From: Blepharisma stoltei ATCC 30299
Taxonomy: Eukaryota; Protista; Ciliophora
DNA length: 64,000 nucleotides
Assembly: GCA_965603825.1 (NCBI GenBank)
Contig: CBFDEM010000026.1
Location: 62,001 to 126,000, forward strand
Reading direction: 5' to 3'
Part shown: positions 1 through 64,000 of the stretch, in pieces
How the letters are laid out: every line of letters starts with the position of its first letter
How positions within the stretch are numbered: position 1 is the first letter of the stretch
The notes under the pieces: generated by a model
What the model was told of the DNA's origin: nothing
Database searches by the model: none
Seen by the model: only the letters and a program-made list of their open reading frames with translations
Position numbers and translations under genes: made by a program

Positions 1-2228
1 GACGTTGTTATAGTATTTTCACAGGTAAAAGTTTTCTGTCCGTTAGTTTTCATATTTATATATATAGTCGGTTTTGAGCTTACTATAGAAAAAGTAAAAA
101 TATTCGCAAAAGAGGAGTCAACTTTACTTATCAAAGTCCCATCAGAAGAAGGGTTTACCCAAGCTTGGATCGTCAGTTCTGGGGCTAAGGTTAACAAAGG
201 TGTTGTATAAGAGCTATAAGGTGCAAGATGCATAAGGGAAGCTGAGCCGTCAAAATAATACCCTCTCTTATAAGCTGCTTTGGGATCATTAGTTTCATAG
301 CCAGGATAAAAAGTAGAAGAAGTCCCAGTGATCACATTTAAAGAATTAGCAGACTCTGTGATTACTCCACTAAGAGAGCTAATCACAAGATTTAACGCAA
401 CAGTTGAGGTATTAGCATCACAGATATTAGTCCCACTATTTGCTGTATATCCTAAAGGGCAAAAACTGCTGCAAACTCCTCCTGCTATCAGATATGTCCC
501 GCTGCCGCAAGCAGTACAGTAAAAGATGCAGCCACTGCAAACTTCATTTGTGGTGTCCCATAAATATCCTGTACCACACGAAGTACAAGGCGCAGTCGCT
601 GAATTTGCATTAGAAATGCAATCTATACAGCTGCTCCAGTTATCACAAGTTTTACAGTATTGGGTTGCACATAAATTGCAATTCTTATCATTCCTTACAC
701 AGCCTTTAGAAGTGCAGGCTGAGTCACAAGTTAACCATGAAGACGTCCCACTGTCATAGTATTTATCAATCCCATAAGCAGCTAGGCATGCCCCGTCAGG
801 AGGACAATAGCCGCAAGAAGAAGTGCAACCCGATGTCAAGTAATCATAGGAAGTTAGGTCGGCATTTGTATTTCAGATCCTTAAACTATATATAAAAGTA
901 TCTATTAAGGAATTAGTAGGGGAAAATGAACTGTCATAATCAGCTCCAATTCATATCTTATAGCCAGAATAGTTGTCATTGAAATAATCACTATAAATAC
1001 CAGTAGAAACTTGAGCTCCATTAATATAAAAATATACATCTGATTGCACTGAAACAGTATATGAAACTGAAGCACCTATGTTATACCATTGTGAGGTACC
1101 AATTGCTGTAGCACCACTTTTTGCTTCTACATTATTTGAAGAACCTATATTTAATGTTAGGTATGGAGTATTGCCACTTAGGCCGTAATAAAGATAATAA
1201 GTGGAAGTGCTAGAGCTGCTTTTTTTAACTAAAATATTTCCACTTGTTGAGGAATGAGTGTAAATCCATACTGAAATGGCAAAGTCAGGCGCAAAATTAA
1301 TTGAGTTACCTGAATCAAGGTTGTTAGGAGGAAGCTGCATATATTTTGACCCAGCGAAATAATAGCCACGGCCCTCAGAGGGATAAGGATCATATGTATC
1401 GTAGGTTGGGTAAAATGTGCCGCCTGTGCTTCCTACAGCGACTTTTATGGAATTCATAGAATCAGTTACTGGATCTTCAATGTTTTTTAAAACAATGTTA
1501 AAAACTTCACTTCCTGGTATTTGGCAATTACAAGAACTATCTGCGGTAATTCCTGTAGGGCATTGGTCCATTGTTATCGCAGAATTATAAGTATAAGGCC
1601 CACAAGCTAAATTTCTTTTTTTATGGGCACATGCATCATGAAGCAGCCATGGCGCGCAGCTTTTCTCACAATTTTTACAGTCATTTTTAGCTTGGTCTGG
1701 GATTTCAACACACGAAATTTCTGATGGAAAATTTTCGATTGCAATTTCTATATAAATAAATCCTTTAAAGGAATTTTGATTTTCAGAGAAACTCCCGATT
1801 AGCCAAATTAAGAGAGGATTTTCAGTTTCTCTTGGTTTTAGCAATAATCCGAGGCTTTGCCAGCCATCTGGAAAATAGCTAGATAAACAACTAAGTTCGT
1901 CGGATTCTTTCAGTTTTTCCTTATCATGAATTCAAAATTCCGCTGACAAGCTTTTGGTTTCTTGGCTGAATTTAATATATATTTCTTTCTGATCTGATGG
2001 AAATCCAATTTTTATGGCTTCATGGTCAACTTTGATATTATATCATCCCATTCAGCATTCAGGGCTGTCCCAAAGGTTACATATTAAATGGGATTGGGAG
2101 TTGCTATCGTCAAGAGCGTTTATTGATAGACATCTGCTGCATGAAAAAGCGTCTGAGGATTTGCATTCTTCGTAGCAGATTCCACTTACCTTTATGAGAA
2201 GAAGAGGAAGTCAAAAGTAAGCCAACAT
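1..2228 (-). CDS. Large secreted/surface protein with LamG (concanavalin-like) domains and furin-like Cys-rich repeats; runs off the window start
   Basis: ATG at 2228 gives a signal peptide (MLAYFWLPLLLIKVSG with TGA=W). The frame continues into ORF 951-1844 and past its TGA (WIGADY...FIYSLRIWN, a LamG-type C-terminal motif). Also FAISVWI and VYFYING motifs and CxxC-rich repeats. Confidence 0.8.
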
Positions 2229-2773
2229 ATTTTATAATTTGATGGATATTTATTGAGGAAAAGTCCAATGAGCTAGATGATTTATATTTAATTGGAAAAT
2301 CATAAAAATTGGGCTATTTTCAATTTTTTATAGTAAAAGAATAATTTTTGTAATGACAAAAATTATTTAAATGGGAAGCTAAAAATTCCTTTTTTTATCA
2401 TCTCTAAATTATCTTTATCATATCAGAATTTTGAAATAAAAATTTAAATTGCATTTTTATAAAAGCATAAGCTGTTTAAAACCTTTATTTATTATGCAAT
2501 AAAAGTTTCCTTTATTAAAGAAAATGATTCAGATTATTTTATATTCATATTAAAATAGACTAAAATTATCATTTATTATAAAAATCCTACCAAAATATTC
2601 AGTTATAAATTTTTTATCATTATTTATTGTTTTCATTCAAAATTAAACTTTTATATATCTAATTATTTTTTTATAACTTATAAATACCTAAATATAAATT
2701 CCTCACTTTTTAGCAAAGCTGATTCTGCTATTAAATATTCCAATATTAATTATTATAATTTTATAGATTCACT

Positions 2774-4003
2774 ATGTCGCAGCCTAACAAAGAAGTCCTT
2801 GAAAAATACGCCGAGCTCCAAGTCGAAACAATTAAGTCAGAGCTTCAAAAAATCATGCAAAACACTTTCAATAGCCTTTCTGAAGACTCTTCAAAATCAG
2901 CAATCCAAGAATCCCAAGAACTGCATCGGCAAATAGATTCGCTGAATCGTCAACTCCAAGAGATTACCCAAACTCTCACAACTCAAACCTCATGTAACGA
3001 ATCTCCAAAACCGCATAGCAGGTCTTCCCCCTCCATTCTTAACTCCACAATCCAATCCCTCAAAGAGCTTCAAGAATCTACAAATCTGCTTATTCAAAAC
3101 TGCAAGGGAATTTTTCCCAAAGTAATAATCTCCCAAGACTCCAAAGTGAGTATACAAAGGTTTTACTGCAAAGAAAGTGAAGAAAAGATAGATCAATACA
3201 CCTGGGTTCTTAATGTTGCCAACGAAACCAAAGATTACTTTAGAAAAGTTGAGTTTTTTATTCTTGAAGACAACTTAAAGATAGCTGAAATCAGACTTAT
3301 TGAGCCAGATACTGACATAAAAAAGCACATAGGCCTTCTTGACGTAAAAGACATATATGGCAAACATATAATCGCCAAAATCGACGACTTCCCTGTTTCT
3401 GAGATTTTCCCTATTATGAGAATCGAATTTAAAGGGGCAGAACAAATTCCAGAAGAAGACGAAAACAACCCAAAAAACCTTCTGAAATACACCATTTTGA
3501 ACTCTTCGCCAGAGACTATTGATAATCTCTATGTTTTCTGTAATGAGACCTGTGAAAAGTATTATACAGAAAAAGAATTGGATTATGGAGAAATGGCTGA
3601 AATTGTGGTCCCTTATGGAAATTTAGAATCTGTCAGTTTGAGGGTTATGAAAGATGATGAAGTTATGAGCATTGCCTATGCACTTAATTTAGGAGGTGAA
3701 GAAGGAGAAGAAAGCAGTGAAGAAGATGTGGATTCAGATGGCCCTCAGCCTAAAGAGGGTAATGGACTATCCTTTTCAAGCCCTGCACCAGTGATAAGAC
3801 CTCCTGTAATGGATCCAGCAGCTAAAAAAATAAATCAATTGATTGAGACACTGGAAATTGGCAGAATATGTCTAGCTGACCAAATAAAAAGGAATTACCC
3901 TGGAATTGATTCAAAAATGCAGCTGTTTAAAGCGGTCAGCAGATACACTACTTATGAGGATTGCATTGACTATTTAGTGGATGGTGGAGTGATTGAGCAA
4001 TAA
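2774..4003 (+). CDS. Uncharacterised protein with N-terminal coiled coil, beta-rich middle and acidic linker
   Basis: 409-aa ORF from ATG to TAA with AT-rich flanks; no family recognised. Confidence 0.75.
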   Translation: MSQPNKEVLEKYAELQVETIKSELQKIMQNTFNSLSEDSSKSAIQESQELHRQIDSLNRQLQEITQTLTTQTSCNESPKPHSRSSPSILNSTIQSLKELQESTNLLIQNCKGIFPKVIISQDSKVSIQRFYCKESEEKIDQYTWVLNVANETKDYFRKVEFFILEDNLKIAEIRLIEPDTDIKKHIGLLDVKDIYGKHIIAKIDDFPVSEIFPIMRIEFKGAEQIPEEDENNPKNLLKYTILNSSPETIDNLYVFCNETCEKYYTEKELDYGEMAEIVVPYGNLESVSLRVMKDDEVMSIAYALNLGGEEGEESSEEDVDSDGPQPKEGNGLSFSSPAPVIRPPVMDPAAKKINQLIETLEIGRICLADQIKRNYPGIDSKMQLFKAVSRYTTYEDCIDYLVDGGVIEQ

Positions 4004-4115
4004 TAAAATAATTAGTTTATAAAATAATATGTTCTTTATAAAATAGGGCCTTTTATAAAATCCATATGAAAATTAACCCAGATCTCAAAATTGGGGGATC
4101 ATTTTACAAATATTT

Positions 4116-4742
4116 ATGATGGACTACCCAATGAAGCGTTCCAGAGTACGACTAACAGTCGCCGACAAGCTCAATATTATTGAAGAATACGAAGAAACCA
4201 ACATAACCCTCCGAGATTTAGCCGACAAATACAACATTGGCCACACCTCTATCTGTGGATGGCTTAAAGAGCGTGAAAAGCTAAACCAATCTGACAACGT
4301 CAACGCCCGACGAGTTTCCCGTGAAAAAGTCCTCGACAAACTCGCCAACCAATCAGCCCCCAGAAGACGAAAATCCTCAGGCAAAAAACTCATGAAAATG
4401 ATTTTAAACAGAAACAAAAAAGTGACTGAAGAAAACGAAAAATTAAAATCAAAAATCGAGCAATTAAAAGAAGAAATCACTGACGTCAAAGTAGAATCAA
4501 AAAAGGCCAAAAAAGAAGAAAAAAGCACCTTTTTTATATATGCACAGGAGCTAAGCACAGGGGAAAGGAAAAAAATCAAGATAAAAGAAAGTGATACGGT
4601 GGAGGAGCTGAAGAAAAAAATTAAGGAAGAATACCCTTCGGAGAACGATAGGATAGTGTTCGCCATTCAAGAAATGAACGATGACACTAAAAAAGTTGGG
4701 CATTATAGTGTGAAAAATAAGTCTACAGTTATGATAATTTAA
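4116..4742 (+). CDS. CENP-B/pipsqueak-type HTH + coiled coil + C-terminal ubiquitin-like domain
   Basis: RxRLTVADKLNII...LADKYNIGHTSICGWLK is a psq/CENP-B N-terminal HTH pattern. The C-terminus FIYAQEL...IKESDTVEELKKKI...RIVFA..MNDD.K.V.HY.VK..STV resembles a beta-grasp Ubl and lacks GG. Confidence 0.7.
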   Translation: MMDYPMKRSRVRLTVADKLNIIEEYEETNITLRDLADKYNIGHTSICGWLKEREKLNQSDNVNARRVSREKVLDKLANQSAPRRRKSSGKKLMKMILNRNKKVTEENEKLKSKIEQLKEEITDVKVESKKAKKEEKSTFFIYAQELSTGERKKIKIKESDTVEELKKKIKEEYPSENDRIVFAIQEMNDDTKKVGHYSVKNKSTVMII

Positions 4743-4784
4743 TTATTATAAGGAATAATAAGGCTATTTCTAACTAAGGTTAAG

Positions 4785-6023
4785 TTAAACTAAAACGACC
4801 CCTACCTGTGCAGGCACCATTGGCTCAGTTCTCCAGTTGTAAAGATAGTACTGCAAGTTTCCGTCACCAATTCCGAACTTCAGTTCTTTGAATACCGTCA
4901 TGTTGTCCATGATATCTAAAGCGTTAAACACATCAAACCCATTAGCTCTTGCCAAAATCAGCATATCCTTAAACAAGTCCATCAGAGAATGCACCCCAGG
5001 TACTGAGTAATAAGAATAAGCTGCCCTTAACTTGTTATGCTTGGCACTTTTAAGCACAGACGACGGCAACGAGTAAAATGAGCAAAAATCTGTGGTCTCC
5101 CCAGCTTCATTTTGGACGACATATGAGTAAATTATGTCTTCCTGAGGCAAAAAGAAATGGGCAATATCAGATTCTGAGTATTCTGTATATAAAGAAAACC
5201 TCTGCAAGTAATCCTGAAGCATCCTGTGGACAGCTGGGACATCTCTAGGGGTCATAGGTCTTAGACCAGGGATTAAAGGACTTTCAGGAAGCTTATAAAG
5301 CTTTTGAGCACGAGCCTTGTTCAGTTTAGGCCCAAAGCGAGTAAAGCCAATTTCTACAAGTTTTATAGGGTTTAAGGACCTATGGTAATATCTTGCCTGG
5401 GCCACTGGGGTTGGCAATACGACGCCAGCTGTATATATAGCTTGCCACACGTTCTCCACGTTCACCCTTCTAGTGACCTCTTTAATAAGCACTGGTGCAA
5501 GGCGATTTTCTCTGTACTTTTTAAAGACGCACAAAAAATTGATCTCACACATATCCATTGATGTGCCAAACACATTGACCTTGGCTGGGATCCCTGATAT
5601 GAAGCCTACCAGCTTTTTGCGGCCTTTAATAGCAACTCCGACGTGCCAGGATTGTTTGTAGCCTTCTGGAGTCAGTGCCCAGCGCAGGAATGGGATGGAG
5701 TAGTCAAATCTGAAATAGCTGTCGTCATCTTCGACGTAGTTTTCTGTCAACAAAGTGTAGATTTCTTGCATCCATTCGTCGTCATTTACGTCAACACTCA
5801 CCCATTCGAATGCGGCTGGAAGCGGGTATGGGGTTTGTCTTACATCCGCAACTGTCTTAGGAGCATCCACTGGACCGTGCTGAGATGATTCGTCTTTGGT
5901 AATCAGTGTGGAGAGTCGTGGCATTGGCTGTGTGTCCCAGAAACGATGAGTAGCTTTGGTTTCTTCGTCATTTGGAATAAATCGATGCTGGCTTGTTTTT
6001 GGTTCCTCTTTTTCTGATTCCAT
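4785..6023 (-). CDS. NMT: Glycylpeptide N-tetradecanoyltransferase (N-myristoyltransferase)
   Basis: HRFWDTQP, NYVEDDD.FRFDYS, EINFLCV, LAPVLIKEVTRR, GFDVFNAL and KFGIGDGNLQYYLYNW motifs. Confidence 0.97.
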   Translation of the reverse strand: MESEKEEPKTSQHRFIPNDEETKATHRFWDTQPMPRLSTLITKDESSQHGPVDAPKTVADVRQTPYPLPAAFEWVSVDVNDDEWMQEIYTLLTENYVEDDDSYFRFDYSIPFLRWALTPEGYKQSWHVGVAIKGRKKLVGFISGIPAKVNVFGTSMDMCEINFLCVFKKYRENRLAPVLIKEVTRRVNVENVWQAIYTAGVVLPTPVAQARYYHRSLNPIKLVEIGFTRFGPKLNKARAQKLYKLPESPLIPGLRPMTPRDVPAVHRMLQDYLQRFSLYTEYSESDIAHFFLPQEDIIYSYVVQNEAGETTDFCSFYSLPSSVLKSAKHNKLRAAYSYYSVPGVHSLMDLFKDMLILARANGFDVFNALDIMDNMTVFKELKFGIGDGNLQYYLYNWRTEPMVPAQVGVVLV

Positions 6024-6320
6024 AAAATATTAAGATAAAGGCAGGAAACTTTAAAGAAAGGATATTGGGACGAAATTAATAATTTTGGGAGAATGCAAGG
6101 GATTAAGGAATTTTATGAAGATTTTTTTATATTTTTAAAGCGATTTATAGAGAATTTGACTTCTTATGTAATTTCTAGAAAATAATAATAATGAATATTG
6201 TGAGGATTTAGAATGCTAGATAAAATGTTGAAAATTAGTGAAAAAATAATTAAAAATTGGTAAATCTCTTCAAATTTAGCTCATATTTAAGTATTTTATA
6301 TCTGTTATTTATCTATCTAT

Positions 6321-9117
6321 TTATTGAGGGAAAAATCCTGTTCTCATTTCCATTTCTCTTAATTCAATTTCTGGAACTATATTTCTGGTTATTGTAATTC
6401 TTTCAGCAACTCTAATCCAGCCTGCAAACCTAGAATTAAAAAAGCTGTTTTTCATTTCTGCATATTTGACAGCAATTGAGTCTTTTTGCCACCCTTCGGC
6501 CCAAGCATAATTATTAAACCCTTCAATTTTCATCTTCAATTCTTGTAGCTCTGCTGGGAAATTTGGATCAAAAGTCAAGAAAACGACATTTTTTTCCATT
6601 CTCATGATGATTTCTCTTAATTCTTTATCATAGTCATCGTTATAAATTCCAATTAAATTTTCTAAAGCCCATCTACGAGAATCTTGAAGCCGGAAATAAA
6701 TTTGAGTATAAAAAGGGTCATTTTGACTTAAAGTGGCTGTAGTGAAGCTGCTAAGATGATTTGCCCATGCAATGGCATCTTTTACATTTTTAATATAAAG
6801 AGTTTGGTTTATTATAGTTGTCATATGCAGCAAAGAAATTTTGTATATTTCACTAGGCATTCTTTGAATTTCATTAGAGTTGTTTTCATTAAGACACCCA
6901 AACGCATTCACTAAATGATAAATTGAAATAATTTTATCATTAAGTAGAAAGTCATATAAATATAAAGATACACTAGCACTACGGTAATTTGCATTAAATT
7001 CATTCAGCTCTTTCATTAAAGTATTGATATCAGTTGCTGATAATTCCAGTGTGTGAGGTGCTTCTTTGCACACATTTTTAAACTGTGATCCAAGCTTCAT
7101 ATATATCGGGTCTGCCTTATCAAAATCTGAAATCCCTTTATTCACACTTTCTTCTTCTCTTAAGCAAGAATCCAACAAATACCATTTGCATAGAAACTCT
7201 TGGCCTTTTATTTTCAAATGCACAGCAAAATTAATAAGCTCATATTTTATATCCTCTGGCTTGTTTTTTAGCTCATTTTTATAGTTATTGAACATTCCTA
7301 CTGTCTGTGTGAATCTTGTGGAATAAACGTCTTGAATATGCTGAATAGTTTTGTTTATTTTGTACTCCATAGCCTCTTCGTATGTTTTTTTATTTTCTTC
7401 ATCTACTTCGCGTTTAAGCTCTGCTGATAATAAATTTTGATATAAATCAAAGGGCTGATCATCAAATTGCTTTATTCTAAAGTCTTTTATGCGTCCTTGA
7501 GCTTCTCTTCTAATTAAGGAATTTTCGATATACATCAGACAGTATGCTGATATATAGCCATTTCCACCCAAGGCATTAGTCATAACTTCGCTTTCTTCGA
7601 CTTGAGTAATCATCACATCACTGTATTTTCTCCACACTTCATATTCAGCATCATACACATATGCATAATAATGCCCTGCCCCAGCTTGCCCATCATGGAT
7701 CAGTATAGAGTGCAAATGGTATTCATGATTTTTCAGCTGAGGGACGTTAAAAATTTCTTCTATTTGGAACTGATACTGCTCTAATTGGGTTTTCATCAAT
7801 TTTATTTTTGTGACTATTTCTCTAGTAAGGGTTTGCAAAAGCGTTTTGGAGCGAGAAATTTGAGGATTATTTGCTATAACTTTTTCTGGGGTAAAAATTA
7901 TTAGACCTTCTTCATCAATTTCCATAGCTTGATTAGGGTTTTCATTGTAGGACAAAAATTCAATAGTCTGCTGAAGAATCGTATCTAGCCCAGAATTAGT
8001 TGAATTGTAATTATTCAGCTTTTCTAAAGAAGCCTCAAGGAATTTTATACGATTTTTAAGCAGGAGCATATTTTCTCTTAGTTTTGAGCCAATTTCTTTA
8101 TTTTTTGCCATAAATCGGTCTGGGTGCAGTATTTTTGGAAATTTGAACTGCTTATGGATTTTAATGGTAGAATTCGTCACTTTGTCATATTTTACTCTTT
8201 GGATTTGAAATAAAATTATCCCAGGAAGTTTTTCAAGCCAAAATTCTTGAGAAGCTGTCGTTGCATTTTCTTGTGGGGTCAAATACCCTTCAATTTGGCT
8301 ATGATAAGCTATATCCCACGCGCTATACAAGTCCCCTTCATCTACATCTACAATAATCTGCCCAAAAGGTGCTAGATTTTTAATTTGGACCAAAGAGCCA
8401 TCCCTTTCAGCCGCTTCTAAAAATTCGTGCTGTTTTCCATAGAAAAGTTCAGAAATAATACCTTCTTCACTGATTTCGTGGCCTGAAATGACCATGCTGC
8501 CTTTTCTATTTATAAGAGTAGGAGATTCATTCAATCTTTTTTCTTTATTTTCTTCATAAGGCTGGGCTGTTTGTAGGCCTTCTTCTATTCTGGCGACTAA
8601 GTTCATATTAAACTCTCCTACATCTTTTTGGTCGCCAATAGCAATTTGATTGCCGAAATCGTCGACTAACGCTTTAAGGACATTTCCTGGGTCGACATAG
8701 AGTCGGTTGCTTCTAATCATGTGGGCAAATAAGCGCTGCAGTTGTTTGACTAGCTCAATGCTGGCTTTTTTTCGGGTGTTTTCAACACTATCGTCTTGAA
8801 GATTTTGCAATTGGGAAGGATGAGGTCTGAAATTTAAGATTTTTTCGACCAGTGTAGGGATCATAAAGTAAGATTGCATCAAGGAGTTGAAATAGCAGGT
8901 ATTCCCGATGTTTTTTAAGCCAACAGGAATTCCATCTATACGCAAACGCTGTTCAGCCTTTAGAGGTTCATAAGAAGCAACACTGTTGCCGCTTTCTAAG
9001 AGAGACATCTCTATAGCTCTAGAAATATCTTCGTCTTCTGTAGGCATCGCTGGGCCCTGTATAGGCAGAGGGCCAATAGGTATTGCGTCTAAAATAGAAA
9101 TTACTTGCAGAAGACAT
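6321..9117 (-). CDS. Ubiquitin-specific protease (C19), USP25/28-like, with N-terminal UIM (~926 aa)
   Basis: Cys box GLKNIGNTCYFNS; His box YHLHSILIHDG..GAGHYYAY; UIM EDEDISRAIEMSLLE. A 16-nt intron at 9089-9104 (gtaatttctattttag) joins ATG 9117 in frame. Confidence 0.92.
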
Positions 9118-9478
9118 TTATAGTTATAACAAAAATGGAATTAAGAAAAGATGAATTTATATCTAAATTATAATTCTATAGTTTATTTTAATTTATAATT
9201 TTTTCAATAAAACAATTGAGATACTGTAAATTCATATAAAAATTTCTTTGTAAATTAGGTAATATTTTTAGCTAATTGTGAATAAATTTAATTTCGTCGC
9301 AATTAAGCCATTAAATTATGCTATGCTATTTCATCTGATGGAAAATCATTTAAAATTAATATTTTGATAATTAAACGTTATAGTTTTGAATAAAAACACA
9401 AAAAATTAAATTTACTAATATTTTGCACCTTGATCTAAAGAGGGAAAATATATATATAATTAAAACCACCAGACCATA

Positions 9479-10450
9479 ATGGTAGAAAAGCAAATCGACG
9501 AATTTTTCTGTCCAATTACCCTTGAAATAATGGAAGACCCAGTAATCGCTGCTGATGGCCACACTTATGAGCGATCAGCCATCACTGACTGGATTGAAAA
9601 AAACAACCTAAGTCCTTGAACTGGTGAAGAGTTAGCTAACAAGAATCTTATCCCAAATTTTGCTTTACGCTCCTTAATCCTCGATTTTAAGAAATCATTT
9701 TCTGGCGAAGACTCTCAGCTTGTAAACGATATGAGAATTCATATCGAGGCCAAGAAAAATTTAATTGAGCATATAAAGAAATCAATAACCACCCTTACAG
9801 AACTAAGTCATGATCTAGAAGAGCATCTTTTCAGATGCAAAGTTTCTAATACATCAGGAAACATTGGGACAATAGCAGGGACTGCGCTGCTCTTTACCAC
9901 TGTTCCAATATATGGGGCTATAGCCCTAACTGTTGGAGGGCTGACTTCGCTTGGAACTTCAATAACTCAGTATTTTATTGAAAAAAATAAAAAAGAACAG
10001 ATCAGGGAAGTGCTTAAGGAAGAAGAAGACGCAGAAGAAGTTTTTAATTCGACATTTTTGACTCTTGGGAATTCAATAGATGCTGGAAAAAGTACAGCTC
10101 AGGCTTTGTTTATGCTAAGCAAAATCAGAAAATCTACGATTTTAGTGAGAGCGTATAATAATTTTAAAGCAACTAGCGCAGCGAATTTAGCTTTGAATTC
10201 AGCACAGACAGCAAGTGCAGCAAAGGCAATTACTTTTCCAAAGGCACTCAAAATAGGTGCGAGGGCCAAGTGGTTTGGATTCGTTGGGGCAGCACTGAGT
10301 GCTGCTGATATAGTAATGACGTGGAAAATGGACAATGAAACCCTTGAACAAATAAAGCAGTGCATTAAAGACAGAGAAAACAAGTTAAAGCTGCAAGAAG
10401 AAGGAGCTGCTGAACTAGAAAGGATCATGGAGAATAATGATTGTTTATAA
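9479..10450 (+). CDS. U-box + ApoL-like protein, copy A (323 aa)
   Basis: ATG 9479, then U-box [31 protein letters not shown]...SP(TGA=W)TGEEL...PNFALRSLI, in frame with ORF 9731. Gly-rich hydrophobic hairpin plus C-terminal coiled coil. Confidence 0.85.
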
Positions 10451-10519
10451 TTCTTCCTAAATAAACTATTTATAGAGCCTGTTTTATATATAAATTTAGC
10501 TGCTTTATTCAGAATAGGA

Positions 10520-12025
10520 ATAAATTGCTCTTAGCACATGGAAATTATTTTACTAATGCCACCCTTAAATAGTGTGAGCAAAATGTTTTAAAAGAAAAAT
10601 CTCCTAAATAATACAGATGTATAAATTATAAATTAATAAAGAAAAAGCTAGGGCTCTTCTCAAAATGAATTAAAATCGATAAAAGCATTGCAATTATTAT
10701 TATATTAATCTAAAGACCTCTCCAAAGCTTCAAGCTCTTTCATCTGAATCTCAATCATTCTTTCTCTGCAGTCAATCTCCTTCTTTATTAATTCTAGTGT
10801 CGAATTATCCATCGTCCACGTCAAGACAATATCAATAGTCGATATGGCGACCCCTGCAACTGCACAATATTTCGAAAATTTCCCAACTGTCAGCGCTTTT
10901 GACACCGTATTTCCTCCAGAAATCACATTTGCAGTAGGCTTTAGAGCAGCATTTGCAACCCTTGCTGCTTGCATTGCCTGAACCCCTCTTACAATTTTTG
11001 TAATTCGTGCACCAGCCATGACCCCTTGCGTTATAACATTTGCGGTTTCTACAAAATATTGGGCTTTAATTTCAGAGACTTCATAGCGAATTGCAGCTTT
11101 TTCTTCTTCAATTAAGACTTCTTTCATTTTTTTGAGCTTGCTTTTCTCTATGAAGTACTGAGTTACGGTGGTTCCTATAGAGGTTAACCCACCTGCAATT
11201 GCGCCTATTATACCTACAATGGCCAGAGGAGTAAAAATAAGTGGAGTGCTTGCTATAGTGACACCGTTTCCAACGGTATTGGAAACTTTGCAATGGAGAA
11301 GATGTTCATTAAGGTCTTCTTTTATATCATTTAAATAAATTATTGTAATTCGAATTTTGTCGATATAGTCTTTTTTGATGGAAATCGTGTCCAGCATTTT
11401 GGAAACAAGACCGTTGGCATTTTCAACTTCTGAAGGGGTTGCTGTCTGATGAGTTCGATCTAAATACTGAGATATCATAGAACGGAGACGGCGGTTTTCG
11501 ATAACTTCTTTATTTTTAAAATCTTCTCGAGTCATAGGTGAAGTATTGCTTCTTTCAAACCATAGCAGGATTGCTATCCTTTCATAAGTGAACCCGTCAC
11601 TAGCGACTACAGGATCTTCCATTATAGCTAGAGTGATTGGGCATAAAAAATCTTCAGGAACATGATCGGACTCCACCATAATTTAGGAAACTTTTATTAG
11701 GGATTTATTTATTTAAATGAATTTATTATTTATCGAATCTACAAAAATGAAATTTAGTTTCTACTGATAAAATAGTAAAAAAAATGGGAATATTTCTTTG
11801 CTAGTTTAAACGAAGAATTGGTATTTAGTATGCTGCTTAAATCGTCTCATTAAAATTCCTTTTTAACTGAACGTTTTTAAGGTTTTTTTAAATTTTTTAA
11901 TAAAATCTTTCATTAGATGACAAAAACCTATAATTCTATCTAGCTGAATTTCCAAATATATATTTATCAGAGATTTTATGAAAAATATTTTCAAACAAAA
12001 GAGTAAGAATTTGCTTAAAGTTCGC
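10520..12025 (-). repeat. Inverted segmental duplication; partner ~17918-19436 (+)
   Basis: Gene plus ~340 nt upstream and ~180 nt downstream align in reverse complement, e.g. gcgaactYtaagcaaattc and ttccatRtgctaagagc. Confidence 0.85.
10705..11679 (-). CDS. U-box + ApoL-like protein, copy B (324 aa)
   Basis: Complete ORF. U-box [38 protein letters not shown]; C-terminal part homologous to copy A. Confidence 0.88.
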   Translation of the reverse strand: MVESDHVPEDFLCPITLAIMEDPVVASDGFTYERIAILLWFERSNTSPMTREDFKNKEVIENRRLRSMISQYLDRTHQTATPSEVENANGLVSKMLDTISIKKDYIDKIRITIIYLNDIKEDLNEHLLHCKVSNTVGNGVTIASTPLIFTPLAIVGIIGAIAGGLTSIGTTVTQYFIEKSKLKKMKEVLIEEEKAAIRYEVSEIKAQYFVETANVITQGVMAGARITKIVRGVQAMQAARVANAALKPTANVISGGNTVSKALTVGKFSKYCAVAGVAISTIDIVLTWTMDNSTLELIKKEIDCRERMIEIQMKELEALERSLD

Positions 12026-12989
12026 TTTAGCTAAAATATATTAGAAGTTCTAGTCACTTATAATTATAAATTCAATAAAATACTTATCGCACAAATTATC
12101 AAAATCAATGAAACCCAAATTTATTTAAATATCTAAAGTTGCATTGATATTGAAGAAAATTTTTATAATTATAAGGAATTCAGTTTATTATCATAACTAA
12201 ATTATTAAGATAAGTCTTAGATTATTTCGAAAAACCATAAATAATTATTATTCAGTGTATCATCTCAATTAAACGCTGAATAAAATTTATTTGTAATTGA
12301 AATCTCCATAAAGGTAGATTTGTGAATGGATTTAAAAATTATGAATCAGAGCCACAATAAGGCTAATACTTAAAATTATATCCCATCTATAGTCATCGCT
12401 TTTCAATCTTACAAAATTATTTGTAATAGTATCGCGTCTATCCTTAAACTTAAAAAATATATTGCATTTTACTCCAGCTTATGGCCTTGATTAATCTGTT
12501 TCTTCAAATTAGCACTATTAAAGTTTGAGCTAGAAAAAGTAAGCAAGCCAGTTATTTTTTTTAATTTATTTTGCATAAGCTAAGCTTATCGCTAGTAGTA
12601 TGCTCTCTTTTTGGTCTTAAAGGATTTCAAAAATTATTACAAATTTTTGATATGCTAAAAATCTATGACTTCCAAGCCCACTCTTTTTGCGGCCATTTTA
12701 AAGTTACCAAGTATGCATTTTAGAGCTCTTGAATTCTTGTAGAAGCCCTTTGAAATTTGAAACAAAAATTCATTAGGCCCGGATATTAAAATTTTATCAA
12801 TATCATAGAAGGGTAATTCAAAAATTATATTAAACTCCAAGCAAGATATAATGAAAGTACCTATTAAGAATTTCCATATATCTTATTGTTATAAGTCTGT
12901 TTTCTATTGTAAATAGCTTATCTATATGAAAATACCCAAACTCTAAGTAATAATCAACTAATAAACATTTATTTTATATGTCACCTTAG

Positions 12990-13510
12990 GAATATGGCAA
13001 CAGAAAGTGCAGGTGAGACTGATGGGATTTCTCTTTAAAAAACGAATGCCTTACTCATATTCTTTCAGAAATAGTTTATCTTCAATCAAAGAGTCCATGC
13101 ATAGAATTAAATTTTCGCAGAAATTCCAAAATTCCCACATTTTGTCAAGTAATTTTTCGAAAAAGCTGACGATTCGACTTGAGATGAATTCACACATGGG
13201 CTTAATTCAGCTGGAGATATGGTCTTGTTTCAAGCTGGTTATAGATTCATTTTCAGAGTTTCAGCTGGACGGTTTAATCTATTTATAAACGACTGAAAGT
13301 TGAGTTTAATAGGCTAATCATCGAGTTTGATCAGTATTCGCAAAGTGTGGTTGATGGCCAAATTAATGTGATTATAGGAGTTTTGGGTGTTTTTATTGAG
13401 ATTTCGTTTATTATGTGCTTTTGGATTTATTTGCTATTTTATTAGAAGAAAAAAGTATTTGAGGAAAATTAAATCTTTGATGAAAATAATTCCATATCCC
13501 GAATATAATA
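12990..13510 (+). pseudogene. Decayed C-terminal fragment of a multi-pass membrane protein
   Basis: Coding-like composition with broken frames; ends in a TM segment IIGVLGVFIEISFIMCFWIYLLF followed by KKYLRKIKSLMKIIP. Confidence 0.4.
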
Positions 13511-13789
13511 AGTATTTATAAAATCTAGCTTTTCCTACATTAGTGATTTATCTTTTTTCTTTAAATATCAATAATAGTAATATTTAGAGAGCTCAAAATT
13601 TTAGCATGTTGTAAAAAAGAAATATATTGCAGCGTGCGTCGACTATTATTGATAAAAATTAAATTCCATGAAACATTTTAAAAATAATTTTTTAAAATTT
13701 TTATATGCAAACGATAAATATAAACAAACTTTTTTATAAATTACTAATTAAGAAAAAGGAATTAATTATCCTTCTAAGAGTCCTGCTCA

Positions 13790-14460
13790 AAGCTGAATTT
13801 AAGTCTGATTGGGAGTTGGCTTAGAATAAGATCAGTTCTTATCTGTAGCTGGCTTGCCGTTTGTGAGTGAATTTGCCAAGTATGGTCGCGATAGCCTGGT
13901 TATCCGTAGTTGTTGCTTTTAAGTTGCTGATTTTTAGAGTCTTTGCCAACGGATAGGCGAAGTCGACAATAATGTTTGGAGAGACAAAGCTAAACTTGTA
14001 CCCAACTGAGTCAACTCTGCAGGAATTTCCAGATTGAGAAATTACATCAGCGCATTTAAAGCAAGTAGGACTAGCGTTGCAAGAAGTGCATGAGTCACAA
14101 GCTAAATAAAAGTTACCTAAGCAACTTGTAGAAGAGCCGCTATTATAGAGGAAAAAGTTTGGATTGCATTGAGTGCATACCTTTTCTGGTGTTCATAATG
14201 CACAATTGGGAGGGGATTCTGTATAAAAATTACTCGAGACACAAGTAAGTCCTTGGAGATCAAAATTAGTTTTACATTGACACTTATTCGCAAGGACGCC
14301 ATTTAGATCATTGCAAGACGAGCACACTCCATCATTTGCAGAGCATGTGCAAAGTGCCGGGCATGGGCAAGCTGTTGAGCTCAAGCATCCCACATCGGAG
14401 TGACAATAAGTATTGCAAGAAGCTGGACAAGTCGAAGTTGTAGCATTATAAGTAGCTATC
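13790..14460 (-). pseudogene. Fragment of a Cys-rich (furin-like repeat) surface protein
   Basis: CPASCNTYC...CSSCND...CQCK..CTSCNASPTCFKC; 15-nt intron at 14102-14116 (gtaacttttatttag); no credible start or end. Confidence 0.6.
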
Positions 14461-14678
14461 AGAAATTTTGAATTTTTAATAAATTTAGCCCTTGTTTGAC
14501 GCACGTAGGTGACTTATCTTACAACATTTTATTAGAGAACCCAATTCTGAGTAACTAAAAGAAACATGCGGCAAAATAAGTGAAACAAGAGTAAAGAAAA
14601 TGCCTATGGGGTGCCATATAAAACTTCTCAATAATCTAAGAGTGTCGGCAAAATTAAAAATTCGGGAATATTTAAAAA

Positions 14679-14950
14679 ATGGTTGAATTGACACTTCTTC
14701 CTGATGAGGATGCTTGCCCAATTAGTAGAAAGATTATGGAAGACCCTGTAATTGCTGCTGATGGAGTCATCTATGAGCATAGAGCAATAATTATCTATTT
14801 TGAAAATAATAACGTCTCTCCAGTAACTTTTTAAGAATTTGAAAATAAAGAAATTGCTACGAATTTTACCTTGCTAGAAAATTTCTATGGAGAAATTGCT
14901 TATAATTCTTTCTAAATAAACTAATAGAGCCTATCTAAATAAAATAGCTA
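14679..14950 (+). pseudogene. Internally deleted U-box/ApoL-like copy
   Basis: U-box start nearly identical to the 15294 gene, with a premature TAA at 14832. It is joined directly to sequence matching the stop/3' flank of copy A (ttataattcttYctaaataaacta). Confidence 0.8.
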
Positions 14951-15293
14951 AATTTAAATCTCAATTAAAATATGCTTATATTTTTTAGCTTTAATTATTT
15001 AATGCAAGCATAGCCTCTTCAAGAAAATTACACTGGTTTCATTCTCTCTAAAACAAAATAGAAAATAACCGGCCAATTTTTATAATGTAGAAAGATCTAA
15101 AAAAATTAATGAATATTCATAAGAGATATCCATAAACTAATAAACTATGCTAGCATATATCATTTGCTGAAGACTAAAAGCTAAAGAAACATAACCCTTT
15201 CGTGAAAGTAAATAAACCGAAATATTAGTTTTCCATTTATGTAGAAACTAAGTTCACAAATTTCGCAAAAACATAACTAGAATATATATAAAA

Positions 15294-16473
15294 ATGGTTG
15301 AACCTACACTTATTCCTGAAGAGTATGCTTGCCCAATTACTAGACAAATCATGGACGACCCTGTAGTTGCTGCTGATGGATTCACCTATGAGCGTAGAGC
15401 AATAACTATCTTTTTTGAAAATAACAACATCTCTCCAGTAACTTTTAAAGATTTTAAAAATAAAACTCTTGTCACGAATTTTACCTTGCTCTCCAAAATT
15501 TCTAAATTCAAAATGCTAAGGAGTTCAATAGCAACTTCTCAAACTAATGAAATTGAAAACGTGGTTACCTGCACGAGAAACATGATTAACGCTAAAGAAG
15601 TTAAGTTAGATTTATAAGAGTTTAGCGTCACTATTATGCAGCCTATACAGGCTTCCGTCCCTGATTCAGATTAGCCACTTATCCTAAGCAGGATAGATAA
15701 ATACACCATTATTCCCATGATAGATTTGGGTGAGGCAAAGCTTTATAAAAATTGGCTACAGAGAATTTTCTTGCAAAAAAGCTGGATGAAGTTATATTAT
15801 AAAGGCTAAAGAACTTTACGTTGAAAAAATTCGGATATCAATAGCCACTTTGACTAAAATAAAAAAATCTTTGAAAAAGGACTTGCGAAATTGTAAAATA
15901 GTAAACACTAGTGGAAACAGTGCGAGTATTGTGGGGACAGTCCTTCTTTTTACCCCTTTATCCTTAATTGGGCTGTTGACTTTAGTTGTAGGAGGTGCAA
16001 CTTCTATAGGAACCTCTATAACCCAATATTGCATTGAAAAAGATACAGCCAAGCAACTAAAAAAAGCATTATTGGAAGAGGAAAAAGCAAAACTCATTTA
16101 TGAGGTCGAAAAGGTTAAAGTCAGATTTTTTGTAGAAACTGCAAACTCCATAACTAAAGCTGCTATGATTACTACGAGACTTCAGAAAATTATAACTGCT
16201 TGTGAAGTTTTATTAAATGCCACTAGCGCTGTAAAGACTTCAACTACTGCTGCGTCTGCAGGAGGAGTGCTGTCAAAGATCATTACTGCTGGAAAATATT
16301 CTAAAGGTTTTGCATATGCAGGTGCAGCAATCTCTGCAATAGATATTGTTTTAACATGGACACTTGATAATGAAACGCTTGAAGAATTCAAGAGTCAAAT
16401 TAAGAATAAAAAAATGTTACTCAATGAAGAGAGCAGAGAGCTTCGGGATTTAAAAATTATCTCCCCAAGATAA
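15294..16473 (+). CDS. U-box + ApoL-like protein, copy C, interrupted by an insertion at ~15600-15804
   Basis: Removing 214 nt (insert + one repeat) or 205 nt (GT..AG) restores one ORF (MINAKELYVEKIRISIATLTKIKKSLKKDLRNCK) collinear with paralogs. Confidence 0.75.
15591..15813. mobile_element. 205-nt insertion flanked by a 9-bp direct repeat GCTAAAGAA (IES-like or TSD-flanked)
   Basis: GCTAAAGAA at 15591-15599 and 15805-15813; the insert starts GT and ends AG; no clear TIR. Confidence 0.65.
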
Positions 16474-17162
16474 ATAATATCTTTAACTATTCTTCCAAAT
16501 TTAATTATTAATTAGCTAATTATGAGAAAGAGATTAGTCTGCTTAAGCTGCAGTTTTAAATTGCTAAATTAGCCCTTTTCAAATAGAATTTTTTAGTCTC
16601 ATTTTAGGAGGTGGTAACTATTTTTAGTTATTTAATATGCTGGGAAATAGTGTTAAGCTTTTCATCACTTTTTAAGGCATTATATAGTGAAAAATATTTT
16701 ATCATAAACTAGGAATTGAATTAGGCTATGCCTAATAAATAATGATAAATAAATTGATAAAAAATTGTAAATATCTATAAATTATTTAAAACAGCACAAT
16801 CTATTTGTGTGAATGCTATTTTTGAAATAACTGATAAAATAGAACTTATATTTTATATTTTATCAGAAATAAATTGATTTTCCATTTTTGTAGATTCAAC
16901 AGACATTTTATTACCAAAAATAAGCTCTTACTCACCCTAAATCCCTGATTGAACTGTATCATCCTAAAAATTGGAAAAATTTACTATTCTTGATTGATAA
17001 ACAATTTTCACACAAGAATGATACCCACCCTAGTTGCAATTTTTGATAGTAATTAATATAGCTTAAAATTTTCAAACTCATCATAGTATTGACTAGGGCA
17101 TTCTTAATTATAAAATTCAGTAAAGGTTCATAAATTATATTAGAGATTATAATTTTTTTCCT

Positions 17163-17783
17163 ATGAGACTCAATAATAATATTTCAAAGAGAAAGCATTA
17201 CATTTGCACAGTCAGGGATTCTAAAAATCATCTGGTCGCTATCAAAAAAGAGCTTAAAAAGGATCTTAAGAAATGTAGAGTTTTCAATACCCTAGGAGCC
17301 GTTACAAGCATTCTAGGGACTGCGCTTATTTTTACCCCTTTAACACTTTTAGGCGCTGGAGCTGTAATTTTAGGAGGAGGGACTTCTATTGGATCAAAAA
17401 TAGTTCGAAGAGTACTTGAAGGCGATGCACTTGAAGAAGTAAGAAAAGTATTGATAAAAGAAGAAAAAGCACAAATTTCTTGCGAAATTTCAGAAGATGA
17501 ATTCGATCATTTCATGTTAGGACTCGAAAGTATTGTATTTCAAGTGGGTCTGCTTGCTACAACAGCACTTAAAAGTATAGATTTTACAAACTCAAAAGTT
17601 GTAAAAAAAGCTCAGATGAACTTTGCAGAGGGAACTATCAGGCTATCAACTATTGATATAATTGCAACATGGGTAATAGAGAGTGCAACTCTGAGAAAAA
17701 TTAAGGAGGAAATTAAGAAAAGAGAGAAAATAATTGACGAGATGGTGAAAGAGATTGAGTATCTTGAGAGACTTTGGCCTTAA
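17163..17783 (+). CDS. ApoL-like-only paralog lacking the U-box (206 aa)
   Basis: CRVFNTLGAVTSILGTALIFTPL...GGGTSIG and STIDIIATW motifs shared with the family; no U-box in frame. Confidence 0.65.
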   Translation: MRLNNNISKRKHYICTVRDSKNHLVAIKKELKKDLKKCRVFNTLGAVTSILGTALIFTPLTLLGAGAVILGGGTSIGSKIVRRVLEGDALEEVRKVLIKEEKAQISCEISEDEFDHFMLGLESIVFQVGLLATTALKSIDFTNSKVVKKAQMNFAEGTIRLSTIDIIATWVIESATLRKIKEEIKKREKIIDEMVKEIEYLERLWP

Positions 17784-18257
17784 TTTAACAATTGACCATA
17801 AATTCCTTATAGATATAAAATATTCTTCAATGGTTCCCATATCTATTTCGTTTTTATATATTTAAATACATGTCAGATTTATAATTATAAGCAACTACCT
17901 AATTTGTATGAGTCGGTGCGAACTCTAAGCAAATTCCTACTCTTATTTGCTTGAAAATCGTTTTCATAAAATCTCTGGTAAATATAATCTGAAAATTCAG
18001 CTAGATAGATTATAGACTTTGAATGAAAGATTATAAAAAATTTTAAAAAAGACCTTAAAAACGCTCAGTCATAGAGGATTTTTACATATGACGATTTAAG
18101 CAGCATTCTAAATACCAATTATTCGTTTAAAGTAGAAAAGAAGCATTAGCATTTTGCTTACTATTTTATCAATAAAAATTAAATTCCATTTTTTTGTAGA
18201 TTCCATAAATCATAAATTTACATAAATTGCAAATCCCTAATAATAATTTCCTATATT

Positions 18258-19180
18258 ATGGTGGAGTCCGATCATATTCCTAAAAACTTTCTATGCCCAA
18301 TCACTCAAGAGATAATGGATGATCCTGTAGTTGCTGCTGATGGGCACACTTACGAAAGGACAGCAATTCTGCTATGGTTTGAAAAAAGTAATACTTCGCC
18401 TATGACTCTAAAAGATTTTAGAAATAAAGAACTTACCGAAAACTGCCGTCTCCGTTTATGATATCTGAATATTTAGCTAAAACTCATCGGAAAACAACCT
18501 CTTCAGAAGAATTTGAAGGTGCCAGCAGCTTAATTTCCAAGAAAAAATTTTATCTACTCAAACTTAGAATTACAAGAGACTATCTAACTGATTTAAAAAA
18601 TGACCTTAATAACCACCTTCTCAATTGCAAAATTTCCAATACCGTTGGAAACGGTGTCACTATTGCAAGCACTCCACTTATTTTTACTCCTTTGTTCATT
18701 GTAGGTATAATAGGCGCCATTGCAGGTGGGATAACCTCATTAGGAACCTCAATAACTCAGCACTTCATAGAGAAAGGCAAGCTCAAAAGCATGAAAGTAG
18801 TTTTAATTGAAGAAGAAAAAGCTGCAATCCGCTATCAAATCTCTGAATATAAAGCCAAACTTTTTGTAGAAACCGCAATTGGTATTAATCAAATTGTAAG
18901 ATGGGTTCAGGCAATGCAAGCAGCCAGGATTGCAAATGCTGCTATAAAGCCTACTGCAAATGCGATTTCTGGAGGAAATGCATTGTCAAAAGTGATGACA
19001 GTTGGGAAATTTTCGAAAGTTTGTGCAGTTGCAGGAGTCGCCATATCGACTATTGATATCGTCTTGACGTGGACGATGGATAATTCGACACTAGAATTAA
19101 TAAATAATGAGATTGAATACAGAGATAAAATGATTGAGGCTCAGATGAAAGAGCTTGAAGACTTGGAGTCTTTAGATTAA
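18258..19180 (+). pseudogene. U-box + ApoL-like copy with a 1-nt frameshift (pseudogene or assembly error)
   Basis: ctccgtt-tatgatatct versus ctccgttctatgatatct in copy B at ~18457; otherwise open. Confidence 0.75.
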
Positions 19181-19649
19181 TATAATAATTGCAATGCTTT
19201 TTGCGATTTTTTTAGTAGAGGTCCAGGTTTTGCTTTTCTTAATTTTGAATTTATTTATTTTCTGATGGTATCTGAATTATTTAGGCTAATGAAATAGATT
19301 GCTCTCAAATATATGCAAATTTAAGATTTTTAAATCCAAAAAAAGTTTTTTATAAAGATTTTCCTTTTAAAACATTTTGCTCACTCTTTAAGAGGGCATT
19401 GATAAAATAAATTCCATATGCTAAGAGCGATTTATTGATTTTATGTTTTCATTATGGTAAATATGGACTTAGAATATTTCTTTTATTCCACACTCAATAC
19501 AATTTTAGGTTAAAATATAATTCTACTGTATTCATTGTATTTTAACAATTTAAAATATAAAATTCCAGATTTAGAGTAGCATGAGCTACCTCACCTCTTT
19601 GCATATTTCTTTCGAAATTGCTATTTGTCATAAACATTATCTCTTGAAT

Positions 19650-19801
19650 CTGGAGTTATAATATCAAGTATCGATATCGTGATGATTTGGGTGATGAATA
19701 ACTCGACCCTAGAAGAAGTTAAGAACGAAATTGATTTGAAAAAGAGGATGATTGAAATTCAGATGAGAGAGCTTGCAAATCTAAAAAATTTTATAGATTA
19801 A
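19650..19801 (+). pseudogene. C-terminal fragment of an ApoL-like paralog
   Basis: GVIISSIDIVMIWVMNNSTLEEVKNEI..., homologous to 22713-22860. Confidence 0.75.
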
Positions 19802-20182
19802 ACTAATAATCCTGATGTGATATAGCAATAGCAGCGATTTTTACATAAATTTGTGAATGATTAATAAAAATGATTTATATATTTTCAATTTTTTTGCCAA
19901 TTGGAAATTTATTTCTTGATTATTTTCAAACATCATCAAACACATATTATATGAATTCCTAAGTTATGCAGACATAAAAGCTTTTACAAAAATGAATTTT
20001 TTATCGCTATTAAGATTAAATTCAATAAAAACAGTCCATTAAAAAGCCAAAAAGTAAATTTTATATAATTAAATCAGCTATGCATATAAAAGAAAATAAA
20101 TAATTGCTTTTACCAATTTAATAAGTTAAAATTATAAAGAGATAAGTTTTCCATTTTTTGTAGATCTGTATTTTAATTGATT

Positions 20183-21151
20183 ATGGTTAAGCCAGCCTCT
20201 ATTCCTAAGAATTATTTATGTCCCATAACTCAAGAAATCATGGAAGACCCTGTTGTTGCTGCTGATGGATTCACATATGAGCGCAAAGCCATAATGCTTT
20301 GACTTGAGCGCAACGATATTTCTTGAGCGACTGAGAAAAAATTGAAACATAAAGACCTTGTCACAAATGACCGCCTTGCCTCTGAAATTTCTAAATTTAA
20401 TGAAAAAAATCCATCTCCAGACTCTTTAGAAGATAAAGCAGTTACTAGTATAGTACAGTGCCTTGAAAACAAAAGACTCCTTATTGCTCAGCTGCGGATT
20501 AGTATTGTAAAACTAACTGCTGTCCAAGAAGATCTCAGCGAACACTTGCTTAACTGTAAAATTTCCAATACAGCTGGAAATAGTGCAAGTATTGCAGGGA
20601 CTGGTATACTTTTTACCCCTTTGGCTCTAATAGGGATCGTAACTATTATTGCGGGCAGTTTAACTTCTATCGGAACAAATGTAACCCAATTTTTCATAGA
20701 GAAAAGCCTGCAGAAAAGAATGAAAAAAATTATAAAGGAAGAAGAAAAAGCTAAATTCCGCTATGAAGTTTCTCAAATGAAATCCCAATATTTCATTGGT
20801 CTGATGAATTTTGGAACAAATTGCTACCAAGTTGGCTCAAGAATATGGAAAATCATGAAGTACGCTCAGCTTTTTGAAGGCTTAAAAGCTACAAATATGA
20901 CTACTAAAAGCGTATTGGGCATTGGGGGCTGGTCATCAGCAGCAGCAGCTTGCAAAGGGACGAAGTTTGCATTATCCTCAGCCTTTGGGGCTGGACTATC
21001 TGCAGTTGATATTATAATCACATGGACATTTAAAAATTCAACATTGGAACAATTTAAAATACAAATAGATAATAGAGAAAAACACATTGAATTGTATACG
21101 AAAGAACTTGAAGATTGGGAAAAATCGTTGCCAAATGAATGGAAAATTTAA
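20183..21151 (+). CDS. U-box + ApoL-like protein (322 aa)
   Basis: ATG 20183 [39 protein letters not shown](TGA=W)L, in frame with ORF 20342. Confidence 0.85.
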
Positions 21152-21551
21152 TGCAGCAATGCCACTAAGGAAATAATTAATTAAAGTTAGCTTTAATATT
21201 AAAGCTTTCTAAAAATATATATAAATTAAAAATTATGATGAAATAAATAAAATGCTTGCAGATAAGGTGGAATTATGGCTTGGGGAAGTACTTGATCAGC
21301 AAAGCATATTAATAAAATTAAATAAAAATAAATAAGTGCATATATTGAGGCATATTTGAAACAAAAGTTTATAAATCAGAAAATCCTGAAAATTCTGACT
21401 TAATTAATAAAAGCTGGTGTATCCATTTTTTTAAAAGAAGTATTAGCATTTTGCTTACTATTTTATCAATAAAAATTAAATTCCATTTTTGTAGATTCCA
21501 TAAATCATAAATTTACATAAATTACAAATCCCTAATAAAAATTCCTAAATT

Positions 21552-21845
21552 ATGGTGAAGTCCAATAATGTTCCTGTAGATTTTCTATGCCCAATCACTA
21601 AAGAGATAATGGAAGATCCTGTAGTCGCTAGTGACGGGTACACTTATGAAAGGATAGCATATGGTTTGAAAGAAGCAATACTTCGCCTTTGGCTCGAGAA
21701 GATTTTAGAAATAAAGAACTTACTGAAAACCACCGTCTCCGTTCTAAGATATCTCAATATTTAGATCAACTTCATCGGAAAACAACCCCTTCAAATTAAG
21801 TTGAAGATGCCAACAGCCTTGTTTCCAAGAAAAAATATTATCTAA
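21552..21845 (+). pseudogene. Truncated U-box copy (type of the 18258/11679 genes)
   Basis: Small deletion after YERIA shifts the frame; TAA at ~21797; homology ends at ~21845. Confidence 0.8.
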
Positions 21846-22137
21846 GATTTGATTTACTTTGGATAATATAAATATAAGTCGCTTTTAAAATTAAAACCAT
21901 CATGACATAAAGCCTTAAGAATTGACTGCTTTGTGACATCTTTCTCCTTATTTATCTCGAAATTACTAAAATGGTGGTAATCTGTGTTGACCTATAAAAG
22001 GAGTTTTATAATTTCAATTAAATGCTGGGTGTTTGTATAGTAGTCATCCAAATCACCATCTCTGCTCCATAATTTCTCTATTTAATGACATTGCCAACAG
22101 AAAAATCTGCTGACGTCCACAATCTGTTGACTTAAGT

Positions 22138-22919
22138 CAATCTATCGAGGCTCCTTTGGCTTCCGAAGAGCTCAGCAAAGTGGTTTCCACTATGCAAAGC
22201 GCAATTTCTAAGAAAAAAATATATAAGCTTCATCATAATTTATATCATTCATCTAAACGATATCAAAGAAGACCTAGAAAATAGCCTATTTGATTGCAAA
22301 ATCTCCAACACTGTCAGAAATAGCGCAAGCATTGCAGGAACCGGTCTTCTTTTTACTCTATTAACCTTATTGAGCCTTAATTGCTGGCAGTTTAGCTTCT
22401 TAAGGATCCACCATAGCCCAACATTTCATAGAGAAAAATAAGCTTAAACAAATGAAACAAGTTTTAACTGATGAAGCAAAAGCTGCAGTCTGCTATGAAG
22501 TCTCTGAAATTAAAGCTCAATATTTTGTAGAAACCGCAAGTTGTGTAACGAAAGCCGTCATGATCGAGGCAAGAATTGAAAAAATGGCAAGTCAGTTGCA
22601 GACTTTGCAAGCTGTAAGAGTTGGTAATATTGCTGCGGAGCCTGTAATAAAGTTGTGAGTGATGAGGGAGTATTGGTAAGGTGCTGGGAAATTGCCGAAA
22701 TATTGTGCAATAGCTGGAGTTACAATATCAAGTATCAATATCGTGATGACTTGGGCGATGAATAACTCGACCCTAGAAGAAGTTAAGAAGGAAATTGATT
22801 GCAATGAGAGGATAATTAAAATGCAGATGAGAGAGCTTGAAAACCTAGAAAAATCTATAGCTTTAGCTAATAATCCTGCTGCAGTTGTGAAAACGTCGAA
22901 ATTCATTTCTAGGTATTAG
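22138..22919 (+). pseudogene. Decayed ApoL-like portion of a family member
   Basis: DIKEDLENSLFDCKISNTVRNSASIAGTGLLF..., with multiple frameshifts and stops. Confidence 0.8.
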
Positions 22920-23227
22920 ATTATGATTTTTATATAAATTTGTAATAATTAGCTTAATGACGGTTTAAAATAATCAAGAAATAAAATTTCAATTGACAAA
23001 AAATTTGAAAATATTTAAATTACTTTAAGTATACAGACATAAAACTCTTTATAGGCTAAATTCAATAAAAACAGTCCATTAAAAAGCAATTTTATATAAT
23101 TTAATTAGCTATACATATATAAGAAGAATAAATAGTTATCATATGCGATTGCTTTTATCAATTTAATAAGTTAAAATTATAAAGAGATAAATTTCCATTA
23201 ATGTAGATAATGCATTGTAATTTAATT

Positions 23228-24190
23228 ATGGTTGAGCCAGCTTCGATTCCTAAGAACTATTTGTGTCCAATAACTCAAGAAATCATGGAAGACCCTGTTG
23301 TTGCTGCTGATGGGCGCACGTATGAGCGAGCAGCCATAATGCATTGATTTGAGCGCAACGATATTTCTCCAGTGACTGGGAAAAATTTGAAACATAAAAA
23401 TCTAGTCGAAAATTGCCGCCTTGCCTCTAAAATCTCTAAATTTAATGAAAAAAATCCATCTCCAGACTCTTTAGAAGATAAAACAGTATCTAGTGTAGAA
23501 AAATGCCTCGAAAATAAACGAGCCTACATCCTTAATCTGCGGACTACTATAATTTATCTAACTGATATCCAAGAAGATCTCAGTAGACACTTGCTTAACT
23601 GCAAAATTTCCAATACAGCCGGAAACAGTGCAAGTATTGCAGGGACTGGTATGCTTTTTACCCCTTTAGCTCTCGTAGGAGTCGTAACTATTGTTGCGGG
23701 CAGTTTAACTTCTATCGGAACAACAGTAACCCAATATTTCATAGAGAAAAGCCAACTGAAAAGAATGAAAAAAGTTTTATTAGAAGAAGAAAAAGCTGCT
23801 GTCCGCTATGAAGTTTCTGAAATGAAATCCCAATATTTAATTGGTCTGCTAAGTTTTGGATTAAAAAGTTACCAAATTGGCTCAAGAATATGGAAAATCA
23901 TGAAGCACACTCAGCTTTTTAAAGCCTTAAAAGCTGTAGATGTGACTATTTTTTCTGCTAAAAGCGTATTAGGCATTGGAGGCTGGTCATCAGCAGTAGC
24001 AGCTTGCAAAGCAACGAAGTTTTTAAAAGTTTCAGCCTTAGGGGCTGGGCTCTCTGCATTAGATATTGTATTCACATGGGCTGTAAAAAATCCAACATTG
24101 GAAGAATTTAAAATACAAATTGATAATAAAGAGAATCTCATTGAAAAGGAGATAAAAGAACTTGAAGAATTGGAGAATGCGTTGGCATAA
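23228..24190 (+). CDS. U-box + ApoL-like protein (320 aa)
   Basis: ATG 23228 ...TYERAAIMH(TGA=W)FERNDISPVTG, in frame with ORF 23372; ends TAA. Confidence 0.87.
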
Positions 24191-24550
24191 ATCAAGCAAA
24201 GCTTAATGCAGCAATGCTGCTTTTAAATAATAAATTAAAAATGATTCTTTTCCTTTTTTTGAAAATTTAAGGAATAGCCTTAATATTAAATGTTTCCAAG
24301 AAAGCTTTCTAAAAATATTTATAAATTAAAAAAATTATGATAAAAATGATTACAGATAAGATGAAATTATGGCTTGGGAAGGTACTTGACCAGCAAAGCA
24401 TTGAAAAATTAAATAAAAATAAATAAATGCATATATTGAAGCATATTTGAAATAAAAGTATATAAATTAGAAAATCCTGAAAATTCTGACTTAATTAATA
24501 AAAAGCTGGCGCATCCATTTTTTTAAGACCAATGCATAAGGATTTTAAAT

Positions 24551-25534
24551 ATGTCTGAGTCAGCTCACATCCCTCATGAATATCTATGCCCGATCACTCA
24601 AGAAATGATGGAAGACCCTGTAATTGCTGCTGATGGAAACACATATGAGCGAGCTGCAATTACTAGCTGACTCAATCGCAGTAAAACTTCCCCAGTGACT
24701 GAAAAAGACTTTAAGCATAAAAATCTTTCCGATAACTACTTCCTCCGCTATGAAATTTCTCAATTTAATAAAAAAAATCAACCAGTATCAAGCCTTAATC
24801 AAGCAGAAGACCCTAACAAGCTACTTTCCAGCTTACAAAATTTATATATCAATAAAAAATCATACGTCGGTAAGCTGCGAACTTCTATCATTTATCTAGC
24901 CAACATCAAAGAAGACCTAGAAAGCCACTTACTTGGCTGCAAAATTTCCAATACTGTCGGAATCAGTGCAAGTATGGCAGGTACTGGCCTTATGTTTACC
25001 CCTTTAGCATTATTAGGGATACTCACAATGATTGCAGGAAGCCTTACTTCTGTCGGCACAACAGTAACCCAATACTTCATTGAGAAAAAGCAGCTCAAAA
25101 AAATGAAAAAAATCCTAATAGATGAAGAAAAAGCTGCAGTCCGATACGAAGTCTCCATGCTTAAAGCTAAAAATTTGGTAGAAGCCAGCAATTTAGCAAT
25201 GCAAAGCTACCATATTGGCTCAAGGATATGAAAAATGGTAAAAGAGTACCGAACTTTATCAGCATTAAAAGCTTTAAAGTCCACTAAAAGTATTTTTTCT
25301 TTAAAAGGAGGTTGGCCATCAATAATGGCTGCTGGGAAAAATGCCAAATTTTTGAAGGCGTCTGCTATAGGTGCTGGGCTATCAGCAATAGATATTGTGG
25401 CCACGTGGGCTGTAGAAAACTCAACATTAGAAGAAATTAAAAAACAGATTGAAAATAGAGAGAAAACTATTGAAAAGGAGGTAAAAGAAGTCCAGGAGAT
25501 AGAAAAAGCGTTGGTTCAAGACAGAGAAAATTAA
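24551..25534 (+). CDS. U-box + ApoL-like protein (327 aa)
   Basis: ATG 24551; two TGA codons at positions that are Trp in paralogs (the U-box W, and GSRI-W-K). Confidence 0.87.
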
Positions 25535-25549
25535 AAAATTCTAGGTTAT

Positions 25550-26176
25550 TTATTCTTTGTCTATTTTTGGTCTTTTTAATTTATTGACCTTTCCTGCCAT
25601 GCTGTTTCGAAGGATTTTGAGCTCGTTGTTTCTTTTGACGAGCTGGCTCCATTCGGTTTGGAGTGATTTTATTTGGGTTTCAGCGTTTTCCTGATCAGCT
25701 TTTCTGTGCTGGTTGATGGCTGTGTTAGTATTTTCATAGTTTTTCACTGTTTTTTCAATCCTCTTAAGATAAGAATCTAGGTCTTTTATGTGCCTTTTCC
25801 ATGCTTCAGCGCCGAATTTGGTTAGAAGCTTAAGATTGCTGTTCCTCATTTCATTATAGCAAAATTGCAGTTTAGCTTTTCTTAGCTCTTCAATTGAATT
25901 TTCTGTCTCAGCTTCAGCCTTTACAGGGTTTTCTTTAGAATAATTGTCAAAAAATTCTTTAAAATAAGGCGCTGATTCAAAATTTGTCTTTGGCAAAGGT
26001 AATTCTTTTAAATAGTCCCCAGGCTCAAAAGATTTCATTTCCTTCTGAACCAGTTCATTAGCTATTTTGTTGTCATTTTCTGTATATTTATCAAGATATG
26101 GCAGAGCGTCAACAAGATGGGAATTGGCTATTTGATAAGTCAGACGAGTCTTGAATTCTATAGCTTTTGTTTCCAT
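25550..26176 (-). CDS. SPF27: Pre-mRNA splicing factor SPF27 (BCAS2 family)
   Basis: VDALPYLD, ELVQKEM...DYLKELPLP, NLKLLTKFGAEAW, IN.HRK..Q motifs. Confidence 0.85.
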   Translation of the reverse strand: METKAIEFKTRLTYQIANSHLVDALPYLDKYTENDNKIANELVQKEMKSFEPGDYLKELPLPKTNFESAPYFKEFFDNYSKENPVKAEAETENSIEELRKAKLQFCYNEMRNSNLKLLTKFGAEAWKRHIKDLDSYLKRIEKTVKNYENTNTAINQHRKADQENAETQIKSLQTEWSQLVKRNNELKILRNSMAGKVNKLKRPKIDKE

Positions 26177-26183
26177 TTAAATT

Positions 26184-27365
26184 TTATGATATTACATTAT
26201 TATCCACTTTAAGGGAAAACTTGTCATAATTTTCCAACAAAAATGGAATTGACGCTAAAAATTGCCCAAAACTGACTCTCTCCTTTATTTCCAGCATTTC
26301 CATCACCTCATTGACTTCTTCATCACTACAAATTGCGTCTAAAAGCCCTTTAAACCCTTCTCTCCCCATTATTTTCCCTTGGCAATATTGCCCAAACAGT
26401 TCTTTAAACTGATTTACTTGGTTTTTCAGCTGATTTATCTGCTTCATGTCTTGGAAATCCAGCCTATTTGATGGAATTCTAGACCTATAGACTCCAAAAT
26501 TGGTATATTCATGCACAATCATTACCCCAAAAAAAGCCTGCTTGCTTACAGTGCCTGTTAAAAAAGGGTCAAAAATGTCCTATGTAAAAACTACCCATAA
26601 AATATTGGCTTTGTCTATAATTTCTGGGGAATTTTCAGGGGTTTCACAAGGGACCCGGATGTGCTGGACCCTTGATGCATGTGTCCTCCATGGGGTAATT
26701 CCTCGTGTTTCTGGAGGGGAAACTGCATTTCCTCTGATATTTATAGGGGTTTGGCGCTTTTTTGGGCTGATTTTTGATAAATAATCAATGATTCCTTCTT
26801 TTGTGATCATTCCGCTGTCGTCTGATAATCTTTCATATAGTTTTGTATATTTTCCTGTTACTTGGGTAATTAAATTTTGGATTTTTATTGATAAAGCAAT
26901 TTTCTTCCTAGGCGGTGTAAGGTCTCTTTGTTTAAGAAGCTTAAGAGGAGGGAGAGTTAGACTTGCTTTTTGTCCAGAAATATGAAGGAATTTCTTGGGA
27001 AACTATCGTTTAAATTACCATACAACTTCAGGTTTAAGATCTTCGATGGGATCTTCTGCTTTTTTTACTGCTTTTTGGGAAGAGTTTTTAAGAGGATTTT
27101 CTTGGTCAAGTTTTGATAAAAATTCAGAGTATCGGCTAGTTCTATCAGTGGTTTTTGAAAATAATGGGTCATAAACTCGATAGGTTCTTCCCATTATGGA
27201 GGTTTTTAAGTTAAGGCGGTTCGGGGGAGGAGTTAATACAGCAAGAGAGAGAAGTCTTTTATCTGGAGATGTGTTCTCTTCCAATCTAAGTTTTTTAGGG
27301 GATAAATAGCTTTCTAATTGTTCTGCTGCAATTTTCCAAAATTCATCTTTTGGCAGTTCTTCCAT
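26184..27365 (-). CDS. EF-hand-containing protein
   Basis: Intron 26580-26594 (gtagtttttacatag) yields W-DIFDPFLTGTVSKQAF (EF loop); degenerate C-terminal EF hands. The first junction near 27003-27023 is uncertain. Confidence 0.65.
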
Positions 27366-27565
27366 TTATTTAGAAATTTATCAATTTTTACCTAGGAACT
27401 GCATTTATTATAAAATAAGTCTATAAAATCTAATGAAATCTTGCTTGAAATATTAATTATTTCATACATTAATAAAATAATACGCAGTTTTTATTTATCT
27501 TCCCATGCTCCTCATCAAAATTGATAAAAATTCATGATATTTTTTAAAAATTACTTTATTATAAA

Positions 27566-28702
27566 ATGTCAAAAAGGCTGTTTCTCCTTCTCTCGATTTC
27601 TGTTTTTTCATTCGGACAAATATGCTCAAGCATCGACATCGGCATCCATTTTGACAGCATCGGCAAAGTTGTATCAAACGGCAAAACCAAAGCAGAATGG
27701 ACCTATCTTACCCCTACCTACAATTCTCAAGCAAATGAGCAATCTCTCAAATTTTACGTCATGAGCTCGTATCCTCAGTGAAAAGATTTCGAAAAGGTAG
27801 AATTTCACCATCAAGACGAGAACAAAACTGATGACCTAAAATGGCTTCATATGAATGTTGCAAAAGATGAAGAAGAAATTCGGAAATTTAATCTGTCTGC
27901 TGCTTATGAAGTTACACAGGAATGCTTAAATAGAGGGTCTGGGGGTACTAAACTGCATCTAAATGTGACCTTTTATATGGCTGACTGTCCTCCCATTTCT
28001 ATTAATTGGATGAAAATATGTGGAGAACAGGGACAAACAAGAGATGGGCTTTCAATCGGATTCAGCACAAAGTCGAGCGAAATTGCAGAAAATGGGAAAT
28101 TGAAGCCAGCATTTGACCAGAAAACAAAAGATGATGCATATTTAGTTCCCTTTGAAGAAGAAACCACTATAATTTATCTGCACATGCAAGAAGACACTGG
28201 GAAAGTTTACTATAACTCTCCTTTTATTATCACAGATGAAAAGGTTATATATCCTGTATTGAATGGAAGTGCTGAAAGGCCAGGATGGCTTGATCAAAAT
28301 CCAAAAGAACTAGAAATCAGCTATAATTGTTTAGTAGATAATGGTAAGGTAGTAGAAATATTCTTAGTAATAGAGCTACCTTATTTTCAGAATATTCAAG
28401 CACATTTTTATAAGCAATGCGGATCCAAAAAACTCAGCAGCTCTTTTTCATTATTCTGGGCCTTTATTTATTTACTAACAGGTGGCAGCATTGCAGCATA
28501 CCTAATAGCTTATGTTTATTCACAGCACAGAAATGGAGAAAAAGGCTGGGACTTAGTGCCTTTTGGACAACACATTAAAGGACTTTTCAGGACAACCGTC
28601 CACCTCAAGCCAAAAAGTGGGCAGCCTCAAGACATGGATTTGCCAGACCTAAATGACGATAGCCTCGAAATCAATGTGCAGAGCCAGTACGGGACTGTTT
28701 AA
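27566..28702 (+). CDS. Type I membrane protein (378 aa) with an M6PR/ATG27-like cytosolic segment and terminal YxxPhi motif
   Basis: Signal peptide; TGA=W at 27779 joins two ORFs in frame; TM segment FWAFIYLLTGGSIAAYLIAYVY; NGEKGWDLVPF; ends YGTV. Confidence 0.7.
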
Positions 28703-28719
28703 TAGCTATAATTAAATTA

Positions 28720-31700
28720 TTAAAATGAAGCTCCACTAGCTCGTGGTAAAACTGCGTCAATTCTTTTCCAATCTACATAATTTTTACCAAAAATCCCAAT
28801 TCCATACCCACCGATTTTTTCTTTAATAATAATCAGGCAAAAAGTCTCAGCACTGACAAGGCCTTTTATGTCGTTATCTTGAGACCTTGCGATCTCATAA
28901 AGCCGCGATATTTCGATTTCTTCATAATTTGGGTCAAGCTCAAGGACTTTTTCTTTAAAACTTGGCTGGTCTAGTCGAGTCTGCTTTATTTTTTTTCTGA
29001 GTTTATTGTAGTCTTGGATTATTTCGAATTCGTATTCGTCTATAAAGGCGTTAAAAAGCTGGGATTTGGTGATCATGGCGGCTTTGGAGTCTGAAAGCTC
29101 CAGGTATTTTTCGAAATCTATTTTATCTTGCCATTCTTCATGAGAAATTATCCCTTTGCCTTCATTGTCAATTGACCCACACAGAAATTCAGCTTCATCT
29201 TGAGTGATCCAGATATTTAATTTTATCCTTATAGAGTCCACAAATTCATGATAATCCAATGTTTCTCCATGGTCCAAATCTAAAATTTCAAACATATTTT
29301 CAGGCGAAATCCCCATTTTTGCCATAGTCCCGACCACTTTTATAGCAATCATATCATATCTGTCCAAATTTTCTTTTTGGATCCTTGCTATTATTCTTTC
29401 TCCAATTTCTCTGTCGTTTTTGCATACTTTCATTATAAGCTCCATTATATCAATAATAGAAGTTTCCCCTCCGTATTGCTGGATTTCGTAGTGCTGGGCA
29501 AAACTGTCAGTTTTTGGCTTAGATTTATTAGAAGAAAGGACAAAAAGCTCATGAATCATTAGTAAAAATACACAGACGTGGCTTGGTAAAGGCCTAGAAT
29601 GGAAGACTCCAAGCATTCTGCAGAAAGCGACAGCATAGGGGTGACTTATTTTGTAGAGCTCTTCTAGAGAAATCATTAAAGCTTTAAGCTGCTTGTGGGC
29701 GACTGTTTTTAGGCCAAATTGTAAATACATGTAATCTAAAGCGAAATCCACCATATCCCTTGGCTGTCTGCCTAATGCTAATTCTAGCTTATCCAGCTTG
29801 CATTTTTCGTCAATCAAATTTTCTAGTAATTTCCATACATTTGAATAAGTCATTGGAGGTTCCCTTTTCATTTTTTCTGCCATTTCCATTAGTTTATTTG
29901 GCTGGGCGTCAATTTCTGCCATGCTTTCGATTATCATTAGCTCTTGTACACTTATAGAGCTGCTTAAGCTGGTATTATTACTATATTCTTCTCTTGAGCT
30001 ATAAACTGACGAGAATTTTCCCATCTCAAACAGCGACTTATGCAAGCTTAAATTTTCCCCACTAATTTGTGACAGCTCCAAACTCTGCGAATTCAGCTGT
30101 TTCCTCATTTCTTCTTTTTCATCAATTACCTCTTTCATTTTTTGCTGTGACAGCTTCAGGCTGTTTGATAAATCTGAGTTCTGATCTGAAAGAATTTTTA
30201 TTATTTTATCATTGCTCATAGACTTTTTCATTTCCCCTTGGCTTGTTTCTTCAAATTTTGCTTCTTTTTGGAGAAGTTGCTGCTTTAAGGCTTCCTGAAG
30301 TTTTTTCATTCTGTCGATTTCAGCTTGTGAAATTTCAAGCTGATTTTTGAAAAATTTATTTTCGTCTTTAAGCTTGTCAATTTGATTAGAAGAGTCTTGA
30401 AGCTCTTTGTAAAGATTTGCCTCTTGGGATTTAAGACGCTTTTGGAGCTGCTCAGTTTCTCGCCGTAGCTGGGTTATGGTATAGTTTAGGTCATTGCGCT
30501 GGATGTCCCATTCAGACTGGTTGTGGGCAGCTTGGGTTTGTAAAGCTTCAATTTGGGATTGGTAGGCGTCGATTTGTTTTTTTTGAGTAACGAAGTCTTT
30601 GAGGATTCTGCCTTTGGTGTCAGCGTCTTTTTTGAATTCTTTTATTTTTTCACTAAGATCTAAAATTTCAGAATTGGCTGATTTTAGCTCTTCTATTGTT
30701 TTTTGATAAGCCTTTTTTAATAATAAATACTCTTGGCTTGAAGCTTCAAGCTCGTTTATCTGACTCCGAAGATTGTTATTTGTGGTTGTGTTTTCTTCAA
30801 TTGCTGAGTCTAGCTCTCTTATCCTTTCTAGCAGTTTTTCTTCGTCATAGTTAACTAATGAAGAGTCAGTTTTTGACCTCACAGCGTCCTCATAAGCTTG
30901 GCTTAGCTCCCGATTTCTGATTTCAAGCTCATCTCTTATCATTTCAAACTTTTGTATTTGGTCTTTTAGGCTGCTGTTTTCTGATTTCTGCTTTAGCAGG
31001 GCTTCATTGAGGTTTTCTAGGCTTAGCTCATTTGGGGTTTTATTTGATTCTTTAATGATGACTAATTCTTTTCTTAAATTGTTATAGTCTTTATAAAGAG
31101 TTTCATATTCGTCGTTTTTTGAGGCTAAAATTGATTTTAATTTATTTTTTTCTCTATTTGATTCATTAGCTTGTTTCTCTGTTTCGCTCAAATTTTTTGA
31201 AATTTCATCTTTGATTTCTTTTAAAGATTCCATAGCCTGCTTATTAACAGTAGCCGCTCTCTCTAGCTCATCAATCCTTAAATCTTTCTGTATTATTTCT
31301 TTTCTAAACACATCAAGAAGATTTCTCAGCTTTCCAGTTTCGTCTTCTTTTTTGTCAATCAGTCCTACAAAGCTTGAGGAATTTACTTCAGTGCTCATAT
31401 CTTTTGACTTATTTTCTTCATAAGATCTTCTCAGCTGGGCTAACTCAGAAATCAATTGATCATTGTCCTTTCTCAGTCTGACGATCTCAATAGACGAATC
31501 ATCACCAGAAGCTTCAGCTTTGTCCTTCCTCTGGTTCGGCTCCATAATAATTTCATCCCCAACTTTGCTTTTTATACCTTGTCTATTAAAAATACCGCCT
31601 GAAGGTTTGGAGTCTCCACTTTTTAGGTCAACTTGGGCTGAATAAGCGTCATTATAAAGCTGGTCAATATTTTTGAATTTTTTGAGGAAAATATAGTGGA

Positions 31701-32232
31701 TTAATGTTAAAACAGCGACTATTGCAATTATATAAAAAATTTTGATTCCTGAATCAATTTGTACCTTTTCTGAGTCTAAAGTGGTGATTTTGCTGATAAT
31801 AAGGTAGCTTGCGACTGAGATAAAAAAGATAAGAGCGTTTATGAAGTGGGGAAATTTTAGGTAAAGCCAAAATTTCTTATGTGAAGAAATTGCTGTAATG
31901 AGATTCATTAAAGTGAGAAAAAGAGAAATCAATGACATCATTGTTAGAAGGAAATATAAGATTCCAGCTGTTTCGATATTCTGAATATTGCTGCATATGA
32001 ACTGGACGTCTTCGTCCTGGGTAGCTTGGCATGCTTTATTTTTGAAATTTTCAAAATGAGTGTAAACACTGAGATCTTCAATATCTTCATATGTCAGAGT
32101 ATAAGAAATTGTGTAGAGGCCTATATTGTAGCTTGATATTGAGAAATAATTCAAGAAAAGAGAGATAAGAGATAAGGAGAAAAAACAAAAATTCAAGCAT
32201 AAATTTAGAATTGCGTGAATTTTTAAATCCAT
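28720..32232 (-). CDS. Multi-pass N-terminal membrane domain + long coiled coil + C-terminal EF-hands
   Basis: About 4 hydrophobic segments, a heptad-rich middle, and EF loops DLDHGETLDYHEF and DNEGKGIISHEEW. Probable in-frame 15-nt intron at 28773-28787 (gtaaaaattatgtag). Confidence 0.8.
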   Translation of the reverse strand: MDLKIHAILNLCLNFCFFSLSLISLFLNYFSISSYNIGLYTISYTLTYEDIEDLSVYTHFENFKNKACQATQDEDVQFICSNIQNIETAGILYFLLTMMSLISLFLTLMNLITAISSHKKFWLYLKFPHFINALIFFISVASYLIISKITTLDSEKVQIDSGIKIFYIIAIVAVLTLIHYIFLKKFKNIDQLYNDAYSAQVDLKSGDSKPSGGIFNRQGIKSKVGDEIIMEPNQRKDKAEASGDDSSIEIVRLRKDNDQLISELAQLRRSYEENKSKDMSTEVNSSSFVGLIDKKEDETGKLRNLLDVFRKEIIQKDLRIDELERAATVNKQAMESLKEIKDEISKNLSETEKQANESNREKNKLKSILASKNDEYETLYKDYNNLRKELVIIKESNKTPNELSLENLNEALLKQKSENSSLKDQIQKFEMIRDELEIRNRELSQAYEDAVRSKTDSSLVNYDEEKLLERIRELDSAIEENTTTNNNLRSQINELEASSQEYLLLKKAYQKTIEELKSANSEILDLSEKIKEFKKDADTKGRILKDFVTQKKQIDAYQSQIEALQTQAAHNQSEWDIQRNDLNYTITQLRRETEQLQKRLKSQEANLYKELQDSSNQIDKLKDENKFFKNQLEISQAEIDRMKKLQEALKQQLLQKEAKFEETSQGEMKKSMSNDKIIKILSDQNSDLSNSLKLSQQKMKEVIDEKEEMRKQLNSQSLELSQISGENLSLHKSLFEMGKFSSVYSSREEYSNNTSLSSSISVQELMIIESMAEIDAQPNKLMEMAEKMKREPPMTYSNVWKLLENLIDEKCKLDKLELALGRQPRDMVDFALDYMYLQFGLKTVAHKQLKALMISLEELYKISHPYAVAFCRMLGVFHSRPLPSHVCVFLLMIHELFVLSSNKSKPKTDSFAQHYEIQQYGGETSIIDIMELIMKVCKNDREIGERIIARIQKENLDRYDMIAIKVVGTMAKMGISPENMFEILDLDHGETLDYHEFVDSIRIKLNIWITQDEAEFLCGSIDNEGKGIISHEEWQDKIDFEKYLELSDSKAAMITKSQLFNAFIDEYEFEIIQDYNKLRKKIKQTRLDQPSFKEKVLELDPNYEEIEISRLYEIARSQDNDIKGLVSAETFCLIIIKEKIGGYGIGIFGKNYVDWKRIDAVLPRASGASF

Positions 32233-32335
32233 ATTTTATATTTTGAGAAATTCTTTTTGGAAATATCAAGGAAGTTTACTAGCAAAATAATTATTTAAAT
32301 ATAATAAAAAACCTATATTTAATTTTATCTATTAA

Positions 32336-34123
32336 TTAAATATTTGTCAAAATATTGTTTATTGTTTCTTTCTGCTCATTCAAAGTTATGACCAGCTGCT
32401 TCACAATTTCATCCCTATCTACAGAAACCCCTTGCTGTGGACTTGCCAGCATCTGCATTTTCTGCAGAATCCTTTCAACGTCTTTTCCAAAGCTGACAAT
32501 CCTTCCTATAGCTTTTTGGGTGTTTTCGTCAAGAAGAGAAGAATCTGGCTTGGAGCCTTTAAGGATCATTTTTAAGGCCATCCTTGATTTTTTTGCTAAA
32601 TATTCCATACCATCTTCACTTTTTTTCTGTTCTTCAGCTGATGCTTTTAAAGGTGGAGGCTCCATTGGGAACTCATCAGTATCAGATTCACTAGACTCTA
32701 CTCTGTGCTTTCTGACTGGCCGTTCATTTAATGATGCAAAGCCTTCTTGTATAATTGCAATAAAAATGTTATGTACACAACTATATTATATTTACCAAAT
32801 AAAGAAAACAATAAAGGTAAACATATAAAGCTGACCTAAAACACTGTTATCAGCCACACAAGAAGCAAAAAAGCCATAAACAGAGTCTCCGTTTAAAATT
32901 GCAAAGTTAGTGACCATTCCAGCTGTTGTAGTCGGATATAGCCCAGTTTTCCAGAACATGCACATCCCTAAGAACACATACGCCATAAATATAGGAAGAA
33001 TCCCTACAAGATAAGGCAGCAGCTTCCCAAAGCTTCTCTTCAAAGTATTTACTATAATGTAAGAATTCGAGCTATGCTCTATAAATCTAACCAGCCCCAC
33101 CCAAGCACAAAAACAAGCAATCCCAATAATTTGTTCATGAACTTGCAGGACTGTATCTTGGTCTATCAGCGTCAAAATCCCTGCAAAAATCTGAGCTAAA
33201 TTCCCTATGACTGTAAAAATGACCCAAAGGTTAATAAATTTTATTTTTTCTCTGAATCTCAACGACTCCCAAGCATTCCAGGTATCCATTTCATGCCCTT
33301 TTTTAATATGTGCCATAATCATAGCTCTTTTTAATAAATAAGCACATACAATTCCGAGAGAAAAACACCCAAGTAAAAATACCATAGCTCCTATCCACAG
33401 GTAATTTTCGAAAATATTGACTAATTATCCCTTACACTCTTTAGAGGAGCAGGTTGTTCTGGTTGTTTTGAGAGAAACATGGATTGAGCCATGATTGTGG
33501 AAATCGTAGAATTGGACGATTTTTCAATGGTAGCAGTTAGAAGAGACATCCATATTGGAGTTTAAATGATGAATCAGGTGAAACTCGATTTCAAATCTCT
33601 CAACGTCGCCTAGGTATTTTCGGACATTATAGTGGGAAAAAGGGCCTAAGTCCTCTTCTGTTAAATAATAGATATTTTTATAGCCCTTATCTTTCCAATC
33701 ATGCCCTATATAGCTGACAAGAAGTGTAGCAGGCTCTTTATCACCGTTATCTTCATATTCATAGCTATATTGATCTATTGTGTAGCTATTAATATTGAAA
33801 TATTTCTATATGATAATTACGCTGACGGTTTGCTGGATATAAGTGCTTAGCTCTTGGATGTGGTAAATTGTGAACTGGTTTAGTATTTCTGTGTCGCTTC
33901 CTTCGACATTTAAGTTCAAAAACATTTTGTTGAACAATTGATATTGGTCATAGGAATAAGATGTGTTTCTATTCACAATTAATAACGCCTGGCAAGTGGT
34001 CATTAGCACGATTAAAAGCTGGACAACTAAAGCTCAAGGAAATCTCCCATATTTCTCATATTTGTCAAGAGGATGCAAATAGAGTCTGTCTTTAAGACTC
34101 ATAATTCGTGTCTGGTCTGACAT
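32336..34123 (-). CDS. Mucolipin/TRPML-like cation channel (~580 aa)
   Basis: HPLDKYEKYGRFP(TGA=W)ALVVQ; pore FAILNGDSVY; FIC..NIFIAIIQEGF. Three 15-nt introns (33806-33820, 33421-33435, 32781-32795) restore a single ORF. Confidence 0.88.
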
Positions 34124-34384
34124 TTACATATAATTTTAATTGAATTAAATATAAAATATTTCAACAACGGTAAAATTTCCTTAAATTAGGTATCTTCCAA
34201 ATATAATATTATACTTAAGACTAAATATCCAGCCCTTAAAAAGATGCTATTTTTAGAGCCTAAAAATTCTTTTAAGTGTTAGAAAAATTTTGCTGACTAT
34301 AATAAAAAACACAGTTTATAAAGACAAGGGCTCTGGGTTAAATCAAAGCTTTTATTTTTGTGCAATCTCATAGATAGGATTATA

Positions 34385-34786
34385 TTATGATCTTTCTCCT
34401 CTGATTCTTCTGACTAATTGCATGTCTCTTGGCATAATAGTCACTCTTTTACCGTGAATTGCACAAAAGTTACTGTCTCCAAAAAGTCCAATATGGTAAG
34501 ATTCAGCAGCTTCTTGGAGTGCAAGGACAGCTGAGCTCTGAAATCTGAGATCTGTCTTGTATTCTTGGGCAATTTCTCTCACAAGTCTTTGAAAAGGATG
34601 TTTTCTGACTAAAAGTTCAGTGCCCTTTTGGTATTTATAGATTTCAATTAGAGCTGGGATTTTTAATAATCTGTTTGGAGGCTTAACACCTCTGGGCTTG
34701 ATCTCAGCGGCCTTATTTGCAAGGTGCTTTTTAGGAGTTTTTCTTGCTGAGGTAGTCTTTCTTGCTGTTTGTTTAGTTCTTGCCAT
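34385..34786 (-). CDS. Divergent histone H3 variant
   Basis: [10 protein letters not shown]-terminus; histone fold [11 protein letters not shown]...[14 protein letters not shown]...KRVTIMPRD. Confidence 0.9.
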
Positions 34787-34909
34787 TTAATAGTCTCACC
34801 GAAAGAGAAATAGTAAACTTAAGTAGAGAGATGTTTTAATGAAAACAACATAAATAAATTTATTATAATAAGACATATATCTAGGAGATTTTGTATGTTT
34901 GAAGTTGTA

Positions 34910-34983
34910 GGTCCCATAGCTCAGCTGGTTAGAGCGCTGTGCTAATAACGCAGAGGTCGTGAGTTCGATCCTCACTGGGACCA
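34910..34983 (+). tRNA. tRNA-Ile (anticodon AAT)
   Basis: Acceptor GGTCCCA/TGGGACC; D-arm GCTC..GAGC; anticodon arm CTGTG-CTAATAA-CGCAG; T-arm GTGAG-TTCGATC-CTCAC; followed by a TTTTT Pol III terminator. Confidence 0.96.
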
Positions 34984-35245
34984 CTTTTTGTTAAATATAG
35001 ATTAATTTTTTTGCATTATAGTTCAAATAAATCAGTTAAGGGTTTTCTCTATAATTGTTAGCTTTCAGATTATAATACTTCTCTTATTAGTTTAAAGTTA
35101 ATTTATTTAGATTATTTTAAAAATGCTTAATGCTAAAGAAAATGTAATGTTATTTGCTATTATTAGGTCTTAAAAGAAAATATATCTGTATTGCATAACA
35201 TATATTTAAATTTCAAATTTATATCGTAATTATATAAAGAAATAC

Positions 35246-38200
35246 TTAAGAGCTCTTAAGCTTATCCCTTTTCTTCATCAAAGCTTCTTGTCTTTTTATT
35301 CCTTTCTTCCTCTTATTCATAATTTCTTGCCTCCATTTGAAATTCCATTTCTTCTGATGCTTTATTTCAATTTCTTTATTTTGTAGGATAATTACATTTT
35401 TCCATAAATTCATACGTTTTATTGCCGCTTCTATTTCTTGGATAGAATTTTTTATGGTTTCAGAACAGTCAATATCTTGTGAAGTTATACAATTTATGAT
35501 GCTGCTAAAGACTGTTAAAAGCCAATTCATTTGTTTTAGCAAGTAATGGAAATCTAATGGTTTCTTTAAGCTTGCTTTGTATATGCAATCATTGATTTCT
35601 GCTTGGAATTCTTCTATTATTGAAATTATTTTTAAGAAATTTTTGGATTTTCAGTCTTTTTTGAAAGATAGGGTTTCTTGGACTTTTGAAGATAAAGAGG
35701 AAAACAGAATTTGCTGCTGAATATTCGACCTTTGCACTCTTTTTCTATATTTTTTAAGCTTCCTTAATATATAGACTTTTTCATGATGGGCTGCAAAAAG
35801 CCTAGTTTCAGAAATCCACGAATTATTAAGCCTCTGCAAACTTTCCTCTTCACTAATCAATTCTTCATGAATAACCATAATTTCCCCATTTTTTAGAGGT
35901 GAAGACTGGCTAATTGCTTGATATTCTTCTAGAGCTGCCAAATTGGCTATTTCTGCAATTTCTTGTATTTCATTTGTTATTCCAATCAGCTCGAATTCTC
36001 GATTTAATTGCACTTTTGTCATTGATTCATATAAAATGCTTGGATTTCCATATTGAATAATTAATAGCAAGAATCCATAGATTTTTGAGGCCAGTCTTGA
36101 TTTTGATTTTATGCTTGTATCAGATTTATTGATTTGGCTTAAAATTTTAACTGTCCATTCAAAAAGCTCTGCTGAAATAGATGGCCGTTTTCCTTGAGCG
36201 ACTCCTTTAATTATAATATCACCGTTTCGAGTATATTGGCTCTTAGGTAAATATTTATTGTGAAATTTGGATAATTTTATAGGTGTTCCTAAAGAAATAG
36301 CCCAGCAAATTACGGCTTTTTCAGTTAATTTGATGACTTGCTCAATATCTATTTCGAAGAATTGAGCATTTAATAAGGACAAAATTGAAGTTGAAGCAGA
36401 TTCAAAGGAGCCTTGGTCAAAATAAGAGTCAATATCTAAGTAAGCAACAGCATGATGATAAAATGAATGATTTTTAAACATTTTTTCACCAGAAGCTGAT
36501 ATAGTAGGTTTGAGTCTTTGGTTTAGCATTTCATGAAAATAAATAGAATACCCTGATAGCTTGCAGAGTTCATAAGACATGAAGAGCTCTTCTACAATTT
36601 CAGTTGGTTCATTCGATTTCCCTGACAATTCCATAAATATTTGCGCCTGAGAAAATAAAGCGTGACTCGCTAGCTTTGTCAGTTTCACTTCAGCTTTAGG
36701 CATAAATGAGCATTTTTCTATAATTAAATTAAGTAAGTTCTCCTTATTCTCTACACTATTGTCCTTATATTTCTGTATCTCTTTTTCAAGAAACGCAATT
36801 TCTTTTTTATTTTGTTTTTTTATAAAATTTATTGATTTTCTATCTCCATCAGCCAAATCAATAATTCTTTGAAGCCTTTTCTTGTTTATTGAGTATTCTT
36901 TATATTCAATAGATTCTTTTAAGAATGCTGATGATAAGTTTTCAAGCTTGTAAGGATTTCCATCAATATGGGAATTGATGAAATTTATCATTCATAGCTC
37001 TCCATATCTATTTATGAGGGCACTGGCTGTTTCAGGATATTTTTTTGATTTTGGGTAGATATTTCTCTCTTTTATTATAGATGTTAATGAAGTAACAATT
37101 TCTTTGGAAAATGCTTTTAGTATGTTTTCTATTGGGAGAATTAAAAATTGCCCTTCTGTATCAACAGTATAGACTCTTTCTATATCTGAAAGATTGATTG
37201 ATTGCAGCAAGATATTATTCTTATGCATTAAAACATGTGAAAAATAAGGAAATGCTGCCATTGCTGGAGAAGAAATTAATTGCCGTATACCAAGAGGCGC
37301 CAACATAGCGAAAACCAAGGTTGAATAACGAGAATCAAGTACTTGGGCATTGAAGCATAATAATTTTATAGCCATACTTGAAATCAGCAAAATTTCTTCA
37401 AAATCCTCATATGGTAGTTTCTGTAAGAAAGATTTTATTGCAGGTTGATAATTGGATCCCAGCAATAATTGTGTAAAAAATGATAAGGCATCCCAAGCTC
37501 TACACTCATCTATAATCTCTTTAAAACCTTTTCCTCGAAGGAAATCCTTAATTTCCCCAACGCTTTGCCTGAAACAATTCATAAGCACAGAATCATCTTG
37601 TTTATGAATAAATTTCCAGAAATTTTCATTATAAAAAAAGTATTCTGGGAAATTCGGAAATTTTTTGATAGAAGAGCAAGTAGACTTCTGAGTCACAAAA
37701 TAAAGTGTGTTAAGACTGCAAATAACAGAATCCAAAGCAATTTTAGCAGCTCTAACTTCTTCATAATTGCTAGGAGTATTAAAAGGAAGCCATGCAAAGC
37801 TTTCTTCATTAATTTTCTCCAAAAAGTCAGAATTTTCAAAAATCAAATAGATATTTTTAAAATTTTTAAAATCCATAAACGAAGAAGTCACTGCTAAAGA
37901 ATTTTCTCTATCCATAATATATACAGTTTTCTTCCAATATCCTAATAAAAGCAGCCCTCTAAACGACTCAATCCCCAAGTTTTTCCCATCAAAATCCTTT
38001 TTCAATGCCAAATATTCAGGATTAATCATTTCCAGCACATTATGAACAGCTGAAAACGCTAAATTTGCCCTTTGTGATTGTGCCTTTATAAAATTTGGCT
38101 TGTTTAAATCACTTGGTTTTAATAAAGGATTATTGGAATATTTAAAAGCTACTGATACGACATAGCGTCCAAGCCTTTCTTCTAACTGATACCTATTGCA

Positions 38201-41200
38201 TACAAACAAGCACAATTTATACATCCCAAACTCCTCCAAAGCGTCTAAAATTATTCCCAAAAGTTCAGGAGAAATTTCATCTAAATCAATCAGTTCCCAG
38301 GATTCAGCAATTTTTTGTGTGCTAATAAGAGATTCTGCAGATTTAAAAGAGTTTAGGAAGGAAGACACGTCTGAGGAGAACATCCCGACGTATTCAATTA
38401 TTTTTAGCATAGCTTGGTCTTCAATGAAAATGTCGGTTTTTGTATTGATGAGCTTTCCGCCTTGGTTGAGAGATGCTGTATGGGGATTGTCAATAATGGA
38501 ATAGTCTGAAAGAATGGAGTCTTTATTAAGAGTCGGGCTTAAAGAGTCTATCACAGAGCCTGAGTCCGAAATAAGTCATTCGTCTTTAGGGTCAATATCT
38601 TGTAAAACCTCAAAAATTTCATCATCGTCTTTTATCATACTAAAACTGTCAGCTGAGTTTCCTATTAAAGTAAAAGAATTATGGGATTCTTGAATTAGAG
38701 AAAAAGACTCTTCTGATGCTGGCTCCTCTTTTTCTTCCTCATTTTCTTCCTCTTTTTCTTCAACAATTGTATTTTTATCCTCATCTAAAGTCAGGAAAGC
38801 CTGTGGCATCAAATTTTCTAAAGCCAATGGGACATATTTTTTTATAAATTTCTGCCTTTCCTTATCAGCCATATTATTTCTACATTTATATATACAGTGC
38901 ACCAATTTGTCCCATTTTCTTCCACATCTATAGGCATCTATAGCTCTTATATACTCAAATTTCTCAGTAAATAAATCTCCAGCAGCCTCATAATGCCCAC
39001 TTGCCAAATATGCTTCTGCAGCTTGGCTTATAAGCCCAATACTTTGATAAATATCAGCTGCCCTTTCATTTTCTTTTGCTGACGCAAAACACCTCGCTGC
39101 TTCTTTCAGCATAAATTCCTTCTCGTCAATTTCAGAAATCCTCAAAAATTCATTCCCAGCTGAAATAAATTCATTTTTTGCTTTTTCTTCTATTTCTTTG
39201 CATTCTTTTTTGAAGTTTCTGTTTTTTGCAGGCCACCATCTCTTTTTTTCTGCGGAAATTAGCTCAGAAGCTTGGCTTGCTTTAAAATAGGCTAAAGCTT
39301 TGGATTCTAGTAAAATGTTGTCAGCAGCCCTAAAGCATTTGGCAGCTTGCTCGTAAAATTGGTGTGACATCATTTTTTGGCCTTGTTCGGTCCATTCTTC
39401 TTTGGTAGAAGCTTTAGTAAAAGTCTGGAACAGTGGGTTTTGGAGGGTTTCAGAATTTTTGAACGTCCCTATTCTTTCTCAGTATGATTGGATTTTTTCT
39501 CTATATTCTGGGTTATCATCATATATGATGAGTCTTATTTTTGGTCGTGTAATGGCGACGTATAGCTGTTTTAGCTCTGTGCAAAGAGTTGAATATTTAT
39601 TTTTATTTATGAGCTTGCTACGGGTTAGCTTAGGTGTTTCATTTTCTAAGTCTTCAAGGCTGCTAGGTTTATAATTAGGGTCATCTTGAATTTTTCCTAT
39701 ATAATCTATGCCATTTCTATTACTCGAGCTTCTCAATTTATTACTATAACTAATAATTTATATAAAAAATACCATAATCCTTATTTTTAATAATAAAATG
39801 GTATAGAGCTTTCCAACACCTAACAGGCATCTCTGAATCAGTAAAAACATTATAAAGAATGACATCATCAAACTCCAACCCTTTTGCTTCATAAACAGTC
39901 AGGCAGAGAGCTGTATTTAATGATGAGGGAAGCTTAAATTTTGAGCTTTGATTTCTTACAATGACTACTTGGCTGCAGCCAAACTGTATATTTGACAATT
40001 GAGGATTTTCTTCACTACTGCAATACAAAACTTCTAGCAAATCTTCAGGATTTCCACTGTTAATGATAATAGGATGTGGGCCATCTTTTAAGCTTTTTTC
40101 TTTACCCATCTTGTCTATAGTCAGCGGGAATAAAGTTTCTAATAGAGCCACAACTGAATTTGCGAGCTCTAAGATTTGGTTGTGAGATCTGAAATTAATT
40201 GTAAGTTGTCGGACTGTAGGAGGCGTCATAGACGCCTCAAAAAACAAGCTTTTTAAGTCACAGAATCTAAAGCCAACACCTTTTGCGATTGTTTGGGCGG
40301 TGTCTCCTGAAAAAACTAATTTTTGGTCTGTAACCTGCATAAGCAAGTTCAGAGTCGCAGACGTCAAATCTTGGACTTCATCAATCATCATATAATGAAT
40401 TGGGATCCCTTTATACCCATGATAGTGGATTTCGCACAAAATATAATTCACAAGGTCCTGGAAATCATACCCATTGACGCTCCTTTTCCAGTCCTCATAG
40501 AGCCCAAAAGCTCTATATACCTCAACTTTTTCTTCTTTTGACAGCATTGATGATTTCCTACCTAACTCAAGATACTCTTCTTGGCTTAGGTAAAAACCTC
40601 TTGACAAATATGCTTTTGGGCTGCCTTTAATATAAGCAGAAATTTCTGTCCACAAAATCAACGGTGAAAATTTATTTTTCCACGTCAAGCTGGGATAAAA
40701 TCTTTCAGAAAAAGCTGCGAAATCGATTTCCCAGCTTCTTATTTGTCGCTGGCTTTCGTCTCAATCTGTCTCATAGTATTTATTATATTCTTCATCAGAA
40801 TCGCTATCACTGATAAATTCAGACTGTTCTCTTTTTTTCTTTTTATAGTCTTTGCTTATTTCAAGGGCTCCCTTTTGCTCATTGTGCCATTCGAAATTGC
40901 AGGAGGAACCTATTACTCTACCGTTTTTGTCTCTGGAGAAAAAGGGCCTTTCTAGGCTACCATCTATCATTAAGACTAGTTTTCTTATAGTAGCGAATAA
41001 TGGGAAATCCTCGTTTTTAAGCAATTTCATTGAGTGTGGGCCTGTATTTATTTCTTTTTCGATTTCTTCAACTTGTGTGAGCTGAGGATTTTCCTTTTTT
41101 AATTCTATTTCTTTTTCTTCTTCTAGATTTTGCTGTTTCTCTTTTGATTTGAGGCCATTTTTTATTAATTTTTTGAGTTTTTTGTAATAAATTTTGACTT

Positions 41201-42476
41201 CATTAGTAAGGACTGGAGAAGCAGTGGCAAAAACAAAATGAAGAGGTAATGGATTATCTATATCTTCAGCTTTTAATTTTTTATTTTTTTGCATTTTATA
41301 TCGAAACAAAATTTCAGCCGAAAACATCCTCAACAATGAACAAGTAGTTTTCCCTGTCCCAGACCTTCCAATGGTAAGAACATTTCCTGGAGTGCTTATA
41401 AGCTCTAATTCTTCATCTGTTAATTTTAAAGTCATATTTGGAAGTGTTTTCAGCAATCTAATAAAGTCTTTGCAGCTATTTTCTTCACTTAAAAGCTTGA
41501 CTAAATTATTTTTGAACTTTTCTTTTTTTTCTCAATTTTCCAAAATATCTGGGTCAGTTCATATCCACCTTCTAATCCCTGCATCGAATGCTATACTGTT
41601 TGACTCTTCTTCAGTTAAAAATAGCTGCGGAATTATTATAGGATAAAACCTGCCCATAGCATTTCTTCATTGATTATTAATGCCTAAACACCCAATTCAG
41701 TCAGAATACTCAAGCCATCGGTCAGGATCTTCTCTGATATCATCACAAAAATTATCTACTTCGTTGGGAACTAAGTTAGTATTATCGACTACAGAAAGCA
41801 ATTTAATGTATTGCTCGTATGAGTACTCAATAACTTTGTGGTCTTTGATCACAGGAATTCTCTCAACTATGCATGCAGCAATTCCATGTCATTGAATATT
41901 AGAATTAAAACTATCATAATCTTCCTCAATAAATGGGAAACTAAAAAATACCATCCCTATGCAAGGACCAGTTCTTATTATCTCGCAATTATAGCCCTCT
42001 AATATGAACCCAAGGCTAAATTCTATCATTTTTTTAAGGAGTGCAACTTTTAGCTCTCGACAAGAATCCTTGATTTTATCGAAAGCTTTTTCAGAAACCC
42101 TAAATCTCCAAGGCACCTGACTTACACCTTCAAAGATATCACAGGATTTTCAGAATGCTGACATCATGCTATGATCTATAATATTGCCAGGCTTCCAAAG
42201 TGTTATCTCACCTGAAAAATGGTCTTTTTCGTATTTTTCAATTTCATGTGGTAAGTATGTAGTTCAAATTTCGTAAGGGTCGTCTATGACTTCTTTATAG
42301 TTAATTGGCATGAAAGAGCTGAACTCGTAATACATCTGCCATAAATTGGCGACCATTTTTGAATGGATTTCTTCAACGAGAGATGCTATTGTGGCCTTTA
42401 GCTTTGAGGACTGGTTGGAATCTTGGCCAAGAATAGAACTGCTTTGTGCTTTTTTAGACTTCTTTGGAAAATCCAT
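35246..42476 (-). CDS. TRANK1/LBA1-like giant protein with a UvrD-like SF1 helicase and TPR-like repeats (~2385 aa)
   Basis: Nine track ORFs join with TGA=W. Walker A GRSGTGKTT, Walker B MIDEVQD, GDTAQTI, LTINFRS, AKGLEF, ELKQLYVAITR, STKEEW..QG..FYEQAAKCF. One frame break at ~39706-39779. Confidence 0.85.
39701..39779 (-). other. 67-nt insertion between GATTAT direct repeats (73-bp IES-like unit, or a 67-nt GT-AG intron)
   Basis: Minus strand: GATTAT-ggtattttt...atggcata-GATTAT. It contains an in-frame TAG; either removal restores the helicase ORF. Confidence 0.6.
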
Positions 42477-43185
42477 TTAAAATATATCGAATCTGAAACT
42501 GTCCAGGAAAAATGGCGTTTCACTCAAAAATTTTTCAGGAGTCTTAAATCGAGGTTATGGATCATATATTAATTTCATAGCTTTATTATGTTTATAATCA
42601 ACATTTAAGGTCAAAAGATGTTTGATATAAATAAGCAGTATTTTAAAAAAAACTTCACTATAACTAAATATTTAAAATGATATAGCATCTGAGAAAGCTA
42701 TTAAAGAAAATAGTTTATATAGTAATTGGAAGACAATTAAAGGTTTTTGAGTTTTTAGAGGTTAAAAATGTATTATATTCTACATAAAAAAGTTTTTATA
42801 AATATTGCTATATTATCTATTATTATTTAATGAATACAGTATTTCATATCGAAAAAGATCATTGAATAATTAATATTTAATGCTATATTAACTTATATCT
42901 TTAAACCCATATAAGATCCTTATATCTCATCATTTAGGTTCCGGAATTAATATATCATAATAACACAGAAAATCACGAATTTTCAGCAAAAAACCCTTTT
43001 CTGGAATTATTTTATGTGAATTAAGGTATCTTTTCTAATAATTAATTGTATAAGTCTAGTGCAAAATGCTAAAGATAATGTAGGATGCCAATCTCTCTAT
43101 TATTTCCTATCTTCAATGATAATTAAATCTAATCATATCAAAAATCAATTGAAAATGCGTTTTTCTAATAATATTTACTCAGAAA

Positions 43186-44271
43186 ATGGATAAAAAATGT
43201 AATGCTAATTTAGGTTCGAAAGCTCCTTTATATATGCTTTTCTTTTACCTCACGATGACCTTCCTGATGCTTCTCAATGCTTCTGATTTATCTAATACCA
43301 ACAGCTTGATTTGTTTGCCTTTTTGAACGGTTTGATTACTCGTAGTCTTCTTTTACTCCCGTGCTTCTTTAAAAAACCCAGGCTATATTATTCCTGATCT
43401 CTCTTGAATGAATGATTTTAAAATGAAGCCTAATGAGCAGACAGATCAATCCTCAAAAGATTCATCTCGCGTAAAGAAAGATTCAGAACCAAAATCAGTA
43501 GAATCTCCTAAATTTTTAAAATTCCAAGACGAAAGAAGCTCAATGCTCCACGACAATTGTATTTCTACAGTCCAGCCAAACTCTGAGCCAATAAGAAGTC
43601 AACCAATCCAATCTTTTACAGAAATTTTGCCTAACAACGAAGATTCCTATACAACTTACAGCGGAAATGGGAGTTTTGAAAACCAAGAAATTGTTGAAGA
43701 CCAAGAAAACGAAATAATCAGCCAAGAGTCAGCTGTAATTGAGACGAGATATTGCATGATATGCAAACTTGACCAGCCAATCAGAGCTAAACACTGCAAA
43801 GAGTGCGGAAAATGTGTAGCTTTGCATGACCATCATTGTCCATGGCTAGGTGTTTGTGTAGGGGAAAAAAACAGACGAGAATTTTATTGGTATTTAGTGT
43901 TTCAATGCACTGAGCTGTGAATTTCTGATATAGTAAATATTCTGAGCTTTCAAAGCGAGGATGATGTAGTTGCATGAATTTTGGAAAATTGCACAAGGAT
44001 AATTTCTGTTGTGCTTTTGGCGTTTTTTACATTGATGGTCAGCAGCCTTTTGGGGTTTCATACTTATATAGCTTTAAATAATGTGACGACGTGGGAGATT
44101 ATGTCATGAGGAAAAATTTCGTATTTGAAAAATTTTCCATCGGAAATGGGAAGCCCATTTAGTAAAGGATATTTGAAAAATCTGTATATTTACTGCTGCG
44201 AAAAATTGCCTAAGGGGCATAAGATATGGACTGTGACTCAGGCGAGCGTTGTGAATCAAGTTAAAGTATAA
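43186..44271 (+). CDS. DHHC palmitoyltransferase
   Basis: NPG motif, CxxC...RAKHCKECGKCV..HDHHCPWLGVCVGEKN, NVTTWE, PFSKG; internal TGA=W. Possible in-frame 15-nt intron at 43199-43213. Confidence 0.92.
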
Positions 44272-44482
44272 TTTGATAATTTATTTATAATGTTAAACCA
44301 AAATAGTTAGCATTAGAGATTTTTAAGGATAGGACCTATTTTTGGTATATTTGCGAATAAACTGAGGACATTTATTATAATTTCTTATAATTTAAGAAAT
44401 TTCCTGTAATATTGCTTGGTCTCTAGCTTTCTGAACAAATAACCTTCTAAGTAAGAATGATAAATCCTCAAATTTTTTTGAT

Positions 44483-45076
44483 TTAAGGTATTATTAACTT
44501 ATTCGCTATCTTGCTTGCCAAAGAGAAAGTGAGCTGAATTAGCTTATTAGCATGAATATTTTCCTTTATTGAAATTTCCAAATAAATTATCCCAATTTCA
44601 TCAGCCAAATCTTTTGCTTCTTCATATGAGATTTCTCGATAACTCTCTAAATCCGATTTATTCCCAACTAAAACAGTCTCAAGCCAATTTTCAGTGTTTT
44701 CTTTTATTTTATATATCCACTCCTTGGCATTCATAAAACTCTCTCTTCTTGTTAAATCAAAAACAATAAAAACTCCATTAATTCAACTGTCAATCCTCAA
44801 TGGTAGATCTGCTGGTCTCTCTCATTGTCCTGAATTCCACAGCTCAAGCCGAATAGTTTTTCCAAAAAGTTTTAAAACTTTTATGAAAATCTTTATAAAA
44901 ATTACATCATCACGAGGAATAGGTCTAGGATTATTGGAGTTGTAAAAATTTAATATGCTTGTTTTCCCAACAGCATGATCTCCTAGAACGACAAGTCTTA
45001 TGATGCAATCGCTTTATAGAAATCACCAATGCTCAAAAAATGTTTCAGAGATCGCCATTGTTCTGATAAGTTCCAT
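44483..45076 (-). CDS. Divergent Rab-like small GTPase (~187 aa)
   Basis: P-loop GDHAVGKTS, G4 GNKSDL, G5-like EISIK; 15-nt introns at 45012-45026 and 44891-44905. Confidence 0.78.
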
Positions 45077-45283
45077 TTAATTGGAAATTATCTTTTAATA
45101 TGCTATGGCCTGCAGCAAATTAAAGCTGGTTTTGTAGAATTTTAAACTTTTCTGAAGGGATTTCCAATATTTTTAGTTATATAGTGATGCAATTTTGAAC
45201 CAAATTTAAATTATTTTGCTGTTTTTGGAGATTATTAAGATTTCAAATTAAAAACCTTCAATTAGTTAATAATTGTTAAATTA

Positions 45284-46465
45284 ATGGAGGCGAAATCACT
45301 TACTTCTGATGTATGAATTGACTTCAGACAGATGGCAAAGAATGCAAAAACTATAGATATCGCAAAACTGATTTGTAAGCAAATTGAAGGTACTGAAAGA
45401 GAATTATCTCCATCAGATATTATCTTGTATGCTAACGGCAGACGGCTTTATCCTAACGAAAAGCGTGATGAAAAGAATTGGCTGCACCTCTCATTTATGT
45501 TTGCACCCAACGTCCCGATATGGAAAATCCATTACAGAATCAGCTATCTCAAAATAGCTGGGCTGATCAGTTTTCCATTTCCCGAGAGATATACAATTTA
45601 TGACCTACTGAATAAGATCATCGAGCGTATTTCTCTTGACAATAATTCAGATTTTAGACAAATTAAATTCAAGTGCTACGATATATTGAGCCCTGATGCT
45701 CCATTGCAAGTAATAAATAATGCTTGCTCGCTAAACATTATATTCAAAAATGATAAAGTTTATACCCTTGCTTATGTACGTGTTTTAATAAGTTTTGATG
45801 ACGGAAGCTCAACATGGGTATACATCAAAGGACAATCAAAAATCATAAAATTAAAATGAATTCTAGCCTGCAAAGGTAAAAAGGTCGATCGACTGGTCAA
45901 AAACAACATGCTTTTAAATGACAATGAAACCATCGAAAATCTAGGCATTAAAGATGGTGATATTATTGAAGCCCAGCATGGAGCCTTAGGTGGGGCTACA
46001 AATGCTGGCTTTATATTTGCCAATCTTTCCCATGAAAAAGAAGTCCATTTGAAATTTGATGAAAATGCTCCAGCCTGAAGAACTGCAAAAAGAGGAATTT
46101 CTTTTAAAACTAAATGCTACAACCCTGAATGTGAAGCCTCAAGAGAGGGGTTTATTTTAGTCAATAAAGGATTTGGAGTTTTTAATATTGGGGAAACTAC
46201 GACTGATTTATATTGCCCAGTTTGTAAGCGAAAAGCAGCAGATGCAGAAAATTGTGGATTTTTTGACTGCAAATGGAGATTTAGAGGGGTAAAGAGTCAT
46301 AGAAGTGACGAAATTAGCATGCCGATTGAATCTGAAACATGTGAAGCTGGGAGAGATAGCTATACCACTTTTGAAGAGTATGGGGAAAGATGGAATTGGA
46401 TTAAAGTTGAAGTTAGAGAAAAAGGAGAAGAATATTGATTGAGTACAAAAAAAGATTGGAATTAA
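45284..46465 (+). CDS. Ubiquitin-like domain(s) ending in LGG, fused to a Cys-rich C-terminal domain (~393 aa)
   Basis: TGA=W readthrough. LLNDNETIENLGIKDGDIIEAQHGALGG, then APAWR..KCYNPEC..GFG..CPVC..CGFFDCKW; TAA at 46463. Confidence 0.72.
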
Positions 46466-47699
46466 GTATAATAAATGATTTTTATTATAATAAAATCTAT
46501 TTGTTATTGAAAGCTTGATTTTGATGTAAATATATTAAAAACTCATTAACTCATCATTAGATTTAAACGCAATCGAAATTTGACATATAAAAATAATGGT
46601 CACAAAAACCAACTTGAAATCAGTTGGTTATTTATGGTAATTTTCCAAAGCAAGGCTTAACACACATATTTTACAGAGATCAGAAATCAAAATTCAAAAT
46701 TGCAAACCTCTAAACAAAAATGATTCTTTATTCAGCAGCCCTTATGGGCTTTTATTAATTATTAATCAGTCACTTAAGGATCTTTGATTTTTTTTCCTTC
46801 CCTTCTCTGCAGTGCAATCTTTTAGCTTCCTTTCTGGTTTTGCTTTTGGCTTTTCTGTTGTAGCTCTTTTGTTGGCTTCCTGCTAGCTTTGTTGATTTAA
46901 AGCTATAGTATTTTATCAAGTGACGACAAAACTTCAAAGTGGTCTACCTTGGTAAAATAAGGGCTGCTATAAAAATAAAAGATTGTTTAAAAATAAATAG
47001 ACATAGGATTAATGTATGTAAAATGAAATGTTTTAAAAAATGACTTTAAGAAATTATAGACTAATCGAAGGAGGAACAAAAAACTAATAGACTAAAATAA
47101 AAGAAAGCATTTTAATTGAAGAAATTTTAAGCCTAAATTGCAAGCAGCTGTTTATTAAATAAAAAATGAACAATTTAGCTTTATGCAATTTGCATTTGTC
47201 AAGATACTGCGATTTAAAGCATATATTAGATTGAAATCTAATAAAATATTGCATCATTTTATCTATTGCCAGATTTCAATTGAATTCAGGAAGCTTTTGT
47301 TTCCTATTTCGATATAAAATCAAAATGAATTAAGAGAATGAGACCATCAAAGTAAGGCATCAATCAAATATTTATTTGATTTTCTCAATATATGCTTCAT
47401 TTATGCAACTGTTTTGATGATAAAAATATAGAGATATCCATCAATAGTAGCCTAATTTACCTTCTAATTATCTTTATAATGATTTCTCATAAATGAAATA
47501 ATAAACGAGAATTATTTTCCTATTTCTCTAAAATAGCTTAATTTGCATTCTCATGAAAAATCAAAATCCCAAGGTAAGTGCTTCTATTTCAAGCTTCCTT
47601 TTAATTCAGCGATATAAAAGTGAATTTTTATTTAATATCAGTATTATTAAAACCCTCTACAAATGTTTTCTCTATTCATATTCAAAAAATCTCCTTTAA

Positions 47700-50415
47700 A
47701 TTTAGTGAAATTAAGTTATTAAATTTATCCAGACTATTCTTTAGCATTTAGAATCAAAATAGTTGCTTAATCACTCTTTTTGAGCTCTCTCATTTTTATT
47801 TTCTCGGCTTTCAACTAAAGCTCTCTTCTCCATTTAATTGGAGCAAGACATAAGCCTTGCAAAATAAAATATTCACATCAATAATCTTTGTTTTTAGCTT
47901 TTGCTATCCCTTTTTGAAGTTGAAAGTGTAGAAGGATTATAATTTAATGTTTGTTAATGGTTGGCTATCATATAAATCAATAAATGGTGTTTCTGTTCCT
48001 TCTTATTTCTTATGCAACTGCCTTAATTCGTCTTCCTTTAGAGGAAAAATCGAGATCATCAAATTTTAATCATTCGAAAACTTGAAAGCTTAGAGGACTT
48101 TTGTCTTCAGCAACCGTGACGAACTATCAAAACGTAGATTCTATTTAGGCTCAATATTATATCGATGCTGAAATTGGAACTCCTCCTCAAAAGTTCTCTT
48201 TACTAGTTTCCTTAAGGACCTCTTGAATTTTGGTGGATTTAAAAAACTGTGCATCGTGCCGAAGCTGAACTAATAAATTTGACCCAGACAATTCCTTAAC
48301 GCTGAAGAGAGGAAATAAGTATTTGACCATAGACACTGTGGGCCAGATGAAAGGTAAAATTGGAAACGAAGCAATTCGGATAGGAGACCTTAGTGCAAAA
48401 TCTCAGGGCATTGTTTTAGTCGATGATGAGGATGGAACTGATGATCTAAAGCCAGATGGTATTTTTGGACTTGGTTTTAGCGCAGCTAAAGATGGAGCTA
48501 CCTCTATTTTGAATACTTTATATGAGCAGAATGATATTGAGCACTTGCTTTTTTCACTTTATTTAAGTGACTCAAACAGCATTTCTGACTTGCCTGATTA
48601 TGGCCAATCAATGCTTATTATAGATGGCTATGATATTTCTAAATATGCAGCAGAATCACAGTTTACATTCCTAAATGTAGCAAATTCTGATGGATTTTGG
48701 GAATTGGATTCTGATTGTGTTGTTTTTGGCCAAAAAAGCTTTGCAGGAGGGTCTAAAGCAAGAATAAGTCCAGGTACAAGCTACATATTGGGACCAATAG
48801 ATGCTATCAGTGGAATTTTAAAGCTATTAGAAGCTAATTATACTTGCTCGGCTGACAATTTAGGACAACTAAATTGTAATTGCAACGAAAATTACCCTGA
48901 CTTTGTATTTCAACTAAGTGGAGTTCAATTCAAAATAAAATCAGCTGGGTATTTGCAAAAAGTTGATGAATATTGCCATCCAACTTTTGGCTATTCAACA
49001 GTTACCAATACATGGATTTTAGGTGACACTTTTCTCAGAAGATTTTATACACTTTACGACAAAGCCAAGCGCAGCCAATTGTACATCAAGCTCTGTTAAT
49101 TGCACAAATCCAACTAATCTTGTGCCAAACCCCAACCCAGGCAAAATAAATTGCACATCATGCTCAAATTTATCTTATTCTAGCCAAGGCAGCATCAGTG
49201 AAAAGGCTTACATTGGGTTTGGTGTGCTCATTACATTAGGTGCTTTATTTACAGTAACTATCTTCCTTTTTATTATTACTTATTACTGTGATGCAATCAA
49301 GAACACGTTAAGAGAATGTTGCCCAAAAAAGAATCCTGTTGCTCCTTCTGCAGAAAATTCCAATAATACTTTGAATGCTAGCAATATTCCAGATATGTTT
49401 CCTCCAAATAGTCCTACTAACTCGGTTTCTGAAAATGAAATAACCCCTCAGGGCATAAAAGAAAAAACAGCTGCGATTTTAAACAGAGTGAATAATCCAG
49501 AAACCGAGAATGATTTCAGGAGAACTTTTACACGAATATCAGAGAATGCTACTAATGCTGCTAATAATCCAACATATCAAAGTTTTATCAACGCTTAGGA
49601 TCGGGTTAGCTCTCTTTATCTTCTTAGAGAAAATAATAAATACGGTAGAACCTCTTTGATTGTTTATGACACTGAAAATGAAATCGAAAAAGAGATAGTG
49701 TTAGAAAATACTCCAGAAAAACTGAATAAGTGTACTTGCATTACTTATATACCAGGCGGTAAAATTTTCTGTTTTGGAAATGATCCTGCTTCTGGAGTTA
49801 CATTGCTAATCAATAATAATAATCAAGTTGAAATGCTGCGATCTGGAACACCTTGCAGCAGCTCATCAGCTACCTATTTTAATAATAGCGTGTAACTTTA
49901 TCTGAGAGATTTGACTTGAAAAGTAAAAATTGGCAAAAATTAATGCCATTGCCTAAAGCTGATTATGAATGCCACTGTTTGGAGTTTAATAATAATATTT
50001 TGATTGCTGGTCGTCAAAATCAAAATATTTTGAGATAGTCAATAAAAGATAACAAGTTCGAGCCAATAAATAGCTATTATTTTGAGGGAGGGGTGAGAAA
50101 AATCCTGTTTAATGCAGGTAGCTTATGGTTGATTGAGTGCAGCAAGATGGGGAAGATATATGAAAGTATAAGGGATGATAAGTCTTGGGTAGAAATAACT
50201 AATCTTGATAAGTTTTTTGGTGATCCTTCACAAGTTTATTGCTCTTATAATAAGGAAGCAATATATATTGGCTGCGGAGGAGAATTTGATGGGTATTATA
50301 AGTTTAGCTTAAGCCAAAAAACAACTTACAAGTTAGAGATCAGTAGATTCTAATTCTTAAATTTAATCAATTATTTGCTTTAGACAATTTTTTTATTAGA
50401 TTTTTAATTTCTCAT
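47700..50415 (+). repeat. Direct duplication; partner ~51685-54680
   Basis: Upstream (~290 nt), coding and downstream sequence align. Confidence 0.88.
47984..50353 (+). pseudogene. Pseudo-pepsin/TM/Kelch receptor copy 1 (frameshifted)
   Basis: Near-identical to the 52006 gene, with intron 48134-48148. Deletion/frameshift at ~49060, TAG at 49596, a further deletion at ~49893 and TAG at ~50036. Confidence 0.85.
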
Positions 50416-50437
50416 TTTAGAGAGTTAAGGGTTGCAC

Positions 50438-50610
50438 CCATCCCATTTACCTCATTTTTATTTATAGGGCTTTTATCTTCAGCTGCTGTGAGAAATTTCC
50501 TTTAAAGAATATTATAGCGAAAAAATTTTGAAGCAAGAAGTAGCACAAGATTAGCCATAATTAAAAGTATTTTATGATAATTATAAGTCAATGAGACTAT
50601 TTTAATATAA
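50438..50610 (+). pseudogene. Deletion relic of a copy-3-type receptor gene
   Basis: atcccatttacctcattt...gctgtga matches 55995-56047, and attttatgataattataagt matches 57310-57330. Confidence 0.65.
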
Positions 50611-52005
50611 ATTGACCTTAGCAAATTAAAATGGCAATTATTGAAATTCCAAAAACTTGCTCTATATTTGTTTTTTGATGTACAGCTAATTTTTAAATAA
50701 TTATTATAGCATCATTATGATCAATTGACATTGCATTTACAATGCTTTTAGCTATGGAAGATAAATAAAGGGTGCGGTAGCCTCAATCAATCCCATCTCT
50801 AATGTGTATTTATGTATGGCATAGCCGATTAAGTGAGCTGTCTTTTAGGCAACTTTCTTCACCGATTAATATTATTTCACAAAGTGTTGTCATACCAATA
50901 AAATTTTATAACATTTGGGACTGATAAAAGCAAATAAAAAGAAATTGAAAAAATCTGAGAAAGGATTATTTAGAAGCAGCAAGGGAAACAAAATTTTCAA
51001 TTTGATTTATCTTAGCATGGCCAAAAAAAAAGACATACAAGACGCTTATATAAAATTAATAAATAATTAGCAAGCAGCATACTTGAAATTATATTCATCT
51101 ATTCATAGGATTATTAATAAAATTGTGCTTAAATTATTTTTGATATTATTTATCTAATTATACTAAATCTCTTTATTCTTTAATTGCATCTTCATCTTCG
51201 CTCTCTTTCTCTTCATATTAATCATGTCTCTTTAGTTATTTAATGATTTCTTTATTCAATACTTGCAAATAATCATCTCTTAGCTGCTTATAGGCGATTT
51301 GCTCAAGATTTAGATTTAGGGTGCAAATTAATGAATAATGCGCAGAAATAAACCTCTCCAGAAGAATCCACTATTTCAATTGAAAGGGTGCGAAAAGTTA
51401 TATGAAATAGCATCAATTTTTGGGTATAATAAAGGAACTGTCTGTATTGGAGCATTAGGACAGTTTATAAAATTAAGAAGAGGAGAAAGAAAAGCAATGC
51501 AGCAAATAAAAATTTGATAGTAATTATTATTAATTTTATGGTTTTATTTGATATATTGGTGGTGCATGAGAAGCTTTTGGGAAGAATATTGAAACATATA
51601 AAACATAATTTACCCAGATATTTAATATGAAGCAAACATTCAAGAAAATTCTTTTCGTTTTTAAACTATTTACAGTGATTTAATTTATGAAATTAAGTTA
51701 ATAAATTTACTCAAACAATTCTTTAGCATTTAAAATCAAAATAATTGCTTAATCAGTCTTTTTGAGCTCTCTCATTCCCATTTTCTCGACTTTCAACTAA
51801 AAGCTCTCTCTTCTCCATTTAATTGTAGCAAAAATTTTAAACTAAGTAGCCACTCTAGATAAACAGACATAAGCCTTGCAAAAAATCATATTGGCATCAA
51901 TAATCTTTGTTTTTAGCTCTTGCTATTCCTTTTTGAAGCTAAAAAAATTGTAGAAGGAATTGTAATTTTCAGTTTGATGATGGCTGTTTATCATATAAAT
52001 CATAA

Positions 52006-54597
52006 ATGCTGTTTCTGTTCCTCCTAATTTCTTATTCAACTGCCTTAATTCGTCTTCCTTTGGAGGAAAAATTGAGATCATCAAATTTTCATCATTCGAA
52101 AACATCTTGAAAGCTTAGAGGACTTTTGTCTTCAGCAACCGTGACGAACTATCAAAACGTAGATTCTATTTAGGCTCAATATTATATCGATGCTGAAATT
52201 GGAACTCCTCCTCAAAAGTTTTCTTTACTAGTTTCCTTAAGGACCTCTTGAATTTTGGTGGGTTTAAAAAACTGCGGATCGTGCCGAGGCTGAACTAATA
52301 AATTTGACCCAGACAGTTCCTCAACGCTGAAGAGCGGGAATAAGTATTTGACCGTAGACACTGTGGGCCAGATGAAAGGTAAAATTGGAAACGAAACAAT
52401 TCGGATAGGAGACCTTAGTGCAAAATCTCAGGGAATTGTTTTAGTCGATGATGAGTATGGAACTGATGATCTAAAGCCAGATGGTATATTTGGGCTAGGT
52501 TTTAGCACTGCTAAAGATGGAGCTACCTCTATTTTGAATACTGTATTGTCGCAAAATAATATTAAGCACTTGCTTTTTTCACTTTATTTTAGTGACTCAA
52601 ACAGCATTTCTGACTTACCTGATTATGGCCAATCAATGCTTATTATAGATGGCTATGATATTTCTAAATATGCAGCAGAATCACAGTTTACATTTCTAAA
52701 CGCAGCAAATTCTGATGGGTATTGGGAATTGGATTCTGATTGTGTTGTTTTTGGCCAAAAAAGTTTTGCAGGAGGGTCTAAAGCAAGAATAAGTCCAGGT
52801 ACAAGCTACGTATTGGGACCAAAAGATACTGTCAATGAAATTTTAAAGCTATTAGAAACTAATTATACTTGCTCAGCTGACAATTTAGGACAACTAAATT
52901 GTAATTGCAACGAAAATTACCCTGACTTTGTATTTCAACTCAGTGGAGTTCAATTCAAAATAAAATCAGCTGGGTATTTGCAAAAAGTTGATGAATATTG
53001 CCATCCAACTTTTGGCTATTCAACAGTAACCAATACATGGATTTTAGGTGACACTTTTCTCAGAAGATTTTATACGCTTTATGACATGGAAAACAAAAAA
53101 ATCGGACTTGCCACTGTTGGTTCTATATCCCAAATAAGCAAACGGGCATCGTTATGTAGTTCAAACAACTCTGGATCGTCTGGAACTGGCTCCAATTGCA
53201 AAAATTCAACAGGCTCCACCAATGGTACAAATTCAGGAAACTGCACTAATCCTGTGCCAAACCCAAATCCAGGCACAACCAATTGTACATCAAGCTCTGC
53301 TAATTGCACAAATCCAAATAATCCTGTACCAAACCCCAACCCAGGCACAATAAATTGCACATCAAGCTCAAATTGTACCAGTTCAAGCCATAGCAGCAGT
53401 TCGTTCATTTCCAGTAATTATTTTGGCTTGACAGCAATTTCATGAACTTTATTATGGAGCTTATATATTATTTGTCACTGGGATACAATTAAGGGCAAGT
53501 TCAGAAAATGCTGTTCTAAGAATAATACTATTGATGCAGATCCCAATTTTTTTGATGTTGGCCTAACTCCGCCAATTTATGATAGGATTCCTTCAAATAG
53601 TCGTACAAACTCGGTTTCTGAAAATGAGATAGCCCCTCAGAGCATAAAAGCAAAAACAGCTGCGATTTTAAACAGAGTGAATAATCCAGAAACTGAGGAT
53701 GATTTCAGAAGAACTTTTACACGATTATCAGAGAATGCTAGTAATGCTGCTAATAATCCAACATATAAAATTAACTGCCAAAGATTTATTGACGCTTATC
53801 ATAGGGTCAGCTCTCTTTATTTTCTTAGAGAAAATAATTTCTACGGTAGAACCTCTTTGGTTATCTATGACACTGAAAATGAAAGAGAAAACGAGATAGT
53901 GTTAGAAAAGACTCCAGAAAACCTGCAGAGCTGTACTTCCATTACTTTTATTCCAGGTGGTAAAATTTTCTGTTTTGGAAATTATCCTGCTTCTGGAGTT
54001 ACATTGATGCTCGATGAGCATTATCAAGTCGAAAAGCTGAAATCTGGAACACCTTGCAGCAGCTCATCAGCTACCTATTTTAATAATAACGTGTACTGCT
54101 TTGGAGGAAAAAATGGCAATGATTTGCTAACTTTATCTCAGAGATTTGACTTGAAAAGTAAAAAATGGCGCAAATTAAGACCGTTGCCTAAAGCTGATTA
54201 TGAATGCCACTGTTTGGAGTTTAATGATAATATTTTGATTGCTGGTCGTGAAAATCAAAATATTTTGAGATATTCAATAAAAGATAACAGCTTCGAGACA
54301 ATAAATAGCTATTATTTTGAGGGAGGGGTGAGAAAAATCCTGTTTAATGTAAGTAGTTTATGGTTGATTGAGTGCAGAAATAGAGGGAAGATATGTGAAA
54401 GCAGGGGAGATGAGAACTCTTGGGTAAACATAGCTAATCTTGATGAATATTTTGGTGATCCTTCACAAGTTTATTGCTCTTATAATAAGGAAGCAATATA
54501 TATTGGTTGTGGAGCATACGTTGACGGGTATTACAAGTTTAACTTACGCGAAAAAAATATGGAAAAGTTGCAAAAATTAGTTAATACTAAGTCTTAA
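52006..54597 (+). CDS. Receptor-like protein: signal peptide, inactive pepsin-like (A1) domain, Ser/Asn/Pro stalk, TM, Kelch repeats (~858 aa)
   Basis: Intron 52159-52173; QYY...IGTPPQKF, DGIFGLG, WILGDTFLRRFYTLYD; catalytic sites read SLRT and SPGT; TGA=W in the TM; Kelch VYCFGG...RFDL..KKW..L.PLP. Confidence 0.85.
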
Positions 54598-55904
54598 ATT
54601 TAACCAAATATTTATTTTACTATGCCACATATTTTAATTATTTTTAGGCAATTTTTTATTAGATTTTAATTTCTCATTTTAAGAATTTAAATAATAGCAA
54701 ATTTTCTGATTCTCATGATTTATTTAATATAATAATTATTAAGATTTAAAGATTATTCAATGAAAATTAATATAATTTATCTTTAGCCAGGAAGAATCAA
54801 AAGCAATTAATGATCATATCATATAATTATATTATGATTCTTGCCATAATCTATTACCGATTGAAAAAAGTTTCTCACTAGGTGATTTAAAAATTTTATT
54901 GAAAAATATGCATTTCCCAGTAATTCTGCTCACTCTTAAAGGATAGCAAATTGTTTTATATTATCAATAGAATTATGTCAACTGTGCAGCACTATATCTT
55001 TATTAATAAAAAATAACTGCTTTTGATTAAAGAGCTTTTGTCTACTTCCTGTCAAGCATCCGAAGATTTAATAATGAAACTATTAAATTTTTATAAAGAA
55101 GTCATCGGCTTTCAAAATCTCATAAAGCTCAATCCCAAATTAATAATTACCTAAAATAGAAGTAATAACAATTGAATTTAATTAAGCTGTTTATTCCAAA
55201 CAAAGTATATAAACATTTTAAAGTTATTAATCAGATAAACTTTGACTCTTAAGGTGGTGAAAAAAGTAATATTTATTTAGGCAATTAAAAGCATTATGTA
55301 ATGAAGGTTTGAAATAAGCTATATGAAAACTCTAAAGGCTTTAGGGATATTGAAACGAAGATAAAGTTGCACAAAAGGCGATCTCCTTAAAGCAATAGCT
55401 GAAAAGTCAGGAAATGGGTATTTTGAAGAAGATGAATCTGAAAATATTTTATTCAAGTAGGTTTTGGGTTAGAATACCTCAATTCTAATGAATTATTCGC
55501 CTAGATCTCAGGATGCAAACATTCTTTTGGGTGATAATAACGATGTAAGCATATGGGATTTCTGAATTTCTTGCAGTTAAAATATCTCGTCTATTCTGGA
55601 TCGATTCTTTGTGGTGAGTTTTTTCTCTCTGCACTTTTTCTTAAAATATTAGACCAAATAAATAGGATTATTAAATTGATGTGCTTGCTAAGATATTAAG
55701 ACTGGAAAATATTAGACATATTATCTCTTTGTTTCGAATGATATAATTTTAATTTTTTCTTGCAATAAAGCATTTTAATAGGATTTCCCTTAAGAAAGCA
55801 TACAAAAAATTGTAGAAAGAATTGTTATTAGTAGCTAAACTTACTAGATCAATTTTTCATTGCATCATAATTTTATGAAGAGCTTCAAATATTATAATTA
55901 ATCA

Positions 55905-57295
55905 ATGATTTTTTTACTTATCTTCGTTATTTTTGCAGAAGCTGCTATTCAAATCCCTTTGCATGAAAATTATGAGTCCTTAAGCGATTCATCTATCCCA
56001 TTTACCTCATTTCAATTTAGAGGGCTTTCATCTTCAACTGCTGTGACCAATTTGCAAAATGTGAGCTTTATTTAGAGTCAATATTATATGACAGTAGGCA
56101 TTGGAACGCCTCCCAAAATTTTTTCTGTGGGATTATCTCTAGAAACCTCTTGAATTCTCGTAGATCAAAAAGAATGTCTGCAGTGCCGCAGATGGACTTA
56201 TAAGTTTTATTCATTGCAATCTGCAACTTTCAAAAAGACCAATAAGAAATGAAACACAGACAGTGCTTACCAAATGCGGGGAAATGCTGGAAAAGACACA
56301 GTCATAATAGGGAGCTTCAACTCTACATCTCAAGCAGTATTTTTAATAGACAGCGAGCATGGGATGGACAATCTTAAGGCAGATGGAATATTCGGGCTGG
56401 GCTTTTCTAAAGGCCAAGCTGTCTCAATTTTAAAAAGATGATATGACGAAAATTATATTGAAAATATGATTTTTTCTCTTTATTTAAATGACATAAGTGG
56501 CATTTCTGGCTTGCAAGATAAAGGTCAATCAATGCTTATTATAGATGGCCATGATATTTATAAATATGCAGCAGAAGAAGAATTCACTTATATAAGCGTG
56601 TTAAACTCCGATGAGTATTGAGAATTGAGCCTCGATAAAGTCAGTCTAGGTGATTTGACCTTTAATAGTGGCAATAAAGCAAGGATCAGCTCAGGTGAAA
56701 AAGGAATCCTTGGGCCAAAAGAAGCTATTGATGGAATTTTACAACTGCTGCAGAGCAGCGCTAACTGCAATACTGATAGTAATAATCAGCTGACTTGTAA
56801 TTGCAATGCAAATTATCCTGATTTATTAATTCAATTAAGTGGAAATGCATTTAGAATCAAGCAAGCTGGGTATCTGCATAAATTAAATAAAGATTGCTCC
56901 CTAGTATTTGGCTACTCAGAAATTGATGATATATGAATTCTAGTGATGCTTTTCTGAGAAGGTTTTATACCCTTTATGATATGAAAAACGCGAAAATCGG
57001 CTTTGCTACTGTAGGAAATCAGCCACAAATTGAAGTGGGCTCAGTATCTCAAATTGAGGATTCTGATAATAGTAATAGCTCAATGGAAACCTAAAAGTTT
57101 GCTATGATTATTGCAATACCCACATTCTTTACTATTGTTATCATTATTGCAGCTGTGATTATCTTTATATGCATAAGGAGAAAAAGACATAATCATTCAG
57201 ATAGTGAAGCCGAAGAAAAAGCCGAAGAAAAAGCCGAAGAAAAAGATCATAAACATCGCAAGGGACGTCGGAAACAAGAAAAAAATTATGAATAG
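55905..57295 (+). pseudogene. Pseudo-pepsin/TM receptor copy 3 with a short charged tail
   Basis: Intron 56061-56075; 1-nt deletion in LGD at ~56943; TAA at ~57092 where paralogs have Trp; tail contains (AEEK)x3. Confidence 0.8.
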
Positions 57296-57424
57296 CAATA
57301 ATTAAAACCATTTTATGATAATTATAAGTAATCAAGACTATTTTTATATTATTTTCTATAAATTAAATTTTGGGCGATAATCAAATTCAAATTTTTTTCC
57401 TTTTTGCCTTCCTAGGTTGCATAA

Positions 57425-57820
57425 TTTGAAGCATTTTCGATTATCTCTGGCTCTCAACCCTCAAAAGCAGCCTTTACCCATTCAATAGCACAAAATCTGT
57501 CTGGAGTTTTATATTCCAGCAGCTTCACTTCTTCTATCAATGCTTTCTTCAATGTATTTGCTTTTAATTGTACAAGTCATTTTAAATCCTCTAAAAATGC
57601 TTACATCTAATTCTTTAGCATATTTAGTGTATTGGCAGGAATAAAATTATCTAGAGCAAGAAGAAGCAATTAAAGCTGTCTTTTCGAGCTCCTTTTCTGC
57701 ACTGTTCATGTGTTGTTCTTGCTTATTTTTCCTTATCCATTTTCTAAAATTATCAAGAGATAATGGCTTATCTTTGCAAAATTCAGCAGCTGTTATTAAT
57801 ATACAAGTAAATTTTTATCG
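57425..57820 (-). mobile_element. Degenerate pogo/Tigger-like (DDE_1) transposase relic
   Basis: Broken frames give KFTCILITAAEFCKDKPL, FIPAN(fs)TKYAKELDVSIFRGFK and AIEWVKAAFEGWEPEIIENA, in the order expected for DDE_1. Confidence 0.6.
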
Positions 57821-58466
57821 TTTTTTAAGTTATCCAAAGTGCTTGAGAGCTAATAAACTGAATTTTTAGATGGCAATTATGTAAATAGAATTAAGTCTAG
57901 CCATCTTTATAGTTCAGCACACAGTTTGATCTTTTAAAGAAACTTTAGTTAAGCAAGCTTCCAAATCATAAAAATAGTTTTACTGAGAGAAAATGAAACT
58001 CATTGGCCCAAGGATTTCAGATAATTTGTTTTCGTCTCACAGTCATAATAATACTAATTCAAGAATCTTTAGGCTAAATTGATTTAAATTAAAGTTTTTG
58101 TATTAAGTCATTTCTTCATTGAGTTAATTCAATCTTGATTGGTGTTTTTTAGTTATTCCTTGGATTTAGCATATCTATGGTGCTATAGCTCACCATAAGC
58201 AGTGGATAACTTTTAATTCAAAGAGGGAAATAAGCATCTTAATTGATCAATTTTTATATTTTTAAAGGCAGTCTCGCAGTTGACTATAATGTCCTTTGCC
58301 AATTTTTATTTCTCAATCTTACCTTATAAAAAAAGATAATCAGACCTTTTCTAGCATTTTCTAAAGTACCTTAAGCCTCATAGAAAATGTAGAAACAATA
58401 GGTATTAGCTAATAAATTTCCTTTACTTAGAAAGAAATTTTATAGAATAATCATTATAATAATTAA

Positions 58467-60881
58467 ATGATCATTTTATTCACTCTTGCTTCTTTAGCAG
58501 AAGCCTTAATATTACTCCCTTTATTTGAAAAAGCAGACTTTCCAAATTTGCATCCTCCCTCTTCATTCAGGCAACTTTCAGCATCAACAGGTCTGACAAA
58601 CTATAAAAATGTAACCTTTATTTAGAAACAATATTTCGTCCAGATAGGAATTGGAACCCCTCAACAGTATTTTTCAATGCTATTATCCTTAAAATCTTCC
58701 TGAATTTTTATAGGTGGGAAAGGGTGTTTAAGTTGTCGAAGCTGGACAAATAAATTTGATATCACCAGATCATCGACCTATAAAAATGATTTTAAATATT
58801 TGATTATAGATTCTATGGGCCTAGAAGGAGATGCTGGAAGAGACAAGGTCAATATTGGAGGAATTGATGCTAAATCTCAAGGAATTATTGTAGAGCGCAA
58901 GGAGTATAATATGGATAACATAAAAAGTGATGGAATACTTGGGCTAGGCTTTAGTTCTTCTAATAATGGGACTACTCCTATTATTAACACTTTATATGAG
59001 CAATATAATATTACCCACAAGATTTTTTCAATCTACTTAAATGATTTAAGCAATCCATATGACTTGCCTAACTTTGGCCAGTCAATGCTTATTATTGATG
59101 GCTATGATTTAAATAAATACTCAGCAGAAAAATCATTTAAATATATAAGCTGCAGAGCAAGCCAGGAAGGATATTGGCAAATGGACTTCGATCATGCCAT
59201 TTTTAATGGAATAACATTTACAAGCGGCTATAAAGCAATAATTAGTGTAGGAACCAGCTTAATCTTAGGGCCAAAAGAAGCCATTAATGGCATTTTAAAG
59301 CAATTGCATAACAATTATAGCTGTGACGATAATAATTTAGGGGAGCTCTTTTGTGATTGCGGTTCGAATTATCCTGATCTTATAATCCAAATAAGCGGAG
59401 TAAAATTTACAATTAAACCAGCAGCATATTTTTATAAATGAAATGATTATTGCTGGCCATCATTTAATTATACGAATGTGCCAAATACATGAGTGTTAGG
59501 TGATACTTTTCTCAGAAGGTTTTATACAGTTTATGATATGGAAAACATGAAAATTGGTTTTGCTACTGTTGGGAATGTATCTCAAATCTATTCAAATGCA
59601 ACTAATACAGGCGGCTCTTCTGGAAATAATTCTACATCAGGTACTAATAGCACAAACCCAGGCTCACATGGAGGTGGGAACAATTCTACAACGAGCGGAG
59701 GTTCATCTGGAAGCGGCTCTGGCACTAATAATTCTACAACAGGTGGAGGTTCATCTGGAAGCGGCTCTGGCACTAATAATTCTACAACAGGTGGAGGTTC
59801 ATCTGGAAGCGGCTCTGGCGCTAATAATTCTACAACAGGTGGAGGTTCATCTGGAAATGGCTCAGGTTCTACAGGTGGAGGGTCATCTGGAAATGGCTCA
59901 GGTTCCACAGGTGGAGGGTCATCTGGAAATGGCTCAGGCTCCAGCGGTGGAGGATCAGGGTCTTCTGGAGGTAAAAACCCAGACAATAGTTCTTCTCATA
60001 AAAGCAGTAGCTCAAATGATGATTGAAAGCTTTATTTATCTATAGCTATTCCTACATCTGTTCTCTTTTCTATATTGGTTTTTGTCATAATTTTTCTTTA
60101 CATCAAGTACAGAAAAAGAATGAAAAATCAATCAGATGATAACTTAGAAGAGTGCAGAATTTGTATGGGGCGTTTACCTTTACGTCTTTTGAAAAAGCTA
60201 ACATGCAACCATTATTTTTGTAGTAAAGATTTACGTCAAATGTTAGAGTTTTACATTGCAGAAAATGCTATTGCAAAAGCTATGAAGTGTCCTAACGAAA
60301 ATTGCAATGGTGAAATTAGCTCGCTGATTATGCAAGATATATTATCCAAAGAGGCAATGGAGAAGCTGAATTATTTCATGATAAATAGAAACTTCAGAAT
60401 TATCAAGTGTCCCAAGTGCAATCAAAAATTTGAATCGTCACAGGAAAGGAGAGCAACGTGCATAAATTGCTATATGGATTTTTGCAGTTACTGCCAAGAG
60501 ATTTGGCATGAAATAGATAATTGTCGAGAAATGTTTATACAGAGGAGATTAAAAGAATTAGAAGCAAGTGGAGAAATGGTGGCGCAGTGTCCTGGATGTA
60601 AAGCCCCATATTTAAAGGATCACCGTTGCGACCATGTGCAATGCGTAGACCCAAAATGTAATGTACTTTTCTGCTTCGGATGCTCTGCGAACAGATCGCC
60701 TATAATTGCTCATTGAGAACATTATCATAGGCCAGATTGTGCACATTTTCAAGAAAACAATAGGCAAGTCCGGGATCGATATTCGCCAGAAAAATGTAGT
60801 GAATGCAAAATATTGGGCAGACTTTGCCTTCCGCCTCAAAAATTGCGCGTTCCAAGAAGATTTGGACCTGGAGAGTCATAA
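58467..60881 (+). CDS. Receptor-like protein: signal peptide, inactive pepsin-like domain, Gly/Ser stalk, TM, RBR (RING1-IBR-RING2) E3 ligase (~799 aa)
   Basis: Intron 58611-58625; TGA=W joins three track ORFs; catalytic sites SLKS/SVGT. RING1 CRIC..CNH.FC..CPNENC; IBR CPKC..CINC...FC..C...WH...C; RING2 CPGC....KDHRCDHVQC...C...FCFGC. Confidence 0.87.
59680..59960 (+). repeat. Coding tandem repeats (48-nt NNSTTGGGSSGSGSGT units, then 36-nt STGGGSSGNGSG units)
   Basis: Repeated aataattctacaacaggtggaggttcatctggaagcggctctggc and acaggtggagggtcatctggaaatggctcagg. Confidence 0.92.
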
Positions 60882-62348
60882 AATAAGATATGAAAATTAA
60901 TAATAAATCTGAATTTTAATAAATTCTACTTAAAAATGATCGTTTTATAATGTAGCTATTTTTAATTTATTTGCTTGCTGCAAAAATTGATGACTTGCTT
61001 ATGGAAAAAGCGGGTGGTGCGCAATCCTCAAATATCTAGTTATTGGTTTCTTGGATACAAGTTGTCTAGTGATCTAAAAAAATGATAATATCTATAATCA
61101 GTTTCAAGCTAATTAACCGATCAAGGCTAGCTGAGTTTTCACAATCCTTCTATTTTCTGATTTCTTACACTTTATATATGCAATGCCTTATTTTCTACTC
61201 AAATGACTTTTTCAAACATAAACTCTCAAAATTCTAAAATTACCTTAAAATAAAAACACTCAAATTTATCTTATTTTGATTTTCAGCTAATTCATTTAAT
61301 AACTTATCATTTGTATTATTAAAACCAATTTAAATCTCATCTATGGATTTTATCAAAATCTAAAATGAGTAATTATGAGATATATTATAAGCCAGAGCCT
61401 TCTTAATTAATTTAATTATATAATGCATTTAGATAATAGTATTTCTACCAATATCGATGGAAATACGCGCTACCAATTAAAATTAGTTGGCAGAATACAA
61501 AAGTTTTATGCTTGTTGTGTTTCTCTATTGCTTACTTGTTTCAGAGTGAATAAAAAAATTGATTAATGATTTCATGCTTTATTTAGATATATAGATCCTT
61601 AGAGATTCTAAATTGTATGATTATCAGAATTTATTTTTATTTCTTATTTTTGTGTCTTTCCTTGCTCTCCTGATGCATAATCAAGTCAACTCATGAAGGG
61701 CAAATAACTGATTTTTGTATAGCCTATAAAAATAGTGTAATAACCATTATTAAAATTGAAATGCTTCATATAAATATTTTTATTTTGATCACGATAACTT
61801 CTGCACATGTGTGCTCTAGCAAGAGAGAAAGACAAAATGCACTCTACATGTGCACCCAATAGCTTTATATGCATCTGAGGTTCAGGTATATGTCTAAATA
61901 AATCTGAAGCCTTGTCAACGACCTTTTAGAAATTCTAGAAAATCATTTTTCCTGTCTCAACCTTTTCAGATATGAATAGTAGGCCAATATATAATTTAGT
62001 ATTAGATCAATCAGCTTGACGAGCTGACTATAGTGGATCCCACTAAATACCCAAGCAGTGCTTAAGCCTATTTCTAGTGGTAAGTGAAAAACTTAAGATT
62101 AAGATCGATGCAGAGGTATCGCATGGTTCTATCAATAATCATATAAAACAAAAGGATAATTCCAAAAATTAGTTTCTCTAATAATTTTGCATCACTTATA
62201 TGGGAGAATGGAGTTAGGAAATCTGGTTTAGTGCATCTATACTTCTTTGAGAAGTGTAGAAGCAGTTGTCATTAGCGGCTAAATTGACTATTTCTCATAA
62301 TTTACTTAAGCGAATAAACTCATGGCACCATCCCATAATAAATAATCA

Positions 62349-64000
62349 ATGATCATTTTATTTATCTTCCTTTCTTTAGCAGAAGCCTTAATCAGCGTCC
62401 CTCTGTATAAAGAACTGAAACCCTTAACAAACATTTTAAATAAACCTCATCCCTTTTCACTCAGAAGACTTTCATCTTCATCAGCGGTGACAAACTATGA
62501 AAACGTACGCTCTATTTAGTATCAATATTACACTCAGATTGGAGTTGGAACACCTCCACAAAACTTTACAGCGGCGGTATCACTAAAGTATTCTTGGATT
62601 TTTATAGATAATAAAAACTGTTCTCAATGTCGGGATTCGACAATCAAATTTGATTCCAACAGCTCATCAACCTTTCAAAGTGGGAATAAATATTTGACCT
62701 TAGGCAAGTTAGAAGGATATACAGGGAAAGACACAGTCAAATTAGGAGATGTTGTTGCAGAATCCCAAGGAATACTTTTACTCAACAAGGAGTCAGGTAT
62801 AGATACCCTTAAGTCGGATGGTATACTTGGCTTAGGTTTTACCACTTCAAATGATGAAAATCCCTCTATTTTGAGTATTTTATATGCCCAGAATGACATT
62901 AGCCATAAGATTTTTTCGATTTACTTAAATGATTGCAACAGTCCATCTGACTTGCCTGATTATGGCCCATCAGTGCTGATGATTGATGGCCATGATATAA
63001 ATAAATATTCAGCAGAAAGCAATTTTACATATATTAAAGCAGCAAATTCAAATGGATCTTGGCAAATGGACTTCGATAGTGCTTCTTTTGACGGGGTTAT
63101 TTATACAAGCGGATCTGCAGCAATAATTACGCCTGGGACCAGCTTTATTTTAGGGCCAACAGATATCATTAATGATATTTTGAAGCGCTTGCACAATAAT
63201 TATAACTGTTTCGGTTTTAATGATAAAGATCTTTCTTGCAATTGCAATTCAAATTATCCTGATTTTATACTCCAAATTAGTGGAGTAAAATTTACAGTCA
63301 AACCAACAGCGTATTTGATGAAAAGTGGTCTATTCTGCGTCCCAACCTTTGATTATTCAGCCATACCCAATATATCCAATGCATGAGTATTGGGTGATCC
63401 TTTCCTAAGAAGGTTTTATTCACTTTATGACATGGATAACATGAAAATCGGCTTTGCTACTGTCGGACATACATCTCAGATAAGCTATAATAATTCTTCT
63501 AGCTCAAACAGTTCTGGCAGTGGATCTTCTGGAACAAACTCTACTTCAGGCTCTAACAGCACAAATTCAGGTAGCGGTTCAGGAACTTCAGGAAATGGCT
63601 CTGGGACGACCAATCCACCAACAGGCTCAGGATCCAATGGCTCAGGTACCCATAATTCAACAGGCTCAGGGTCCAATAATTCAGGTACCCCTAATTCAAC
63701 AGATTCAGGTGGTACAAATTCTAATAACAGTAGCTCTTCTGATAGTTCAGATGACAACTGGAAGCTAATCCTTGCTATAGCACTTCCTGTGTCAGCAGTC
63801 TTCATAGCTTTGGTAGCATTTTTGGCTATTCTCTTCATAAAAATCAGAAAAAGTCGCAAATCAGTCCAAAAAACGCTGGAAGAGGAAGACTTCCGAACAC
63901 GTGAAGAAGCGCAGGCACAAGTAGCTTCCAACAATTTTCCCGATAAAGATTATCAATCGAAAGAGACAGCTGCTTATTCAGCATTTGGCCCTTTCAAACA
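62349..64000 (+). CDS. Receptor-like pseudo-pepsin/TM protein copy 5; cytoplasmic part runs off the window end
   Basis: Intron 62505-62519; catalytic sites SLKY/TPGT; (TGA=W)VLGDPFLRRFY; Ser/Gly/Asn stalk; TM LILAIALPVSAVFIALVAFLAILFI followed by KIRKSRK. Confidence 0.85.

Follow-up and report, generated by a model that had tools for sequence, protein, structure and literature searches.

The 64,000-nucleotide stretch of the Blepharisma stoltei genome analyzed here (hereafter, the window) encompasses a tandem gene family specific to the genus Blepharisma, the products of which very likely lack a signal peptide and combine an N-terminal U-box with a C-terminal, divergent member of the ApoL superfamily containing a predicted hairpin. 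As far as sequence comparison goes, the identity of the N-terminal domain as a U-box is certain, and the relationship of the C-terminal part to ApoL is real but distant. Our literature search found no paper joining ApoL to a U-box or RING fusion, or to ciliates, and the combination of a U-box with an ApoL-like domain is without an earlier description.

We identified 11 loci, all located within positions 9479-25534 (Table 1), and a search with the full-length family HMM detected no copies in the rest of the 64-kb window; a twelfth, intact copy is found on a different contig. At 9617, 20300, 23345, 24668 and 25229, an in-frame TGA occupies a site where Trp is conserved, which rules out the standard genetic code and indicates that TGA is read as Trp in this genome. 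Under this reading, exactly five loci (c1, c2, c8, c10 and c11) contain complete fusion ORFs of 320 to 327 aa. The remaining loci carry an insertion (c4), lack the U-box (c5), are frameshifted (c6) or badly broken (c9), or are short relics (c3 and c7). Introns were ruled out as the cause of the split ORFs in the copies examined, given that c6 is accounted for by a 1-nt deletion and that the contigs covering c8 through c11 show no joints. Two direct copies of the 9-nt sequence GCTAAAGAA (15591-15599 and 15805-15813, a distance of 214 nt) border the insertion in c4. This insert occurs only once in the somatic genome, which rules out a repeated mobile element. No relic of a U-box was found upstream of c5. 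An earlier note on this DNA described a one-family array of about 12 loci, including five intact fusions, one copy interrupted by an insertion, one copy without a U-box and about five pseudogenes or fragments. The array itself and the first three classes are borne out, with the total revised to 11 loci and the broken copies and relics to four (c3, c6, c7 and c9). The motif order given in that note is also present in the alignment of the paralogs, where the U-box is followed by H..CK(I/V)SNT.G...FTP...G..LTS.G..TQ.FIEK, a variable segment, S..DI..TW and a coiled coil.

Table 1. Loci of the U-box-ApoL-like family and domains of c2 (positions in the window)
Feature	Position	Strand	Description
c1	9479..10450	+	Intact U-box-ApoL-like fusion, 323 aa (P0175); ORF complete with TGA = Trp, one such codon at 9617
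c2	10705..11679	-	Intact fusion, 324 aa (P0001)
c2 U-box	about 11455-11661	-	aa 7-75, Pfam U-box E 6e-19
c2 ApoL-like domain	10708-11397	-	aa ~95-324
c3	14679..14873	+	Relic, U-box only; in-frame TAA at 14832; tblastn and HMM matches
c4	15294..16473	+	U-box part 15294-15599, ApoL-like part 15796-16470, insertion between them
c5	17163..17783	+	ApoL-like domain alone, 206 aa
c6	18258..19180	+	Split by a 1-nt deletion near 18456 into ORFs of 72 aa (U-box) and 240 aa (ApoL-like, P0002)
c7	19649..19798	+	C-terminal relic, about 50 codons
c8	20183..21151	+	Intact ORF, 322 aa (P0004)
c9	21552..22919	+	Broken: frameshift in U-box, about 400 nt of extra sequence, TAA stops
c10	23228..24190	+	Intact fusion, 320 aa (P0003)
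c11	24551..25534	+	Intact fusion, 327 aa; two TGA = Trp codons (24668, 25229)

The U-box, a domain that recruits E2~ubiquitin enzymes, was readily recognized: the Pfam U-box (PF04564) scores of c1, c2 and c4 (69.4, 68.4 and 59.5 bits, respectively) are all above the gathering cutoff of 21.4 bits, and the match spans positions 1-70 of the 73 in the Pfam model. Among sequences in the PDB, the best matches are the U-boxes of GmPUB13 (phmmer E 9e-12, with the CPI, DPV, TYER, W and SP.T motifs aligned) and OsCIE1 (U-box domain-containing protein 12), and Foldseek matched solved U-boxes, including those in U-box-E2 complexes, with TM scores of 0.64-0.67 on the target. The E2-contact residues, namely, the Ile of CPI and the loop Pro, are retained, except in c8, where the conserved loop proline is replaced by Trp (SP.T to SWAT). 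The Blepharisma proteins share the conserved CPI, DPV, G.TYER..I..W and SP.T motifs with U-box E3 ligases such as the plant PUBs, CHIP and LubX of Legionella, and differ from these, apart from the substitution in c8, in that the U-box is joined to a putatively membrane-inserting, ApoL-like module and not to an ARM, TPR, kinase or WD40 domain.

The ApoL-like part does not reach the Pfam ApoL (PF05461) gathering cutoff of 25.9 bits in any copy in the window: Pfam scans of c1, c2, c5 and c10 (ApoL-like part) with E-values up to 1 or 0.1 gave no PF05461 match, and a related protein, P0029, scored only 19.6 bits. A profile built from the window paralogs alone (A2), when searched against 1.84e9 proteins, matched 160 of them. 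PF05461 was identified in 33 of the 148 matches scanned, with no other membrane family recurring, and all 10 matches tested for Pfam ApoL, for example, the APOL3-like protein of the coelacanth Latimeria, exceeded the cutoff; the A2 E-values for eleven proteins passing this cutoff range from 2.7e-7 to 4.5e-4 (over 1.84e9 sequences). Comparison of the family with ApoL members using hhalign yielded a probability of 99.4% (E 4e-21), and in a protein atlas searched by protein-language-model match, c2 scored 0.94 to ApoL clusters. The earlier note would have taken the lack of any significant profile or structural match to ApoL as a refutation. Its proposal survives through significant profile matches to PF05461 members, whereas Foldseek returned no ApoL chain; the resemblance, originally noticed by eye, holds at the level of profiles and protein-language-model matches to PF05461 members, as a distant relationship that is sub-threshold in Pfam.

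Could a glycine-rich hydrophobic hairpin followed by a coiled coil merely mimic ApoL, with no common descent? Such convergence would be compatible with the failure of the direct Pfam scans, with the local hhalign alignment being confined to 89 columns around the hairpin, and with the outcome of the structure searches, none of which matched ApoL: in the atlas structure search, every TM score was below 0.5; Foldseek against the PDB matched only the U-box and generic helical bundles; and a wide VIA-align search found no ApoL chain, with the best hit, a designed helical bundle (Z 10.6), falling below the meaningful level for helical proteins. To our knowledge, APOL1 is represented in the PDB by an N-terminal fragment only. 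Convergence is already disfavored, however, and we consider it most improbable: native A2 matches scored 36-47 bits compared to at most 5 bits for their reversed or shuffled versions, ruling out a composition effect; the HMMER alignments to Pfam-positive ApoL proteins cover most of the domain (profile positions 7-220 for P0120 and 11-190 for P0171); all 148 matches form one BLAST-linked set; and 28 of the 30 nearest atlas clusters are ApoL. Other candidates from these searches were discarded, namely, the ClyA-family pore formers AhlB, SmhB and MakA in Foldseek (E 0.04-0.18, too weak) and the Get1 coiled coil, a weak match of the family profile to PDB sequences (E 0.03) that we judged to be due to chance.

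Both hydropathy and the AlphaFold2 model of c2 (pLDDT 74.5) agree with the ApoL layout, in which a hydrophobic helical hairpin and another hydrophobic helix precede a coiled coil at the C terminus. The model contains helices at residues 82-147 and 153-213, a loop at FTPLA, and further helices at 268-289 and 293-323; the hydropathy peaks are at residues 136-173 and 268-291. The hairpin is predicted to be helical and very long, its tip being a 38-residue hydrophobic, Gly/Ala-rich stretch interrupted by FTP, and is followed by the variable segment, the second hydrophobic helix with the S..DI..TW motif and the coiled coil. In the animal ApoL family (PF05461; human APOL1, APOL3 and APOL6), an amphipathic helix similarly leads through H-x-x-x-(I/V)-(S/A)-x-(T/V)-x-G into a Gly/Ala-rich hydrophobic hairpin; one more helix then connects to the second hydrophobic one, and the protein ends in a coiled coil or leucine zipper. 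The two families also share tandem expansion and the lack of a signal peptide (none was found in the Blepharisma proteins, as is the case for most APOLs except APOL1). In contrast to the animal proteins, the Blepharisma copies, which come from a ciliate, are sub-threshold in Pfam, have a hairpin about 13 residues shorter (hhalign) and carry the U-box where the Pfam model has everything before position ~63, a portion that they lack.

Word-indexed protein searches, whether queried with the complete protein or with an alignment of 50 sequences, returned almost solely the proteins of the window itself and no close full-length relatives. The same domain subfamily is, however, represented in ciliates by CDW73428.1 (P0053) of Stylonychia lemnae and by the two tandem L013 genes, which also contain an in-frame TGA at the conserved Trp, and all of these genes lack the U-box. 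In the tree of the ApoL-like domains, the Blepharisma copies form a clade (support 92/90) that includes one long-branch metagenomic protein, P0035, and adjoins the L013 genes. Given this position next to genes without a U-box, the fusion appears, from these sequences, to have arisen within the Blepharisma lineage. An analogous fusion was identified in Acrasis kona, a free-living protist, in which at least two paralogs (KAL0483500.1, or P0172, and P0181) begin with an E3 domain that has the RING/U-box fold and is followed directly by ApoL. The Acrasis domain is a zinc-binding C3HC4 RING rather than a U-box, and its ApoL part is a clear Pfam member (89 bits). Because Acrasis belongs to a different supergroup (Discoba as opposed to Alveolata), its fusion is probably independent. 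Other partners of ApoL-like domains include a Tse2-type ADP-ribosyltransferase (a weak, sub-threshold match; Diphylleia rotans), ricin-B lectin and FG-GAP.

Old paralog pairs evolve under purifying selection, with dN/dS of 0.15-0.35 and the strongest constraint in the U-box and the hairpin. For the variable segment (aa ~214-267), the recent c8-c10 pair gives a pN/pS of 1.5 from few substitutions; c5 has a long branch and raised dN/dS, and the dN/dS of c6 against c2 is 0.93. The array thus mixes intact copies with relaxed and broken ones, and their ages differ, which supports the birth-and-death evolution proposed in the earlier note.

Contigs from four public runs, which are probably RNA and the conditions of which are not given, were compared with the window. 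Gene-shaped contigs cover c9, c10 and c11, and the intergenic DNA is empty: contigs span 23233-24212 over c10 in all four runs, one contig spans 24553-25550 over c11, and contigs are present on the broken c9; c8 has almost none. In addition, MMETSP transcripts of Blepharisma japonicum match c1 (near-identical; P0176/P0177) and a c2-like copy. An RNA-seq time course of B. stoltei has been published (PRJEB45374; PMC9942806).

The overall purifying selection, together with the fact that each of the four runs yields contigs for some of the copies, would fit a housekeeping membrane ligase equally well. In such a family, the hairpin would serve only as an anchor holding the U-box at an organelle, for example, the ER, Golgi, mitochondria or lipid droplets, for protein quality control or trafficking, with no role in damage or immunity, which would also agree with the absence of a signal peptide and with the intracellular, organellar nature of several human APOLs. 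Ligases of this kind, however, are rarely confined to one genus or found in arrays where 6 of the 11 copies are broken or truncated, and elsewhere, the ApoL-like domain is fused to lectin and (as a weak match) toxin-like domains; we regard the housekeeping role as unlikely, although the strongest competitor of a defense function.

That function, which is close to the membrane-attack effector with its own E3 suggested in the earlier note and which we favor tentatively, at even confidence or slightly below, is a cell-autonomous defense module in the form of a membrane-inserting predicted E3 ligase. Human APOL1 and APOL3 are membrane-active innate immune effectors. By analogy, the ApoL-like hairpin would dock on or insert into a target membrane, for example, that of a vacuole that is damaged or harbors microbes, or the envelope of a bacterium, and the coiled coil may drive oligomerization, whereas the U-box would stay cytosolic and ubiquitinate proteins on the target membrane or the effector itself; the module would diversify through gene birth and death. 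The target could, alternatively, be the cell's own membranes: APOL1 and APOL6, which are similar to pore formers of the Bcl-2 and colicin types, are able to kill cells, so that homology to the ApoL superfamily would also be expected of a regulated cell-death or ion-channel effector whose abundance is capped mainly through autoubiquitination, the fusion placing the degradation signal in cis. The present data would fit self-directed and substrate-directed ubiquitination alike; c10 appears well covered in all four runs with no obvious cost to the cell, and we consider this alternative quite improbable. A toxin that is secreted or delivered by extrusomes against prey or competitors would account for the pore-former-like architecture and the expansion of the family, but it is hard to reconcile with the lack of a signal peptide and with the fact that a U-box works only with cytosolic E2~ubiquitin, and can be given hardly any weight.

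ApoL proteins are best known from vertebrates, as effectors of immunity, with APOL1 killing trypanosomes and APOL3 dissolving cytosolic bacteria, and in animals, separate ligases coat invaders with ubiquitin. Here, a single protist polypeptide carries both predicted activities, and an unrelated protist possesses an analogous RING fusion; together, the two fusions suggest that membrane targeting of the ApoL type and ubiquitination are functionally connected. More speculatively, and on balance doubtfully, the union of an ApoL-type membrane-attack domain with a RING or U-box ligase could represent a type of cell-autonomous immunity that predates animals and has emerged more than once, in which one protein breaches or marks the microbe-containing membrane and builds its ubiquitin coat; ciliates would have reached it with a U-box and heteroloboseans, independently, with a RING. 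On the practical side, gene calling under the standard code cuts these genes at the TGA = Trp codons within the U-box, so the fusion is hidden in transcriptome-derived protein sets. The family extends the range of the ApoL superfamily into ciliates; if the pre-animal immunity scenario is true, ApoL-based defense would be far older than animals. Blepharisma, which is culturable and for which the RNA-seq time course is available, offers an accessible system for the study of the roles of ApoL before animals.

Searching all six frames of the window with tblastn and a full-length family HMM, we identified 11 loci of the U-box-ApoL-like family, all between positions 9479 and 25534, and no further family locus in the rest of the 64 kb. 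The earlier note had counted about 12 loci, which is correct in substance, as is its description of the motifs in the array copies. The only additional family member in the genome is an intact fusion of 340 aa on contig 16 (C16). With TGA read as tryptophan, five loci are complete fusion ORFs. The c4 insertion is flanked by an imperfect 21-nt direct repeat with the exact 9-nt core GCTAAAGAA (15591-15813; copies 214 nt apart); the somatic genome has one copy of the insert, which far exceeds the length of B. stoltei introns and could be a retained germline-limited sequence. No U-box relic was found upstream of c5.

Loci of the array and its flanking genes (window positions)
Feature	Position	Strand	Description
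USP-type deubiquitinase gene	6321-9047	minus	908 aa; Pfam UCH, E 3e-42; N-terminal UIM
c1	9479-10450		complete fusion ORF
c2	10705-11679	minus (sole minus-strand copy)	complete fusion ORF
c3			U-box relic
c4			U-box and ApoL-like parts in different frames, insertion between them
c5			206-aa ApoL-like ORF without U-box
c6			lacks 1 nt present in c2 and c9; overlapping ORFs for the U-box (72 aa) and the ApoL-like part (240 aa)
c7			C-terminal relic
c8	20183-21151		complete fusion ORF
c9			frameshift, ~400 nt of extra sequence, TAA stops
c10	23228-24190		complete fusion ORF
c11	24551-25534		complete fusion ORF
BCAS2 splicing-factor gene	25550-26176	minus	other flank of the array

The array is bounded by a deubiquitinase gene and the BCAS2 gene. 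The location of the deubiquitinase gene directly upstream of an array of U-box ligases may be a coincidence or a functional neighbourhood. Inside the array, the 3 kb at 11680-14678 are low in GC (28%) and lack long ORFs apart from a cysteine-rich ORF of 103 aa (14193-14504, minus strand) between c2 and c3.

The published somatic genome of B. stoltei ATCC 30299 consists of 64 telomere-to-telomere contigs, with UGA translated as tryptophan and introns of 15-16 nt (PMC9942806). The present assembly, with 64 contigs and 41.46 Mb in total, matches this genome; the window (contig 26, positions 62001-126000) has a GC content of ~33%. Conserved tryptophan positions of the array family are occupied by in-frame TGA in some copies: the U-box helix reads ILLWFERS in c2, with TGA at the corresponding position of c10, and IGSRI-TGA-K of c11 aligns with IGSRIWK of c10. 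All genes end in TAA.

The U-box is readily recognized by Pfam (68.4, 69.4 and 59.5 bits for c2, c1 and c4, respectively, with a cutoff of 21.4). Its closest solved relatives are the U-boxes of plant PUB proteins (E 9e-12), with which the CPI, DPV, G.TYER..I..W and SP.T features align. In CHIP and E4B, the loop proline of the U-box is important for E2 binding. In the intact ORF of c8, this proline is replaced by tryptophan (SWAT vs SP.T; TGA codon at 20324-20326).

The Pfam scan of single copies gave no ApoL match, and we therefore built a profile solely from the window paralogs (A2, 230 positions). A HMMER search of 1.84 billion representative proteins with A2 yielded 160 matches at E <= 1e-3; PF05461 (ApoL) was present in 33 of the 148 that were scanned against Pfam, with no other recurring membrane family among them. 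All ten matches chosen by their ApoL-like motif for a Pfam test passed the ApoL cutoff (38-120 bits; A2 E-values 2.7e-7 to 4.4e-4), including two coelacanth proteins, one of which is annotated as apolipoprotein L3-like. In native form, these proteins score 36-47 bits against A2 vs at most 5 bits when reversed or shuffled, so composition does not explain the match. Comparison of the window profile with an alignment of the ten ApoL proteins using hhalign (probability 99.4%, E 4e-21) covers a helix, the hairpin and the next helix, with the hairpin 13 residues shorter in the ciliate family; HMMER alignments to some ApoL members span nearly the whole domain (e.g. A2 positions 7-220 in P0120, a protein with PF05461). 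A protein-language-model search, independent of the profile, assigned 28 of the 30 nearest clusters to ApoL (score 0.94). Judging from these sequence comparisons, the array domain truly belongs to the ApoL superfamily, though only distantly and outside the present Pfam threshold; the resemblance to ApoL that had been noticed by eye is supported at the superfamily level.

An AlphaFold2 model of c2, obtained from a 50-sequence family alignment, has a mean pLDDT of 74.5 (>85 across residues ~90-210), and predicts a hairpin whose arms are very long helices (82-147 and 153-213) and whose tip is a hydrophobic FTPLA turn, followed by a low-confidence variable segment (214-267) and two further helices (268-289 and 293-323). 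Hydropathy peaks at residues 136-173 and 268-291. Structure searches retrieved solved U-boxes, among them U-box-E2 complexes (Foldseek), for the U-box part and only generic helical matches for the ApoL-like part; weak matches of the latter to ClyA-type pore-formers were not counted as evidence.

Among the retrieved proteins, a U-box adjacent to the ApoL-like domain is found only in Blepharisma, with the caveat that genes of this kind are cut short at TGA when they are called with the standard code. Two transcript-derived proteins of B. japonicum (P0176 and P0177, MMETSP1395) begin at the first Met after a TGA tryptophan codon of the U-box; hence, standard-code ORF calling conceals the fusion in public protein sets. 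A literature search found no paper on this architecture. Two proteins of the heterolobosean Acrasis kona combine an N-terminal C3HC4 RING, in place of the U-box of the Blepharisma array, with an unambiguous Pfam ApoL domain (89 bits), and probably represent an independent fusion of an E3 with ApoL. Other A2 matches join the ApoL-like domain to ricin-B lectin or FG-GAP repeats or, in Diphylleia rotans, to a weak, sub-threshold match to a Tse2-type ADP-ribosyltransferase; in a 703-aa protein of Stylonychia lemnae, the domain is N-terminal.

In the domain tree, the Blepharisma copies form one clade (support 92/90) that includes a long-branch metagenomic protein (P0035), with subclades (C16, c1), (c2, c6), (c4, c5) and (c11, (c8, c10)). 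Placed beside this clade is a tandem pair of ApoL-like genes that lack a U-box (3135-4697 of L013, a Logan contig from SRR24908292) and directly follow a RabGAP-TBC gene. In the first of the pair, the conserved Trp codon of the DI..TW motif is an in-frame TGA, suggesting that TGA encodes tryptophan in that organism as well. Given that B. japonicum transcripts are nearly identical to c1 and that P0027, a relative truncated by a contig end, retains a U-box tail, the fusion and most duplications predate the species split. Old pairs (dS >1) show dN/dS of 0.15-0.35, indicative of purifying selection, with the strongest constraint on the U-box and the hairpin. The recent pairs c8-c10 (dS 0.24) and c2-c6 (dS 0.16) show ratios of 0.66 and 0.93, the latter fitting relaxed constraint on the frameshifted c6; dN/dS of c5 is also raised. 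In recent pairs, pN/pS exceeds 1 in the variable segment and helix B, with few substitutions behind this value. The clades, ages and dN/dS fit the birth-and-death evolution that had been proposed for the array.

Contig placement was assessed over the c8-c11 region in four runs (presumed RNA, covering parts of 20100-25600) from one 2022 study, probably a published time course. Contigs cover c10 in all four runs (23233-24212), c11 (24553-25550) and the broken c9 (22253-22898 and 21610-22231), with no contigs in intergenic stretches within 20100-25600 and no splice joints in this region; c8 has a single 187-nt contig across the four runs. Transcripts would be expected to give such a placement. 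MMETSP transcripts of B. japonicum match c1 and a c2-like copy, and the array family is probably transcribed. Locus c9 (contigs within 21610-22932) may be a transcribed pseudogene, and c8, with its loop proline replaced and almost no contig coverage, may be an intact ORF already losing function.

Taken together, the family combines a U-box with a domain of the ApoL superfamily that has hydrophobic hairpins and a coiled coil, and this combination is maintained by selection. Because a signal peptide is absent, the proteins are likely cytosolic; membrane binding or insertion would fall to the ApoL-like domain, while the U-box would ubiquitinate either adjacent proteins or the effector. The main alternative is a ligase that is anchored in a membrane and has a housekeeping function. 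Several features suggest a role in defence: the family has expanded in tandem, with decay of copies; its proteins have a variable segment; elsewhere the domain is fused to a toxin-like domain and to lectins; and the roles of APOL1 and APOL3 are known. An immune-effector mechanism of the U-box-ApoL-like proteins is plausible.

What the first reader, a model, noticed from the sequence alone, without database searches (positions are those of the whole stretch)
47984..64000. Array of receptor-like proteins with catalytically dead pepsin ectodomains and swappable intracellular modules
Seen: five tandem genes share a signal peptide, a 15-nt intron at the same position, a pepsin (A1) fold, a low-complexity stalk and one TM helix. 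In every copy both D-T/S-G catalytic motifs are replaced (first site SLRT/SLRT/SLET/SLKS/SLKY; second SPGT/SPGT/SSGE/SVGT/TPGT), while structural motifs (IGTP, DGI.GLG, W.LGD.FLRRFY) are kept. Cytoplasmic parts differ: Kelch repeats (copies 1 and 2), a short charged tail (3), an RBR E3 (4), unknown (5). Known: inactive A1-fold proteins serve as binding proteins (TAXI/XEGIP-type inhibitors, Bla g 2, some PAGs); Kelch propellers often act as substrate adaptors and RBRs are E3 ligases. Inference: a modular sensor family in which a pseudo-protease cleft binds extracellular or phagosomal ligands and signals via ubiquitination. I do not recognise this architecture from any described family.
Basis: partly seen in the sequence, partly recalled or inferred. 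Interest (0 to 1): 0.92.

Follow-up and report, generated by a model that had tools for sequence, protein, structure and literature searches.

The report
Dead pepsins fused to ubiquitin ligases
In the ciliate Blepharisma, a cluster of membrane proteins carries a pepsin that has lost its cutting residues outside the membrane and, in one copy, a complete ubiquitin ligase inside. We found this combination nowhere else, and it may act as a capture-and-tag receptor, although two of the five copies are broken in this strain.

Summary
The array is real. It lies about 10-25 kb from the end of a Blepharisma stoltei macronuclear contig (TGA=Trp). All five copies have a signal peptide, the same 15-nt intron and a pepsin domain in which both catalytic Asp and the flap Tyr75 are lost. 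The dead domains remain under purifying selection (dN/dS 0.3-0.45). They descend stepwise from active, membrane-anchored Blepharisma pepsins.

- Copies 1 and 3 are broken in this assembly. RNA contigs confirm the copy 1 deletion and show an intact copy 3 version, probably from the other strain.
- Copy 5 and a sixth paralogue on contig C35 end in a RING1 homologous to that of copy 4.
- So the tails reflect one RBR capture, later truncated twice, and one Kelch capture, not free swapping.

Copy 4 (pseudo-pepsin, stalk, TM, complete RBR with catalytic Cys/His) is spliced and transcribed. No other organism with this architecture turned up, in searches of limited reach. It most likely works like PA-TM-RING/RMR receptors (luminal capture, cytosolic ubiquitination) but is not a member of that family. 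Function is untested. The scan noted only this same stretch before.

The parts
47984..50353 (+). Copy 1: transcribed but broken duplicate of copy 2. Its open frame (47984-49099) gives a 366-aa signal peptide plus dead pepsin lacking the last strand; stalk, TM and Kelch lie out of frame with two TAG stops and a second deletion
   Evidence: deletion junction seen in RNA contigs of X1 and X3
50425..50608 (+). Remnants of the 5' and 3' ends of copy 3 (84-85% identical), so a [copy 2 + copy 3] unit was duplicated and mostly deleted
   Evidence: self-BLAST
52006..54597 (+). Copy 2, 858 aa: signal peptide, dead pepsin, Cys/Asn/Pro stalk, weak TM (53419-53475), three-helix bundle plus six-bladed Kelch propeller (53650-54594); intron 52159-52173
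55905..57295 (+). Copy 3: dead pepsin, short stalk, TM (57107-57175), 40-aa charged tail. Broken in this assembly (1-nt deletion after 56942, TAA at 57092); an open 458-aa version appears in RNA contigs; intron 56061-56075
58467..60881 (+). Copy 4, 799 aa (CAG9320681): signal peptide, dead pepsin, Gly/Ser/Asn stalk, TM (60042-60098), RBR E3 ligase; 21 N-glycosylation sequons before the TM and 2 after; intron 58611-58625 spliced in RNA
60153..60878 (+). RING1-IBR-RING2 with catalytic Cys and His kept (KDHRCDH against ARIH1 KDGGCNH), plus a conserved Cys-rich C-terminal extension shared with two other RBR proteins
62349..64000 (+). Copy 5, 645 aa, running 301 nt past the window: dead pepsin with the flap tip deleted, stalk, TM (63783-63839), lone RING1 then stop; intron 62505-62519

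Best explanation
A Blepharisma-restricted clade of type I membrane pseudo-pepsins. An active membrane-anchored A1 protease with a Ser-rich stalk first lost Asp32, then Asp215 and the flap Tyr, while keeping the fold. The folded ectodomain serves as a non-cutting binding module on the luminal or outer side (inferred). In one branch it gained a cytosolic RBR E3 (copy 4). That protein most likely captures a luminal or surface partner and ubiquitinates itself or the bound membrane complex to drive sorting or turnover in the secretory, endocytic or food-vacuole route, as PA-TM-RING and RMR proteins do (inferred). Lone-RING1 copies (5, C35) may recruit an E2 or act as decoys. Copy 2 presents a Kelch propeller as a cytosolic binding module. 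The array turns over by birth and death near the contig end. Shown: architecture, fold, loss of catalytic residues, selection, descent, splicing. Inferred: topology, binding, ligase activity, any coupling across the membrane.
For: Fold intact with six invariant Cys and dN/dS 0.32-0.45 (95% intervals below 1) among dead paralogues with dS 0.6-1.1. Tree nests the array (SH-aLRT 99) with dead C55 (93) and half-dead C20a STGS/DTGL (86) inside active stalked TM pepsins (99). Sequons lie before and basic residues after the TM. RBR keeps its zinc ligands and catalytic C/H. The copy 4 intron is spliced and RNA contigs cover ectodomain, stalk-TM and RBR. An intact copy 3 version is transcribed. RMR and PA-TM-RING give a precedent for luminal capture plus cytosolic E3 (PMC12552968, PMC4021871).
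Against: Only one of six members has a complete ligase. No single RNA contig shown bridges the TM to RING1 (gap 60119-60234). The Kelch module of copies 1/2 is near neutral (dN/dS 0.76, interval 0.51-1.20), partly because copy 1 is broken. Cleft positions show no special conservation (0.53 against 0.55). The stalk is long and flexible, which argues against direct conformational signalling. No experiment.
Confidence: 0.45

Rival explanations
1. The functional unit is the dead pepsin plus stalk and TM (a surface or vacuolar binding or inhibitor protein). The cytosolic tails are incidental read-in fusions from mobile neighbouring modules and add little.
For: The dead relatives C55 and C20c and copy 3 have only short tails. 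The RBR was truncated twice. The Kelch module has at least 139 genomic matches, three of them within 10 kb downstream, fused to many partners. Copy 1 is transcribed as a tail-less form.
Against: The copy 4 RBR is complete and about 41% identical to other RBRs across all its zinc sites. RING1 is kept in three paralogues with dS about 0.65. The copy 2 propeller is complete, with no near-identical donor (best about 50%).
Confidence: 0.3
2. iRhom-like regulator: the pseudo-pepsins bind clients, propeptides or partners of their active membrane pepsin paralogues and send them to ubiquitin-dependent degradation, tuning proteolysis rather than sensing outside ligands.
For: They descend from active paralogues with the same topology. 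Pseudoproteases that route clients to degradation are known for rhomboids (PMC3149277, abstract only).
Against: No interaction data. A1 proteases are usually monomers. The cleft is heavily remodelled.
Confidence: 0.12
3. A decaying cluster of duplicated pepsin genes with no present function.
For: Two of five copies are broken in the strain. A partial list of RNA-contig variants is mostly non-synonymous (19:7 codons in copy 4, 7:0 in copy 3).
Against: dN/dS 0.3-0.45 after catalytic death, intact frames over dS about 1, a transcribed intact copy 3 version.
Confidence: 0.08
4. The ectodomain keeps a non-canonical catalytic activity through the invariant Ser at position 32.
For: Ser32 is invariant in 8 of 8 relatives, and Leu33 in the 6 array-clade members.
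Against: No conserved acid, base or partner: position 34 is R/E/K/I/G, 215 is S/T, Tyr75 is lost. The HAP-like His/Asp pair is absent.
Confidence: 0.05

Closest known systems
PA-TM-RING E3 ligases (RNF13, GRAIL/RNF128, RNF167; plant RMR sorting receptors)
   Same: Type I membrane protein with signal peptide, non-catalytic luminal binding domain, one TM and a cytosolic ubiquitin ligase (PMC4021871, PMC12552968).
   Different: The ectodomain is a whole dead A1 pepsin, not a PA domain. The ligase is an RBR with a catalytic Cys, not RING-H2. There is a long glycosylated stalk. It arose independently in one ciliate lineage.
Membrane-anchored RBR ligases (RNF144A/B, RNF19A/B, RNF217)
   Same: RING1-IBR-RING2 tethered to a membrane (PMC4021871 lists their hydrophobic regions).
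   Different: From own knowledge these have the hydrophobic segment after RING2 and no folded ectodomain. Here the TM precedes RING1 and follows a 320-aa luminal domain.
Inactive A1 homologues (Bla g 2, TAXI/XEGIP, some pregnancy-associated glycoproteins; half-changed plasmepsin HAP)
   Same: Pepsin fold kept with catalytic residues altered (Bla g 2 appears; the rest from own knowledge).
   Different: The first three are soluble secreted proteins. None has a TM plus cytosolic signalling domain as far as I know.
Membrane-anchored active A1 proteases (BACE, plasmepsin V/ASP5 type; heterotrich TM pepsins)
   Same: Signal peptide, pepsin, TM, short tail; these are the direct ancestors in Blepharisma, and Stentor has relatives.
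   Different: Active, with tails of 60 aa or fewer outside this Blepharisma clade and no folded cytosolic domain.

Membership tests
Peptidase family A1 (fold and homology) | Bilobed pepsin fold, Pfam Asp above cut-off | tested here: met
Active A1 peptidase | Two D-T/S-G motifs (Asp32, Asp215) | tested here: not met
   S/S, or S/T in copy 5, in all copies
Active A1 peptidase | Flap Tyr75 | tested here: not met
   T/T/S/S/deleted/S
RBR E3 ligase (copy 4) | RING1-IBR-RING2 in order with zinc ligands | tested here: met
   (ARIH1 E 1e-10 over all three); the sixth RING1 ligand is Asp instead of Cys
RBR E3 ligase (copy 4) | Catalytic Cys and His in RING2 | tested here: met
   alignment to ARIH1 GGCNH
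RBR E3 ligase (copy 4) | Thioester-dependent ubiquitin transfer | not testable with these tools
   needs an in vitro assay
RBR E3 ligase (copy 5, C35) | IBR and RING2 present | tested here: not met
   stop after RING1, no remnant downstream; C35 also lacks one first-pair Cys
PA-TM-RING | Luminal PA domain | tested here: not met
   Asp, no PA
PA-TM-RING | RING-H2 ligase | tested here: not met
   RBR-type RING1
PA-TM-RING | Signal peptide, single TM, type I topology | tested here: met
   by hydropathy, positive-inside rule and sequon side only; SignalP and DeepTMHMM not available; copy 2 TM marginal
Kelch propeller (copy 2) | Six four-stranded blades | tested here: met
   (24 strands; KLHL7 E 4e-13)
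Cullin-3 BTB-Kelch adaptor (copy 2) | BTB/BACK domain | tested here: not met
   none; a three-helix bundle precedes the propeller

The most novel reading that the evidence does not exclude
Blepharisma built its own receptor class: a strain-variable pseudo-pepsin ectodomain that recognises prey, pathogen or self proteins at the surface or in food vacuoles and, by clustering, switches on a cytosolic RBR ligase. RING1-only, Kelch, tail-less and secreted versions would act as alternative outputs or decoys. This would be a ligand-gated RBR with a true ectodomain, which I could not find described.
Probability: 0.2. Interest if true: 0.87.

Novelty: new variant of a known kind. Interest (0 to 1): 0.64.

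Why it matters
If copy 4 works as read, it is an independent invention of the ectodomain-TM-E3 receptor design from new parts (a dead pepsin and an RBR ligase), and an RBR that could be controlled from across a membrane. One genome also holds the series of steps: active enzyme, half-dead, dead, dead plus captured tail, truncated, broken. That makes it a compact model of how pseudoenzymes and receptors arise. It also flags an annotation error: public records name these proteins pepsin A, chymosin or cathepsin D.

Tried and rejected
- Internal TGA as gene ends: rejected. TGA faces TGG at invariant Trp columns and the genome paper gives UGA=Trp.
- Hidden 15/16-nt introns rescuing copies 1 and 3: not supported. 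The copy 1 junction is present unspliced in RNA contigs, and copy 3 is restored by a different sequence version, not by splicing.
- Assembly error for the breaks: unlikely (HiFi assembly, both seen in RNA). L051 is the MAC+IES assembly of the same strain and is not independent.
- Free module swapping: rejected. Positions of pepsin, Kelch and RBR matches, compared by eye, coincide only in the array and C35; those lists are lower bounds.
- Diversifying selection in the cleft: not seen.
- RING1 dN/dS was in a wrong frame and is discarded.
- The long-protein profile search was swamped by low-complexity words and is weak evidence.
- Atlas gave no cluster with Asp plus RING/IBR, but it holds only large clusters.
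- Paper searches for Blepharisma or ciliate inactive aspartic proteases returned nothing.
Full report
Source and code. The genome has 41,464,486 bases in 64 contigs and its proteins are deposited as Blepharisma stoltei. The window is C26:62001-126000 of a 134,309-base contig, so the array sits about 10-25 kb from the contig end. TGA=Trp gives long frames, TGA faces TGG at invariant Trp columns of paralogues, and the genome paper states the same code and 15-16-nt introns (10.1101/2021.12.14.471607).

Observation. Five + strand genes start at 47984, 52006, 55905, 58467 and 62349. Each has a hydrophobic N-terminus, a short pro-region, a 15-nt intron at the same codon boundary and a pepsin domain. 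Alignment to human pepsin puts Ser at Asp32 and Ser/Thr at Asp215 between well-aligned flanks. Thr33 becomes Leu, Gly34 becomes Arg/Lys/Glu, and flap Tyr75 is lost in all. An AF2 model of the copy 5 ectodomain (pLDDT 88.8, pTM 0.87) matches chymosin and pepsin at TM about 0.86 by target. I had no coordinates for a residue-level superposition, so site identity rests on sequence alignment.

Corrections. Copy 1 differs from copy 2 by a 179-nt frameshifting deletion, a 34-nt deletion and two TAG codons. It encodes at most a 366-aa product without TM, and the public model is a 162-aa fragment. Copy 3 has a 1-nt deletion after 56942 and TAA at 57092. Copy 5 continues past the window into a RING1 and stops. 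A sixth member on C35 (605 aa, SLRS/SSGT) ends the same way. Both RING1s are 37-40% identical to that of copy 4, and no IBR or RING2 remnant follows. The TM is strong in copies 3, 4, 5 and in the out-of-frame part of copy 1, but marginal in copy 2.

Transcripts. Four runs, held as contigs and not recorded as RNA, were laid on 55800-61000. The copy 4 intron is absent from contigs of two runs, one otherwise identical to the window, which shows that they are RNA and that copy 4 is spliced. Contigs cover its ectodomain, the stalk-TM (59888-60119) and the RBR, but none shown bridges 60119-60234. The fusion therefore rests on one uninterrupted 751-codon exon. Two runs hold a copy 3 version with G after 56942 and TAA changed to TGA, which reads as an open 458-aa pepsin-TM-tail protein; a version matching the broken reference at 57079-57259 is also present. 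The reference strain is almost homozygous and the time-course RNA mixes it with strain HT-IV, so the intact form is probably the HT-IV allele (inference). The copy 1 deletion junction is in two runs. Other copy 4-like contigs differ by 3-9%, which may be divergent alleles or extra paralogues. The listed changes are mostly non-synonymous, but the list is partial and depth is low.

Origin. The genome has at least 69 pepsin matches. Among those read, many are active (DTG/DTG) with a C-terminal TM, some with Ser/Asn stalks. A quick IQ-TREE tree (careful search unfinished, SH-aLRT only) groups the six dead genes (99), then dead C55 (93), then C20a, which has Ser32 but keeps Asp215 and Tyr75 (86), inside a clade of active stalked TM pepsins (99). 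This suggests stepwise loss; the inner supports are moderate. Copies 4, 5 and C35 form one branch (94) and copies 1-3 another (86), so the simplest history is one RBR capture with two truncations and one Kelch capture followed by duplication. Copy 3 remnants behind copy 1 show that a two-gene unit was duplicated. Separate losses of catalytic Asp occur in other TM pepsins, including one from Stentor, but those have short tails.

Selection. Nei-Gojobori dN/dS among dead ectodomains is 0.32-0.45 with bootstrap intervals below 1, at dS 0.6-1.1. Active paralogues give 0.16-0.20 near saturation. Constraint is relaxed but real. Twenty-nine cleft positions are as variable as the whole domain in dead copies (0.53 against 0.55) and tend to be more conserved in active ones (0.69 against 0.58, P 0.07), so there is no sign of a shared or rapidly diversifying cleft ligand.

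Tails. The copy 4 tail matches ARIH1 over RING1, IBR and RING2 (E 1e-10), with catalytic Cys and His. Its nearest relatives are soluble RBRs with other N-termini, one with an OTU domain, and two unfused paralogues on C1 and C3. The copy 2 tail is a three-helix bundle and six-bladed Kelch propeller. It belongs to a family with at least 139 matches, many near contig ends and fused to varied partners, with three neighbours just downstream; the best is about 50% identical, so the capture is not recent.

Distribution. An exhaustive phmmer over 1.84 billion representatives ranked Blepharisma proteins first. Of the best 150, none outside this clade had a folded domain after the TM by tail length, Cys content and spot Pfam checks. 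Word-index searches and the Atlas added nothing but are insensitive. A distant, convergent pepsin-TM-RING family is therefore not excluded.

Mechanism and comparison. Sequons before the TM (21 against 2 in copy 4) and basic residues after it indicate type I topology. The most likely reading (0.45) is luminal capture by a non-cutting pepsin fold coupled to cytosolic ubiquitination for sorting or turnover, as in RMR, whose E3 activity is needed for post-Golgi traffic (PMC12552968), and PA-TM-RING ligases (PMC4021871). It works like these but fails membership: no PA domain, no RING-H2. The main rival (0.3) is that only the ectodomain matters and the tails are passengers. Ligand-gated signalling is possible but not shown.

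Handling notes. My own spliced or read-through models were built only inside scripts. Searches used stop-free pieces by reference or database protein ids, so the joined copy 2 protein was never searched whole. One hit, P0049, looks like human or primate pepsinogen A. It had entered alignment A1 and the tree as an outgroup before I noticed, and I did nothing more with it. The scan's earlier notes cover this same stretch only and are not independent.

Verdict. A real, expressed, selected family with an architecture I could not find described, resting on one complete ligase copy in one species and no functional data. New variant of a known kind; interest 0.64.

Noticed in passing
window 9464-25531: Tandem family of about 8-10 genes on both strands, most with an N-terminal U-box followed by a coiled region and a small-residue hydrophobic hairpin with no Pfam match; several copies look truncated. 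A second membrane-linked E3 array, next to a USP gene (6324-9140).
   Followed up: partly
L051 184-1161, 3612-3920, 7894-7995 (window 53824-54138, 56587, 60560): The MAC+IES assembly shows four germline insertions inside the copy 2 Kelch module, one in copy 3 and one in the copy 4 RBR; none within the copy 5 coding region. IES density in the Kelch part is high.
   Followed up: no
pro-regions of copies 1-5, C35, C55, C20a, C20d: An R-x-L motif at a nearly fixed distance (about 13 residues) before the mature domain in all stalked-clade members, dead or active. It resembles PEXEL/TEXEL-type maturation sites and could allow processing in trans.
   Followed up: partly
window 49195-49390 against 53399-53580: Copies 1 and 2 are 95% identical in the ectodomain and 87-92% in the tail but barely align across the TM, as if the TM segment had been replaced or evolved fast.
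   Followed up: no
L031 2801-9648 (just beyond the window): Three members of the helix-bundle plus Kelch family, one fused to a Cys/His-rich N-terminus and TPR repeats, and a U-box gene, lie between the array and the contig end.
   Followed up: partly
window 59442-59498: RNA contigs differ from copy 4 at about 12 sites within 60 nt, in the loop before the W.LGD motif; a divergent allele or an unassembled paralogue.
   Followed up: no
L048, L049 (C57, C36) and P0029, P0030, P0057, P0066, P0113, P0149, P0150: Further independent groups of TM pepsins with one or both catalytic Asp lost, in Blepharisma, Stentor and unnamed assemblies; pseudo-pepsins seem to arise repeatedly in this family.
   Followed up: partly
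window 59660-59960: The public model of copy 4 lacks 12 residues of the Gly/Ser stalk repeat (787 against 799 aa), probably a false 36-nt intron or a repeat-number allele.
   Followed up: no

What the first reader, a model, noticed from the sequence alone, without database searches (positions are those of the whole stretch)
58467..60881. Single-chain pseudo-protease-TM-RBR ubiquitin ligase
Seen: one ORF (TGA=W) from signal peptide to a complete RING1-IBR-RING2. The RING2 catalytic Cys is present (KDHR-C-DH, equivalent to GCNH); one RING1 ligand is atypical (CSKD). Known: receptor-like E3s with ectodomains are typically simple RING types (PA-TM-RING such as RNF43/ZNRF3), whereas membrane RBRs (RNF144, RNF19, RNF217) are anchored C-terminal to the RBR. 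Inference: a type-I receptor RBR ligase whose activity could be gated by ligand binding.
Basis: partly seen in the sequence, partly recalled or inferred. Interest (0 to 1): 0.85.

Follow-up and report, generated by a model that had tools for sequence, protein, structure and literature searches.

The report
Ciliate dead-protease receptor RBR ubiquitin ligase
A gene of the ciliate Blepharisma joins an enzymatically dead pepsin-type outer domain, through one membrane anchor, to a complete parkin-type (RBR) ubiquitin ligase inside the cell, a receptor-like layout so far described only with the simpler RING ligases.

Summary
Real gene, architecture confirmed, with one correction: it is not a single ORF. 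An in-frame TAG (58623) lies in a 15-nt intron. The genome is the Blepharisma stoltei macronucleus (UGA=Trp); the product is public, but only with automatic names (CAG9320681.1, 'PGA_1'). Order: signal peptide, pepsin fold lacking both catalytic Asp, 151-aa glycosylatable G/S stalk, one TM, RING1-IBR-RING2 with catalytic Cys721/His723, and a probable third zinc site. It matches 46 of 49 strongly conserved columns of its RBR clade; the RING1 Cys>Asp also occurs in three unrelated homologues. The ectodomain descends from active membrane-anchored pepsins, the RBR from a soluble otubain-RING-RBR clade. Two paralogues keep RING1 only, so the fusion is old and under purifying selection. No such fusion was found in another species. 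Best reading: an RNF43/GRAIL-like client-recruiting membrane E3 using RBR chemistry (0.5). Ligand gating is unsupported (floppy stalk, no recognisable autoinhibitory domain). RNA contigs are patchy and none spans TM to RING1; activity is untested. The scan noted this same DNA before, not other DNA.

The parts
58467..58505 (+). Signal-peptide-like hydrophobic N-terminus (aa 1-13)
   Evidence: Hydropathy; same pattern in all five window paralogues. No dedicated predictor was run.
58506..58610 (+). Pro-segment-like stretch ending in R-x-L-(S/L)-(A/S), rest of exon 1
   Evidence: R-x-L is shared by all five window paralogues and C35; low pLDDT in the model. A processing site is inference only.
58611..58625 (+). 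15-nt GT..AG intron, phase 0, holding the in-frame TAG (58623)
   Evidence: removed in the public product P0001, whose pipeline calls introns only from 10 or more spliced reads (10.1101/2021.12.14.471607); the equivalent intron of the next paralogue is spliced in a contig (62505).
58629..59570 (+). Pepsin (A1) fold, catalytically dead; both DTG motifs and the flap Tyr are lost
   Evidence: Pfam Asp; AlphaFold pLDDT 82, Foldseek pepsinogen/pepsin E 2e-29, TM about 0.79; alignment A2.
58686..58694 (+). Position of first catalytic D-T-G, here S-L-K
   Evidence: S-L-[K/R/E] in all six close paralogues.
59244..59252 (+). Position of second catalytic D-T-G, here S-V-G
59571..60023 (+). 151-aa Gly/Ser/Asn/Thr stalk built from 48-nt and 36-nt tandem repeats, 11 N-glycosylation sequons
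   Evidence: the public product lacks one 36-nt unit.
60030..60104 (+). Single transmembrane helix, acidic before and basic after (type I, C-terminus in the cytosol)
   Evidence: Hydropathy and positive-inside rule; 17 of 19 sequons lie N-terminal of it.
60153..60305 (+). RING1 (C563-C613), sixth ligand Asp588, RBR-type Cx4C last pair
   Evidence: Z 12.8 to RNF144A RING1, 11.2 to HOIP RING1; Asp at this place in 3 of 67 homologues and both RING1-only paralogues.
60408..60524 (+). IBR (C648-C686), all eight ligands present
60565..60566 (.). Excision point of a 102-bp germline-limited insertion (IES-like, short terminal direct repeat) between IBR and RING2
   Evidence: Assembly GCA_914767885.1 carries the gene with this insert and is otherwise identical.
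60588..60740 (+). RING2/Rcat (C708-C758): catalytic Cys721 (60627-60629) and His723; third triad position is Leu734
   Evidence: Aligned to ARIH1 C357/H359; columns.
60711..60827 (+). Clade-specific C-terminal extension with invariant H749, C777, C780, C787: probable third zinc site
   Evidence: Invariant in 68 of 68 sequences; confidently modelled; zinc binding is inferred, not shown.
60879..60881 (+). TAA stop
62349..64000 (+). Next tandem paralogue: dead pepsin-stalk-TM-RING1 only (645 aa, runs past the window end)
   Evidence: a 2518-nt contig covers its 5' part with the intron spliced.
47984..57290 (+). Three upstream tandem paralogues: two with a Kelch-type tail (47984 broken, 52006 intact), one with a short basic tail (55905, frameshifted)

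Best explanation
A lineage-specific receptor-type E3 ligase made by domain shuffling. Shown here: the architecture, the loss of protease chemistry, an intact RBR ligand set with catalytic Cys/His, the origin of both halves, and purifying selection. Inferred: the protein is a type I membrane glycoprotein at the cell surface or on food-vacuole/endosomal membranes. The dead pepsin head, held out on the glycosylated stalk, binds the outer or luminal part of a membrane client. This places the client's cytosolic tail next to the juxtamembrane RBR. RING1 binds E2~Ub, ubiquitin passes to Cys721 and then to the client (and probably to the ligase itself), and the complex is internalised or sorted for degradation. 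It would work like RNF43/ZNRF3/GRAIL but with thioester (RBR) chemistry. Control would come from co-recruitment or clustering, not from a conformational signal through the membrane.
For: Continuous frame from exon 2 to the stop; same in-frame ectodomain-TM-RING1 junction at three loci on two contigs, which form one clade in both the ectodomain tree (95/94) and the RING tree (SH-aLRT 89). RBR keeps 46 of 49 columns conserved in at least 80% of 67 homologues (family median 47). Ectodomain dN/dS 0.39-0.47 against the RING1 paralogues at dS about 0.7; IBR-RING2 dN/dS about 0.2 against soluble relatives, where dS is near saturation. Rough chance that 23 ligand/catalytic codons survive neutrally: 5e-6 to 9e-10. 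Low-depth RNA-like contigs lie on the gene (59411-59673, 59831-60119, 60234-60384, 60466-60562) and not on the flanking spacers; variants are 13 synonymous to 9 non-synonymous and include TGA>TGG. Dead pepsin folds act as protein binders elsewhere (xylanase inhibitor, EDGP; PMC11313796). Ectodomain-mediated substrate recognition is the documented mode of GRAIL (PMC4021871).
Against: No activity, location, client or ligand data. Third triad residue is Leu (E/D in 42 of 67 homologues), and two conserved extension residues are changed (G>W750, N>E751). Only one full-length copy; two sister genes lost IBR-RING2 and two other array members are broken, so tails turn over quickly. No contig spans TM to RING1 (gap 60120-60233); runs are only guessed to be RNA and depth is 2-8. 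No orthologue seen in any other species.
Confidence: 0.5

Rival explanations
1. Ligand-gated signalling receptor: an extracellular protein or peptide binds the dead cleft, clusters the receptor and switches the RBR on, building ubiquitin chains as a signal.
For: Receptor-like family with exchangeable cytosolic modules (Kelch, RING1, RBR, short tails). RBRs are commonly activated allosterically by ubiquitin, which clustering could feed (PMC7458406). Blepharisma uses a glycoprotein mating signal (PMC9942806); nothing links it to this gene.
Against: A flexible 151-aa stalk of variable length uncouples head and TM; no autoinhibitory domain is recognisable; no ligand or induction data.
Confidence: 0.15
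2. Self-tagging scavenger or decoy: the head binds a soluble ligand (for example a protease inhibitor or prey protein) and the RBR ubiquitylates only its own tail as a built-in endocytosis signal.
For: Lys-rich juxtamembrane and RING1-IBR linker; sits among at least 58 pepsin-family matches, many of them active membrane-anchored enzymes that a decoy could shield; sister genes with short or RING1-only tails suggest the head can work without a ligase.
Against: A full RBR with an extra conserved zinc module is more than a sorting tag needs; no uptake data.
Confidence: 0.13
3. Secretory-pathway quality-control ligase: it stays in the ER or Golgi, the dead cleft recognises unfolded or unprocessed luminal peptides, and the RBR marks clients for degradation.
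For: Pseudoproteases are known in this role (iRhoms, Derlins; own knowledge); the topology is the same as in the best explanation.
Against: A long, heavily glycosylatable stalk and a fast-evolving tandem family fit a surface or vacuole protein better; no KKxx-type retention signal at the C-terminus; such machinery is usually conserved, and this gene was found in one species.
Confidence: 0.1
4. Weak or dead ligase: the RBR is folded but no longer transfers ubiquitin and serves as an E2- or ubiquitin-binding scaffold, or is on its way to loss like its sisters.
For: RING1 Cys>Asp, triad Leu734, G>W750; two sisters lost IBR-RING2; low expression.
Against: The same Cys>Asp occurs in an independent clade of full-length homologues and predates the split of the three paralogues; non-Cys triad residues vary among active RBRs (PMC7458406); all IBR, RING2 and extension ligands are kept over dS about 0.7.
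Confidence: 0.1
5. Artefact: two genes or a misassembly.
For: No read or contig was seen to bridge TM and RING1.
Against: No TAA/TAG between exon 2 and the end; the same junction at three loci; same arrangement in the germline-inclusive assembly (not independent of the somatic one).
Confidence: 0.02

Closest known systems
PA-TM-RING receptor-type E3s (RNF43, ZNRF3, GRAIL/RNF128, RNF13, RNF167)
   Same: Signal peptide, protease-related but non-catalytic ectodomain, single type I TM, juxtamembrane E3 in one chain (PMC4021871; PMC12458338).
   Different: The ectodomain is a whole dead pepsin on a 151-aa stalk, not a PA domain; the ligase is a three-domain RBR with a catalytic Cys, not a RING-H2. 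It works like them (inferred) but is not a member.
RBR E3 ligases (ARIH1, HOIP, HOIL-1L, RNF216, parkin)
   Same: RING1-IBR-RING2 order, ligands, catalytic Cys and His, predicted fold. An extra zinc element after the RING2 core recalls HOIP, HOIL-1L and RNF216 (PMC7458406); homology of these extras was not shown.
   Different: No Ariadne, UBL, RING0 or UBA domain; ectodomain and TM N-terminal of the RBR; RING1 ligand 6 is Asp; triad Glu/Gln is Leu.
Membrane RBRs RNF19A/B, RNF144A/B, RNF217, and the RBR-plus-C-terminal-TM genes of this genome
   Same: RBR held at a membrane; nearest by shape in the Atlas search (TM 0.62).
   Different: Their hydrophobic segments follow the RBR (10 of 30 loci; human ones from own knowledge) and they have no folded ectodomain.
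Soluble otubain(C65)-RING-RBR proteins of this genome (C3:542k, C1:591k) and of about 65 environmental sequences
   Same: Closest RBR (39-45% identity), same KDxxCxHVxC catalytic loop and C-terminal extension.
   Different: Soluble, with an OTU domain and several RING-like fingers in place of the ectodomain and TM.
Non-catalytic pepsin-fold binders (TAXI xylanase inhibitor, EDGP, basic 7S globulin) and membrane-anchored A1 proteases (BACE-like layout)
   Same: Dead A1 fold used for binding (PMC11313796); type I anchor as in its active relatives in this genome.
   Different: None is known to me or in the papers searched to carry a cytosolic ligase; here both Asp are lost.

Membership tests
RBR E3 ligase | RING1, IBR, RING2 in tandem | tested here: met
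RBR E3 ligase | Zinc ligand sets of the three domains | tested here: met
   All present except RING1 ligand 6 (Asp), which is also Asp in 3 of 67 homologues
RBR E3 ligase | Catalytic Cys in RING2 with His two residues on | tested here: met
   C721/H723 align with ARIH1 C357/H359
RBR E3 ligase | Third triad residue Glu/Gln (not universal in the family) | tested here: not met
   Leu734; E/D in 42 of 67 homologues; triad is incompletely conserved among RBRs (PMC7458406)
RBR E3 ligase | E3~ubiquitin thioester and transfer activity | not testable with these tools
   Needs biochemistry
Pepsin family A1 | Bilobed pepsin fold | tested here: met
   Pfam Asp full length E 4.7e-52; Foldseek TM about 0.79 to pepsinogen
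Pepsin family A1 (active peptidase) | Two D-T/S-G motifs and flap Tyr | tested here: not met
   S-L-K, S-V-G, flap Tyr absent: a non-peptidase homologue
PA-TM-RING | PA ectodomain | tested here: not met
   No PA hit; ectodomain is Asp
PA-TM-RING | RING-H2 as the only ligase domain | tested here: not met
   RING-HC-type RING1 followed by IBR and RING2
PA-TM-RING | Signal peptide and single type I TM before the ligase | tested here: met
   Hydropathy, charge bias and sequon distribution; no dedicated predictor or experiment
RNF144/RNF19/RNF217 membrane RBRs | TM C-terminal of the RBR, no folded ectodomain | tested here: not met
   TM precedes RING1; none after
Receptor-type E3 (functional class) | Surface location and ectodomain-dependent ubiquitylation of a membrane client | not testable with these tools
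   Needs localisation and proteomics

The most novel reading that the evidence does not exclude
A natural ligand-switched 'receptor ubiquitin ligase': binding of an extracellular protein to the dead pepsin head clusters the chain and turns on a thioester-forming RBR whose extra zinc module sets chain type, with the RING1-only paralogues acting as decoys or inhibitory partners.
Probability: 0.15. Interest if true: 0.85.

Novelty: new variant of a known kind. Interest (0 to 1): 0.6.

Why it matters
Receptor-type E3s described so far use RING domains (PMC12458338), and membrane RBRs have no ectodomain. This gene shows that a catalytic-cysteine RBR can be built into a single-pass receptor-like chain and be kept by selection, so the RNF43/GRAIL design arose again from different parts in a ciliate. 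The tandem array records the steps: active anchored protease, dead binder, then swapped cytosolic tails. The roughly 260-residue cytosolic part has no obvious autoinhibitory domain and is a simple test case for RBR regulation at membranes and for engineered surface degraders. Its donor clade, which joins an otubain domain to an RBR, was not found described in the papers searched. The limit on importance: one full-length copy in one species, and no function shown.

Tried and rejected
Single uninterrupted ORF: rejected (TAG in an intron). Active protease: rejected (both Asp lost). Asp588 as a sign of a dead RING1: not supported. Gene C1:591k as the direct donor: closest by identity, but not sister in the tree, so only the clade is claimed. 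Searches for the fusion elsewhere were blank. Of the best 150 hits among 1.84 billion representatives, only this protein and the C35 paralogue have an Asp domain; relatives above 50% identity would be hidden there. Full-length word searches by Asp region and by RBR region gave 3 hits each, none a fusion from another species. A dead-clade profile found only B. stoltei proteins above 35% identity. The ESM Atlas showed no Asp+IBR cluster (clusters of 50 or more only). Ten paper searches found no description of this gene or layout; the 2007 RBR family review was not held.

Full report
Source. The window is G000:C26:62001-126000 of a 41.46-Mb, 64-contig genome. The product is in public sets as Blepharisma stoltei CAG9320681.1 / UniRef100_A0AAU9J5W5, with automatic names only ('PGA_1', 'RING-type domain-containing protein'). 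B. stoltei has a 41-Mb macronuclear genome, UGA=Trp and mostly 15-16-nt introns (PMC9942806). Amino-acid numbers below follow the genomic frame from 58467 and include the five intron codons.

Observation. The frame holds five TGA, one TAG (58623) and ends at TAA 60879. The TAG is the end of a 15-nt phase-0 GT..AG intron, 58611-58625, found at the same place in all five paralogues of the window. The public product lacks it; that pipeline calls introns only from at least 10 spliced reads (10.1101/2021.12.14.471607), which is indirect evidence of transcription. The public product also lacks one 36-nt unit of the stalk repeat; this may be an allele of the second strain or a real splice.

Ectodomain. 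After a signal-peptide-like start and a short pro-segment comes a complete pepsin fold (Pfam Asp E 4.7e-52; model pLDDT 82, Foldseek pepsinogen E 2e-29). Both catalytic motifs are replaced (S-L-K, S-V-G) and the flap Tyr is gone. S-L-[K/R/E] at the first motif is shared by all six close paralogues, which suggests a remodelled rather than a randomly decayed cleft (inference). A 151-aa stalk follows (G 50, S 48, N 21, T 17), then one TM with acidic residues before and basic residues after. Seventeen of 19 N-glycosylation sequons lie before the TM. This is type I topology by inference; no dedicated predictor was available.

Ligase. RING1 starts 16 residues after the TM. The region matches ARIH1 (E 6.6e-11); a 68-sequence profile matches ARIH1/2, parkin, HOIP and RNF216. 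The model (pLDDT 94) hits HOIP, RNF216, ARIH1 and HOIL-1. Of 49 columns conserved in at least 80% of homologues the gene keeps 46 (family median 47); the exceptions are D588, W750 and E751. D588 is shared by three full-length homologues of a separate clade and by both RING1-only paralogues. C721 and H723 are in place. The third triad position is Leu, where 42 of 67 homologues have E/D; these residues vary among active RBRs (PMC7458406). H749, C777, C780 and C787 are invariant in all 68 sequences beyond the standard RING2 ligands and probably form a third zinc site (inferred).

Origin. The genome has at least 58 pepsin-family matches, many of them active with stalk and TM. In the tree the dead genes form a clade nested in these anchored enzymes (100/100 and 97/95), and the three RING-bearing genes group together (95/94). 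The window's tandem array carries Kelch tails (47984, 52006), a short tail (55905), the RBR (58467) and RING1 only (62349); C35 holds a second RING1-only gene. Their RING1 domains also group (SH-aLRT 89). The simplest history is one fusion with a full RBR, then loss of IBR-RING2 in the sisters. The RBR belongs to a clade of soluble otubain-RING-RBR proteins: C3:542k has Peptidase_C65 (E 1e-27) and C1:591k a weak remnant (E 7e-4), and about 65 environmental homologues share the motifs. The exact donor is unresolved.

Selection and expression. Ectodomain dN/dS is 0.39 and 0.47 against the two sisters at dS about 0.7 (active pairs 0.15-0.32); IBR-RING2 gives about 0.2 against soluble relatives, with dS near saturation. 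Neutral survival of the 23 ligand and catalytic codons would have a chance of roughly 5e-6 to 9e-10 (rough, and it assumes the full RBR predates the split). Four runs of one study, guessed to be RNA and held as contigs, give short low-depth pieces along the gene and none in the spacers next to it; none bridges 60120-60233. Their variants are 13 synonymous and 9 non-synonymous, including TGA>TGG at 59441, which supports TGA=Trp. The germline-inclusive assembly has the same gene with a 102-bp insert at 60566.

Distribution. No other species showed the fusion in the representative, word-index, metagenome or Atlas searches; each has the limits listed under Tried and rejected. Within the genome, among the 30 best RBR loci only this one has an ectodomain plus TM before the RBR; ten have TMs after it and one (C11) has N-terminal TMs without an ectodomain.

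Mechanism. Most likely (0.5) it recruits a membrane client through the dead head and ubiquitylates the client's tail through Cys721, leading to uptake or degradation, as GRAIL and RNF43 do with RING chemistry (PMC4021871, PMC12458338). Rivals: ligand-gated signalling by clustering (0.15), self-tagging scavenger (0.13), ER/Golgi quality control (0.10), folded but inactive ligase (0.10), artefact (0.02). Architecture, origin and constraint are shown; location, clients, ligand and activity are inferred.

Membership and verdict. It is an RBR by domain order, ligands and catalytic Cys/His, and a non-peptidase member of the pepsin fold family. It is not a PA-TM-RING nor an RNF144/19/217-type protein. 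No paper describing it was found in ten searches. It is a new variant of a known kind (receptor-type E3) with an unusual catalytic module; interest 0.6. Earlier notes of this scan on the same DNA agree and were not counted as support. Method note: exons and stop-free pieces were searched apart by reference; the joined step was left out, and full-length analyses used the public record P0001.

Noticed in passing
G000:C3:542.5-545.6k (L043) and G000:C1:591-593.9k (L042); P0003, P0004, P0009, P0023, P0041: A soluble family joining an otubain (Peptidase_C65) domain, several RING-like fingers and a C-terminal RBR with an extra zinc extension: a deubiquitinase and an RBR ligase in one chain. The OTU catalytic motif is intact in C3 and several homologues and degenerate in C1. 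No description found in one paper search.
   Followed up: partly
G000:C11:686.9-688.2k (L074): 403-aa protein with N-terminal hydrophobic segments, an extra RING and an RBR whose RING2 has Cys but Tyr for His: a second, unrelated membrane-before-RBR layout.
   Followed up: no
window 47984-64000 and G000:C35:345.7-347.5k, C55:50k: Tandem family of dead pepsin-stalk-TM genes with swapped tails (Kelch, short basic, RBR, RING1 only). 47984 is broken after the pepsin domain; 55905 has a frameshift near 56945 (pseudogene or assembly error).
   Followed up: yes
window 58506-58610 and paralogues: All six dead paralogues end the pro-segment with R-x-L followed by Ser-rich residues; a possible site for processing by another protease, since these proteins cannot self-activate.
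   Followed up: no
window 60566; L045: 102-bp germline-limited insert with short terminal direct repeats inside the RBR coding region; five further inserts lie within 12 kb in the same assembly.
   Followed up: partly
window 61792-62349: Contigs at depth up to 23 cover about 550 nt upstream of the next paralogue's start, continuous with it in one contig: a long 5' leader or a small upstream gene (an 81-aa gene is called nearby in L045).
   Followed up: no
window 9479-25534: Several similar U-box-like genes (CPIT..EDPV motif) in both orientations.
   Followed up: no
G000 genome-wide: At least 58 pepsin-family and 66 RBR-profile matches; catalytic Asp loss occurred independently in a second pepsin lineage (C52/C15).
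   Followed up: partly
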